A stretch of DNA of 64,000 bases, taken from the NCBI GenBank assembly GCA_002269645.1, contig NIVC01000034.1, positions 284,883 through 348,882 of the forward strand, written 5' to 3'. The notes under the pieces are model-generated. The model ran no database searches. It saw only the letters and a list, made by a program, of their open reading frames with translations, and was not told where the DNA came from. This document shows, piece by piece, positions 1 through 64,000 of this stretch (the stretch's first letter is position 1; every line of letters starts with the position of its first letter). A program made the translations under genes and the position numbers. This stretch comes from Macrostomum lignano. Its lineage: Eukaryota.

Positions 1-810
1 CACTGAACTATCACTAATCTTGGAATTCATTCAGTGACTGAACTACCAGTGAACTTGGGATTCATTCAGTGACCTTGAGATTCATTCAGTGACTGAACTA
101 TCAGTGACCTTGAGACTCATTCAGTGACTGAGCTATCAGTGACCTTGAGATTCATTCAGTGACCTTGGGATTCATTCAGTGACTGAGCTATCAGTGACCT
201 TGAGATTTATTCAGTGACTGAGCTATCAGTGACATTGGGATTCATTCAGTGACTGAGCTATCAGTGACCTTGAGATTCATTCAGTGACTGAGCTATCAGT
301 GACCTTGGGATTCATTCAGTGACTGAACTAACATTAGTGATCTTGGGATTCATTCAGTGACTGAACTAACATCAGTGACCTTGAGATTCATTCAGTCACT
401 GAACTATCACTAATCTTGGAATTCATTCAGTGACTGAACTACCAGTGAACTTGGGATTCATTCAGTGACTGAACCATCAGTGACCTAGGGATTGATTCAG
501 TGACTGAACTATCAGTGACCTTGAGATTTATTCAGTGACTGAGCTATCAGTGACCTTGAGATTCATTCAGTGACTGAGCTATCAGTGACCTTGGGATTCA
601 TTCAGTGACTGAGCTATCAGTGACCTTGAGATTCATTCAGTGACCTTGGGATTCATTCAGTGACTGAGCTATCAGTGACCTTGAGATTTATTCAGTGACT
701 GAGCTATCAGTGACCTTGGGATTCATTCAGTGACTGAGCTATCAGTGACCTTGGGATTCATTCAGTGACTGAACTAACATCAGTGACCTTGGGATTCATT
801 CAGTGACTGA
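1..810. repeat. Intronic minisatellite, ~35-bp unit CAGTGACTGAGCTATCAGTGACCTTGAGATTCATT
   Basis: More than 20 tandem units with deletion variants; core TCAGT-G-ACTGA inverted repeat. Confidence 0.95.
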
Positions 811-835
811 ACAAAAAAGAAGCAAACCAACAAAC

Positions 836-1277
836 CTCAGGCTCCAGCTGTCTGTCTGTCTCGGCGCTATCCAGGCGATCCAACAGCTGCAAGAAGTCTA
901 AGTACAGCTGGCCTCCTAGCTGCCAGTCCTGCCTGTCGCCAGCCAGCTGAGCAACTGGTGCCAGGTGACGCCGGACTCGACTGAGCTGTCCGGCTACCAG
1001 CCAGCGCGGAGCCAGACTGTTCAGGAGGATGTCGTGCGCCGGTCGCCACTGACCGGCTGCCAGCCAGTGTCGGGCCTCTCGACGCTGCCAATCGGCTAGG
1101 TCGACAGGTAATTGAGCGCCGTCGCTAATGTTGAAGCAGCGAGTTCGACAGGCCAAGGCCCAGGCTGAGTGAAGCCAGTGGCGCGGCAGGCCGAGTTGGT
1201 TGGTGAGGAAATTTTGCAGAGCCGGGTCGCGAACTGTGCCCAGGTGACGGCTCAGACAGGCGCTGACTGCTCGGGTT
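836..1277 (-). CDS. NUP96: Nup96 exon (C-terminal helical region)
   Basis: Acceptor ctgcag at 1283-1278, donor GT at 835-834. Translates RTRAVSACLSRHL...W..AHDILLNSLAPRWL...WQLGGQLYLDFL. Confidence 0.9.
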
Positions 1278-4200
1278 CTGCAGGGTTGGGATTTTGGGAA
1301 TTACCAGATTTTTTCCCCAGCAATTAGATCTAATAGACTGATTCGAATTAAAAGTTTTTTGAATCCTTAAGTTGGAATCTGAATCCTCAATTAGGGATCT
1401 GAATCCTCAATTAGGGATCTGAATCCTCAATTAGGGATCTGAATCCTTAATTATGGATCTGAGTCCTCAATTAGGGATCTAAATCCTCAATTGGGGATCT
1501 GAGTCCTCAATTAGGGATCTGAATCCTCAATTAGGGATCTGAATCCTCAATTAGGGATCTAAATCCTCAATTAGGGATCTGAATCCTCAATTGGGGATCT
1601 GAATCCTCAATTAGGGATCTGAATTCTCAATTAGGGATCTAAATCCTCAATTGGGGATCTGAATCTTCAATTAGGGATCTGAATCCTCAATTAGGGATCT
1701 GAATCCTCAATTAGGGATCTGAATCCTCAACTAGGGACTCAATTGGGGATCTGAATCCTCAATTAGGGATCTGAATCCTCAATTAGGGATCTGAATCCTC
1801 AACTAGGGACTCAATTGGGGATCTGAATCCTCAATTACGAATCTAAATCCTCAATTAGGGATCTGAATCCTCAATTAGGGATCTGAATCCTCAATTAGGG
1901 ACTCAATTGGGGATCTGAGTCCTCTCAATTAGGGATCTGAATCCTCAATTAGGGATCTCAATCCTCAATTAAGGATCTGAGTCCTCAATTAGGGATCTGA
2001 ATCATCAACTAGGGATCTGAGTCCTCAATTAGGGATCTAAATCCTCAATTATGGATCTAAATCCTCAATTAGGGATCTAAATCCTCAATTAGGGATCTGA
2101 ATCCTCAATTAGGGATCTGAATCCTCAATTAGGGATCTGAATCGTCAATTAGGGATCTAAATCCTCAATTAGGGACTTAATTGGGGATCTGAATCCTTAA
2201 TTAGGGATCTGAATCCTCAATTAGGGATCTAAATCCTCAATTGGGGATCTGAATTCTCAACTAGAGATATAAAAATCCTGTATTGAAACCCACAGAGCAG
2301 TCTCTCACCTGGCTAAATCGTCGTCAATATGAAGCAGCACAAACAGGGCCCAGTCCCACAGTCCCTGGGACTCCAGTTTAGCCGCATAGCCGCAGTGCAG
2401 CGCCTGAGTGGCCGAGTCGGTGAGGTGGCTGTAGCCAATCGCGCGCAGACTGCGCCACAGATGCCAGGCGGGCCCAAAGTCGATGGGATCTGGACCGTAG
2501 CCGCGCGGATCCAACAGCCTAGCCAGCCGGTGGCTTCGTTTGCAGTGCAGGCGCACCAAATGATAGGCGGTATCCCAGCGTGCGCCGCCGTGCTCCGGAT
2601 TTAACGGCGGCGGCGGTGCGCCGGGCTCCGGCGATTTGAAGGCCGATTTGTAGGCGCGCAATGCCGGGCCAAGACCGTCGCCGTAGGGTACGGAGAACCA
2701 CAGGTAGAGAGTGAATGCTCGGGTCCAGTCCATGCCCTCTGGATTGGTTGTTTTGCATCAGAGGAGGTGAACTTTCGATACATATCGGCATATTGTAATT
2801 CATACGACAATACTTAGAAATTTTGTCTAGGATTTTCTTAGAAACGCATATTTTTTAAACTACTAATTAATAAATTACCAATTTTTCGATACATATCACC
2901 AAATCCAAGAGTACACACATGATAATACCTGACATTTTCCTAGGAGTCTAGGACTTGTTTCTAACAGCCTTATGCAAAATTCAACTTTACTTTCGATACA
3001 TATCGGCAAATCCAAGAGTACATTTAATAATAACTTTAAATCTCTAGAAGTCTAGTACAAAATTAAACTGTATTTTCTATACATATCGGTAGACTGAAAT
3101 GATAGTAGAACAGTCAGACACTTTTATGAAACTTATATTGGCTTTTGATACATATCTGATGCTAACCTGATGACATAAACTTAAAAATCAAAGTTGATTA
3201 TATAAATACAATTTTCGATACATATCGGTAATTAATACTAATAGATATACCTGTCCCACTGACATCGCCAGCCAGGAGTCGATAGAGTCGCCAAACAGCA
3301 GGCGGTATAAAATCTTTTGCTCCAGTCTGCTGCCAACAGGCCACCTGCTGGGCCACCAGGTCGCGTACAGATTCCGAGTGCGGCTGGCCCAACAGCAGCG
3401 CCAGTCGGTAGTGGCGCCGTTTTAGCGCTAAAGCGCACGCCTCAGTGAACTGACCGGCGCTTAACAAGCGAAACACAGCCACGGCGCAATCGCCCTCACT
3501 GTCGGGATCTTCAACAGTCTGTTGCTGTTGCTGCTGCTGCTGCTGAAGTTCGGCAACAACTGGCCTTCGCTGAACCCATTCTGTGAAAGCCTCTTTCCGA
3601 GGCAACTGAGTCGCTAAGAATTCGTCCTGCGGCAGATGCTGCTGCTGCTCACCACCAGCTGCATCAGAAGACGCAACCGTCGAGGATTTCAACGGAGCCC
3701 AGAGCGCTCGAGTGAGGCTGAGCAGGCGGGACAGGACACTGTCAGGCTGGGACTCCAGCTCGGCCAGGTACTGGGTCAGGGGTTCGAGTCCCGGCTGTGG
3801 AGACCATCTAGGGCATTGAAGAAGACTCTGCTGGCTGCCTCGGTCGGACACGGAGGTGTCGAGAGCAGCATTGAGCAGATTCTCTTCGTGTACGCTGGCC
3901 TCGCGACTCGACTCGGGAGCGAACACGCTGGTCAAGTGAATCTGCAAATTAATTTCAATATGCATTAACAGACACTTAAATTCTAACAATACTACTTATT
4001 AATAAATCGCATTCAGTTGAGTTTTTTTAAATTTTCGCAAAAATTAGAAACTCCGATATGTATCGAAAATAAATATAATCAACAACGCAAATCTTACAGA
4101 CGTGACAAAATATGCCAAGTATTATAGTTAAACAACTATAGTCACGATACTACTAAACTTCAATTCTGAGGAAAACATGTAGCGAAAAATACAAAATTCC

Positions 4201-4892
4201 AGTCAAAAAGAAAAAAATTGGCAGTAAATAATTTCGGAAAAATTGTTGACTCACTAGTTTCTGAGATGTGATCCATTCCGTTGTAGCTTCAAAACCCCGA
4301 TATGTATCGAAAACAAATATACATAAAAACACTAATTCAACGAATCTCGAAACCCTGATTGTAAGCAATGCCATTGATACTACTTTTGTACTTAGCATAT
4401 GAATTAGTACTCGTACGAAAATATAGAACAAATCCGATATGTATCGACAGAACAACTATAGTAGTAACAAATTAACCAACTCTGGTCTTGATGACATTTC
4501 AACCGAATTACACTTAAATATACAAAACTGCTAATAATACTACTTATCTACTCTTATACGCACTGATACAAAAAAGATTTTTATGAAAAAAACTTTTCAA
4601 AAAAGGAGGAAATCCCCGATATGTATCGAAAGATACAAAACTCTAACTAAATGAAACCAAAATTTTTATGTTTAATGTTTTCTTCCTTTCTACACATTAG
4701 TGTTTACTGAACCCGATATGTATCGAAAAACTATTATAACAATAAAAGTTTAATCAGTTTTACCGAATTACACTTAATTACACAAAAACGGCTAAAACGC
4801 TAATAATACTACTTATCTATTTTTTCGCGCCGATATAAAGCATAATTTAGATACAAAAAGCTATTGAAAAACGAATGCCAATATGTATCGAA

Positions 4893-4954
<62 letters not shown>

Positions 4955-7900
4955 ATACCAACCCTGGGTCCATCGATAGCTAGCAGTTCTCCGGACGGTC
5001 CCCAAGAGACGCGGCGAGACCTGCTACGCCAGAAGGCGACATCGGCCAGACTAAAATCGGCCGCGCATTGTCGCAAGTCGCCACCGCCGCCACCGTAGCC
5101 GGCAAAGCTGAGCTTCACAGATTCGGGAAACCTCAGCCGAGCAGCTGGCCTAGCCGGCATCGAGGACGGCACCGGAGACTCTGGGGCGAAGGCGAATTCC
5201 ATTGGTTTCACTCGCAATGGCGATTGGGTTGGCAGGCCTGGACCAAGATGTTGCTGCTGCTGCTGCTGCTGGCCAGTACGACGCAGCTTTGATGGTGATG
5301 GAGAGGTCGATAGCAGGCCAGTCGGTGAGGCTAAGAACGACCGACGAGAGTCCACGTAAGACAGTTGCTGTTGGGAATACATTTATCTGTCTGCGGCTGC
5401 AAGTCATGAGGAGCAGGTCATGAATTGCTGGGAAAAACTTTAATAAACCGTTATACATTACTAACTTGTCAGGTCTAATAAATCTGACTTGTCAGATCCA
5501 TTAAATCTGACTTGTCAGGTCTATTAAATCTGACTGTCAGGTCTATTAAATCTTACTTGTCAGGCCTATTAAATCTGACTTGTCAGGTCTATAAGTCTGA
5601 CTTGTCAGGTCTATTAAATCTGACTTGTCAGGTGTATTAACTCTGACTTGTCAGGTCTATTAAATCTGACTTGTCAGGTGTATTAACTCTGACTTGTCAG
5701 GTCTATTAAATCTGACTTGTCAGGTGTATTAACTCTGACTTGTCAGGTCTATTAAATCTGACTTGTCAGGTCTATTAAATCTGACTTGTCAGGTCTATTA
5801 AATCTGACTTGTCAGGTGTATTAAATCTGACTTGTCAGGTGTATTAAATCTGACTTGTCAGGTCTATTAAATCTGACTTGTCAGGTGTATTAAATCTGAC
5901 TTGTCAGGTGTATTAAATCTGACTTGTCATGTGTATTAAATCTGACTTGTCAGGTCTATTAACTTTGACTTGTCAGGTCTATTAACTCTGACTTGTCAGG
6001 TCTATTAACTTTGACTTGTCAGGTCTATTAAATCTGACTTGTCAGGTCTATTAACTTTGACTTGTCAGGTCTATTAACTCTGACTTGTCAGGTCTATTAA
6101 CTCTGACTTGTCAGGTCTATTAAATCTGCCTTGTCAGGTCTACCAGTATTAACTTTGACTTGTCAGGTCTATTAAATCTGACTGTCAGGTGTATTAAACC
6201 TGACCTCAAAAAGCAAATTAGAAAACCAAAAAACACAGTCGAATTAAAACAACACCAATAATACACGATCGTATTCAGTTATAATATATTAATGGTTAAT
6301 AATTAAGCTAAAAAGCATGATCAATAAAAGTATTGCAAAAAAATAAAACACATAACTTACTACCATTAATAAATATAAACATACATGCGCAACAGTCGGC
6401 CGAGTCGGCCGATCCGGCCGACCGATTTGGCGGCCAACCAAGGTAAGTCGCAAAAATGCCCACCCGAAAGAATCATACGTAGTACTAATTAGATGACGAG
6501 GCATTTAGCCCTTATAAGACAGTCATAGTTACTCCTGCTGTTTACCCAAAATTGCGTTAATTTTGCTGAAGGGTTTCTTTCACAGGTAAGTCGCATTTTT
6601 TGTTAAAACTAAGTCGCACGGCCGACCAAATTTTGAAGGTTGCGCATGTATGAATATAAATAAGCTAACACAACATTCAAAGCAGCAACAATAATAGCAG
6701 GCAAAATAAGCAAACAGATTTCAAGCAATTTAAGCCAACATAATTATTAAATAATGGGTAAAAAAGCAAACGGTTAATACAGACCATTATTTCTGGCATT
6801 TCTAGCACCGATGACAATATTGCAGTCTTTTAACAGTTAAATAAAAGTCATGGAATGCGGCCAGCTGCATTTACCAGATTGAATTTATATTTTTTTAATT
6901 ATAAACATGTAGACTAGCAACTGTCAACGCAAATTAAATAGATTATAAATTGAGCTAAGTTTAATACCTACATGCAGTTGAAGCAAATTAAACCAATATC
7001 AAGTGATAAACGCAGTCATTATATAAATACTAAAAGAGAAAATGGACGCAAAAGAATGTGCGCTTGGGCTAATTGCAGAGCAAAACTGGGCACTACTGGA
7101 CGGCTTAAAACTTCAAGCGACAGTCGGTGAGATCGATTTGAGAGTACAGAGTAGAGGCAGAGAAAAGAGAGGAAGAATAGATATTAGAATTAACTATTCG
7201 CGTTAGGAGAAGAGATGCGGCAGAAGAGAGGATGAGATTTGTAGATAAGATTAGGAGGATCAGATTTGCGAATAGGAGAGGGCGAGATTTATGAATACAT
7301 GTAGGTGAGATCTGTGGATAGGAGAGTGAGATTTGTAGATAGGAGGGTGAGATTTGTGGATAGGAGGGTGAGATTTGTGGATAGGAAGGTGAGATTTGTA
7401 GATAGGAGGGTGAGATTTGTGGATAGGAGGGTGAGATTTGTGGATAGGAAGGTGAGATTTGAGGATAGGAGGGTGAGAGTTGTGGATAGGAGATGGTGAG
7501 ACTTTTGGATAGGAGGGTGAGATTTGTGGATAGGAGAGTGAGATTTGTAGATAGGAGGGTGAGATTTGTGGATAGGAGGGTGAGATTTGTGGATAGGAAG
7601 GTGAGATTTGAGGATAGGAGGGTGAGAGTTGTGGATAGGAGATGGTGAGACTTTTGGATAGGAGGGTGAGATTTGTGGATGTGAGGGTGAGATTTGTGAA
7701 TAGGAGAGGGTGAGACTTGTGGATAGATCTTGAGACTCAAGACAGAGATAAGATCGAGATAAAAAATGATAAAAATAACGATTTTCAATCAATCAATCGT
7801 TGTTAATGGGTGCTAAAAGCCAGTCCAGTTATCTCAAGAGAGTATCTGAGTCGGATTTTCGCCAAGAGCCATGCTGCCCTTGAAGTCTAGCACATCGGAG

Positions 7901-8401
7901 AGACGACACCAACTGCCTTTGCTGTTGCTGCTGTTGCAGTCTCGGCGGAGTCAGAGTGGCGGATTTCTCGCCGCCAAGAATATTACAATTATTTGGCGTC
8001 ATAGTGGGCCGACGGCAAGTCACGGCCACTCTAGAAGTGGAGGCTGTACGCCACATCAACCTCTGGCACTGGCTGCCAGTGTTCAAAGACTCACAGGATG
8101 ATTGATTAATTTGATCCTCGCAATTAAATAATTCAGTTTTCATGCTTTGCAAAGTGGCAGCGCTCAGGCCAAGTTGTTTTACTAAAGCAACTGAAGCTGG
8201 GTCGGATGAAGCTGATGAAGGCGGTTCCGGCTGAGGTGAATGCTGCTGAGGAGGCGGTGGCGGTGGCATGGGCTGCCCAATGGGGTAGAGGTGACCATTT
8301 TGCAGAACGCAAGGCAACACGAGGCCATTAGGAAGTGGATAAAAATAGTAGCGATAATGCGTGTTACTACCCGGATGTGACTGCTGCTGACAATGCTGCA
8401 T
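836..8401 (-). CDS. NUP96: Nup96 part of the Nup98-Nup96 locus (multi-exon, continues beyond the left window edge)
   Basis: Exons 8401-~8095 (3' end uncertain), 5367-4963, 3941-3251, 2738-2309, 1277-836. GT/AG sites and phases agree (0-0, 0-1, 1-2, 2-0). Nup96 motifs: LGLSAATLQSMKTELF, RSRRVSWGP, FTEACALAL..RLALLLGQ, GMDWTRAFTLYLWF, GLWDWALFVLLHI, NFLTNQLGLPRHWLH. Confidence 0.88.
1372..2265. repeat. Intronic minisatellite, 20-bp unit GAATCCTCAATTAGGGATCT
   Basis: About 40 tandem units; imperfect palindrome centred on AATT. Confidence 0.95.
2309..2738 (-). CDS. NUP96: Nup96 exon
   Basis: Acceptor ccAG 2740-2739, donor GTGAGA at 2308. Translates DWTRAFTLYLWF, DTAYHLVRL, LESQGLWDWALFVLLHI. 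Confidence 0.92.
2770..4895. repeat. Two degenerate arrays of the motif CCGATATGTATCGAA in opposite orientation
   Basis: Six copies reading TTCGATACATATCGG at ~2774-3228 and six reading CCGATATGTATCGAA at ~4053-4893. Confidence 0.85.
3251..3941 (-). CDS. NUP96: Nup96 exon
   Basis: Acceptor ttgcAG 3943-3942, donor GT 3250. Translates RKEAFTEWV, AVFRLLSAGQFTEACALA, LALLLGQ, QVACWQQ. Confidence 0.9.
4898..4950. repeat. (AT)n microsatellite
   Basis: About 26 AT units directly after the splice donor at 4962. Confidence 0.95.
4963..5367 (-). CDS. NUP96: Nup96 exon containing the RS.RV.WGP motif
   Basis: Acceptor ttcccaacAG 5369-5368, donor GTTGGT 4962. Translates DVAFWRSRSRRVSWGPSGELL. Confidence 0.8.
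5462..6205. repeat. Intronic minisatellite, 23-bp unit CTGACTTGTCAGGTCTATTAAAT
   Basis: About 32 units; core CTGAC-TT-GTCAG hairpin. Confidence 0.95.
6380..6652. mobile_element. MITE, possibly Tc1/mariner-like
   Basis: 14-bp inverted repeats CATACATGCGCAAC (6380-6393) and GTTGCGCATGTATG (6639-6652). Can be read as TA flanks plus a CATGCGCAAC TIR. Non-coding interior. Confidence 0.65.
7230..7730. repeat. Intronic minisatellite, 21-bp unit GATAGGAGGGTGAGATTTGTG
   Basis: About 20 tandem units; source of the spurious ORFs at 7105-7792. Confidence 0.92.
7829..8401 (-). CDS. NUP96: Nup96 N-terminal exon/ORF (3' boundary uncertain)
   Basis: 190-aa ORF containing LVKQLGLSAATLQSMKTELF, similar to the LGINPHVLQIMKASLL segment that follows the cleavage site in vertebrate Nup96. 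The strongest donor is GTGAGT at 8094. Confidence 0.7.
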   Translation of the reverse strand: MQHCQQQSHPGSNTHYRYYFYPLPNGLVLPCVLQNGHLYPIGQPMPPPPPPQQHSPQPEPPSSASSDPASVALVKQLGLSAATLQSMKTELFNCEDQINQSSCESLNTGSQCQRLMWRTASTSRVAVTCRRPTMTPNNCNILGGEKSATLTPPRLQQQQQQRQLVSSLRCARLQGQHGSWRKSDSDTLLR

Positions 8402-8471
8402 GCCGGATGTCTTTTAGTGCTGAAATATTTACGATTTTTTACGGTAAAGGATGTCAGGTAAAATGGGATTA

Positions 8472-10157
8472 CTTACTTACTTACTTACTACTGACGGGGG
8501 GCGCAGGCGCCGCGAATAGGCCGCGAGGCCCCTATCGCAACCCCAAGGTAAAAGAGCACAAGGATTAGCCTTGGGGGTGCGCCCAGTCCCCGCCAGTAGT
8601 CGGCAGGTCCGCAGTGGAGGCATCGGCGACCCTCATCCGGCCGGAGTCCCGGACGAAGGCGCGGAGGTCTCGGATATTGTCCGCGGTGGTCAGCTCGTCC
8701 ATCCGCTGGGGGTGGCCGAGGTATTTGTGCCGCGCCTTGTTGAAGTAAGGGCAGAAGGTGACGTGATGCTCCGCGGTCTCCTCTCCTATGCCACAGAAGG
8801 GACAGGTGGGAGGGCAACCGGTTTGCAACGATATATGTCTCTGGAAGAATCCGTGGCCGGTTAGGACCATGCACATCTCCCTGAGGTCGGTTTTGTTAAG
8901 CGAAATCAGATAATCAGAGACTTTCCTGTTCAGGTTAGGCATGGCAGAGCGGCTCTGCCTGTACTCGGTGCAGCTGTTCCAGTGGAGCTGGTGCTGCTGA
9001 TGGAGCCACCTGTTGATATGGCGGGTGACTTGCGACCTGGGGGTGGGTAGCCTCATCAGACGGTGGTTGCCGTCTGGGTTGCTGCCCTCCTTGGCGAGAG
9101 AGTCCGCGAGCTCGTTGCCCAGGATGTTGCTGTGACCAGGTGTCCAGATAATTCTAATCCTGTTAAGGACTGAGAGAGATTGCACACTGCGGTGGCATTG
9201 AGATACTGTAGCAGCGGAGATATTCTCAGTGGTTAAGGCCTTAATAGCAGCTTGGCTATCAGTGTAGAAATTAATGTCAAAATTATTAATGTTCGCCTGA
9301 AACAGTTGCTGGGCACACTGCTCAATGGCGCAAATTTCAGCTTGGAAAACTGAGGTGTTCTCACCGAGGTGCAGACTTTCCTGGAGAAGCATCTTACCCT
9401 CGTGGAAAATGGCAATACCCGCTCCAGCGCGGCCGTTGAACAGCGAGCCGTCGGTGAAGCAGTGAATGCCCTGGCTGCGCCGGTTCACACCGACATCCAG
9501 CGGAATGTTGTCTCGGCCAGGGATGGCGGTCTTGAAGCCCCTCCTGATGTTGAGGGCGGGAGGTCGACTATCCACATTGCCCAGGTCCATGTGGATGTTG
9601 TTAAGGTCGCGGCGGACAAAGTCCATATGCGGGATTAATGTTTTCATTGGCATAAAGCCAGAGGGCGCGTTATTTAACGTTTTATCTCTGATAAGCCGGG
9701 AGGCAGACTTCATAGCCTCCGCCCTAATAAATAGGTGAAGCGGAGGTAGGTTAAGGATAGTGTTCAGCCCCTCGTAAGGGGTGGACGGGTACGCACCTGT
9801 GATGGCACGGCAAATGCTGCCCTGAAGCTGGTACAGCCGCTGACGGGCGGCCTTCTGCTCCAGCACGCTAGTCCAGATGAGACTCGCGTATGTGATACTG
9901 GGCCGGATGATGCCGGTATAAATCCAACGGACCGTTCTAGGCGAGAGGCCCCAAGTCGGCCCGATGGCTCTGCGCAGCTGGGCAAAGCAGCGTTTTGCCC
10001 GACCGATGACGTTATCAAGGTGCTTCGTCCAGCGCAGGTCATGCGTTAGCGTCACACCGAGGTATTTGACCTCCTTCTTGAAGGGGATGTTTCTGCCATA
10101 GACAGTGAGGTTTTTCATCTCCCACTTACGGCGCTTGGTGAAAACGACAGCGACAGT
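8472..10157 (-). mobile_element. 5'-truncated non-LTR retrotransposon (R1/LOA-like) with RT C-terminus, RNase H and CCHC finger
   Basis: Open 517-aa frame 8565-10118: [30 protein letters not shown], RNase H motifs FTDGS / QAEICAI / YTDSQAA / [19 protein letters not shown], and CPFC..ETAEH..C. (TAAG)n tail at ~8472-8489. Exact 13-bp TSD TAAAATGGGATTA at 8459-8471 and 10158-10170. Confidence 0.93.
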
Positions 10158-10815
10158 TAAAATGGGATTAACTAGTTAAGGATCTGAGGTACAATGGGAT
10201 TAACTAGTTAAGTATCTGAGGTACAATGGGATTAACTAGTTAAGGATCTGGGGTACAATGGGATTAACTAGTTAAGGATCTGAGGTACAATGGGATTAAC
10301 TAGTTAAGGATCTCGGGTACAATGGGATTAACTACTCAAGGATCTGAGGTACAATGGGATTAACTAGTTAAGGATCTCGGTCGGGTACAATGGGATTAAC
10401 TACTCAAGGATCTCAGGTACAATGGGATTAACTAGTTAAGGATTTCGGGTACAATGGGATTAACTAGTTAAGGATCTCAGGTACAATGGGATTAACTAGT
10501 TAAGGATCTCAGGTACAATGGGATTAACTAGTTAAGGATTTCGGGTACAATGGGATTAACTAGTTAAGGATCTCAGGTACAATGGGATTAACTAGTTAAG
10601 GATCTCAGGTACAATGGGATTAACTAGTTAAGGATTTCGGGTACAATGGGATTAACTAGTTAAGGATCTCAGGCACAATGGGATTAACTAGTTAAGGATC
10701 TCAGGTACAATGGGATTAACTAGTTAAGGATTTCGGGTACAATGGGATTAACTAGTTAAGGATCTGAGGTACAATGGGATTAACTAGTTAAGCATCTCGG
10801 GTACAATGGGATTAA
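10158..10815. repeat. Minisatellite, 32-bp unit GGTACAATGGGATTAACTAGTTAAGGATCTCA
   Basis: About 20 units; contains the perfect 12-bp palindrome TTAACTAGTTAA. Confidence 0.95.
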
Positions 10816-11199
10816 CCAGATTAATAGAAGCAAGGAGTGAAAAGCAAACTCATTATAGAATCGGGAGGACACAAAAGCCTGTACTTGTATTTAAAACAAA
10901 TAATACATTCGAGTCGGTTCTTGTAATTTATAAAATGAAACTTTTTGTCTTATGCAGTTTAGCAAATCAGAAAATACCAGCACTAGGAGACAGGTGACAT
11001 TGAAACCTTTCGAAATTAACAAAATAAAAAAGAATGTGATGACATAGGATTAAGTAAACATTAAACTTAAAATTTGTTACTTTTTAAACATAGACAAAAG
11101 GGTATTTTAACGACAACTTTTACAGTACACATGAACTCATGCCAAAAATTTGGGGGGGGGGGATAAATAAACTATGAAAATTATAACAAAAAGAATATT

Positions 11200-11205
11200 T
11201 TTATT
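11200..11205 (-). promoter_or_regulatory. Candidate polyadenylation signal AATAAA for the Nup98 transcript
   Basis: tttatt on the + strand at 11200-11205, about 350 nt after the TGA at 11558, in AT-rich sequence. Confidence 0.4.
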
Positions 11206-11296
11206 TCATTTAACTGAATAGGCGGGTCTATAATATTTTAAGATAATTATATCAGGATAAAAGCATGCCTATTAAACCTTCATTTTGAAATATTAT

Positions 11297-11425
11297 CTTC
11301 TGTTAGACAGTCAACTCTGAACACAGTGTCAACACCTGTTAGACAGTCAACTCTGAACACAGTGTCAACACCTGTTAGACAGTCAACTCTGAACACAGTG
11401 TCAACACCTGTTAGACAGTCAACTC
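11297..11425. repeat. Short tandem repeat, 36-bp unit, ~3.5 copies
   Basis: CTGTTAGACAGTCAACTCTGAACACAGTGTCAACAC repeated. Confidence 0.9.
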
Positions 11426-11557
11426 TGAACACACCTGTCTAACAGTCGATCCGACACGAAGAATCAAGCCCCTAAGAATGGCATAAACTATACAATATGT
11501 TTAGAAACTGTAAGGCCAGAAATCCCGCAGTAAAACTGAAATCTCAAATCGCAAATC

Positions 11558-12271
11558 TCAGATCGCGCTGCTACTATCAGGCAGAGGCTGTCTGTGACTC
11601 TCGGTCGGTGCAGCAGTCAGAGCGGGACTGTTCTCAGCCCCGCCAGATGCATTGGAGGCATTCAACGATTTAGACTTAGCAGCAGTGCCAACTGCAGTGG
11701 CTCCGATAGCTTTAGCCGAGGCCGAAGCAGCAATAGCCGAAGCAGACGCAGAGTCAAGAGACGCTCTCAAAGCAGACGAGGGCAGCGTGAGCTTCTTCCA
11801 ATTGGATTTTCTAACAAAGAACAGACTGTCACTGCCAGACGGGTTGCTACTAGAAGAGAAACTAGCCCCCGCAGCATCCGAGGAAGCCTGTTCGAATCCT
11901 TCGAATAGTTGCTTCCTATTGGCCACTTGAAGCGGTCGGACAGTTGTTGACGAGCCCGATGAGCAGCTGTTAGACTTGGGAGACACTCCGATGCTGAAAT
12001 TGTAGTTAGCCTGACTGTTGCCAAGGGCGCGTTGGGCAGCCACTGGGAGCAGAAGATGTTGCTGCGAACTGACACCACCGCTAGACTGTTGAAGATTAAA
12101 TGTTTGACGAGATGCCGACGGCTGAGACAGGCTGAAATAGTTCAGAGGTGCACTCGAAGCCGAGGAAAATGGGCCGATGCCTGATCCCGCGGCTGAACCA
12201 GACGAAGAGGTCGACATTTGGCGAGTCAGGTGAGCGGTGCCGTATGGTAGGGTCTGGACTAAGTCGAGTAC
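11558..12271 (-). CDS. NUP98: Nup98 post-FG exon ending in TGA
   Basis: Acceptor ccgcAG 12273-12272. Translates VLDLVQTLPYG...RKQLFEGFE...RKSNWKKLTL...SSAI*. No consensus donor before the stop. Confidence 0.85.
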   Translation of the reverse strand, partial: VLDLVQTLPYGTAHLTRQMSTSSSGSAAGSGIGPFSSASSAPLNYFSLSQPSASRQTFNLQQSSGGVSSQQHLLLPVAAQRALGNSQANYNFSIGVSPKSNSCSSGSSTTVRPLQVANRKQLFEGFEQASSDAAGASFSSSSNPSGSDSLFFVRKSNWKKLTLPSSALRASLDSASASAIAASASAKAIGATAVGTAAKSKSLNASNASGGAENSPALTAAPTESHRQPLPDSSSAI

Positions 12272-15200
12272 CTGCGGTCAAGTTTTAGAGACGAGGGAGA
12301 TGGTTAATTTAGATTATAATTGTGCTGAAACAACTGTTGAAAGATTGGGAAATGTGCCAGCAGCTAAGCATCTGATCTTGTTTCTCTTTTCCCAACAGAA
12401 ACGTGGACATATGGGAGATTAGGTGTCAGTAAAAGTGATACCTGAGGATCAGGGAAGGTGTCAGTAACTGTGATATCTGAGGATCAGGGAAGGTGTCAGT
12501 AACTGTGATACCTGAGGATCAGGGAAGGTGTCAGTAACTGTGATACCTGAGGATCAGGGAAGGTGTCAGTAACTGTGATACCTGAGGATCAGGGAAGGTG
12601 TCAGTAACTGTGATATCTGAGGATCAGGGAAGGTGCCAGTAACTGTGATACCTGAGGATCAGGGAAGATGTCAGTAACTGTGATATCTGAGGATCAGGGA
12701 AGGTGCCAGTAACTGTGATACCTGAGGATCAGGGAAGGTGTCAGTAACTGTGATATCTGAGGATCAGGGAAGGTGTCAGTAACTGTGATACCTGAGGATC
12801 AGGGAAGGTGTCAGTAACTGTGATACCTGAGGATCAGGGAAGGTGTCAGTAACTGTGATACCTGAGGATCAGGGAAGGTGTCAGTAACTGTGATACCTGA
12901 GGATCAGGGAAGGTGTCAGTAACTGTGATACCTGAGGATCAGGGAAGGTGTCAGTAACTGTGATACCTGAGGATCAGGGAATGTGTCGTAACTGTGATAC
13001 CTGAGGATCAGGGAAGGTGTCAGTAACTGTGATACCTGAGGATCAGGGAAGGTGTCAGTAACTGTGATACCTGAGGATCAGGGAAGGTGTCAGTAACTGT
13101 GATATCAGAGGATCAGTTAGTATTTAAGCCAGTCACCCTCACCTGCTGTTGCACCCTAGCCTGCTGCAACAGTGCCTCATCATGATTAGCGCTTAATCCG
13201 ATAGACTGCGGAGCAGCGGCTTGAGCTGTCTGTCCAGGCAGAGCATAGGACTGCTGATGCAACTGGAACGGCTGATTAGGCATCATCAGTGACGAAGCCT
13301 GTTGCTGACCAACTCCAGTTTGCAGGCCTGACTGAAACGGAGTCTGACCGAGCATCAAACCGCCCGTGGTGCCGCCGCCAAGAGCGGATGGTTGACCAGC
13401 TGAAGGCAAGCTGAAACCAAACGAGCCGCCAACTGAGGCTGCTGGAGCGCCGGCGGTGGCGCCGAAGGACAAGCCGGCGCTTGGTGTTGGCTGGGTTGCA
13501 CCGAACAGCGGCTTCGCCTGAATTTTGAAATTCAGGTTAGAGAAATTATGTATAATCTTGGCGTTAGTCTATTGATATTAGTAGGAGAATAACCAGAATA
13601 ACTAGATGGGCCACTCAGCACATTTGCGTGTAAGCTACTATCAGTTCAGTAGTAAGCTAAACTGAAGCATTTTAATGTACTTTAAATTAAAGACAAGGCC
13701 CAGCCCATTTATTAGCTCTTACCCCCCCCCCAAGCTTGAACCCACAAACTCCACACAGAGCCTCTAACCCAATTTTTATTACCTTCCTCGGTTGTTACAG
13801 CCTAAAATCTGTCTTGTACATTTTTGTGGCTAATGTACATACATTACGGCTGAACCAATTAGCAAGCTTGTTTAGTTAGTCTAGTAGCTGTGAGATAGGG
13901 TTAGAGTTTTGGTTAAGGTATAGCATTAGTAATAGGTTAAGCATAGGATTTAGATTTGTATTAGGATTAAGAAGTTTAGAATAAGGGTTTAGGTTAGATT
14001 TAGGATAAGGGTTTAGGTTAGGTTTAGGATAAGGCTTTAGGTTAGGTTTAGGATAAGGCTTTAGGTTAGGTTTAGGATAAGGCTTTAGGTTAGGTTTAGG
14101 ATAAGGCTTTAGGTTAGGTTTAGGATAGGGCTTTAGGTTAGGTTTAGGATAAGGCTTTAGGTTAGGTTTAGGATAAGGCTTTAGGTTAGGTTTAGGATAA
14201 GGCTTTAGGTAAGGTTTAGGATAGGGCTTTAGGTTAGGTTTAGGATAAGGCTTTAGGTTAGGTTTAGGATAGGGCTTTAGGTTAGGTTTAGGATAAGGCT
14301 TTAGGTTAGGTTTAGGATAAGGCTTTAGGTTAGGTTTAGGATAAGGCTTTAGGTTAGGTTTAGGATAAGGCTTTAGGTTAGGTTTAGGATAAGGCTTTAG
14401 GTTAATTTGTTAGGTTTAGGATAGGGCTGTAGGTTAGGTTGTTAGGTTTAGGATAGGTTTAGGGGGTTTGGTTAGGTTTAGGATAAGGGTTAGGTTTAGT
14501 TTAGGCCTTTGACAATAGAATGAATATAGAGGAACAACAATAAGAATGATAAACCGGAACCACAGAAGTGAGGCACTAATAGCATCGCACAATAGAAACT
14601 CACCGCGCCGGCTCCAAAGCCGCCCGTAGCGCCGAAAAATCCGCCGCCGGCGCTTGACACCACAGTTCCAGCCGGCGCCGATGTTGCCGCCGACGGGGCG
14701 CCAAAAAACGACGTAGCGGCGCCGCCTGTAGCTGGCGTCGACCCGACTGAAGCGCCAAATGCGAACGGTTTCGCCGCATTCGCCGCTCCAGCAGAGTTGC
14801 CACCGCCAAACAAGCCGCCGCCAGTGGCGCCGGCGCTAAATCCAAACGCCGATCCTGTCGCAGTGGCGCCAGGCGCCGCCGCAGTAGATGTCGATATTCC
14901 GGCGCCAAAAGCAAACGGGCTTGGCTTGGCGCCGGCGTTAGCACCGGCGCCGCCGAAAAGTCCACCCGTGGTGGCGCCAGACGCGGCTCCGGCGCTTCCG
15001 CCAAACAGAGAAGTGGCGCCAGGCGCGGCGGCGCCAGCAACCGAAGCAGGCTGGCTAGCGGGGGCGCCGAACATAAATCCGGTAGGTTTGACGCCGCCAG
15101 CCGTAGCCGCGCCGGCGCCAAACAGACCACCGGCGCCGGCTGTAGAAGTGGCGCCGCCAGTGGACGCGCCGAATCCAAATAGGCTGCTGCCAGTTCCGGC

Positions 15201-16940
15201 GCCGCTAGCGGCTACGCTGCCGAAGGTTGGCACGCCAGCCGTGGCGGCGCCAAATGGCTTAGCAGCCGTTGAAGTGGCGCCGGCGCCGCCAAAGAGGCCG
15301 CCGCCGCCAGTTGTAGCGCCAGCAGAGGCGCCAGCGCCAAACAGGCCGCCGCCAGTTGCCGGAGGGGCGCCAGCACCCGCGCCGGTGGAGGCTCCAGCGC
15401 CAAACATGCCAACGCCGGCGCTGGAGGCGCCAGACTGCGGCGCGCGCCGACCAGCTTGATAATCTTCAAGGCGCAGCTCCTCCAGACTACCGGCTTGATA
15501 CTCTTTCATGGCCGTGATCACCATGTGCTTGGTGTTCACTGTCTGCTGGGCACCGCCCTTGGCCTGCAAGGTTAGATGAGCGATTATTGATGCAATAATT
15601 GACTAGGATTAACTTCTGGCTGCATTTCAGTGATAAAAAGGCCTTTGTTTATTGTCATTTTCACCAAAATTGTAAATCATTGATACCGCATTCACGCTAA
15701 TTCTAAACTGCTTTCTCACTAATCTTAAACTGCATTCACACAAATCCTAAATCGAATTCACACCAATCCTAAACCGCATTCACACTAATATACAACTACA
15801 TTCACACTAATCCTCAACCGCATTCACACTAATCCTAAGTCACATTCACACCAATCCTAAATCGCATTCACACTAATCATACATAAACTGCTTTCTCACT
15901 AATCCTAAACTGCTTTCTCACTTATCCTAAACTGCATTCACACAAATCCTAAATCGCATTCACACCAATCCTAAACTGCTTTTTCACTAATCCTAAGTCA
16001 AATTCACACCAATCCTAAACCGCATTCACACTAATCCTAAACTGCATTCACACCAATCGTCAACCGCATCACACTAATCCTAAGTCACATTCACACCAAT
16101 CCTAAACCGCATTCACATTAATAATAAACTGCTTTCTTACCAATCCTAAACTGCATTTACACAAATCCTAAACTGCATTCACACAAATCCTAAATCGCAT
16201 TCACACCAATCCTAAACTGCTTTTTCACTAATCCTAAGTCATATTCACACCAATCCTAAAGCGCATTCACACTAATCCTAAACTGCATTCACACTAATCC
16301 TAAGTCACATTCACACTAATCCTCAACCGCATTCACACTAATCATAAATCACGTACACACTAATCATCAACCGCATTCACACTAATCCTAAACCGCATTC
16401 ACACTAATCCTAAATCACATACACACTAATCCTAAACCGCATTCACACTAATCCTAAACCACATTCACACTAATCAACAACAGCAGTCACACATTCACAA
16501 CAGAGCACAGTGAACGGCATATACCTGAGTGGAGCTCTCAGTCCCTATTGGCGGATTAAAGGCCGGCCTGTTACCAGCCGACATGCCGCCAAGACCGCCA
16601 ACTGTGGCGCCGCCGGCGGCGCCAAAACCACCAGAGGCGCCAAACAGGCCGGCGCCGCCACCGCCACCAGCAACTGTACCAGTTCCAACGCCGCCAAAGG
16701 CTGAACCAGTGGCAGCAGAAACACCAGCAGTTGGTTGCACACCCACACCAACTGTAGGCTGCTGCATCATGCCAAATGTACCAGTGGCGCCAGTAGGCCG
16801 AGCAGCGGCGCCAAAAAGGCCAGTGGTGCCAGTTCCAGTGGCGCCAGCCGAAGGGCTGCCAAAAAGGCCGCCCCCAGTGCCAGCGGCTGGGGTTCCGACT
16901 GTTGGAGTTGCAGGTTTGCCAAATGGATTGCTGCCGAACA
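11558..16940 (-). CDS. NUP98: Nup98 FG/GLFG-repeat nucleoporin with GLEBS motif; no autoproteolytic domain seen
   Basis: Exons 16940-16525, 15563-14604, 13517-13143, 12271-11558(TGA); all internal junctions are phase 0. GLFG repeats, GLEBS motif NTKHMVITAMKEYQAGSLEELRLEDY, QTLPYG, RKQLFEGF and FFVRKSNWKKLTL motifs. About 821 aa if the first A of ATG comes from an upstream exon. Confidence 0.93.
12420..13115. repeat. Intronic minisatellite, 35-bp unit AGGTGTCAGTAACTGTGATACCTGAGGATCAGGGA
   Basis: About 19 near-identical units; hairpin cores CAGT-A-ACTG and CCTGA-GGA-TCAGG. Confidence 0.95.
13143..13517 (-). CDS. NUP98: Nup98 late FG exon
   Basis: Acceptor aattcAG 13519-13518, donor GTGAGG 13142. 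Translates AKPLFGATQP...SFGFS...Q-rich. Confidence 0.85.
13960..14500. repeat. Intronic TTAGG-rich minisatellite, 24-bp unit TTAGGTTAGGTTTAGGATAAGGCT
   Basis: About 20 units; telomere-like pentamers but not a canonical telomere array. Confidence 0.92.
14604..15563 (-). CDS. NUP98: Nup98 GLEBS plus GLFG exon
   Basis: Acceptor cttgcAG 15565-15564, donor GTGAGT 14603. 960 nt, phase 0-0, contains the GLEBS (Rae1-binding) motif. Confidence 0.95.
15690..16480. repeat. Intronic minisatellite, 22-bp unit CACACTAATCCTAAACCGCATT
   Basis: About 35 degenerate units. Confidence 0.92.
16525..16940 (-). CDS. NUP98: Nup98 N-terminal FG exon
   Basis: Acceptor ttgtAG 16942-16941 followed by TG TTC GGC = (M)FGSNPFG. 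Donor GTATAT at 16524. Confidence 0.9.
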
Positions 16941-19266
16941 CTACAATTGGTTGTTTAGTTTTAGTTGTTTAAGTTAGTTTGCTTTGTCAGTGTGTTGCGT
17001 GAGCATACTACATAAGTCATGATTCATGAATATTTAGAAGTAAAAGTGAAATGAATACAGTGTGATACAATTCACAATGTATTCACCTATAGCTCAAGAA
17101 TAATTCCATTTACTAGATGATTGAACATGGAATATGAGAACCCTGATTCAAATGGATCATTAGTTGCAGAATATGAATCCAGTAGAGATACAAGCTATTA
17201 AAACCTACAGATTTTTTATTTTTTAAAGCAAAACCCTAAATTCCAATTAATAGAACTATCTTTGCATTGATTTTTTAATTTGAAGTCATGCTCAAACAAA
17301 AACTTGTTAACAGTTAGGGAAAAGGCTAACAAAGATAGGAGCAAATACATGTTAAATTAAGATTTGAGGCTTTTGCAACTTCTCCTCTCTTCAACCTTCT
17401 CATCTGTTTCCTATATTTATTTTCTCTCATCCCTCATACCTCCTCTCTCCTTTCCTTTCTCTTCTTTTTACATTCTTATCTCTCTTATCATCTCTTTCCA
17501 CTCTACTCTTTGATCTTATCTCTCCTCTCTAATCTTTCCTTTTATCTCTTATCTATTTTCTCCTCTCCTTCTTTCTCTTGTCTCCTTTTTCCTCTCTCTT
17601 CTCTTTTCTGATCTCATCTATTATCTTTCTCATGAGAGAGATGAATCTCTCTCCTCACCTAGCTTTTCTCTTTTCTTTTATCTTTTCTCCGATTGCATTG
17701 CTTACCTCTGTTTGCTTATCTCTAATTGATTCTTTTATCCCCTCTGCTTTGAAGTAAGAAAGTTTGCTTACATTTTTGCTAAAGATAAGAGGAGAAAAGA
17801 GGGCATTGAGGAAAAGGGTAGAGAGAAAAAGGGAGAAAGAAGGGAGGAGAAAAGAGGAGAGAAAAAAGGAGAGAAGAGAGGAGGAAAAAGGGAGAGAAAG
17901 AAAAGGGAAGGTTAGGAAGAGAGAGAGAAGAGAGTTAAAGAGACCAACCTAGAGAGAGAGAAGAGCCCTTCTAGGCCAGATAGAGGGGCTTCACAAGCTA
18001 GAGTTTGCCAACCCTTGCTTCAGAGTTTGAGAAATCAATGGGAAACTGTTGGGATAGGCTGTTGATTTCAAAGATCTTGTCTGTAATTGAAGGCTTCTAT
18101 TCTAGGTTTGCTCTCCTGCTATACTTGCATCTACTATCCTGATTGCCTCTGATTGCAACTTAGTCGCTCCTTTTATGACTTTACCTAATCATTTTGCAAT
18201 TCATCTAATTATTTTGCAACTTACCTAATCATTTTTGTGACTTAGTTGCTCTTTTTGCAACTTATCTAATCATTTGTACTGCTTAATTTGCTTTAGTTGC
18301 AACTTGTTTTTCTTTTGCTTTATTATTATATTTCCTTATATTGCACTTTTTTCTCTTTTTTCTTGCCTTTCTTTCTTTCTTTGGTCTTGGGATTTTTCAT
18401 TTTTGGTTAACTCAACTTTGCAACTTACCCTAGTTAATTACAATTTATAGTGGCTAGATCGGCCATGTCTGCCAGCAGTTGTGCATATATGGCAGAGAAA
18501 ATATTAACATTAGCTACTTGCTGTCTGATAGATACTTGCTATCTAGGAGTAGGAGATATTTGCTATTGTATCTAGAGGTTGGTGCTTACTATTAAGGGAT
18601 GCTTGCTCTCAAAGGAGAAGGGTATACTTGCTATATATATATTCTTTTTATCTAGGGATTCTTGCTATCTGCAATTAGAATTATAGGATACTTGCTATCT
18701 AAGGGATACTTGCTATCTAGATAATGCTTGCTATCTAAGAGATACTTGCTATCTAAGTAAATACTTGTTATCTAGATAGATGCTTATTATCTAGGTGGAT
18801 AATTGTTATCTAAAGAGATATTTGCTATTTATTTCTAAGAAATATCTCTTAGAAATAAAGAAATATTTCTAAGAGGATGCTAGCTATCTTAGGCCTTAAG
18901 TTAGAGACAATTTCTATTTAAGAAAGAGAATGTCTACTATCTTTATGAAGCGTTTTTATTCTTTTTCTATAATTTTACAAAAAGAGATTCATAGTAAATA
19001 TCTTTGTCCATGATAATTGTACTCAAATAAGATGATTTGTAAAACAAAAGAATTAGTTTTTTTTAAATGTGCTTTTTTAATTGTTTTCCATGGATAATTT
19101 TTGCTCCTTGGCCTTACTTATTATGTGCCCTGAAGGAAGCACTAGATTGCTAAGTTTAGAACTAAACTAGGCCTACTAAAATTGAAATGGATTTTTAAAA
19201 GAAAAGTAAAAAAAAACATTTTAATTAATATAATTTTAATCATAACATAAGCCAATAAGGCTAAGG

Positions 19267-19351
19267 GTAGGGACTTCAGTGAGATTTTGAAAGTTTATTT
19301 TTGTTTTTTCTACATCATTTTCAACTGTCAAAATCTCACTGAAGTCTCTAC
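19267..19351. mobile_element. 85-bp fold-back element (mini-MITE)
   Basis: ~29-bp arms GTAGGGACTTCAGTGAGATTTTGAAAGTT / AACTGTCAAAATCTCACTGAAGTCTCTAC with 2 mismatches, flanked by the direct repeat TAAGG (19262-19266, 19352-19356). Confidence 0.6.
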
Positions 19352-20104
19352 TAAGGTAATATTTTAGGGCAATATTCAATCCTTAAAGTAACTCTATCCT
19401 ATACTATATAGTATATTGACTTGGATATAAATACAAAACATTTCTATTTTTATGGCAAAAATCTAAGAAATCATATTAAAAGACATTAAGACAGTGACTT
19501 ACTTTTAGATTTTTTGTAGCACTTAGACTTGGGTCTTGTTCACTTGGAAAGATTAGGCCTAGGTATTCTTTAAAATTCACTATTAATTGTCTATTAATGT
19601 TTGTTAATAGTCAAAGACTTCTGTAGCAATTAGTTTTCTCTTAACTAAAATTAACTATAACAATTATATGCTAGGCCTAGGGCATATGGCTTCTACAGTT
19701 CTACCTAAGTAGGTGTAGGTTCACTTTGTCTGACTCTATAACTTAATTATTAAAAAATGAAGTCGAGTTTGTTTAATTACAGAGCTGGCTTTCCAAACAC
19801 AAAGTCAGTTTTTAGCAGGCCTTTAGAAAGAAAATGAAAACTTAATTTTAATTGCTTATAGCTTTACAACTAGTTATCAAAACTATGAGCACTTAGTCAT
19901 TTAGTTTATGCTTTGAATTAAGCGCTACACTGTTATTAAACCGCAATTATAAGTATCTCAGGTTGTACTATAATAAAGCTGTTTCTTAGCAGTGCATTTG
20001 CTTATTACGTTATTTACCCTTGATTACAAATTACAATGCAGAGGAAGGAGAATATTTTATTAACTATGTCATTCAGATTGCGAAATCGAAAAATTCAACT
20101 ATAA

Positions 20105-20479
20105 GGGTCTCCCTAAAACACGCACCGCACCGCCCCGACCGCTACACATTATAACATTTTTGTCAATGCAGTATTTTGATTGCAAAGAAAACTATTTGTT
20201 GTAAGAGTAACAGAATAATTAACTTTATTTATTACCTTAATATTATTAATTTTTTTTCATATTCTCGTTTGCATTATTAAATTATATTATTTTTTTATTA
20301 ATATTATTATTAATATCACTTATTATACACCGAATTTAATATTTCAAAGTAAAAAAACTAAATTTTATAAAAGCTTAAAGATTAACATAAAATGCATTTT
20401 GAAATGTCTTCAGTTATAGTCCAATTTGTTTTAACGTGTAGCGCTGTGGGGCGGGGCGGTGCGTGTTTTAGGGAGACCC
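20105..20479. mobile_element. MITE, Mutator-like
   Basis: TIRs GGGTCTCCCTAAAACACGCACCGC / GCGGTGCGTGTTTTAGGGAGACCC; exact 9-bp TSD CAACTATAA at 20096-20104 and 20480-20488. Confidence 0.8.
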
Positions 20480-20715
20480 CAACTATAATAGAAAGTTAAA
20501 ATATGCAAGCAGAATAACAACATATTTTTTTAGTATTTGTACTTACAGCAAACCGAATACAGATAAAAATTTTTTTTGTTTAAAAACAACAAATTAAAAG
20601 CATAACAGGGTAATTTACTTCACTTTTTATTACTGCTTTGCGTCGCAAGTTTTTTTGAAATGGCTTAATATCTAAAAATAGTTCACGACTCTTTTTTTCC
20701 AAGTAAAACTTTAAT

Positions 20716-20915
20716 GGGCCGTATGCAGAAAGCCTAGTCCAGACTAGCTAGTCCGGACTTGGGTAGTTCAGTCTATAGTCTATGGTCCAGCTAGCATAGT
20801 GCTGCTATAGTAGACTGGTCTAACTTTGTGTTTCTGCATACCAAATCCAAGTCCAGACTAGCTTTTCAAGACCGGACTACCGGCTACCCTAGACAGAGCT
20901 TTCTGCATACGGCCC
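20716..20915. mobile_element. MITE, PIF/Harbinger (Tourist)-like
   Basis: 18-bp TIRs GGGCCGTATGCAGAAAGC / GCTTTCTGCATACGGCCC; 3-bp TSD AAT on both sides. Confidence 0.75.
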
Positions 20916-21595
20916 AATAAATCTTCTGCGACGCTATGGACCGACCCAAAAATGTCATCTATCTTTGTATAATTTCCTCATGTTTTTTATTGCATCTTGT
21001 GTGTTTTTATCTAGCCATTACTTTTAGTAGACTCTTTCATTTACCATATGAATAAGCAAGAGGACTCTATATATTTCTGTATTTGGAAATTTGGATTAGA
21101 TGGAGTGTCAGTAGTCACACACTAGTCAGTACCAGTCAGTAGCAATCAATTTTGACTCATGTCACTTTTTTTTAATATGCACTCTAGCATTATAGCATAA
21201 TCTTAGCATAATCTATTTATAAGCAGATACTATGTTGTATACTTGTAACACTTGCAGAATAATAGTAGGAGAGTCTGTCTCATTCCACTTAGGCAGAGCT
21301 ATGCAGTCCAAATTATATTAATAATCAAGTTGGCAGCAGTGGTCTGTCACAATATATTTATATTAGAATACATTTTCCTGGTTTAAAACAAAATATAATA
21401 ATAATATAGAATAATTATTATGATACTATTGTTCCATTTTTTGAAAATCTTATAGCTAAATTTATTTATCATTTATTATCAATGCAATTATATAGGATTA
21501 CTAAACTTTTGTTTTTCAGAAATAAGATTAAAAATACAAACTTGAGACAACTCAAGGCACTTTTCAAGTTTACCCTTTGAAATCCTTCAACTGGC

Positions 21596-24500
21596 ATGTC
21601 TAGTGAAGATGCCTCATTTGAACAGTAAGTTCAACTGCTTATTCTGTTGTTTTGGTATTTAGAACAAAAACTTTATCAGAGTAATTATAAACTGATTTTA
21701 AATTATTAAAAAAACAGAAATCCACTCCGAGAGCTGCTGTCTCTGCTTGAAACGTCGCTGCCTCTGCCAGTCACAGCAGCACCAGCAGCTCAGCAGCAGC
21801 AATTAGAGAAGCAGCAACAAAGTCTTCGGGATCAGCGCAGGTCAAGCCAATCAGCCAAGCCAGTCCCAGACAGCCCCTGGCCCTTGGCCAGCCCTAGGGC
21901 CAGCGCCCACGATCAGCAAGAAGCCGAGCTGTGGCACCTGTTCTGTCAGTCGCATCGAAATGAACGCCGTTTTGGTGCATCAAATCACGGGGCCAACAAA
22001 CTGCTGGATTTGCTGTTGGCCAGGAGAGTCAAATCGGATTTGTGGATGTCCAGCGCACAGCCAGACACTTTGCTAGGCCTCCTAGGAGCTTTGAGAATTC
22101 TACTTCGCGATCGGTTTATGCAGCGTCGTTGCCTTGACGACGTTGAAGCTTTGGAATGCTTAGCCAGGGCATTGAAATTGGCCTCTGAAAGTTACCTTAT
22201 CCACGGCGACACACCGCACATGCTGGACATTGTCAGAGAATTGTGCAACGTCTTTCAAAAGCTGATCACTTGTTCTGTCGCATCTGGTTCTGGCAATTCC
22301 GGCAATAGTGCCAATTCTGGGAAAGATATTTTCCTCAAACTGCAGGTAGGTTAATGCTAATTTTATAGAGCATCAAAATTCGTTAGTGTGAATGAGTAAA
22401 TGAGTCAGTAATCCGTTAATTTTGTGTCAATTATAACTGTTCTGTGTCAAGAGACTGTAACACACCGTTAATGATGTGTCAAGAGACTGTAACACACCGT
22501 TAATGATGTGTCAGAGACTGTAACACACCGTTAATGATGTGTCAGAGACTGTAACACACCGTTAATGATGTGTCAAGAGACTGTAACACACTGTTAAATG
22601 ATGTGTCAGAGACTGTAACACACCGTTGAATGATGTGTCAAGAGACTGTAACACACTGTTAAATGATGTGTCAGAGACTGTAACACACCGTTAATGATGT
22701 GTCAGAGACTGTAACACACCGTTAATGATGTGTCAAGAGACTGTAACACACTGTTAAATGATGTGTCAGAGACTGTAACACACCGTTGAATGATGTGTCA
22801 AGAGACTGTAACACACTGTTAAATGATGTGTCAGAGACTGTAACACACTGTTAAATGATGTGTCAGAGACTGTAACACACCGTTGAATGATGTGTCAGAG
22901 ACTGCAACACACCGTTAAATGATGTGTCAGAGACTAACACACTGGTGAATGTGTCAGTGACTGTAACGCTCTGTTTAATGCTGTCAGAGACTGTAACACA
23001 CCGTTAAATTATGCATCAGAGACTGTAACACACCGTTAAATTATGCATCAGAGACTGTAACACACCGTTAAATTATGCATCAGAGACTGTAACACACCGT
23101 TAAATTATGCATCAGAGACTGTAACAAACTTTTAAATGATGTCAGGACGAATTAGCGATAAGTAAAATATATAGAAGAATCTGTTATTAAACAAAGACAT
23201 TTTCATTCACATTTTAAAAAAATCTGTCAAGGTCCATGTCTCCCTTGTGCACCTGCTATCGGCGAACGACTCTGCCACTCTCCAGTGCTCTCTGCACGCT
23301 CTGGCATCGTTAGCTCAACAGGAGTCGCCGCGTCAGCTGCTTCGGAGCTCCAGCAGCGGCGTCGGCGGCGTGAAGCCGGAGTCGCTCACGGAGCAGCTCC
23401 TGGCCATTGCTGAGCGCTACGATTCACAGTCGAAACGATTAGCAGCAAATCTGCTGCGTTTGCTTTTGTCAGACGCTTCAATTCGATCGGCAGTGTCTGA
23501 GCTAGACGGCATCGCTCTGCTGGTTAACCTAGCTGGATCTGAGGATGTTAAATTGGCTTGGAATGCTCTGTGGTGCCTCATACAACTGGCTGAAGATGCC
23601 GGGGTGAGGTGCGAAGTTCGAGCCCTAGGCGGAGTGCCGCTCATTCTAGCTCTGCTAGTGCCAAATGAAGACGATTCAGAAGATGGAGTTAGCGAGGATC
23701 AGGTAGGGTTCGGGGCCTTTAGGAGTGGGGATATTTTCATTTTTTGGGTGTAATCCTGTTCCCCAGCTTCCACCTTAGTACGTAAAGGTTAAAAATCCAG
23801 AGTCTTGACTCTAAGAATCCTAACCCATAATTTAAGAATCCCAATCCCTATTTTAAGAAATCGAATCTTTAATCTAAGTATACCATAATTCAAAGACTCC
23901 GAATCCCAAATCTGAGAATTTCAACCCTAATTCTAAGAATCCGAATCCCCAATCTGAGAATTCTAACCCTAATTCTAAGAATCCGAATCCCAAATCTGGG
24001 AATTCCAACCCTAATTCTTAGAATCCGAATCCCAAATCTGAGAATTCCAACCCCTAATTCTAAGAATCCGAATCCCCAATCTGAGAATTCCAACCCTAAT
24101 TCTAAGAATCCGAATCCCAAATCTGAGAATTCCAACCCCTAATTCTAAGAATCCAAATCCCCAATCTGAGAGTCAGGAATCTCGATCTCAGTTACTTTTC
24201 TTAGCTAAAATTTCAATTATTACTTAATGAATAAAGTCCCAGTAATTCATTTTCCCCAACAGGCTCAATTAACTCTAAACGTCCGTTCAGCAGCGTGCTG
24301 CGCCCTCACCGAGCTACTCATAGATGATAGAAACTCATTTTTAATCGCTCAAAACAACGGCGTTTATCTACTGGGTAGATTGCTACTCCCAGCTTCTTCT
24401 ATTGCTTCATCAAACTCATCGTCTTCATCAGCGGCTAGCGAAGGCAGCCAACGTATAGCTGAGGCGGTGAACACTTTGAGAAAGAATTCTTGTCGAGCTC

Positions 24501-27500
24501 TGCGATTTCTATTCAGCTTGGAGCGGAATAGGAGAGCGGTGAAGAAGCTGCTGCCTACGGGCCTGTTGGCTGCCTTCATTGATATTGGCCACTACAATAG
24601 GGATTTGAGCGCCTACGCTAGCGTTGTGGCCGCTATCGATCGGGTGAGGCTATTTCTGTGCCTATGTGTTTTTAGTAGGTCTTTTACTAGTTCGTGGGTT
24701 GGCCCTCGTGGCTGTGAATCGAACGACAACCTACCTTTGTTACCTACGCGTTTACCTACGCAGTTGTAGTTGTTCGCTACTAGGGGGTTGGTTGGCAAAC
24801 TTTCTTACCTGAAGGGCCCAGCTGGAACATGGAAAATCTAGCGCATGGCTGCGGGCGAGAGGAGAGGAGGGATTAGATGGAATAGAGGAGGAAGGAAGGA
24901 GAGAGCTGAGAAGAGACACAAACCTTGTGCTATTGCTATTGGGAAGTTTCAAAGCACCCAAGGGACGGATTCAAAGCTCTAGTGATATGCCTTATCTTGT
25001 TCGCTGGATGGATGCCTTATCAGTTTACCATTCTGACTACATCTATATCAAGCATTCAATGTCTCAAAACTTTGCATGCTCCACAACCGCCCCCCCCCCG
25101 CCTAGGACGAGGAGCTGGCTCAGGAGCTGCGCACGAATCTGGAGTCTGTCAATCAGAATCGCGAAGCCAACCAGCACATCAAAGACTACGCCGTGTTGGA
25201 GATTCTCGGCAGCGGAGCATTCGGTACAGTTTATAAAGTGCGCAAACAAGACACAATGTACGCTATAAAAGAGTTGAACACTGGCGGTCTCGGTCGCAAC
25301 GCCAACGAACGACAGAAGAATGTCGGTTACATTGTCAGCGAACTGACCATGGCCAAGGAGCATCTTAGACATCCTAATGTTGTTCGCTATTATAAAACTT
25401 TTGAAGAAAGTAAGTTGTCGTTTTCAACCTTTCTTTATCATACAAGTCTGGTAAAATTTATATAATAAATATAAATCTAATCTTGTTGTTTGTTTAAACT
25501 CTCTTACTAATACAATAATAATGCAACAAATTTTTACCTACGAGGAATCAGTACCTGTTGAGAAAATGTTACCGTGACAAGAATCACTCTAAAGAGTCAT
25601 TAAAAACAACTCACTAGTGACTCTAGCGAAGGGGCGACTCTTGTGACTTTTTAACGACTTAAACGACTGAACTCTAATGCGACGGTGAGACGACTGTTGA
25701 GTCACGAGCGCAACATGTTGAGTTGCAGAATCGTTAAAGTGTCGCAAAAAAGTCGTCCAAAGTTGTTGTGTTGGCGCTTAAATTTTTACTAACTCAAGTA
25801 GACTAAATCGAAAAGGACAGAAGCCTCTATCCAGCCCTCAGGTAGCTTTGAAACTTCACAATAGCAATCTAATCTAATATATCTAAAGTAGCAACCCCCC
25901 CTCCACCGGCCCTGTCTGTCTGTGGGTATGTAACAGGTTATCTCCCAAAAGGCTCAACCGATTTTCTCCGTTTCTTCGCCAAAAGATGTCAAATGTGCCC
26001 GGGACGGTACATGTAATTTTATTAAGCTCTAGCTCAATGCTAAGGGGATTAAATATTCGAAAAACTGTTTTAAATGGCCTTTTTAGTGTATTTTTTTTAT
26101 CAGCCTGCGCGCAGCGAGAAACTTCACAGCCAATTTTAATGATTGCGCCAGAGCCAACTGATAAGAAAATTCACTTTGCCCCACTGCCCAGATAATTACT
26201 CTATTCAACTTGCGTAACCAATTAAGGGGGGGGGGGTATAATAAAAATTCTGGATGCTTCCAATATACTAAAAATCAAAACTATGTACCTATAGGAACCT
26301 TCGCTTAACTTCACTCTACATGGTCGGAATTTCGTGGGGTTTTCTGCATTCGATGCGTATTGATGGTGCGCAGGTACACAAAATTTTGCTAAGAAATTGC
26401 TTCATTTTTTCGGGCTTAAATATTCGAAAAACTCAATTTTCTCCCTGTTTTTTAAAGTTCAAACAGTTATTTCCGATTGAGAAGAAGTCTGCCGGCCGAT
26501 GGAATTGTATTGCATCATAACTCAGTGCCAACTATAGCATTGGTTCTCCACACTCGCGTGGAGAGCTACAAGCGTTGAAAGGTTGCGCAACACATTTTAA
26601 TTGAGGGGCGGGTGTCGCTATTCAATTATTCATGGGCTGGCTTGGTTGTTAATTTCAATGCATCAACTTGCAGGCCTCTCACTGTAGCTGGCGCTGAATG
26701 TACGCCTTATGAATTTGAATGCTTTAAAGCAGGAATGTTCAATCATTGTTTGTGCTTCGAGTTTTTTACTTTCAGAAGAGAGCCTTGTATTGCTAGAAAG
26801 AGCTTGAAACGCTGAGTTCGGGAATAATTTCTTTGCTTAGATTCGAAAAATTAAAAGCACAGCATTAAAAAGAAGATTCCTTTGAATTTTACTTTATATA
26901 CTCATTGTACGCTCTCCAATATCGCAAACCCCTACTTTATCGCAATTCCACAATTCAAGCCAGCGCCATGAATTTAGATTTAGATTGCGTAACCATATTG
27001 GTGACTTTATTTGAAACTGATACAGACTGGCTGAGAAATTATGTCATAACTGCTTCCTGTGATTTACTCTGTGCGTGGAGTTTTGAAAGTGTTGAATTAT
27101 GTAAGTGCTACAATTTATGTTATCAAAGCATTGAGAGATAGCCTAGAGGTAAACAGACTGACCTGCTAATGCAGCGACGTGGGTTCGAATTTTTAAATTG
27201 TAGAAGTATTTTATTAAAAAAAATTAATTTTAAACTTTTTAGCGAAAGAAAACTAAAAAAACGTCAGGTAAATCAGGTAGAAGAGAAGCTACGAGTATTA
27301 TATTCAAAAAAAATTATTAAACTGAGATGCCAAGGCTAAGAGGGAATTGCTGAGATATCAAGACGTGAGGGGAATTGCTGAGATGTCAAGACTTACTGGG
27401 GGAATTACTGAGATATAAGGGCTTACTGAGAGAATTACTGAGATGCCAAGGCTTAAGAGTGAATTGCTGAGATGTCAAGGCTTGGAGGGAATTTCTGAGG

Positions 27501-30500
27501 TGTCAGGGCTTGGTGGGAATTGCTGAGATGTTAAGTCTTGGGGAGGAATTCTATGGATCGGGGAATCTTTGAACGAGAGATGCTTCTAATGGATATCTCG
27601 AGGAGATGAGGGGATTCTTTGGCCAAGAATTCTATTCATGGGCGGATTATTTGGATGGGAGTTTCTTTGGATTCCTTGAATGGGGGATTCTGTTGATGGG
27701 GATTATTTGGACGTAAAGTTTTTTGAACGGGTTTTTTTAGATGAGGGTATTATTTGGCCAATTATTCTTTTGATGGGAGAATCAATGGATAATGTGGATG
27801 GAGATTCTGTGGATGGGGATTATTTGGACGTGGATTATTTGCATGGGGATTTTTTGGAGGGAGATTCTTTAGTTAGGAATGGATGGGGATGGATAGGAGG
27901 ATTCTTTGGATAGGGATAAATAGGGGCATTTTTTCGATAGGGATGGATGGGGGATTCTTTGGATATGGATGGGTGGGGGGTTTCTTTGGATATGGATGGG
28001 AGGGGGATTCTTTGGATATAGATGGGTGGGGGGATTCTTTGGATATGGATGGGTGGGGGATTCTTTAGATATGGATGGGTGGGGATTCTTTGGATATGGA
28101 TGGGTGGGGGATTCTTTGGATATGGATGGGTGGGGATTCTTTCGATGGGGACTCTGTGAATGAGGGACTCTTTTAATAGGGATTCTTTTGAAGGGGATTC
28201 TTTGCATGTGAGATGTTATGGATGGGCAATGCATTGGATGGGAAATTCTTCAGATAGGAGAATTCCTTGAATGGGGAATTCTTTGGATCCGGGATTCTAT
28301 TGATAGGGGTTCTTTGGATGGGAGATTTTTTGATATGGATGGAGGTCGAGGATTTTTTGGATAGGGATGGATAGGGGGATTCTTCGGATCGGGGATTCTA
28401 TCGATGGGGGTTCTTTGGATGGGGATTCTCTGCATGTAAGATTCTATGGATGGGCAATTCTTCAGATAGGAGAATTCCTTGAATGGGGAATTCTTCGGAT
28501 CGGTGATTCTATCGATGGGAGGTTTTTTGGATGGCGGATTCTTTGCATGTGAGATTCTTTGCATCGTGGATTTTATGGGTGGTGTATTCTTTGGATGAGG
28601 GATTCTTTGTATGGGAGATTCAGTTGGGTGAAATTTTATTGCGTGGGAAAACTGTGGCTGGAGTTTGGACGGAAAGCCTCAACGGGAGTTGGAATTGGCT
28701 AGCTGAGGAAATTGCTTCATTAATCTTGCTGGGGGTACTTTCTATCAGGGGTTGCTTGCTATCGGAAGGACGCTTGCTCTTGGGGTATGCTTGCTCGGAA
28801 GAGAATTTTAAGATGTCAAGATTTACAAGGGGAATTATTGAGATACATGTATAAAATCTTACCTTGGGGAATTAATGACATGTGAAGGCTTAAGTGGGAC
28901 TTGCTGAGATGCCAAGGCTTGTGGGGGAATTGCTGAGGTGTGAAGGCTTAAAAAGGAATTGCTGAGGTCTTAAGTCTCGGGGAGGGGAATCGCTAAGATG
29001 TCAAGACTTACTGGAGGAATTACTGAGATATGAAGGCTTACTGGGAGAATTACTGAGATATCAAGGCTTGGGGAGGGGAATTACTGAGATGTCAAGGCTT
29101 TGGACGGGGAGAAATTGGTAACATGTCAAGGCTTGCGCCGGAATTGCTTAGATGTCAATGCTTGGGGAAAATTTCTGAGGTGTCGAGGCTTGGGGAAATT
29201 GCTGAGATGTTAAGTCTTGGGGGAATTCTATGGATTGATGATTCTTTGGATGAGGGATGCTTCTAATGGATAAATTTGAATAGGTGATTCATTGGGCAAT
29301 TTCTTTGGTGGGGCATTGTTTCGATTGAGGGTTTTTTGAATGGGGGATTCTTTAGATGAATGATTCTTTAGATGGGGGTTATTTGAACGGGGGTTCTTTA
29401 GATGAGGGGATTCTGGATTCTTTGGCCAATTATGCTTTTGATGGGGGATTATTTAAGGATGTGAATTATTTTGAGGGGGGATTTTTTGGAGAAGGAATTT
29501 TTTGGATATGGATGGTTAAGGTGATTATTTAGATAGGAATGGATGGGGAAATTCTTTGGATAGGGATGAATAGGAGGATTCTTGGGATAGGGATGGATGG
29601 GGGATTGTTTAGATAGGGATGGATGGGCGATTCTTTGGATAGGGATGGGTGGGGGGATTCTTTGGATAGAGGGTTTCTGTGGATGAGGGATTTCTTGAAT
29701 AAGGGATTCATTGGACGGGGAATTCTTCAGATGGGATGGGATGGGGATGGGACGGGAAGGATTGGTATTCTTTGCATGTGAGATTCTATGGATGGGCGAT
29801 TCATTAAATAGGGAATTCTACAGATAGAGGATTCCTTGAATGGGGAATTCTTCGGATCGGGGATTCTATCAATGGGATGGGATGGGGATGGGACGGGAAG
29901 GATTGGTATTCTTTGCATGTGAGATTCTATGGATGGGCGATTCATTAAATAGGGAATTCTACAGATAGAGGATTCCTTGAATGGGGAATTCTTCGGATCG
30001 GGGATTCTGTCGATGGGGGGTTCTTTGTATGGGATTCTTTGGATGAGGGTTTTTTGCACGTGAGATTATTTGCATCAGGGACTTTATGGATTAGAGATTC
30101 TTTGGATGGGGGGGGGGGTTCAGTTGGGTGAATTTCTTTTGCGTGGGAAAACTTTGGTAGGAGTTCGGACGGAAAGCCCCAACGGGGGTTGGAATTGGCT
30201 AGTAAACTCTAAACTTAATTCAATTATTTAATTTCCAGACGACAAACTTTACATCGTTATGGAACTCATTGAAGGCGCTTCCCTAATGGAATTCTTTGTA
30301 TCAATGCGCGAGAAAGGTCTGAAATTTGAGGAGGATCGAGTTTGGTTTATATTTGTACAGATTGTGCTGGCGCTGCGGTACCTGCATAAGGAGAAGGATA
30401 TTGTGCACAGGTGCGTTTAAATCGGCTGACTTTTTACAATGCTTCAATATTTGGCTGGGAATTATGTTCGATATATCACTGGTGCTAAAGCCCCTGGTGC

Positions 30501-33500
30501 TAAAGCCCCTGGTGCTAAAGCCCCTGGTGCTAAAGCCCCTGGTGCTAAAGCCCCTGGTGCTAAAGCCCCTGTTGCTAAAGCCCCTGGTGCTAAAGCCCCT
30601 GGTGCCAAAGTTCCTGGTGCTAAAGCCCCTGGTGCTAAAGCCCCTGGTGCCAAAGTTCCTGGTGCTAAAGCCCCTGTTGCTAAAGCCCCTGGTGCTAAAG
30701 CCCCTGGTGCTAAAGCCCCTGGTGCCGAAGTTCCTGGTGCTAAAGCCCCTGGTGCCAAAGTTCCTGGTGCTAAAGCCCCTGGTGCCAAAGTTCCTGGTGC
30801 CGAAGTTCCTGGTGCTAAAGCCCCTGGTGCCAAAGTTCCTGGTGCTAAAGCCCCTGGTGCTAAAGCCCCTGGTGCCAAAGTTCCTGGTGCCAAAGTTCCT
30901 GGTGCTAAAGCCCCTGTTGCTAAAGCCCCTGGTGCCAAAGTTCCTGGTGCCAAAGTTCCTGGTGCTAAAGCCCCTGGTGCCGAAGCCAAAGCCCTGGTTC
31001 TGGCTACGACTTCGTCTGTAAACTACAATAATATTTAAATACTGCAGTAAAGAGATTCAAATTTATGCATTAACCATTGCAACCATTGCAGAGACTTGTC
31101 CCCGAATAACATCATGCTTGGCGAAGACGACCACGTCACTATCACAGACTTTGGCTTGGCCAAACAGAAACGCAAAGATTGCAGCAAAATGATTTCAGTT
31201 GTTGGCACAATGGTCTATGCCTGTCCCGAGATAGTCCAGAGTCAACCCTACGGAGAGAAGGCAGACATTTGGTCAATCGGATGCGTTCTGTACCACATGG
31301 CTGCTCTGAAAGCTCCCTTCGATTCGAGCAATATGCTCAACCTGGCAACTAGGATTGTTGAGGGTAGTTACGATCCGACTCCGTTGCAAAATCATTTTTC
31401 TAAACAGGTGAGTATGAGTTTTAGTTGGGGGAATTAGGAATCTGGGAATGAAGTCTTGGCTGGGGGAATTTGGAATCTGGGAATGAAGTATTGGTTGGGG
31501 GAATTAGGAATCTGGGAATGAAGTCTTGGTTGGGGAATTAGGAATCTGGGAATGAAGTTTTGGCTGGGGGAATTAGGAATCTGGGAATGAAGTCTTGGCT
31601 GGGGGAATTAGGAATCTGGGAATGAAGTCTTGGTTGGGGGGAATTAGGAATCTGGGAATGAAGTCTTGGCTGGGGGGGGAATTAGGAATCTGGGAATGAA
31701 CTCTTGGCTGGGGGAATTAGGAATCTGGGAATGAACTCTTGGCTGGGGGAATTAGGAATCTGGGAATGAAGTATTGGTTGGGGGAATTAGGAATCTGGGA
31801 ATGAAGTATTGGTTGGGGGGAATTAGGAATCTGGGAATGAACTCTTGGCTGGGGGAATTAGGAATCTGGGAATGAAGTTTTGGCTGGGGGAATTAGGAAT
31901 CTGGGAATGAAGTATTGGTTGGGGGAATTAGGAATCTGGGAATGAAGTATTGGTTGGGGGGAATTAGGAATCTGGGAATGAACTCTTGGCAGGGGGAATT
32001 AGGAATCTGGGAATGAAGTTTTGGCTGGGGGAATTAGGAATCTGGGAATGAAATCTTGGTTGGGGGAATTAGGAATCTGGGAATGAAGTCTTGGCTGGGG
32101 GAATTAGGAATCTGGGAATTAAGTCTTGGTTGGGGGAATTAGGAAGCTGGGAATGGAGTCTTGGCTGGGGGAATTAGGAATCTGGGAATGAAGTCTTGGC
32201 TGGGGGAATTAGGAATCTGGGAATGGAGTCTTGGTTGGGGGGAATTAAGAATCTGGGAATGAAGTCTTGGCTGGGGGGAATTAGGAATCTGGGAATAAAG
32301 TTTTGGCTGGGGGGGGGGGGGAATTAAGAATCTGGTAATAAAGTCTTGGCTGCGGGGAATTAAGAATCTGGGAATGAAGTTTTGGTTGATGGAATTAAGA
32401 ATCTGTGAATGCGTGAAGTTATGTCTTGGGACAAGAACTTCTAACTGCACACACTACGCAGTAGCACCTTCTATCTTCAGCTCTTAGACGTGGTGGCTGC
32501 CTGTCTCACGGTGGATTCGGAACGCCGGCCGGACATTGTTGGCGTGGCGTCTCTCATGGCCGAGCGAGTGCTGCGCCACCTGGACCTGGTGCAGGCGCAG
32601 AAGGCCGCCGCGGATCGCCGGCTGCATCGGGAGAAACGACGAAATCGTCGACGACTGCTGCTGTTGGATGACAGCGGCGGCGGAGGCGGGGGCGGCGGTG
32701 GCGCTGCGGCGGGAGCGGGCACCGAGGCAGCCGACCATGGCGCCGGCGGCAGCACCGGCAGCGCGTCGAGAATGCCTGCCAGCGCCTCGCCAACTGTTGT
32801 CGCTTCTCCGACAACGGCGCCGTCGTCCGCTTCGGCCTCAGCAGCGTCAGCCGATTTGCCGCCGCGGCCGCGCGCCGGAACCTCAACATCGTCGGCTGCT
32901 GCATCGGCGCTGCCACCTCCAGCGGCGTCGTCTGCTTCCGGTGGGGGCGGCGGCGGCAGTCGGCCAAGCAGCAGCGGCGCCCTGACGATCAGCCAGCGCC
33001 GGGTTCGACAGATTTCCGATCCCATCTTGCCGATGTTGGCTGCGCTGCACAAGCTGGCGCATCTGGCCCGCTTGCCGCCTGGCGTTGTCGGCGGCAGCGG
33101 CAGCGGCCTGGGTGACAGCAGGCGCCGTCTGTTGGACAAGTACTGCGGTGCACTGTTCTCCGCCGGAGTGTCGCCTGTTGAAGTTAAAGAAGAGGTGAGT
33201 TGCTCAAGAGCGTGGGTTACAGGAGAGTGGGTATTGAGAACGAAAGAAATTTAGATAGTTTTAGAGAATACTGAGAAACGTAGATAGTCATTGTGTGTGA
33301 GACAGGTAGATAATCATTGTGGAGTAGATGTGGTTTTCTCGGGGTGGCCTGGTAGGTCTTTGAATCCCACCGCTGCCACCAGTGAAGTACTTATGGTTGT
33401 CTCGCTGTCCCGCTCAGTGACTCGGGCTCTCCGTCTTCTCACTCGTAGTAGCGTAGGTAGTGCTGCCACCAGTTCCTTCAGGTCTCGCGGTGAGGTGAGC

Positions 33501-35677
33501 TTCCCGTCGGAACGAAATAACGAAGTCAACGAACACAGCACCAAGTGCAGATTTGCAGTTCAACGTACTAGGCGTCTCGTCAGCGGTACCTGCCGGGCTT
33601 GGTTGGTAGAGGGAGGGCTGAGTTAGCCTCTCGTAGGCTTGGGCGCTTTAGTCGGGACTCAGTCAGACCAATAAGAACAGAACTTAACGCACACAGATGG
33701 GCTGACACTCAGAACTCACGGTCTCGCTAGAAACTGGGAACTCAGGATCTCAGTAAACTGGAAGCTCCTTGACGGAAAAAAGGGGGAGAAGGGTCCTATT
33801 TATAGCCGGGAAACACCCACGCAGAAGACCTCGTGACTCGTTCTATTTTTAGAACTGACGTCACTTGAGGGTCCCCCGGCAGAGTGCACATGGCTGTGAC
33901 TCAGTTGCTATTTTTAGCAACATGAGTCACTCCTCTCCTTAGAGAAGGGAGGGGACCGAAAGCATGTGACTCACCCGGTAAACAGGGCCAGCGAGTGCAG
34001 TAAACATGTCTACTGCACTTTAAGACTCGAAGAACTCAAAAACTGTCATGTGACTAGCTCACGAGACAGGGTAAGCGGGACGGAAGCGAAACAGAGACAG
34101 CCAACAGCAGAGAAGCTGAAGGCTGAGAACAGAGACGCAAAGGGAGCGCAAAAGGGACAGGAGCAGACAGACAAGGGAGCGGGAAGCTGACCAGCGGCAG
34201 ACAGAAACCCACAGAGGGGGCGAGAGCAAGGGCGACTGCTGACAAAGGGCGACGCCTAACAATAAACTAGCGGCTCACTACAATTGTGAGACGGAGGGGT
34301 AGATAATCATGTAGATAATTATTTTAAGAACACGTAGATATAAGACAGGTAGATAATTAATTGAAGACAGGTAGATAATCAATTGAACACAGGTAGATAA
34401 TCATTCTAGGACAGGTGGATAATCATTCTAGGACACTTACAGATGATCATTTTAAGACAGGTAGATAATCATTTTAGGACAGGTAGATAATCATTCTAGG
34501 ACACTTTTACAGATAATCATTTTCAGACAGGCAGATAATCATTTTAAGACAGGTAGATAATCCTTCTAGGACACTTAAAGATGATCATTTTAAGACAGGT
34601 AGATAATCATTTTAAGACAGGTAGATAATCCTTCTAGGACACTTACAGATAATCATTTTTAGACACGTATACAGATAAGTATTTTAAGACAGGTAGATAA
34701 TCATTTTAAGACAGGTAGATGATCCTTCTAGGACACTTAAAGATAATCATTTTAAGACAGGTAGATAATCCTTCTAGGACACTTAAAGATAATCATTTTA
34801 AGACAGGTAGATAATCCTTTTAGGACACTTTTACAGATAATCATTTTTAGACACGTATACAGATAAGTATTTTAAGACAGGTAGATAATCATTTTAAGGC
34901 AGGTAGATAATCAATTAAAGACAGGTAGATAATCATTTTAGGACAGGTAGATAATCATTTTAGAACAGGTAGGTAATCATTTTAGGACAGGTAGATAATC
35001 ATTTTAAGACAGGTAGATAATCATTTTAAGACAGGTAGATAATCATTTTAAGACAGGTAGATAATCATTTTAAGACAGGTAGATAATCATTTTAAGACAG
35101 GTAGATAATCATTTTAAGACAGGTAGATAATCATTTTAAGACAGGTAGATAATCATTTTAAGACAGGTAGATAATCATTTTAAGACAGGTAGATAATCAT
35201 TTTAAGACAGGTAGATAATCATTTTAGGACACGTCTACAGATAATAATTTTAATTAAGACAGAAAAATTAATTATTGTGAGAGAAGTAGATATCCAGAGG
35301 GAACGAACAACCAATTCAATTGGAGTCCTCAACCCATCTCATTATCCCCATCCGCCCCGCAGATCCGCCGCCTTATGGGTGCCAGCCGCGACCCAGTGGA
35401 GCTGGAACTTCTTGGCGCCTCAGACCGACTTGTTCGCCAAGCTCTGCAAGAGCAGCAGAGAGCAGCGCTTAGACTCGAACGTCTGCCCAGCGCTACAGCA
35501 GAAGACTGCGGAGCTGAGCTCACTTACGCCGACTTGGCTCAGATGCTGGAGTCTGTACTCGAGTCCACGGAGTTTTATCACGGTCGCGCTGGCAACAGAA
35601 ATTCTCAACAGCAGCAGCAGCAACATCAAGGAGGCAGGCCGGCATTGCGCAGAGGCATCTCACTGTCAGATAGTTAG
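21596..35677 (+). CDS. NEK10: NIMA-related kinase 10 (ARM repeats plus Ser/Thr kinase), 9 exons, ~1109 aa
   Basis: Exons 21596-21624, 21718-22345, 23232-23702, 24263-24643, 25106-25409, 30239-30410, 31092-31407, 32481-33194, 35363-35677 total 3330 nt and keep frame. Motifs: AACCALTEL, RALRFLFSLERNR, FIDIGHYNRDLSAY, LGSGAFG, HPNVVRYYKTF, LRYLHKEKDIVHRDLSPNNIML, DFGLAKQK, ISQRRVRQISDPI, LTYADL..MLESVL. Confidence 0.95.
21718..22345 (+). CDS. NEK10: NEK10 exon 2
   Basis: Acceptor aaacAG, donor GTAGG. Translates RNERRFGAS...LRILLRD...NVFQKL. Confidence 0.88.
22432..23130. repeat. Intronic minisatellite, ~31-33-bp unit GTGTCAGAGACTGTAACACACCGTTAATGAT
   Basis: About 20 units in NEK10 intron 2. 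Confidence 0.93.
23232..23702 (+). CDS. NEK10: NEK10 exon 3 (ARM region)
   Basis: Translates LHALASLA, YDSQSKRLAANLLRLL, LWCLIQLAED, EVRALGGVPLIL. Confidence 0.92.
23800..24175. repeat. Intronic minisatellite, ~42-bp unit CTAAGAATCCGAATCCCAAATCTGAGAATTCCAACCCTAATT
   Basis: About 8 units in NEK10 intron 3. Confidence 0.9.
24263..24643 (+). CDS. NEK10: NEK10 exon 4
   Basis: Translates AACCALTELLIDDRN...FIDIGHYNRDLSAY; donor GTGAGG. Confidence 0.93.
25106..25409 (+). CDS. NEK10: NEK10 exon 5 (kinase subdomains I-IV)
   Basis: Translates YAVLEILGSGAFGTVYKV, YAIKEL, HPNVVRYYKTF; donor GTAAGT. Confidence 0.93.
25890..26570 (+). mobile_element. Possible non-autonomous Helitron/DINE-like element
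   Basis: CTGTCTGTCTGT near the 5' end, GGCTCAACCGATTTT motif, internal duplicated TTAAATATTCGAAAAACT, 3' hairpin CTCCAC...GTGGAG. Confidence 0.35.
27139..27190 (+). pseudogene. tRNA-like fragment (A and B box; Ser-GCT-like loop), probable SINE head
   Basis: TAGCCTAGAGGTAAA ... CTGCTAA ... CGTGGGTTCGAAT, then a T-run; no acceptor stem. Confidence 0.35.
27320..30202 (+). mobile_element. Two diverged ~1.4-kb tandem G-rich blocks with Helitron-like 3' ends
   Basis: Both blocks carry the same ordered sub-repeats (GAATTGCTGAGATGTCAAGGCTT, then GGGGATTCTTTGGAT) and end in CAGTTGGGTGAA...GGAAAGCC(T/C)CAACGGG(A/G)GTTGGAATTGGCTAG (CTAG at 28699-28702 and 30199-30202). Confidence 0.55.
30239..30410 (+). 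CDS. NEK10: NEK10 exon 6
   Basis: Translates DKLYIVMELIEGA...LALRYLHKEKDIVHR (read manually; absent from the ORF track). Confidence 0.93.
30478..30990. repeat. Minisatellite, 15-bp unit GGTGCTAAAGCCCCT
   Basis: About 34 units in NEK10 intron 6; source of the KPLVL/AKAPG pseudo-ORFs. Confidence 0.95.
31092..31407 (+). CDS. NEK10: NEK10 exon 7 (catalytic and activation loops)
   Basis: Translates DLSPNNIMLG, DFGLAKQK, GTMVYACPE, YGEKADIWSIG. Confidence 0.95.
31420..32405. repeat. Intronic G-rich minisatellite, 35-bp unit GGGGGAATTAGGAATCTGGGAATGAAGTCTTGGCT
   Basis: About 27 units in NEK10 intron 7. Confidence 0.95.
32481..33194 (+). CDS. NEK10: NEK10 exon 8
   Basis: Translates CLTVDSERRPDI, an Ala/Ser/Gly low-complexity linker, then ISQRRVRQISDPILPML. 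Confidence 0.9.
33318..34282. mobile_element. Probable solo LTR inserted into the NEK10 intron-8 minisatellite
   Basis: 965-bp unique, GC-richer segment with TGT...ACA termini, TATA-like TATTTATAG at ~33797 and AATAAA at 34261. Repeat-like sequence lies on both sides. No clean TSD at these termini. Confidence 0.5.
34290..35245. repeat. Intronic minisatellite, 22-bp unit AGACAGGTAGATAATCATTTTA
   Basis: About 40 units, most homogeneous toward the 3' end. Confidence 0.95.
35363..35677 (+). CDS. NEK10: NEK10 terminal exon 9
   Basis: Translates IRRLMGASRDPVEL...LTYADLAQMLESVLESTEFY; TAG at 35675-35677. Confidence 0.88.
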   Translation: MRRLMGASRDPVELELLGASDRLVRQALQEQQRAALRLERLPSATAEDCGAELTYADLAQMLESVLESTEFYHGRAGNRNSQQQQQQHQGGRPALRRGISLSDS

Positions 35678-35760
35678 ATTTCAGTAAACCATAAAGTTTT
35701 CATTCGAAGCAAATAACTTTGAGTTCGTGCTTACAAATATAATGATAATATTCACAGTAA

Positions 35761-36000
35761 GGGTTGTGCGCACCCTGGCGCACTTTAAGCGACATTACTC
35801 GTACTCCCCTGAGCAGGCATACAAGCGCGCGGATACGTACGCAGGCACACACACAGGAGTGTACAGCGGCCCTAACTTTATATTATCGTTAGGCATGTAC
35901 ACTTCACTGCGCCTTGGGGGGTTGGCTCTCCAGGGCGGTAATTGCACGAGCAGAGCCAAGCCGAGATTCCAATTTACGATCCCCTCTACCACTGAGCTTA
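35761..36000 (-). mobile_element. tRNA-derived SINE copy 1
   Basis: Body shared with 46325-46627 (GCACCCTGGCGCACTTTAAGCGACATT, GGAGTGTACAGCGGCCCTAACTTT, GGCATGTACACTTCACTG). A-box-like AGCTCAGTGGTAGAG on the minus strand. Confidence 0.7.
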
Positions 36001-36689
36001 GTATTTACAATATTTAATGAGTTGAAAATCGGTTATGAAATACAAAGGAAGTTTTCTGCATAGTTAGTAAGGTCTAAACAAGATCAAACTGATGTTATGA
36101 TCACCCATTGCAGAAGCAGAAAATTTTCCCATCTTTGTTTCATTTGAATTTTGTCGTATTTTAATGCTGTTTTTCTCTTTCGTACTACTCATTTCTGTAG
36201 TATAGTTTGAAGTATCAGTGCAACAAGTTTAAAGATGTGAAGAATTTTTTAACATTTCAAATACTGAGTTGCTTTCCAAGATCATTTTATTTCTGTGGCC
36301 TTCAAATCTGCTGTGAATGTAATTTTGTAGTGCGCTTAGACTTACAATTTAGATTTAATAGACCTATATCGCATTCGATGCATGCTTTGAATATTATCAA
36401 TTTGCACTACTGCAAAAACCGGCCACTGAGTAGCGTAATGAGAGTTTTCTACTCAGATTTTTACACGTATTCAAAATAATATTCCGTCCGTAAATCAAAA
36501 GCTGTATTTCATTGTTTGGTCGTTTGCGCTTTTCCTCAATTTTTTCTGCATGAAAATTTTTCTCGGCATTTTTATTAATAACTCTATGCTTTCTCTATCG
36601 TCACATTTCTGTTTTGAAAGTATAAACACATTCCTTACCCTGGCTACAGTTCACCTCATTTGTTCTATCACTCCGTGTGCATCAATCTA

Positions 36690-36935
36690 ACTCGCACCAG
36701 TCACCATAGCTAGACACCCGCCACCCCAATGTACACACGCCCCAGTCAGTATAGCTAGACACCCGCCACCCCAATGTACACACGCCCTAGTCAGTATAGC
36801 TAGACACCCGCAACCCCAATGTACACACGCCCTATTCAGTATAGCTAGACACCCGCAACCCCAATGTACACACGCCCCAGTCAGTATAGCTAGACACCCA
36901 CCACCCCAATGTACACACGCCCCAGTCAGTAGCCC
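36690..36935. repeat. Minisatellite, 45-bp unit, ~5 copies
   Basis: CCAGTCAGTATAGCTAGACACCCGCCACCCCAATGTACACACGCC repeated. Confidence 0.92.
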
Positions 36936-37933
36936 AGACATGGTACTAAATTCAACTCAAATATCATTACTCAATTCTTTCTAATTCGCCGCCCGTCCAC
37001 AGGAAGAAAATTATGCGACTTTAATAATTTATTTTGTTATAATTGAGACTTTATTAAAAGCTTCTCTGTTTTCCTTACGCTGCTTCCTGTTGTGCTTATA
37101 ATTGCCTAGTTTAATAAATATTATCTGTTAAGTTGAATGTCGTACATTTTCTTTGTTTCAAATCTATGTAGGTTAATTTTTAGCGTAGTTTAATATTAAC
37201 TTAGTGTTTTATTTTCAAAAAAATGTTAATTAGTTGAAACTCCGTCCATAATAACTGTGCGCAAGTGCCTTGATTGACATTGTATTGGTGGTATTCTCCT
37301 CATGCATGTGAGTTGGGAAATAAATTAATATGAAGCATTGGAGAGGCCACCGATATACTCTCGTATTATTGTGCTCCAGTTGTGTAGTCATAAATGATCC
37401 CCTTGGAACCTGTTATTGTTTTGAATTTAGATTATTTGTAAGGGTTTTAAGGATTCGCCACAGATAAAGATGATTTTGTTTAATGTTATAGCCACAATCT
37501 GGTAAATTATTCGAAAAAGACCCTTTTTATCTTCTAGTCCAGATGCTGTTTCTAGAACTCCACGGCTGGCTAACTGAAACACGTGGCTATACTTTGCACT
37601 TTTCAGAGTTAAGAAATCTCGCAAAGTTTGCTGTTGCTGATACCTAACCTTGGTGTGTTTGCTCAAGCGAAAGATGAATATAGTTTAAAGCGCAGGTACA
37701 GAAGCATAAACCAGCTATCGAAAGTTTCTTTTTTATCTTATCTATTACTTCGCAATGGCTTGAATGCCGATTGCCGAGGTTTCTCTGTGCCATGGTCGCC
37801 GTATCAGGGAAAGTTCTTGAAAGAAACTAGTTATAAAGGCACTTTAGATTCAGCAGGCTACTTTGCTTAAGAGACAGTGGTAAAGGTCAAGACGAACCTT
37901 TCAAACCGCAACGCTACGTAGGCCACGGAAACA

Positions 37934-40900
37934 ATGGGAGTCTTGCAATGGATGCACGCAATCTCTGTGCTGTTGGCGTTGGGTACCGCGCATCCAGCTG
38001 CTGCGGATATCTGCACCATCACTACAGGTTCCGGTGAGCATATGGAGTCATTAGCGGTTGACAGAAAAACCTGCTAAATAACTATTTGTCACTATAAGGA
38101 TTCCATCGTAATATAGCTTGTACTGTAACCGACTATTGATGTAGAAAATGCAAGATAATCAGATAAAAATACTACTAGCTGGGAGAATAGTTAAATTTAC
38201 AGGCGGAAACTATAAAGGCACTACATGTAAGACAGCTCAACATGATGATAGACTAGCAACTTGACGATTAGAAAAGCGCAAAGATACTAAGACAGAATTG
38301 ACACTAAGACCCAGGAAACTAAAACATTAAGAAACTAGAACAGATAGACGCTAGAACAGATAGACTCTAGGACAGATAAACACTGGACAGATAGACACTA
38401 GGACAGTTAGACACTAGGACAGATAGACGCGCGTCGCTTTTTCAATCTCCTACTGAAAAATCCAGAATACTAGTACACTGAGACAAAGTTATGCTATGCA
38501 CAGACAGACAAAGTGACTGACAGCCAGCAAAATAGAATAGAATAGAATAGAAGAAATATAAATAAACATAAATAAGAAATATAAATAGAATAGAATAAAA
38601 TAGCCAGTATCCCGCTGTCATGCCTCCCCGAAAAAAATTTACAACCGCGTGCAGAGAAGCTGCCATCGGCTCCGAAGCGATTCCACATCACCATGGCAAC
38701 AGTGAGCCAACCGGGAGACTTCGTCGGGCACGCATCGCTGATGGTCGTTGAAGAGATGGGCCGAGCCGCCGTTAATGCCGAGAATTTTTTTAGTAACGAC
38801 GAAGAGTTCAAAGTTATTTACGATATGGCAAGCGATCAAGTAATGCTGATCGATCGGAAAGCTGACGAGTTTCAAATTGGTAGGTTTTCGAAATCTGTGG
38901 TCTTTTTTCTTCCTATATTAAGGGGGAGAGCAGAGGCAGAGGGAGAGAGTAAGGCAGGACGCGGGTGAGGGAGAGGGAGAGAGAAGAAGGGAGGGAGAGA
39001 GGGAGAGGGTGAGAGGAGGAGGGAGAGAGTGAAAGGGAGAGAGGAGAAAGGAGAGAGAGAGGAGGAGGGAGAGAGGAGAATGGAGAGAGAGGAGGGAGAG
39101 GGAGTGGAGGAGGGAGAGAGGGAGAGAGGAGAAGGGAGGGAGAGAGGAGGAAGGAGAGAGAGAGGAGGAAGGAGAGAGAGGGAGAGAGGAGAAGGGAGGG
39201 AGAGAGGAGGAGGGAGAGAGGGAGAGAGGAGAAGGGAGGGAGAGAGGAGGAAGGAGAGAGAGAGGAGGAGGAAGGAGAGAGAGGGAGAGAGAAGAAGGGA
39301 GGGAGAGAGGAGGAGGGAGAAAGAAAGGAGGGAGAGAGAGAAAGGGAGAGGGAGATTGGAATTCCCGTTCTGAAATTTCTTATTGCAATGCTCTTGTTCC
39401 AAGCTTTCCCCTTTAGGCTTACACAATTTGCACTGTTCCAGCACTCAGTTAAAGATACCGATAGCGTGACGCATCCACCATTTTATAAGCAAAAATATTT
39501 GGGTTTGTCGATTTATAGGGTTGGAATTGGGGCTTTATCTTACGGTCAATAGTTAACTGCTTATTTTTAATAATTAACTCATCGGCATTATGAGAGCCTT
39601 TAATAGGCAAGTGTATTTGAATATTTTAATCAGGCCTATTAATATGGGCTCGTACACGAACTCGGCATACGGCTTATCGTTTCATTTTCGCTCATGGGGA
39701 CGAAACACCAGGATACAAATATAGGACTAATACAGAAACACAGGAATATACAAAGTTCCATTATCATTAAACATGATGAACAACTGAAATAGGAGGAGCG
39801 TTCATCTATTTGAGTTGTTCATCGCATGCACACACACTAGATATCTCGCCGGGACGTGGGTATCGTCTCCCAATTTGCGTCAGTACCAAACAAATTGGCG
39901 TCGAGCTTTCGACCGAGCATCTTCGAACCTGCAATTTCAGACAACTGTCAACTCCAGACGTCTGGCAGCAGCAATTTTCAACTAATGGCCAAGATCAAAA
40001 ACAAAGGCGCAGACAGAATGGTTCCGAGTGGAAAGTTTCTGACGCCTCCGGAGGAGCTGAGAATTGATAAAGATTCAAATACGGTAAATTCTATAATTTA
40101 GAAAACATGATCTTGGGATCCATTGCCTGTCCATTAGAACACTATTCAACTAATTGTAGGAAATTAACGGAATTCAAACAACGCCATATCGAGCATGCTA
40201 CAGCGATTCTCTAGCGACCGTCGAAGTAACTTGGTGGTATCCAATTGGTAAGTGAGCAACTTGTGAAAATCTCCTGCAGATGTAAAGATTTTCAAGCCAA
40301 TTTATTTAACCATCGCATCAGGATCCGACTCTCCGATTCAAATCAAAAGCATGTACCAGTTGAAGTCAGGTGGAAATGTCGTTACAACTACCTACACGCC
40401 AACTCCAATGCGGAATCTGTCAGAGAAACACGACGCTATGCGGCATCCGCTGATGGTAGGATAGATGTATTTTGTTGTCACTGATGCGTTTTATGTGCTA
40501 AATTGATAGATACGAGCGTAAATTTTAGTGCTGAAAAGTACGGCAGAGACTGGTACAGGGAGTATTTTGGATAATCCTAGTCGTTGCCACTGTCTCCTAG
40601 TGGTCGCCACTGTCTCCTAGTGGTCGCCACTGTCTCCTAGTGGTCGCCACTGTCTCCTAGTGGTCGCCACTGTCTCCTAGTGGTCGCCACTGTCTCCTAG
40701 TGGTCGCCACTGTCCAAGAGGAGACAAAAGTTGAGCTCCTGTCATTTGTTGGGCTTGATTACCTCTCATTTAGTTTTTTTTGTTGGGGCGATTAAGGAGC
40801 GGGGATGTGGCTCACGATGTAGTATACTTATTCTCATAGTTGTCAAAGCGACTGTCAACTTAAGTTCCGGTATCGAGTCCAAGGTGAATCACCCAATTCC

Positions 40901-43900
40901 GTATCCTCTGAACGCCCCATCCGGCAAGTTATCGATTGCTTCGGACTCCACTCCGGCCTCTAAGTTGACCCTCCTTTGACATTTCCTTCAAAAAGAATCC
41001 GAATTTTAACTTTTTCTCCCTTTACTTTGGAAAATATACAGGCTCCAAAAGGAGTATACTGCAAAGACATGGTCTCAAGCAAGAAAGCACCCGAGCCAAA
41101 TAACCGATTCGGTTTTAGCGTTGAAGAGTTTGTCGGTAAGTTTACTAAGTTGCATTTGAACTACGAGCATACTTAAGATAGCTGCACTGCATTCGACCAT
41201 ATGAAATTTCTGCAGTACACAGTCATATTACTTTGGGGCTGGTGCCTCAAGACGCATAGTGTACCGGTGTAAACGCCTGACCATTAGAAAGTCAGGACTG
41301 CTGTATAACCTGTATGAACGACTGTACACTTGACTAGCAGGAGTGTCTGAAACTCCCCTGAGCTCCCCAAACTAACTTGCTAAAATTTCAACTGCTTAAG
41401 CTATAGCACTATGTGTTTTAATATAACACTACAACACTTCAACACTAAGTATGCTTCTATTGTCTATGGCAGTTGTTAATAATCAATTACAGTTCGACAG
41501 CGCGAAGCTAAGAAGCCAGAGCGGCATTTCCTATCGATAGCTTCACACTTTTGTTCCACTGCAATTATCTGCTTTTTCATAGTTGTAGCACCCGCTACAA
41601 AGTGGTAGCAGAGCGTGCGATAACACCATCTGGCTTACCTTACGATGCCCAGCAAACGCAGCAAGCGACAAACGGTGGCCAACACCACCGGCTCTACGTC
41701 TACTACAGAGAGGGACACAGCCTCGACGGCCCAAGAGTCGATTAACCGTGGCACGGTCCGCCCACCACCATTCTACCGCAAAGCGCCCGATGTCTGGTTC
41801 CGCCAACTGGAATCTCAGTTTGTCTTGGCCCGCATCACCTGTCCAACGACAAAGTTTCATCACGCTCTGTCCGCACTGCCGGAAGACGTCGCCTGCGACA
41901 TTGCCGATGTAGAGGACGATTACGAAGCACTGAAGTCAGCTGTGACGGAACTACTCCGGGCCAACCGCCACCAGCGCATCGAAGAAGCGCTCGCTGCGGT
42001 CGAGCTCGGTGACCGCCGTCCTACACAGCTAGTTACGGACATTCGACGGCGCTTCTCCGAAGTTGGCCTGCAGGTCGACGACTCGATCGTCAAGTCCCGC
42101 CTGCTGTCCGCCCTTCCCGGCAACATCCGTTCAGCGCTCGTCGGCCACGAATCTGAAGCACTCGACAACTTCGCAAGGATCGCTGACAGCATGTTGGCAG
42201 TCGCCGGTCCCACGACACCATTCCACACAATCGCGCGAGCTACCGCTGCACCGTCAGCCCCTTCGCCAGGCAACGCCCGTGAGGCACGACCCCAGCGACG
42301 CACCCGACAGTCAAGGCAGAAGGTCTGCAACGGCCACATCTACTACGGCGCAGAGGCTCGCACCTGCCGACCATGGTGCCAGTGGCCCGGACCAAAGCCA
42401 CAACGCGTGCTCAAGAGCCGTCAGGCTACGCCGGCACAGTCGCGCGCCGCCAGTCCAACAAACGCGTAGGTCATGCGCCAGGGCCGAGCCATGACCTCAA
42501 CGAGGCCGCTTCCTTGTTGTTACCCTGTAAATTGTTCGGAAAAACGGTTCGTTTTGTTGTGGACACCGGTGCTGAGCGCTCCCTGCTGCCTTTGGACCTT
42601 GCACCTCGCCACCTGCTGGCACCCACGCAGGTCCGGCTACGCAGCGTCGATGGTCGCGAATTTAGTACTCTCGGTCAGTGCTCACTGTCTGTCGCAGTCC
42701 CAGAGCTACGCCGCCTGTTTCCCGCGAACTTCATCGTTGCTGATACACCGCCGATTCTGGGAGCCGACTTCCTGGCTAAGTTCGGTCTCCTAATTGACAT
42801 GCGGAACAGACGTCTGCATGACCCGACTACTCAACTTCATGCAGCTCTTCAAGCAATAGCAGACTCAGCCCCACAGGTGCTAGCAACATCGGGAGTGTTA
42901 GCGACACCCCTCGATGCTTTCCCGCAGCTAGCAGAAGCCCCAGACTATTCGTCCGCACCTTCGTCTAGCACAGTCAGCCACCAGATAATTACCGACAGCA
43001 AGCCGCTATTCTGCCGACCTCGTCCACTCCCTCCAGCCAAGTTCGATGCAGCGAAGGCGGAGTTTGACAAACTGCTGCAGCTCGGCATCGTGCGACCTTC
43101 CGCCAGTCCATGGGCGTCCCCTCTTCACATGGTGAAGAAGAAGGACGGCTCGTGGCGTCCCTGCGGCGACTACCGCGCACTCAACGCAGTAACCAAGCCA
43201 GATCGCTACCCGATACCCCACATCGGACACTTTCACCATCGACTCCACGGGTCACGGGTTTTCAGTAAGCTTGACCTTGTCAAAGCTTACCACTTCGTAC
43301 CCATTGCGGCGGAGGACATAGAGAAGACTGCAGTTTGCACGCCATTCGGTTCGTTTGAGTATCTGCGCATGCCATTCGGACTACGCAACGCAGCCAGTAC
43401 CTTTCAACGGTTCGTCGACGCGATTTTCCGCGACATGCCATTCGTGGTCACCTACATTGACGATATTCTGATCCACAGCACCTGCCGCGAGGAGCACGAG
43501 GCACATCTACATGCCGTACTGCAACGCCTGTGCGACAACGGACTGCGTGTAAGCCCTCACAAATGCCAATTCTATCAGGATACAATCGAGTTCCTGGGCC
43601 ATCAGATTTCTGGAGACGGGATCCGACCGCTGCCCGATCGAGTCGATGCCCAACGTGCTCTTCCTCCACCCAAGGACAGCAGGGAGTTGCAGCGATATCT
43701 CGGCATGTTCGGCTTTTACCAACGCCACATTCAGCACTACGCACAGCTGCTACTCCCGCTGCGACAACTTTTGCACGGCACCTTCAGTTGGCTCCCAGAA
43801 CATGACCAGGCATGGCGGGCGCTGCAAGACGCGCTCGCTGACGCGGTCACTCTCGCTTTTCCGCATCCGGAGGCCAACTTCACAGTAACAACGGATGCCA

Positions 43901-46900
43901 GTGCCATGGCGATCGGTGCCTGTCTGCACCAGGTCGTAGACGGCGAGTCTACGCCTCTCGCGTTTCTGTCCAGAAAGCTTTCCGACACCGAAACTAAATA
44001 CAGCACCTTCGACCGGGAGCTACTTGCTATCTTCGCCGCCATCAAGGCATGGAAGCACCTGCTGCAAGGCCAGACAGTGACGGTATTCTGTGACCACAAG
44101 CCAATTATCGGAGCCTTCGCAAGCAGCAAGGAACGCTTCTCGGACAGACAGCAGCGCCAGATGTCAGCAATCTCAGAGATTGTCACAGACGTGGTTCACA
44201 TCGCCGGTAAAGACAACGTCGTTGCTGATGCGCTGTCCCGTCCCTCGAAAGACGCTGTCAACATCGCAACATCAGAAGTTCTGGTCGCGGCCGCTCATGA
44301 GATAGCCCCAACGGACGAAGACACTCAAATGTTGCCCAGTTTTGACCTGCCCGCAATTGCACGCGCTCAACAGCTGGATTCAACGTTGCCATCGCAATCC
44401 AGCACTTTCAAGTTGTTCGACATCGGACTGACTGACTGTAAACTGCTCTGCGAAACGTCATACCCCAATCCGCGACCAGTCGTTCCACCAGACTTGCGAA
44501 AACACATCTTCACATCGATTCATTCATTGGCCCATCCTGGTGTCAAGGCGAGCTGTCGATTGATCACCCATCGCTACTTCTGGCCGGAGATCTCTCGCGA
44601 TGTGCGCCGTTGGACGGAGGAATGCCTACAATGCCAAGCCAACAAAGTAACTCAGCATGTACACCGACCATTACACCAGTTACCGACTCCCTCTCAGCGA
44701 TTCGCGACGGTACACATGGATATTGTCGGACCACTAACACCACCAGAGGCTAACGGTCAACTACAGCCACGTTATCTACTGACAGTCATCGACGCCTACA
44801 CCCGATGGTTGGAGGCCATTCCGCTGATAGACATCTCTGCCGCATCTGTAGCTCAAGGATTCCTCAGCGCCTGGGTGTCACGCTTTGGCCCACCCCTGAC
44901 GCTCATTACGGACCAGGGTGCCCAATTCCGTGCAGAGCTCATGGAAGAGTTTACTAAGCTGTTCGGCATCCATCACATAAGAACCTCAGCGTATAACCCC
45001 GAGCCAATGGTCTAGTGGAGCGAGCACATCGCTCTCTGAAGGCTGCTCTTCGTGCGCGAGGTCGCTGTTGGTTACAACAACTGCCGATTGTCCTACTCGG
45101 ACTACGAATTCAACCTGATGATGCCGGCCACTGCCCATTCTCCGGTGTAACAGGCGAGCAACCGATCGTACCACCGGTAGTCACAGAGGATGCCAGCCTG
45201 AGCCAACTATCCAATCGTCTTCACAATCTGTTCTACCCCTACCGTCTGCCACGCACGCGCGCAACACCGGTGCACCTTCCGGACAACCTACAGAGCTGCA
45301 GCCACGTCTGGCTCCGGCTCGACCGTGTCCGTAAGCCGTTGGAAGCACCTTACCAAGGTCCATTTCCTGTTCTGCACCGTTCACCGCTCACCTTTACACT
45401 CGACATCCGCGGGACACCTACGAGCGTTGCAATCGACCGCGTTAAACCAGCACGGTTGCCCACTCCCCAGCGCGATGAGCCTACCAAGACCTCCGATACG
45501 GATGAGCCCATCCGAGCAAGGTTGAGACCCCGCCGTGTCACTTTTGCGTGAACTTTGTGTGGTTTGTGCCCCTATGGACACTAAGAACATGTTCTTGTTT
45601 GTGCATGATGCTGTTTTCATGATGTTACTGTACCGAACCGATGCACATATAGTTATCTTCCTTTTGGGAGGGGGGGGGTAGTTATAGCACTATGTGTTTT
45701 AATATAACACTTCAACACTAAGTATGCTTCTATTGTCTATGGCAGTTGTTAATAATCAAATACAGTTCGACAGCGCGAAGCTAAGAAGCCAGAGCGGCAT
45801 TTCCTATCGATAGCTTCACACTTTTGTTCCACTGCAATTATCTGCTTTTTCATAGTTGTAGCACCCGCTACAAAGTATTTGTCAGCGTCCTTTAACCCTA
45901 TATACCCGACCTCACAACATCGCAGGTCTGTCAAGCGGTACACCCTCCCCAATCGAGCAGCCCTACAACATGCACGAGTCGTACGATCAGCAGGCTAACA
46001 TCACCATGATGGAGGGCGACGCGACACTGTTCTTTGCCACAGACAAAGGAAAATACGGGACTGGCCGATTGGCAAAGATTAACGACTTCTCGCGCGGTAA
46101 GATCTGCAGGATGAACTACGATTTTCTGTAGAAGAGCTTCCATAAGAATCTTTGCGCGGAATCTTTGTCGGAATGTCGCAAGAATGGGCCACTCGCTATC
46201 TGTGACTGTGTATTTCATTCACAGAGAGGTGAAACTAGCTCGTGGCGATAGACATTCAAGACGGTCAACAAGCGTTACTCATTCGTAGAATTAAAAAACT
46301 CAGATTGGTTTATTAGAAGCAGAAGGCTGTGTGCACCCTGGCGCACTTTAAGCGACATTGTCACACAACCGGCGAGAGGCATTACTGCCTATTCCGGCCG
46401 ACTCCCCTGAGCAGGCACACAAGCGCGCGGATACGTACGCAGTCGTACGCACAGGCACAAACTCACACAGGAGTGTACAGCGGCCCTAACTTTATTTATC
46501 GTTTGGCATGTACACTTCACTGTGCCTTGGGGGGGGGGAGCAAATTAATGCAACTGCACTTGGAATCGAGCCTGGGTCGCTGGCACACAAGAGCGCCGCA
46601 CTAGACCAGTACTATGCTACGGCCCCCTCCAGAATGATTCAGTGATGTTGTAAAGGAAATGTTCTGTTTTACATTACTGTTAGGGTATATTGATTGTGAA
46701 TAACAGTAGAATTTTGCAAAGACACGCCAAGATATTTCGGTTTTGACCATAGACATAAACTCGGAACCAATGAAAGCCTATAGTTTGCTAGGCACTACAC
46801 ATTTTGACATGTACACGAGACTGTCTATCTGAGTGAAATTTAACAATATTACTCAATCCGCATCGCTACTTCAACCTTTCAGGCATATCCTACATCAAGA

Positions 46901-49900
46901 ATATGCACTATGGAAATTGTTCATTTGACAAGATCCCGGAGGACAGCTGGGATGCGACTATCACACCGGGTGGTGCCAGATTGAAATCACCAGCGGAATT
47001 CTACTTTCCCAGTTTGAACGAATTGCAGTACAAAGGCAGCGTAAGTGTCTTTTAGTTGCCGTTGATACAACGGATTTTCCACGATCGAAAACCAAGCCAT
47101 GCAAAAACCTTCAACACTACTTCTAAGGCTTCTGGTTTAAATGAAAAGCACAAATCTGTATTTAAGTTAGCTAGTAGATTTGAAGTAGAGAATAAATACA
47201 GTAGATTAGAAGTTCTATCACATTTATTAGAAGGTAGAAACATTAGATTAGATAGTGGAAACCTTTGATTAAATAGTGGAAAACTTAGATTATAGTGGAA
47301 AACTGAGATTATATAGTGAAAACCATAGATTAGATAGTGGAAAACTTAGACTGGATAGTGGAAACCTGAGATTATATAGTGAAAACCATAGAGTAGATAG
47401 GGAAAACAATGAGTAGATGGTGGAAACCATTGATTTGATCGTCGGTAACCAATAATTAGATTAGAGGATATAAACTTTAGTTTAGAACCTATTTTAAAGT
47501 GAAGCTTATACATGCAGATTGTTAAATAGGAAAAAATAAAGGCCATAAAATAAATGCCGTTCGGGTCAATTATTATTAAAAAAAGTTGCTAAAAATATTA
47601 TTACAGGGTATTTATCGCGACACGGATGTTGATGTTTTCATTGGCTACAAGGATAACTACGTAGACATTGGCGACGGCAGGAAATACCCAGTGACTGTGG
47701 AATACTATCTTCAGATTGTAAGCTTAACCTTGGTTTTTGATGTTTTTATTTCGATATTATTACATACTACGAGTACTTACTAGCTCGAATCAATGGAGTT
47801 TCTTCGTTACAGAAGACAACAAGCGACATGGACGGCAACCCGAAGTACGAAGCGGTTCCAAGAGGCATTTACTCAGCTGTAGCTCAACCGGTAAACATTT
47901 TTAACTAAAAGATTAGGCTTACTTTACAGTACTTATAACAGTAGTAAAGCCACTACCAAACTCTTGGGGCAGAAAAGCTTTAGCACCCACGAAGGGGGCT
48001 CAGGAGGCCAACCCCCAAGGCACAGACTTTATAAAGCCGGAAAATACTAACCACAACAGCAAAAGATCAGATGAAAATAGCAAATCACTTTCTTAAAAAG
48101 TTTTATAATACGCTCGTAGCAAACAAGACTACGATGTCTAAGATGCTTCTTAGCCATGGTCAGTTCGCTCAAAATGTAACCGACATTCTTCTGTCGTTCG
48201 TTGGCATTGCGACCGAGACTGCCAGTGTACGTAACTCGTTGATGGCGTGCATAATTGTCACTTGTTTGCGCACTTTATAAACTGCACGAGGAATTGCCGT
48301 GCGTTTCACAGCCAGGAGGGTCAACTCCCAAGACACAGAGAGTGTACATGTCTGACGATTTGAAGTCAAAGCCGCTGTACACTGTGTGAGCGTTTGCACG
48401 AGTGCTTGTCAGAGAGTCCCCAGAGTTCGCCGAAGGCGTTCCCGCCATCTATTACTATTAGTATTATTATTAACCTCAAACTGCAGCTTCGCATCTACAC
48501 AATGACGGACGTCTTTGACTACAACACTAAGCTGCCTCGAGTTTACGAGCACGACATCTCAGACTGTTTCAGCAGCACCGATGAGCAGCATTTTGAGCTG
48601 ATTCTGACGACTTGTGAGTGAAAAGATTAATTAAAAATATGTTGAGCCCCTGACAGTCCAATAAATTTGCAATCATTTTTAGCCGGGATCAGTGACGAAT
48701 CGCACATGAAATATCTGAAGAGTCATCTCAACGAGTTTTTTTACTCACTCGTGGCCGGCATCTCCAAGGCGATTAATATCTCGCCGTTGAGAGTTCTGGA
48801 GCCTAAGGTTAGTTACAATTTTATTTGAAATCACTTAACTTGTATTCTATTCACTTAGAACCAGTCAAAGTCATATCTCATAGTTCAAAATAGAACCGAA
48901 GCAACGTCATCGGTAATTCAGTACCGCTACTCATATTGACAACAGTAGTGTAGCCAGGGTCTTTCACTTTGGTTTGCGGCTTTAGAACCAGGGGCTTTAG
49001 CACCAGGGGCTTTAGCACCAGGGGCTTTAGCACCAGGGGCTTTAGCACCAGGGGCTTTAGCACCAGCGGCTTTAGCACCAGGGGCTTTAGCACTAGTGGC
49101 TTTAGCACCAGGAGCTTTAGCACCAGTGGCTTTAGCACCAGCGGCTTTTGCACCAGGGGCTTTAACACCAGCGGCTTTAGCACCAGGGGCTTTAGCACCA
49201 GGGGCTTTAGCACCAGGAGCTTTAGCACCAGGGGCTTTAGCACCAGGGGCTTTAGCACCAGGGGCTTTAGCACCAGGGGCTTTAGCACCAGGGGCTTTAG
49301 CACCAGGGGCTTTAGCACCAGGGGCTTTAGCACCAGGGGCTTTAGCACCAGGGGCTTTAGCACCAGGGGCTTTAACACCAGCGGCTTTAGCACCAGTGGC
49401 TTTAGCACCAGGGGCTTTAGCACCAGGGGCGCAATCACCAACCAGACATTGTTTAACCAGTGCCCTTAGCCATGACGTACATTGTTACATGTACTAATCA
49501 TACAATTTCACCTCCCACACCTTAGCTAAGTCTGTTCGCTGAGCCGCTGATGCTTGTCGAAGTGACAATTAGCGAGCGCGCGAATGTGCCCGGCTACACG
49601 CCAAGCCAGCCGGAGTCAACTCTGGCCGAGGTTGCGCCCAAACTGACTGAGGCAATCAATAAGAAAACTCTATACGTTCAGATTCTTGATGGCGAGATTA
49701 TGTTCGACATACCTGTTAATGACTTTGTTCAGATGGATGCCAGAAGGTATTTATTCACAGCGATATGATTTTTACTTAAGTAATCGACACTATTCACTTG
49801 TGCACGCTATGCAACTTGTTCAAAAATGCTACTTCCAGGACTGAAAAAACGGAATCGCAAGGAGGACTGTCTCCAGGTAAATTCAAAGTTTTGTGTGTTT

Positions 49901-51255
49901 TGGGAAAGAAGAAAGTCTTCATCTTTAATATCGGGCACTGAGACGTTAATAAAGCGCCGGGACCGACAGTTATGTATGACACCGGGATAGACACTTTGAC
50001 ACCAGGATATTCAAATAGCACAATCTGGATAGACACTTAGACATCAGGATAGACATATAGAAAAACCAAAGAGACACTTGGACATAAGGACAGACACCTT
50101 GGACACCAGGATAGACATATAAAACAATCTGGATAGACACTTAGACACCAGGATTGCCATATAAAACAATCTGGATAGACACTTGGACACCAGGATTGCC
50201 ATATAAAACAATCTGGATGGACACTTGGACATCAAGATAGACACTTTGGACACCGGGATAAAGACTTGGACACCCGGATAGACACTTGGACACCCGGATA
50301 GACACTTGGACACCCGGATAGACACTTGGACACCAGCATAGACATATAAAACAAACAAGATAAACACTTGGACACCAGGATAGACACTTTGGACACCAGG
50401 ATAAAGACGTGGACACTAGGATAGATACTTGGACACCAGGATAAAGACGTGGACACTAGGATAGACACTTGCACACCAGGATTTCCATATAAAACAATCT
50501 GGATAGACACTTGGACACCAGGATAGACATATAAAACAAATAAGATAAACACTTGGACACCAGGATAAAGACGTGGACACTAGGATAGATACTTGGACAC
50601 CGGGATAAAGACGTGGACACTAGGATAGACACTTGCACACCAGGATTTCCATATAAAACAATCTGGATAGACACTTGGACACCAGGATAGACATATAAAA
50701 CAAATAAGATAAACACTTGGACACCAGGATAAAGACGTGGACACTAGGATAGATACTTGGACACCGGGATAAAGACGTGGACACTAGGATAGATACTTGG
50801 ACACCGGGATAAAGACGTGGACACTAGGATAGATACTTGGACACCGGGATAAAGACGTGGACACTAGGATAGATACTTGGACACCGGGATAAAGACGTGG
50901 ACACTAGGATAGATACTTGGACACCGGGATAAAGACGTGGACACTAGGATAGACACTTGGAAACCAGGATAAAGACGTGGACACTAGGATAGACACTTGG
51001 AAACCAGGATAGCCATATAAAACAACCAGGATAGAGAGAAGATGATGGCATATCAAAGAATGCTTCCGAAGAAGGATCTTTAAACCAGCATTCTCAAACC
51101 AAACTCACGAAATCTAAGGAGCCGCAGCAGGTCTCAGCATTGGCATGCTCATACTCGGTGCACTGATCGCCCTGCTGGTGATCTTCGGTCTGAGTTACTT
51201 CCGCAACAACTCTGTGTTCGGCTTCAAGCCGTTTGGAAACGGCGCCGAAGGCTGA
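37934..51255 (+). CDS. Uncharacterised type-I membrane glycoprotein, 15 exons, 663 aa; two internal repeats resembling ependymin/LolA-like beta domains
   Basis: Exons 37934-38033, 38655-38879, 39941-40083, 40160-40247, 40280-40455, 41042-41135, 45926-46096, 46883-47040, 47607-47717, 47813-47890, 48487-48613, 48683-48807, 49526-49746, 49839-49876, 51119-51255 total 1992 nt with matching phases. Signal peptide [26 protein letters not shown] segment [27 protein letters not shown], short tail, AATAAA at 51383. The fold assignment is from pattern recall only. Confidence 0.8.
38925..39355. repeat. GA-rich (polypurine) low-complexity repeat
   Basis: GGAGAGAGGAGAAGGGA-type units in intron 2 of the membrane-protein gene. 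Confidence 0.9.
40582..40712. repeat. Minisatellite, 20-bp unit CTCCTAGTGGTCGCCACTGT, ~6.5 copies
   Basis: Near-perfect units; hairpin core AGTGG-TCG-CCACT. Confidence 0.95.
41645..42469 (+). CDS. gag: Gag with CHCC motif
   Basis: [27 protein letters not shown]; C-x2-H-x9-C-x3-C motif [18 protein letters not shown]. Confidence 0.9.
42373..45551 (+). CDS. pol: Pol (protease, RT, RNase H, integrase) with one frameshift at ~45003
   Basis: VDTGA protease, YIDD RT, TTDAS..IG and [10 protein letters not shown] RNase H, H-x-H/C-x-C zinc finger, HMDIVGPL and ITDQGAQF integrase. YNPE(A)NGLVER is broken by a 1-nt deletion and continues in ORF 45015-45551. Confidence 0.92.
46325..46627 (-). mobile_element. 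tRNA-derived SINE copy 2
   Basis: Minus-strand head GGGGCCGTAGCATAGTACTGG (A box) ... CCCAGGCTCGATTCC (B box); body shared with 35761-36000. Confidence 0.78.
48062..48287 (-). pseudogene. NEK10: Degraded inverted copy of NEK10 exon 5 plus the start of intron 5
   Basis: The reverse complement matches 25224-25435 in long blocks (CAGTTTATAAAGTGCGCAAACAAG; CCAACGAACGACAGAAGAATGTCGGTTACATT; AGCGAACTGACCATGGC; TATTATAAAACTTTT..AAGAAAGT), with indels. Confidence 0.88.
48985..49430. repeat. Minisatellite, 15-bp unit ACCAGGGGCTTTAGC (reverse complement of the 30478-30990 unit)
   Basis: About 29 units in intron 12 of the membrane-protein gene. Confidence 0.95.
49980..51030. repeat. Complex higher-order minisatellite built on GGACACCAGGATAGACACTT
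   Basis: Nested ~20-bp and ~39-bp sub-units in intron 14. Confidence 0.9.
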
Positions 51256-51769
51256 GAGAGAATGTGCTTCGCTGGTGATTATTCGTTTAAACAAACCCGT
51301 TATAGCTATTATTCGTGTGAGCTCAGATGTTAAAAAATTAACTTTGATAAACAAAATCAACATGAGCCAGTTTTCCAAAAGTAATAAACATTTTTCAAAC
51401 CGATAACATTCGCTAGACTTAATATTTCAACAAAATCAATAAATTGACAAATATACTAGTATACTCGTTTCTGGCGTTTCTAGTTAACATAGAAATGTTT
51501 TGACAATTTCAACGCTTCACTTTGTTTATTGACTTGTATGGATCACAATACCAAACGTTTCCGACGTGAATTGACTTCGCTAAAAATGTGGGTAATTTTA
51601 CTTTTCCTTTGAATAGGTGTTACACTTCTTTATGATACTGACCAATATACGAGCTAGAGTATCGGGGAGTATTTTCATAAGACTGAAATTTTCACAGCGT
51701 CGAAAAAAAGTATTGCTGATCACTTCCGCCGTCTCATACTGAGCCGATTTCGACGATATGACGTTACAA

Positions 51770-51955
51770 GCTGTGATGTTTCGAGTCTGTGATGTTTCGA
51801 GCTTGTGATGTTTCGAGTATGTGATGTGATGTTTAGAATCTGTGATGTGATGTTTCGAGTGTGTGATGTGATGCTTCGAGTTTGTGATGTGATGTTTCGA
51901 GCTTGTGATGTTTCGAGTCTGTGATGTGATGTTTAGAGCCTGTGATGTTTCGAGT
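51770..51955. repeat. Short repeat TGTGATGTTTCGAG
   Basis: About 10 degenerate units. Confidence 0.8.
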
Positions 51956-52632
51956 CGGCGATGTAGACGTTTCAAGTGACGTGATGCTTTGAGCTTGTAA
52001 ATCGACCCCTTCAAAAAAGAAGTTGTCTGTCCAATGCGACAATGAGACATTTTAAAGAATGGCCTTCAATTTCTGTAGAAATCTTGCTGTCCAAAAACAT
52101 ATCATTATTTTAATCATACAGTACTATTAGTACAAGTACAATACAATACTAGGCAACAATTGATTAAAATTAGTTTATATCAGTTGAGTTCTATATTTAG
52201 CATTTTACGCGCTGCGTTAAAATATCTGCTGCACTTAAAGCAGCACTAATGAAATGCGCTGCCCCGCGGCACTGTGCTCGCAGTGACAGAAAATCTATGG
52301 TGTACAAAAGCTAATGTACACCAAACTAAACTGCGGGAGGGGGTCTGAGTGAGACAAGAAAGAGAGAAAAGAGAAATGGCTGGCAAAGCAACGGGTTAAA
52401 AGCACAATTATCGTCAGCAACGCGAGTGCATACATGAATAGGCTTACAAAAGTGGGTGGATTTCGAACAAGCTAGAAGGATAGAACTGACAGAATTGAAA
52501 GCGCATTCTCCGCTTTGCCGACCCAGTAAGTGACCAAAGATTAATATTTAAAGACAATTCTCTCGACAAGGCAAGGTACAGAAATTTCATCTTAATTGTG
52601 TTGCTGAACGTCGCTACAGGTGACCGTGAACT

Positions 52633-52687
52633 ATGAGCGTCTTTAAGTAAGTCTGCGCTTCTAGCTTACTGTTAATACTTTACTCTT

Positions 52688-52720
<33 letters not shown>

Positions 52721-52743
52721 TAGACAGACAGACAGACAGACAC

Positions 52744-52784
<41 letters not shown>

Positions 52785-53277
52785 TGAACAACCCCGAATT
52801 TCAACTTCACCGAGCAGGTGTGTTACATGGACTACCCGTCTGGATAAGATCATGGACACAGTTCAGCCTGGTGACCAGGTCTGTTTCCACCGAGGCCTGT
52901 TCATCCATCACGCGGTGTACGTTGGTCGCGGCCGAGCAATTCATCATCACCTGGGAGAGAGAAGTGGTGAAGTGATTGAAACCACATTGGAATACTTGGC
53001 CAAAAACGACCTAATGAAGGTGCTCAAAGTTGTCGACACTCCGTTCTCACCGGCCGAGATTATTGAACGAGCTCGCAGTCAGCTGGGGCCGTTGCCCTAT
53101 TCACTGCATGGCGGCAACTGCGAGCACTTCACTACGTGGGTTTATTACGGAGTTCGCCTGTCTAAGCAGATAATTAACCTGGGCCCTTATCAGCGCAGAC
53201 TGTTGCAGGTTGTAAAGCACACGACTCCGAAAGAAGCCGACTCAGACTCTCACCAGCAATCGCCGGTCACGAGGTGA
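52633..53277 (+). CDS. LRAT/PLAAT (HRASLS, NC-domain) phospholipase/acyltransferase-like protein
   Basis: PGD..FHRGLFIHHAVYVG.G.AIH, IIERARSQLG..PYSL..GNCEHF catalytic motifs in 52852-53277. Putative first exon 52633-52646 (ATG...AA|GTAAGT) and acceptor at 52690-52691 give a 600-nt CDS. Confidence 0.85.
52688..52783. repeat. (GACA)n microsatellite
   Basis: About 23 units with two interruptions. Confidence 0.95.
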
Positions 53278-53724
53278 AATTTTTTTAAATCTATCTATCT
53301 ATCTATCTATCTATTTATCTTTTAGTCCATAATATACTAAAGTATCTCGAATGATATTTATCTATACTAGTAATTAGATTGAAGTACTACCAGTACTATC
53401 TCGGAAAGCTTTTGAATAGCGCTAGGGCTTTCATTATTTTTTTGTTTAGTTAGATAGATAAGCCGTGAAACACTTGGTGTTTTACATAGGTACACTACAA
53501 TAGACATTAAGCAGAGCTTCATTAAATTGCATGTAGATAAGCCCAAACGAAAATCAACCAGTGTACAGCACTCTTTAACCATCGAGGCATGGTTGAGGTC
53601 AAATTTCGTATTTTAATAGAATCTCACTGCAAATAAAATCAATCGCAGGTGTTCCACAGAAGTTTCATGCGCCGCCACATCATCGAACGCTGAGGAAAGT
53701 ACATGTAGTGCATCTCAATCAGAC

Positions 53725-54036
53725 GTGGTTACAAATGCCGACAATCCCGCGGCAGGGGACAAAGTCGACGATGACGATAAATTCACTTTTAAACCGCCGC
53801 GTCCGCCGAAATATCGACCTGCAAAGAATGGAGCTCAATTGGCCCTGAAGCACACCCGCAGCTTTCTGAAGGTGCTGACGGTCCAGGCTCTGGTTCGTCT
53901 GGCAGCCGTGCCGCTGCACAGGTGCGGCCTACAGGCCGACAATTTACGACGCATTGGGCGCCAGTTGAAGGGCAAAAAGGAACGACGCAACGAGGCGACC
54001 AAGACTAATGACAATGCTAATGTTGCCGCAGCTTAA
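53725..54036 (+). CDS. Hypothetical small basic protein exon
   Basis: 103-aa GC-rich ORF after an acceptor-like tcaatcAG; no recognisable motif. Confidence 0.35.
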   Translation: MVTNADNPAAGDKVDDDDKFTFKPPRPPKYRPAKNGAQLALKHTRSFLKVLTVQALVRLAAVPLHRCGLQADNLRRIGRQLKGKKERRNEATKTNDNANVAAA

Positions 54037-54619
54037 GCAGCGTCGCCGCTAAGTGCAGTGCTCTGACAGCAGAGACTCTGTAATGCGTAATACCGAATGG
54101 AAAGACTAAAAACTTTTTTTATTGAAAAATACCAAAATATTGGAGCTTATTGTACGAAAAGGAATCATGTTTAAAACAAAATAAAAACTTTTTTTACTTT
54201 AAAAAAGGCTTGACTGTCTTTATCTACTACGATTTCGAAAGAAAAAATCATCGCTTACCATGCCTGCTTAGAGCCAACGGAAACGTGATTTTTTGTTAGA
54301 TAGCTTTACTTTAACGCTTGGAACTCGCTGCAAAAACAAATCGCATTGCTTGCTATTGATAGGACTTGGCAAAAATTATGTAATATATGTCTATGCATAT
54401 TTCTTTGGTGGTTTTTGTTTGTTAAAAAGAGCTTTATTTGCGATTTTTATCTTTAAATGCGTGCAGTTTGGAGTTTGTTTCTTTATTTAACTGTCTGGCG
54501 TCTGTTCGATTTCGGATTCTCTCGGTGTAGCTAACTGGCATAGTTAAGATGAGGATCGTTAGTTTTGACTTTTTTACAATCTACAAAGTCTCTACAGACC
54601 AGCACCTCACTGGAAAATT

Positions 54620-55140
54620 GAACAAGATTGGAAGAACAGAATGTCAGGGACATTCCCTACTTAGTTGCCGCCCCTTGATGTTGATTCTGGCGCAATCACC
54701 GTAAGAGTCAAGAATAGCAGGATGGAATACCATTTCAATAGTTGTTTTGAAATTCAAAATACCATTTCAAAATGGTGCTCAAGGATTTCCAGATTCTTTC
54801 TGTCAGAAAAGGGGGCCCTACACAGAGGGGACACCTTCAAGGTATCTGTAAATCTGTTATTGAGACAGACGTCTAAGCTGACTATTGCATTGTTGGAATT
54901 GTCGTAATCTTTATTAGTATCAGAGATTTTTAGGGTATTTTATTAGACGACTGCATGTAGCCAGTCCTCTGCGACACTCGGGTACATCGTACCATGAACA
55001 AATGGTATTGTCAATATTATTAAGCCTAGTTTCTGAGAAGAGACCAATACTAATATTTGTATTGTACAACCACATTTTACTGTCAATAATCTTTTTGTTC
55101 AGCTTGTTACAATTTAAATTCCCAATATTGAGGGTTCAAT
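54620..55140 (-). pseudogene. Decayed non-LTR retrotransposon APE endonuclease fragment
   Basis: Manual minus-strand translation across stops and frameshifts gives NIGNLNCNKL...ISIGLFSETRL...KVSPLCRAP...SYGD, resembling APE motifs (LN.ng, .ET.L, YrpP, GDfN). Confidence 0.5.
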
Positions 55141-55979
55141 TCTACGAGTATTGCTGTCAGTAGCCATATCGAAATTTAATTTAGCTCGTATAACTCAGTT
55201 CAGGACTCGGTTCTGCTTCCGCACATCGAGGTGGCTTCAGCTTCACCTACCCTGACTGCGGGCTCTCTCGGGCAAAAGAAGGTCGCCAGGACTTCACTCG
55301 AAGGGCCCCGAATTGATCTCAAGAGCCCGTTGATTTCTTTATCTTTTGGTGCGGCAAGTATTAAGTTCAAATCTTGATGACTATCTATCTGTGAATACAT
55401 TATAGTCTGTGTTGTGAAACAGTTCTTATACAGACTTGATTCTTACGTTATGAAGGTTTTTAGGACAGCATCTAGTAGCGTTAGTAGCGTCAGTGGCAGC
55501 GTTACTTGTAGAAATGGAATTTAGGACTATTTAGGGACTATCTATTGCATTTTGTACAAAATTCGACTACTGAGAGTACATGTAGTTTTAATAAGCAGTT
55601 TGTACAGTTATTTTTTGTCTTTTACTATTAATTTGGTAGTTTGAATTGCTTTCATTAGTTTTAAGTAAATGAGACCGCGACTCTCCAAGTGAGTATATGG
55701 TGTAGCTAACCATTCTTTGTGACCCTAGATACTCCTTTTTTATAACTTATGCTAGAAGATCTACATGTATTCGTTAAGTTACTCTTCTCTGCAGTAAAAC
55801 AAATCTGCGATCATTTCTTATTTATCAGGCAAAACTAACAGAACTATTTTTTTATTAACTACGTTTCCTTTGTTACTAAACGTCTAATAAATGACAGAAG
55901 CTATACAAAATTCATTTAACTTCTATAATTTACATTTCGAGTACATTGTTTTACTGTAATATTCTTAAAAATTTTGATC

Positions 55980-56185
55980 CCTTATAGAAACCAATAATTT
56001 TGCTTCAGTGCTACAAAACATGGCGCCTGCGGCACCAAAATGAGTTCCTGTGGTGCCAAAATGATCCCTGACAACACCGATTCGGAAAGTAATGTACTTG
56101 TAAGAATTTAGTCATGTGCATGTACTTGTAGAATTCTTGACTTTGTCTCTCCACCATAAAATTCATGGCGACGCCCCTGGGAACA
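55980..56185. mobile_element. Partial copy of the MITE at 61300-62162
   Basis: Shares TTTTGCTT...ATGG(C/T)GCCTGCGGC, GACAACACCGATTC and the terminal CATGGCGACGCCC(C)TGG. Confidence 0.7.
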
Positions 56186-57879
56186 GGTGACAGTCGGTAA
56201 GCAGCTTCAGAGCTCAAAGAGAGCCCTATGGCTGGAACTCTCACCAGATCGATTTTTTTTTCTAGAAGTAAACAGCCTAGAAGGGACAGCCTTGCGAGTG
56301 AGCCGAAGAAGACAGAAAGTGCAACCTATTCAAAGGATAATTGCACTAAATCAGCAAGAGCGTCGCTGAAGGATGATTTTCTATAGGATTTGCTTGAGCC
56401 ATTAACAGTTCAAGAAAAAAGCTGCAAACAAGCGACGTCGTGAAGCAAAACAACCCAAATCCAGTTTTGCTTCAATCAGCATTCCCAGAGGAAACTGCAA
56501 TTGACTATGACGCCATGCATAAAAGCGTCATGCATCCGGGACAATTTACTGAGAAACTGTTTACTATTGTCTCTGAAAACCGAAAGACAAGAAAAAAAAG
56601 CATGCAGTCTATATTTATATTAGAATGTGATGTAACCGCCCTTGTCGCCTGTCCGCTCCGTTGAGAGACGAACGCATGACTAGAGGGGGGCAATGACCGT
56701 AGGCTGCCTATGACCGGGCAATGACCTGACGGACCTCCAGCACCAGACTGTCCCGCCCACATGATTGATAGCTTTGGTAGCGCTTCGTGACCAGAGGGCC
56801 AAGGACCCACATGGACCCCACCTGTAGCCAAGGTGCAATAGTTGGTCACTCGGTCATGGGATGACCGAGTGGCTGCCATCACTCTATGTGACATGGCGCA
56901 TCTGGATCTTACTACCAGACCTCTCGAGGCTACAGCCCCGCCTGGGATGATTACCAGGGGATTTAGGCTAACAGGGGAGACACATGCAGCCGAGTACACG
57001 GACTCTGCTTGAGGCATGATCGGGAACTCTGGGCTCAATCTGGAGGATTTCTCAGCAGGGGATCCTTTGTGGCTGTGAGCGAGGCTGACTTGCGACTTTG
57101 ATTACTAAGAGTAGTGTGAGGCGAACATGTGCTGTCTATAGTTTAGACTGCTCAGGGCGAAGGGACACGTTAGCATGGGATTGCAATCTTCCTACTGCCA
57201 TTCTGTGCCAAGACTCGCTAATCCCTCTACTGCACGCACACACGGACCCGCGGCACGCACTCACAGGCGGGCTTTGCACGGGGAGAAGCCATTAGTTTAC
57301 CCAAACTTCCTTATGCTTTGCAACCCGGGAGAAAGGCTTAGCAAGCCATGAGTGAAATGATGGTGAAAGAGTGAATAATGATGAGGTTAGTTAATAGTTA
57401 ATAATAAGGCCCTTAGGCAAATAATTAGGCAATTAGGCGGCTTCACTATTGAGTAAAATACAGCAAAAGATACGGTGTCACAATTGGCTCAGCTCTCAAA
57501 TCAAGCAATGGCGAAGTAGGCAAACCTCGGATAAGCAAAGGCAATTAGAGCACAAATTAGTAATGGGAACTTACCGGCAGCTGCACAGAGAGAGAGAGAG
57601 AGAGAACGATGGAGTGACCGGGGGCGGCTGTAGGCTGCAGTCAGGCAGACAGTGAAGCGGCGATGCGCTGAGGTGACGAGGCGCTGATGTAGATCAGGCG
57701 ATGCTGATGATGCTGGGCGGTATCAGACCGCTGGTCGATAGGCGAGCTCACTTGGGGAGCTGAAGATAACTTGGCGGTAACAGACCGCGGACCGGCAGAG
57801 GTTCGTCCTATAGACGAATGGGTCAGAGCTACGTCTGACAGCGAGTCCACAGTAGGACGAGAAGGAACGCGTAACCTCG

Positions 57880-58440
57880 CAGTTCTGAGGATTCTCATGC
57901 CGTAAACCGCTTCCTTATATAGCCTTCCCAGCCGCCGCTCCAAGGTCGTTTCCATGACTCCCTCTCTCTGATTGGCTGCCGGCAGAATGACGTCAGAATG
58001 AGTCATGATACATGAGGCATGACAACGGCATATCAACACGAGAAATTGGAGAATTGCGCAATCCGGAGGTGGGGTGGGGGGATACTCGTAATTGGCGCAG
58101 CGGGAGGTCTCGAAAGTGTTGCACAAGCAAACATTGAGAACAATGGGGCGGGGTTCAAGAACAAAGGAATTGGAAATCGGGGATAATTGGGGAGAATCGA
58201 GAACAATAGAAAAGCAAACATTGGAGAAAAGGTGATAATTAGGTGCGAAAACGAGAACAATAGAAAGAGAAAATCGGAGAAAATGTGATAATTGGTGGGG
58301 ATAAAGAGAACAAAAGAATCAAAAACGAGAACAATAGAAGCGGAGGTGGGGTGGGTGTCGCATGAGAAATTTGGGGAGGAGAACAATGGCATGAGAAAAG
58401 GTTGCGCAAGAGAGGGGGATGAGTCATCGATGAGTCATCG
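57880..58440 (-). promoter_or_regulatory. Pol II promoter-like cluster (TATA, CCAAT, CRE, AP-1, C/EBP)
   Basis: TATATAAG at 57921-57914 (minus), CCAAT at 57975-57971, TGACGTCA at 57988-57995, TGAGTCA at 57999, 58420 and 58431, TTGCGCAA at 58054 and 58402. Confidence 0.5.
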
Positions 58441-60058
58441 AGGGGAAGAAGGGGTCACACGACTTGCGTCATCGTTTGGGAGTTTGAGAAGGGATGGGGT
58501 GACGGTGAGCGCGCAAAATACTGTAAGTAGACGCAGAGAAAGGGGGGACAGAGCAGGAGAATAAGGCGAAAAGGGGCAAAAAGAGGGGAGACAGGAAGAG
58601 TACATAAAGAATAGGGAGGCGCGCAGGGGAGATAGGGTAGAGGGGGAGGTACAGAGAGGGGTAAAGAGCTCCGGAAAGGCAAGTGTGGCGGCAGGGGAGA
58701 CGGAGCCAAGGCAGCAGGGGGTGCAGCAGAGCGGGAGTCTGCAGGTCTGGTCGAAGACCTGGCCCAGTCTCGACAGCTCCGTGCAGAAGGTACACGGCGA
58801 TGGGAGGCACTTTTGAAAAAAGTTCCCCTTTTTCAAAGAGACAACAAAAGTTCTGTGAAATTGCATGAAGAATATCGAAAGTCAAAACAATTTAGCAAAC
58901 TGATTCACTATGCAAAAGACACCGTTTGGCAATGCGGATATTGTCATAGGTGAGGTTGATCACCTATGAAAATATATATACTACTCATATATATAGTACT
59001 CTTATGTATATACTCAGCAACATTGAAAAGTCGCCACTCTATGCGCCAGTGAGCAATTTCTCTTGGACTGTTCTGAAATAAAAGATGCAAGAAAACTGAT
59101 CGGCTTAGCTTTAATCCGCCCAACCCTCGCACACCGCTCCCCCACTTCATTCCTCAATTTAAGTCTGACCCGGCGTAGCTGAGTTGCGTCACACGCAGAG
59201 AGTCACTCGTTCTATTGTTCGCTTTTTTAGACATGACCGATGAGCGAAATTGAGCAAAATGAATATTGGATGAAATAAAAATTTGCGTAGGAGAACGAGG
59301 AGGTAGCAAATATTGTAGAATCTTAAAACATAAAAGCAAAAAAACAAAACCTTTTCCCTATAGCCCAATGTCTTCAAACTTGTAGAGAAACTCCCAAACT
59401 TCTTGTCTATCTCTGGCCACTACCATTTCAACACCTTGACTCTAAAATCTGCACTAAGAAGAGTGAAATGATTTTATGCAGATATTATGATATTATGATA
59501 TTATGATATTATGCAGAGAAGTCAAACTTGCTAACGATAGAGAAGGTTTAAAAAGCAACCAAAGCAAGAAATGAAGACGAAAGTTTTTTTCCGAAACTTC
59601 TAAACATTGCAGCTATCAGTTTGCTGTGCCTAAATGGAAAAAGTTAAAGTTTCAGAAAAAAACTTTTTGCTTGCAATTCCAGGGCAACAAAAGTCAATAA
59701 TAATCCTTTTTCACCTTGCTAAAGGCCAAAAAGAACAGTATCAGTTTGAAGATTTACTTCAGTTTTCTTCAAAAAAGAATTGAGTCTTAAGGTGAGGATC
59801 TCAGCTAGGAGAGAAGTGTGATAAGTCTAGATAACTCCAATCGAGATGTCAGTATGAGCAGTTTGTCAAAGTCTTATTCACGAATGGTTAACAGCTGGTT
59901 AGCGATAAAACAGACACAGCCCCCTTCCAAACACCTCTCGCCAACTGTCAGAGTTGGAAATCTCCGGAGCATAAAATGCAAAGAATTCAAGATTAGTTTA
60001 CCATTATTTTAGCAGAGAGAAATCGTCCGAAATCTTAAAATAGCGAACAGATTCTAGC

Positions 60059-61356
60059 ATGGAATTAAAACTTAGAGTAATTGCAGCACTTCTGCTCGTG
60101 ATCGGCTGTTGTGCAACTCTGATGACGTGTAGCTGCCAGAATGACCCGCATTCTAGCTACTCTTTCAAGGAAATCGTTGGCACGACCACTATAAAAGGCT
60201 TGAAGCTGCGGGTATTCGAGTTGGGAAGAGGCGTTCAAGTGGCCGAACCGAGAGTCAAGCTCGGTGGGTCTTGCAGCACCCTCAGGTATAACCGTCTTTA
60301 CCTGAAGTATCAGTTGTCTGTACCGTTTCAAGTGAAAACTCCTGTTCTAAAGAGTACCATGGGCCGCGGAAAAAAAATTGGTCGAGTCATCGTTTCTCAG
60401 GTTGACGTCAAGTTGAACGCGGCACTCGCGAGTAAGAGTTCGAAGCTGACTGTGATTACAACCAGCAAGCGTGGCAGATGGAAACTTTTGTTCCTATGCG
60501 ACACTTACGAGAGGTGCTCAGGACTGCGAGATGAACTCGTGAGCAATCCGTGGTCTCTTCAGCAGGCAGTGCAATTTAACCTGATCGGAGAGGTAGCTAG
60601 CTCTGCGGTGATGTTCGAAGCGCAAGCAAGTTTGACTCCATTGAATCTCAAGGACTGCTACAGAGGCCGATGGTTTGTCATTCAGCGACAGGTTAATGGC
60701 GATTTGTCATTCAAGAAAAATTGGGACGACTACGTCAAGGGATTCGGACATCCAAAGTCCAATTTTTGGATCGGTGTGTACTCTTAGAATAATCTAAGAC
60801 TATAACAGCTGCTTTATCAAGGCTAGCTGATTCTGCACAGTTTTAAAATCGCTTACCATGCTTCCATACTGCAGGACTGGAGAGTCTTTTCGCCATCACT
60901 GCGACCAAAGAAACCGATGTTACTTGGCGCAATCCCGAGACTACACTTTGTCGACTGAGAATTGAAGCCGAAGGTCTGGACAAGAAGAAGTACTGGGGTG
61001 AATATGGCCGATTCCAGGTCTTGAGCGCCGACCAGAACTACCGACTTCGAGTGGGCGATAAGAAAGCGGGCTCAACTATTGACGGTTTCATCAGGGTGCA
61101 CAATGAGCAGCAATTTAGCACCTACGACAGGGATCACGATACAAATCCAAAAATGTCTTGCTCTCGAGTGTTTGGCTTTGGCGGATTTTGGTTTGGCAGC
61201 AGCTTAAGAGTGAACCCCAACCCCAAAAGAGAACTTTTTGGAGTGTTAGAATTTAGAAAGCTACGTATACATGTAATAATATATACCAGCTACTTAAGAT
61301 CAGGGGCGTCGCCACCGGGGGACAGGAGACATGTTCCCTCCCCCATAACGAACTAA
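60059..61356 (+). CDS. Secreted fibrinogen-related-domain (FReD) protein
   Basis: Signal peptide MELKLRVIAALLLVIGCCA. Exon 1 60059-60773 and exon 2 from 60875 (phase 1). Motifs WFVIQRQVNGDLSFKKNWDDYVKGFG...FWIGLE, RLRIE, YRLRVG, FSTYDRDHD, GGFWF. 3' end uncertain. Confidence 0.85.
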
Positions 61357-62162
61357 AAGCTATATTCTGGGACTTGCCAATGCTTTGTCCCCCTCCCTAC
61401 CTTTTTTGACTTGCTATGGAAATCTAAATGTTTTGCTTATTATAACTAAAGATGGTGCCTGCGGCGCTAAAATGAGTGCCTGCGGCGCTAAAATGAGTGC
61501 CAGCGGCGCTAAAGTGAGTGCCTGCGGCGCTAAAGTGAGTGCCTGCGGCGCTAAAGTGAGTGCCTGCGGCGCTAAAGTGAGTGCCTGCGCCGCTAAAGTG
61601 AGTGCCTGCGGCGCTAAAGTGAGTGCCTGCGGCGCTAAAGTGAGTGCCTGCGGCGCTAAAGTGAGTGCCTGCGGCGCTAAAGTGAGTGCCTGCGGCGCTA
61701 AAGTGAGTGCCTGCGCCGCTAAAGTGAGTGCCTGCGGCGCTAAAGTGAGTGCCTGCGGCGCTAAAGTGAGTGCCTGCGGCACTACAATGAGTGAATGTGG
61801 CACTAAAATGAGTGAATGTGGCGCTAAATGAGTGCATGTGGCGCTAAAATGAGTGAATGTGGCGCTAAAATGAGTGAATGTGGCGCTAAAATGAGTGAAT
61901 GTGGCGCTAAAATGAGTGAATGTGGCGCTAAAATGAGTGAATGTCGCGCTAAAATGAGTGCCAGCGGCGCTAAAATGAGTGCCTGCGGCGCTAAAATGAG
62001 TGCCTGCGGCGCTAAAATGAGTACCTGCGGCGCCAAAATAATTAAATGATCGCGGACAACACCGATTCTGAAAATTTTACTAGCAGAAATTGTCATGTAC
62101 ACATGTACATGCAACATTCTTGGCTTTGTTCCCCCTCCATACAATCCATGGCGACGCCCTGG
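61300..62162. mobile_element. MITE (hAT-like CAGGGGCGTCGCCA termini) carrying an expanded 21-bp minisatellite
   Basis: TIRs CAGGGGCGTCGCCA at ~61300 and TGGCGACGCCCTG at ~62149-62161; no TSD recognised. Confidence 0.65.
61452..62035. repeat. Minisatellite, 21-bp unit GCCTGCGGCGCTAAAGTGAGT
   Basis: About 28 units in two sequence variants. Confidence 0.95.
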
Positions 62163-63394
62163 GGCAGTGAATACAGTTGACCGAGTCCTCTGAATTTCTT
62201 TCTAGGCTTAAACAGCTTCAAGCATAACTTGAGCCGCGATGCAGTGTACAGATTTTTATGGGATTTCTGACCTACTACTTGACATTTAACAAAAGTAGTA
62301 CCAGTAGAGCATGAGCAAATTGAAATATTAGGAAGTATCAATCCATCAGTCAGTGACAAAAAGCTAAAAGTAGTAGCCAATAATTTTTGGTGCAAAGTAT
62401 AGTTCGGTAGCGGATCGACTGTCAATCATTCTTTCACACCGTGACCAAGAGAAGTCATAAGCTGACAGCCGAAGTTATTTATCATATGAAATCACACTAT
62501 CTAGGTAGCGCAATGCTCGGAGCACCTTCCTGCAGCTAAGTTGAAGGGATCACATGATTTTTAAATTTATACCCTGTACCGAAGAATCGAAGGTGATTAC
62601 ATTTGTAGCTAACCTTAGTACGGGGACGTTACAGCTGCCAATCTTAGTTTTTATGTCTCTTTTTGGACAGATCTTCCTAGAATTTATTTTCTAAGAAATA
62701 TCAACCCTCAAATGCGTGTTTGGAAAATGCAAAGAAAAATGGATAGTTTCAATATCGATTATTAATACTTGGCATTTCCTCGTGTCATTGAGTATATAAT
62801 GTCGAGAGTTGTCAAGAGCTTCTACAGTTGTTTAGCTCGTTTAGAGTCGGTTACATCGAATGATTGACAGATCTGTTAAAACAAACCGTATTATTTTATA
62901 ACTGGCAGAAAGAAGTAGCTATTCGGTGTTAAAAGCAAACCATTTTTTCGGATAAAATGCTTAGCATCCACACTCAATATCAGGTCGGTTTTTTTCAGTT
63001 TTAAGTTCACTTCTTGTCTGCAAAGTGTTTCAATGTTTGTCAAAATACTCGTAGCTCGTAAGTGGACAGATTTGAAAGAACCATTATTGCTTCAACAGTA
63101 GGCTTATTGTTTCATTTCTCAACAATTGTTTATGTAAACCAGCCGGAGTGGCTTGCCAAGCACTCTTTGTCGTCAATCAACTGAGCCAATGCGAAGAACC
63201 CTGCAGTTGTACTGTACCTCACACAACTTACAAGGAAAACACGTTAACTCTTCTTAGTCAGTAGTAACGACATTTTGCGGAATTAATCATGAGAAAATTT
63301 CTCATAATCTCTCACTTCTACTGTTCTTAATTTAAAAAACTACAATCTTTTTATATATAATTTGCTATAACGGACGTGGACCTGTTTCTTCCAG

Positions 63395-63723
63395 ATACGA
63401 GCCGCGGACGTCTCGGCAACATCCAGGAGGCGCTGATCAGCCTGCCGGTTGCTACCGCATCAAAAAACGGCCGGGCTCGAGGCGGCGGACATCCAAATAC
63501 AGGGAAGAAAGGCGGCCGAGGTGCTTTTGCTGCTGGAAGCTTCATCCTAGCAGCTGGCATCCGGCTAAGCATTGTGATCGGACAGGCTGGCGGCGCGGCC
63601 AACAAGGGCAGGGCTGGCGGGGGCGGGGGCAGAGGCAGCTTTGTGTACCGGACGATCGACAACGGTAGCGACGTACTGCTGTTGGCCGCCGGTGGGGCGG
63701 AGGAGCCGCCGACAGTAATCGCG
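63395..63723 (+). CDS. ALK/LTK-type glycine-rich domain exon, apparently frameshifted
   Basis: GGRGAFAAGSFIL..G.RLSIVIGQAG...GGGGGRGSFVY...LLLAAGG. Acceptor tttcttccAG at 63394, donor GTGAGT at 63724. Confidence 0.65.
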
Positions 63724-64000
63724 GTGAGTTCTGCAGCTAGCCGCTGTGTATGGCTGCTCAACATTGGTATATTCGCGCACGGTCACGAGTGCAGGATGTC
63801 TTCACGTACGAGTGAACGTGAAGGAATTCATTGTCGATGATTCATCGTGCAGGAATGCACAAAACCGTGCAGGAATGCATTTCTGCGCCTAATGCTTTTC
63901 AGGAGAATTTACCATAGACATCCATTCCTGCACGCAAAAAGTATTGAGGTGAGTAGAACTTTAGTTAGGACCATAGATCTTATATTCCCTAGATAGGCCA

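Follow-up and report, generated by a model that had tools for sequence, protein, structure and literature searches.

Nup98 and Nup96 are, in animals, usually encoded by one fused gene. The Macrostomum lignano homologue of this gene raises the question of whether the autoproteolytic domain that joins the two parts elsewhere (PF04096, peptidase S59) is missing and, if so, how the two proteins might be made. We examined 64 kb of scaffold NIVC01000034.1 (assembly Mlig_3_7; this whole stretch is called the window), which contains no N bases and carries the homologue on its minus strand. It was compared with two further M. lignano loci, L001 and L003 (n = 3, each assembled separately), and with L004 (ENA contig ERZ25070786:ctg130276l), the best match to the Nup96 part from outside M. 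lignano.

Layout of the Nup98-Nup96 locus

The features on which the argument depends are, in the order of transcription:

16525..16940, minus strand: Nup98 exon E1, GLFG/FG repeats, read from the sequence
14604..15563, minus strand: Nup98 exon E2, GLEBS and FG repeats (PF21240, 5.3e-17; tblastn with human aa 175-464, E 3e-31)
13143..13517, minus strand: Nup98 exon E3, donor CAG|GTGAGG (sequence and donor scan)
12421..13116, no strand: 35-bp minisatellite in intron 3, 19.9 copies (tandem-repeat content)
11558..12271, minus strand: Nup98 exon E4, terminal, linker with the FFVRKSNWKKLTLP motif, TGA at 11560-11558
11300..11433, no strand: 36-bp minisatellite, 3.7 copies (16.7 in L003, 77.7 in L001)
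11200..11205, minus strand: AATAAA, 353 nt past the stop, the sole AATAAA/ATTAAA on this strand in 11560-8400
10825..11299, no strand: unique AT-rich spacer, 475 nt, 29% GC, no ORFs, present in all three loci at 95-98.5% identity
10154..10824, no strand: 32-bp minisatellite, 20.8 copies (17 in L001, 38 in L003)
8459..10170, minus strand: 5'-truncated LINE at 10157-8472, with an RNase H domain and a (TAAG)n tail, flanked by its 13-bp target-site duplication (TSD)
8420..8425, minus strand: TTTCAG acceptor, 18 nt ahead of ATG 8401 and unchanged among the three loci
7829..8401, minus strand: E5, a 190-aa ORF from ATG 8401 with the Nup96 N-terminal linker motif LGLSAATLQSMK
8093..8094, minus strand: GT of the only good donor within E5 (CCT|GTGAGT, 6.8 bits, phase 1)
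4963..5382, minus strand: Nup96 exon E6, annotated start ATG 5382, RRVSWGPSG motif
3251..3941, minus strand: Nup96 exon E7 (PF12110, 2.3e-15)
2309..2738, minus strand: Nup96 exon E8 (PF12110, 1.6e-34)
836..1277, minus strand: Nup96 exon E9; the final ~78 codons of the gene lie past window position 1

E1 directly abuts the acceptor ttgtag|, so it opens within a codon and the initiator ATG lies outside it. Numerous GLFG/FG repeats are evident in the sequence of E1-E3 (the PF13634 match is weak, 2.6e-4, under the cut-off), and the spliced E1-E4 product of 821 aa contains the GLEBS (Rae1/Gle2-binding) motif (PF21240, E 9.8e-17). E4 encodes ...SDSLFFVRKSNWKKLTLPSSALRASLDS... and then ends at the TGA, ~62 codons beyond the KKLTLP...SLDS motif. 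The annotated 823-aa Nup98 gene in L001 stops at this same TGA, which is kept in all three loci, and a single reading frame across Nup98, domain and Nup96 is absent. The first-pass annotation had described a frame that passes the KKL motif and meets a stop with no consensus donor before it, and on both counts the description was accurate: in a weight-matrix scan no donor ahead of the TGA scored above 1.9 bits, against 3.5-11.2 bits for the seven real donors of the gene.

Between E4 and E5 the layout is common to all three loci, with identical stop codon and ATG; they differ only in minisatellite copy number and in the LINE, which is confined to the window copy. The TSD is exact (TAATCCCATTTTA, at 10170-10158 and 8471-8459) and the uninterrupted empty site is intact in L001 and L003, as the earlier claim of an insertion without linked deletion required. 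The two minisatellites reported before are the 36-bp and 32-bp arrays, and the AATAAA placed about 350 nt downstream of the stop is found at 11205-11200; L003 has it at the same site, while the only AATAAA of L001, also within the AT-rich block, is a different one, 2.9 kb after the stop. A previous figure of about 650 nt of AT-rich sequence agrees with the total of unique DNA in the interval (~656 nt, 29-42% GC, stop-rich), but the AT-rich block of 29% GC is itself only the 475-nt spacer.

On the far side of this interval, E5 carries LGLSAATLQSMKTELF at 8173-8126, for which the aligned sequence is LGINPHVLQIMKASLL in human Nup96 and GVPPSTLQLMKAAVL in L004; the segment from 8401 thus already holds the LQ.MK motif that normally follows the cleavage site, as first noted. 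Human and L004 counterparts align with both LGLSAATLQSMK (E5) and RRVSWGPSG (E6). LQxMK and (V/M)SWG(P/A) are conserved N-terminal motifs of Nup96, the latter presumably its Sec13-insertion blade. The Nup96 helical domain was found in P0155, the window's gene (PF12110, E 7.4e-67, profile 2-294/295), and the Nup96 exons are intact, as had been claimed, with canonical GT-AG sites that reproduce the annotated protein.

The annotated coding units are an 823-aa Nup98, an ORF of 190/191 aa and a Nup96 of 737-739 aa, under separate transcriptional-unit names (Mlig030665g1, Mlig033421g1, Mlig024537g1 and Mlig033736g1). E5 is the stand-alone hypothetical protein of 190/191 aa in L001 and L003; on the window's own scaffold, Nup96 is the only annotated unit of the locus. 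The public annotation is based on RNA-seq and cut at experimentally mapped spliced-leader (SL) and poly(A) sites (PMC5730564). Of the earlier proposal of two separately translated proteins, the split of the precursor stands, but the number needs correction, since this RNA-based annotation has three units, with Nup96 starting at ATG 5382. The donor at 8094-8093 in E5 is in phase with the acceptor tcgttcttag| (AG 5332-5331), and because the resulting splice of E5 to E6 is plausible from sequence, two proteins rather than three may be made after all; contrary to this, the annotation assigns E5 and Nup96 to different transcriptional units.

Search for the autoproteolytic domain

We searched for the S59 domain in several ways. 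A Pfam scan of all minus-strand frames of positions 1-13500, reporting at E<=1, gave no PF04096 match, and the spliced 821-aa product had none. A custom HMM, trained on 86 autoproteolytic domains, was run with --max against all six frames of the window and of L001 and L003; its best value was only E=18. With tblastn, the human domain reached E=0.16 and the L004 domain E=4.2, in both cases a chance match only. No HF|S cleavage site with a SKYG-type strand was found; E5 begins with an ATG of its own, and its 75 N-terminal residues do not significantly resemble the domain or the cleavage site. The domain is thus missing from the locus, as the first-pass annotation had it, in the window and in L001 and L003 alike. 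Its exon has been lost from all three assembled M. lignano copies, and the first interpretation largely holds.

The canonical metazoan gene (human NUP98) shares with M. lignano the gene order, GLFG/FG repeats, GLEBS, KKL linker, LQxMK, VSWGP and the Nup96 helical domain. In M. lignano, however, neither the S59 domain of ~150 aa nor the HF|S site is present, a stop and 3.2 kb of non-coding DNA break the frame, and the annotation treats the products as genes of their own. L004 encodes an FG/GLEBS ORF of 823 aa, then a 237-aa ORF with PF04096 (E 6.5e-44, ...GSWVFEVRHFSRYRF), then a Nup96 ORF of 771 aa. Its Nup98 part is thus also 823 aa long, its exon breaks are at places equivalent to those of M. 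lignano and its linker motifs are nearly identical (ILQQARVQQQVLQLVSSIPYG; FFVRRTAWKELVIPASLRTSLDS), but it has a full PF04096 exon, with GSWVFEVRHFS, between the two parts. Since this nearest relative keeps the canonical domain exon between the same flanks, the loss in M. lignano is derived.

We regard the M. lignano locus as probably the orthologue of the animal Nup98-Nup96 precursor gene from which the S59-domain exon was deleted in this lineage. The ancestral order would have been FG/GLEBS/linker exon, domain exon and Nup96 exon, as still in L004. After the deletion, the donorless linker exon would run into the TGA, giving an 821-823-aa Nup98 without C-terminal anchor and protease. Nup96, no longer released from a precursor, must then have its own start codons; translation would begin at ATG 8401 for the 190-aa piece (the old N-terminal linker) and at ATG 5382 for the 739-aa core.

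A wider claim, to which we give an even chance, is that the M. lignano genome has no S59 domain at all, that its sole Nup98 is this truncated FG/GLEBS/linker protein, held without a Nup96/Nup88 tether, and that Nup96 is made directly. If true, M. lignano would be the first known animal whose nuclear pores dispense with the Nup98-Nup96 precursor mechanism, and the former N-terminal linker of Nup96 might persist as a 190-aa protein of its own. The main competitor is that the domain is supplied elsewhere in M. lignano, either by an older paralogue of Nup98 or Nup98-96 or by a separate gene for the domain alone, the three loci being a subfunctionalised set; the reading of the locus would then stand, but M. 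lignano could no longer be said to lack the domain. We consider this unlikely, though a real contender. Fungi keep several Nup98 paralogues, and the exhaustive Nup96 search merges relatives above 50% identity into clusters. Animals, on the other hand, normally have a single Nup98-96 gene: among the 120 animal proteins listed, 118 carry PF04096 and Nup96 in one chain. Among the best Nup96 matches the sole M. lignano cluster is the domain-less one, the next nine (P0006-P0014) not being from M. lignano. The three copies also suit the known neopolyploidy of M. lignano and may thus be the full set. A protein word-index search returned no M. lignano proteins, even for a query 99% identical to the deposited M. 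lignano protein PAA53029.1 (P0005), so that its negatives for this species are without weight.

State of the three copies

The remaining alternatives concern the locus itself. If E4 were spliced in cis to E5, an uncleaved, domain-less Nup98-Nup96 fusion would result. An acceptor does lie just upstream of E5, and the interval resembles the other minisatellite-filled introns of the gene. There is, however, no in-frame donor ahead of the TGA; the existing donors, at 11434 and in the minisatellite (every 36-bp unit holds a donor-like CAG|GTGTTG), are all past the stop, an in-frame TAA (8416-8414) follows the acceptor TTTCAG, and the annotation keeps the units apart. Such a fusion is very improbable.

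It is just as improbable that the copies are decaying pseudogenes, as might be supposed from the lack of a domain thought essential and from the window copy having neither Nup98 nor E5 annotated. Among the three M. lignano copies, which differ by 2-4% at synonymous sites, pN/pS was 0.04-0.14 for Nup96, 0.22-0.46 for Nup98 E3-E4 and 0.20-0.61 for E5, well below 1, and indels in coding sequence keep the frame, being multiples of 3. No ORF or splice site is broken in any of the three, and transcript-derived gene models exist. All three copies are under purifying selection; with all three also domain-less, a single decaying homeolog, named at the outset as a possible refutation, fails as an explanation. 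Because all copies stayed under purifying selection, the split appears to be the working state of these loci, and the loss of the domain would predate their divergence.

An assembly artefact, in which the domain exon was collapsed out between minisatellite arrays, might be suspected in an interval rich in tandem repeats and a genome known to be difficult to assemble (PMC5730564). The three scaffolds nevertheless have the same junctions, 475-nt spacer and exon ends despite differing arrays and the LINE, E4 lacks a donor and its stop is conserved in all three, the window has no N bases, and the transcript-based CDS stops at the same TGA; misassembly, the other explanation raised at first, thus fails against one architecture in three separately assembled loci, and we hold it to be extremely unlikely. 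Equally remote is a domain present in the interval but unrecognisable, too diverged or split over micro-exons: MAFFT does set the first ~50 residues of E5 (HPGSNTHYRYYFYPLP...LYPIGQPMPP) against HPAGIILTKVGYYTIP...VYLDDNQKPP, but the resemblance is not significant (Smith-Waterman p=0.14 vs L004 and 0.38 vs human; HMM -3.5 bits), the unique DNA available is only ~656 nt and stop-rich, and unfiltered HMM and tblastx searches found nothing.

Comparison with known systems and expression of the units

A split, domain-less Nup98-Nup96 arrangement is unusual for an animal, and a comparable animal case without Nup98-96 self-cleavage was not found in the literature searched. Plants make NUP98A/B and NUP96 from separate genes, without a precursor; in this they are like M. 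lignano, but plant Nup98 keeps the C-terminal domain fold. The yeast proteins Nup100 and Nup116 (structures such as 3nf5 and 2aiv matched the human domain) are Nup98-type FG nucleoporins likewise without a following Nup96 part; they retain the domain fold as pore anchor, whereas the M. lignano protein has none. Here, conserved linker motifs and GLEBS might keep Nup98 at the pore, in place of the contact between the domain and Nup96/Nup88. The trypanosome counterpart of Nup98-96 has no autoproteolytic processing (PMC8421043), a eukaryote precedent for not using self-cleavage, in a lineage very distant from M. lignano.

The M. lignano spliced leader is 35 nt long. Polyadenylation, SL addition and the limits of transcripts at the locus are predicted from its signals: the Nup98 message would be polyadenylated near 11200, and SL trans-splicing would then cap the downstream units in an operon-like manner, for instance at TTTCAG 8425-8420; internal promoters for these units are an alternative. 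This TTTCAG fits the M. lignano SL acceptor motif [T/C]TNCAG (PMC8629364). Like the SL operons of the species (PMC8629364, PMC5730564), the locus has same-strand neighbours and a [T/C]TNCAG shortly before the downstream ATG; it differs from them in that the annotation gives separate transcriptional units, not g1/g2 of one unit, and in that SL use is here a prediction. The operon threshold in M. lignano is a repeat-adjusted intergenic distance of <1 kb (PMC8629364), and once the LINE plus duplication (1699 nt) and the arrays of 671 and 134 nt are subtracted from the 3157 nt between E4 and E5, ~650 nt remain, below that threshold.

The Nup98-Nup96 gene and the interval that divides it

A Nup98-Nup96 homologue occupies the minus strand of the window from 1 to 17000, as exon-like ORFs with canonical GT-AG borders. 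The first-pass annotation proposed that this gene had undergone fission at 7829-12271, with loss of the peptidase S59 domain (Pfam PF04096), by whose autoproteolysis the Nup98-Nup96 precursor is normally cleaved.

Exons of the gene (E1-E4, Nup98; E5, a 190-aa ORF; E6-E9, Nup96)
E1: 16940-16525, minus, FG repeats
E2: 15563-14604, minus, GLEBS (PF21240, 5.3e-17) and FG repeats
E3: 13517-13143, minus
E4: 12271-11558, minus, stop TGA 11560-11558
E5: 8401-7829, minus
E6: 5382-4963, minus
E7: 3941-3251, minus
E8: 2738-2309, minus
E9: 1277-836, minus

E7, E8 and E9 match the Pfam Nup96 family (PF12110), each in its own frame, and the spliced Nup96 protein covers PF12110 positions 2-294 of 295 (E 7.4e-67). 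A human NUP98-96 query maps collinearly onto the window exons; its domain stretch (165 aa) is 100% identical to PDB 7f60_C. On the strength of their GLEBS, FG and PF12110 features, the predicted M. lignano proteins are members of the Nup98 and Nup96 families; they lack the defining feature of an S59 self-processing precursor.

E4 carries FFVRKSNWKKLTLPSSALRASLDS and then runs into its TGA. In a donor weight-matrix scan, no GT before this stop scored above 1.9 bits, compared with 3.5-11.2 bits for the seven real donors of the gene, and a single AATAAA lies 353 nt past the stop (11205-11200). E5, the next coding segment, carries LGLSAATLQSMKTELF at 8173-8126. Between the two exons, once repeats are subtracted, the spacer comes to about 650 nt.

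Features between the E4 stop and E5
Between the E4 stop and the 36-bp array: unique sequence, 124 nt
11300-11433: 36-bp array
10825-11299: DNA of 29% GC, 475 nt
10154-10824: 32-bp array
10157-8472: 5'-truncated LINE with an RNase H domain, exact 13-bp duplication on both sides
Before ATG 8401: unique sequence, 57 nt, including the 13-bp duplication

The domain was sought here in several ways. Pfam scans of the three minus-strand frames of 1-13500 gave no PF04096 match at E<=1, and tblastn of the human domain against both strands of the whole window gave a best E of 0.16. A local HMM built from 86 domains, which scores true domains at a median of 197 bits, was run unfiltered on six-frame translations of the window and of two sister loci, and its best match had E=18. 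With the domain of L004 (ENA contig ERZ25070786:ctg130276l, carrying the gene of the nearest relative), the best tblastn E was 4.2; the flanking pieces of L004 do recover E4 and E6. Thus the claims that the Nup98 frame ends at TGA 11560-11558 after its conserved motif, with no consensus donor ahead of the stop and an AATAAA about 350 nt downstream, that the segment beginning at 8401 already has the post-cleavage motif, and that the interval is free of domain motifs were all borne out. A MAFFT alignment hinted at a shrunken domain relic in the E5 N-terminus, a candidate rejected on shuffling (p=0.14 and 0.38) and on its HMM score of -3.5 bits.

At the other end of the gene, E1 begins directly past an acceptor (ttgtag/; window 16925-17000, minus) with a split first codon (xTG TTC GGC...). 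No in-frame ATG for E1 was found in 16925-17000, and an upstream start exon was sought and not located. Although the last three nucleotides of the M. lignano spliced leader are ATG, joining the leader at the E1 acceptor would leave that ATG out of frame; the true Nup98 start is probably a tiny exon upstream of E1. Almost every intron is filled by its own minisatellite with units of 20-36 bp (700-800, 1360-2270, 5500-6290, 7252-7726, 12421-13116, 13990-14480 and 15700-16500), and the intron after E6 (about 4000-4960) holds a (TA)n run from the E6 donor onward and dispersed copies of a repeat of about 60 bp ('ttcgatacatatcgg...').

Three copies of the locus and their annotation

Two sister loci emerged from an exhaustive HMMER search in which the spliced Nup96 part served as query; their contigs were taken with 10-kb flanks. 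PAA53029.1 (BOX15_Mlig024537g1, Macrostomum lignano, 738 aa) is 99% identical to the Nup96 part of the window, and it clusters with PAA93066.1 (739 aa) and PAA60594.1 (737 aa).

Copies of the locus in M. lignano
L001: NIVC01003149.1
L002: NIVC01000034.1, 100% identical to the window
L003: NIVC01002134.1

All three loci share one order: E3, a 35-bp array, E4, the stop, the 36-bp array, the 475-nt AT-rich block, the 32-bp array, about 45 nt (57 in the window), E5, an intron and E6. Exon identity from locus to locus is 98-99%, and the E4 stop (...PLPDSSSAI, then the stop codon) and the E5 start and stop fall at the same positions in each. The layouts differ solely in array copy number (in L002, L003 and L001 respectively, 3.7, 16.7 and 77.7 for the 36-bp array and 20.8, 38.1 and 17.1 for the 32-bp array) and in the LINE, which is present only in L002, the target site being uninterrupted in L001 and L003. 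The shared layout argues strongly against a single-locus misjoin, which answers the earlier concern about misassembly; together with the empty sites, it rules out removal of coding sequence by the LINE, upholding the first reading of the exact target-site duplication as free of any insertion-linked deletion.

Pairwise Nei-Gojobori estimates among the three copies
Nup96 E6-E9: pN/pS 0.04-0.14, pS 1.6-3.8%
Nup98 E3-E4: pN/pS 0.22-0.46
E5: pN/pS 0.20-0.61, 5-7 substitutions per pair, by itself too thin to prove constraint on the E5 ORF

The only coding indels are +3 in E5 and -3 in Nup96, both in L001, and the non-coding blocks are 2-9% diverged between copies with many indels. A decaying homeolog had been named as a possible refutation; judged by pN/pS, the copies are constrained genes and not a decaying homeolog, and all three are without the domain.

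The 36-bp minisatellite past the Nup98 stop lies at 11300-11433 in the window, 3148-5916 in L001 and 4171-4759 in L003. Every unit holds a donor-like CAG/GTGTTG (4.7 bits), and a CAG/GTGTGT of 9.4 bits lies at 11434; these sites beyond the stop could serve splicing within the 3' UTR.

The Mlig_3_7 annotation was made from RNA-seq assemblies cut at spliced-leader and poly(A) sites that had been mapped by experiment, with ORFs called by TransDecoder (PMC5730564). In L001 it has a product of 823 aa whose end coincides exactly with the E4 TGA, a 191-aa product corresponding to E5, and a 738-aa Nup96 whose start ATG is the counterpart of window 5382. In L003, E5 (190 aa) and Nup96 (737 aa) are again apart, and on the window's own scaffold Nup96 is the sole annotated part of the gene. 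These RNA-based models agree in ending Nup98 at TGA 11560-11558 and in showing no continuity between it and Nup96. The Nup96 exons are intact, as first claimed: the E6-E9 splice model reproduces the deposited protein. The E5 products, PAA53030.1 (Mlig030665g1) and PAA60595.1 (Mlig033421g1), are labelled hypothetical or 'uncharacterized protein', and their transcriptional units are named apart from those of Nup96. On sequence grounds, the 190/191-aa ORF is the detached N-terminal linker of Nup96, with an LQxMK motif conserved from flatworm to human. Exact look-up of window ORFs (E5 and an LRAT-like ORF) returned no record.

E5 has one good donor (CCT/GTGAGT, 6.8 bits, phase 1, GT at 8094-8093), conserved in all loci, and it is plausible that E5 is spliced in frame into the E6 region (GT 8094-8093 to tcgttcttag/, AG 5332-5331), giving two proteins and not three. 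Such a join keeps the Nup96 frame, would place about 57 residues between LQSMK and SPLRVKPMEF (about 50 in L004), and agrees with the exon-like GC content of the E5 tail (53%). However, in two loci the annotation assigns E5 to one transcriptional unit and Nup96 to another, and the splice is therefore kept as an alternative only.

Direction of the change

The best non-M. lignano Nup96 match, P0006, lies on L004 (39% identity, about 33% by BLASTP). The Nup98-domain-Nup96 gene there spans 6273-12316 and is intron-poor, with intron-like gaps of about 260-280 nt between its ORFs.

ORFs of the L004 gene
ORF 1: 823 aa, FG/GLEBS
ORF 2: 237 aa, full PF04096 match (E 6.5e-44), ending ...GSWVFEVRHFSRYRF
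ORF 3: 771 aa, Nup96, starting shortly before GVPPSTLQLMK

The linker motifs of L004 and M. lignano are strikingly close (ILQQARVQQQVLQLVSSIPYG versus LLQQARVQQQVLDLVQTLPYG, and FFVRRTAWKELVIPASLRTSLDS versus FFVRKSNWKKLTLPSSALRASLDS), and in both the linker exon ends at about equal distance past the motif. L004 Nup96 resembles echinoderm and mollusc proteins about as closely as it does that of M. lignano, and no synteny with the window is detectable beyond the Nup gene. Among the 120 top-ranking animal Nup98-96 proteins listed, 118 carry PF04096; the other two, P0258 and P0261 (Pseudonaja textilis), are short models (1276-1305 aa) and probably reflect gene-model gaps. The domain exon of L004 and the 118 listed proteins together indicate that in the ancestral gene a domain exon lay between the E4 and E5 homologues, and that M. 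lignano lost it. The loss predates the divergence of the three copies. On the sequences compared, it is a real and derived loss, with good support in each of the three assembled copies; the claim covers the locus and its copies, not yet the whole organism, and it is a possibility that a paralogue, another M. lignano gene, carries PF04096.

Expression and significance

A single precursor is impossible, since the stop interrupts the frame with no donor before it, and a protease domain able to cut one is absent. Each of the downstream ORFs has an ATG of its own, with an in-frame TAA close before ATG 8401 (8416-8414) and directly before ATG 5382. We infer that the Nup98 message would be polyadenylated within the AT-rich block and the downstream unit or units capped through spliced-leader trans-splicing; internal promoters would be an equally possible route for the latter. 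Support for these steps is indirect. TTTCAG at 8425-8420, 18 nt before the ATG and identical in all loci, fits the M. lignano trans-splice acceptor motif [T/C]TNCAG. Nup98 linker motifs contact inner-ring scaffold proteins, and the kept GLEBS and linker motif suggest by analogy that the truncated Nup98 may still bind both Rae1 and these proteins. Of M. lignano genes, 30% undergo trans-splicing and 15% belong to operons, with an operon threshold of 1 kb (PMC8629364), and the repeat-adjusted spacer is shorter than this. An essential fused gene may thus withstand being split where trans-splicing and operon-style expression are available.

Loss of the domain would surprise a pore specialist. In the animals and fungi studied, the C-terminal domain of Nup98 cuts the precursor and afterwards ties Nup98, which is the main FG nucleoporin of the permeability barrier, to the scaffold. 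Plants have separate Nup98 and Nup96 genes and keep the domain, whereas at the M. lignano locus it is gone; yeast Nup100 and Nup116 also keep it as an anchor. Studies of vertebrate cells regard the domain as required for Nup98 localisation (PMC8421043 and its references), and in trypanosomes the Nup98-96 counterpart undergoes no autoproteolysis (PMC8421043). Literature searches turned up no account of an animal lacking the domain and nothing on flatworm or Macrostomum Nup98, and neither NUP98 nor the Mlig gene ids were found in the supplementary files searched. A natural animal with the domain gone and both halves still under selection would be a ready-made test of how far linker motifs alone can hold Nup98 in place, and of whether precursor processing is needed to balance the amounts of Nup98 and Nup96. 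Since transgenesis is possible in M. lignano (PMC5730564), the question of linkers and anchoring is open to experiment.

Elsewhere in the window, Rfam gave no match at gathering thresholds over the whole 64,000 nt, and the following features were seen.

Neighbouring features
21884-25000, plus: ARMC5-like armadillo-repeat gene
31096-33254, plus: protein kinase exon set
41645-45551, plus: Ty3/gypsy-type LTR retrotransposon; gag-like ORF (DUF7041); pol ORF, open over 880 aa, encoding protease, RT, RNase H and integrase domains
52852-53277, plus: single-exon LRAT-family ORF, 141 aa
60059-61356, plus: fibrinogen C-domain gene
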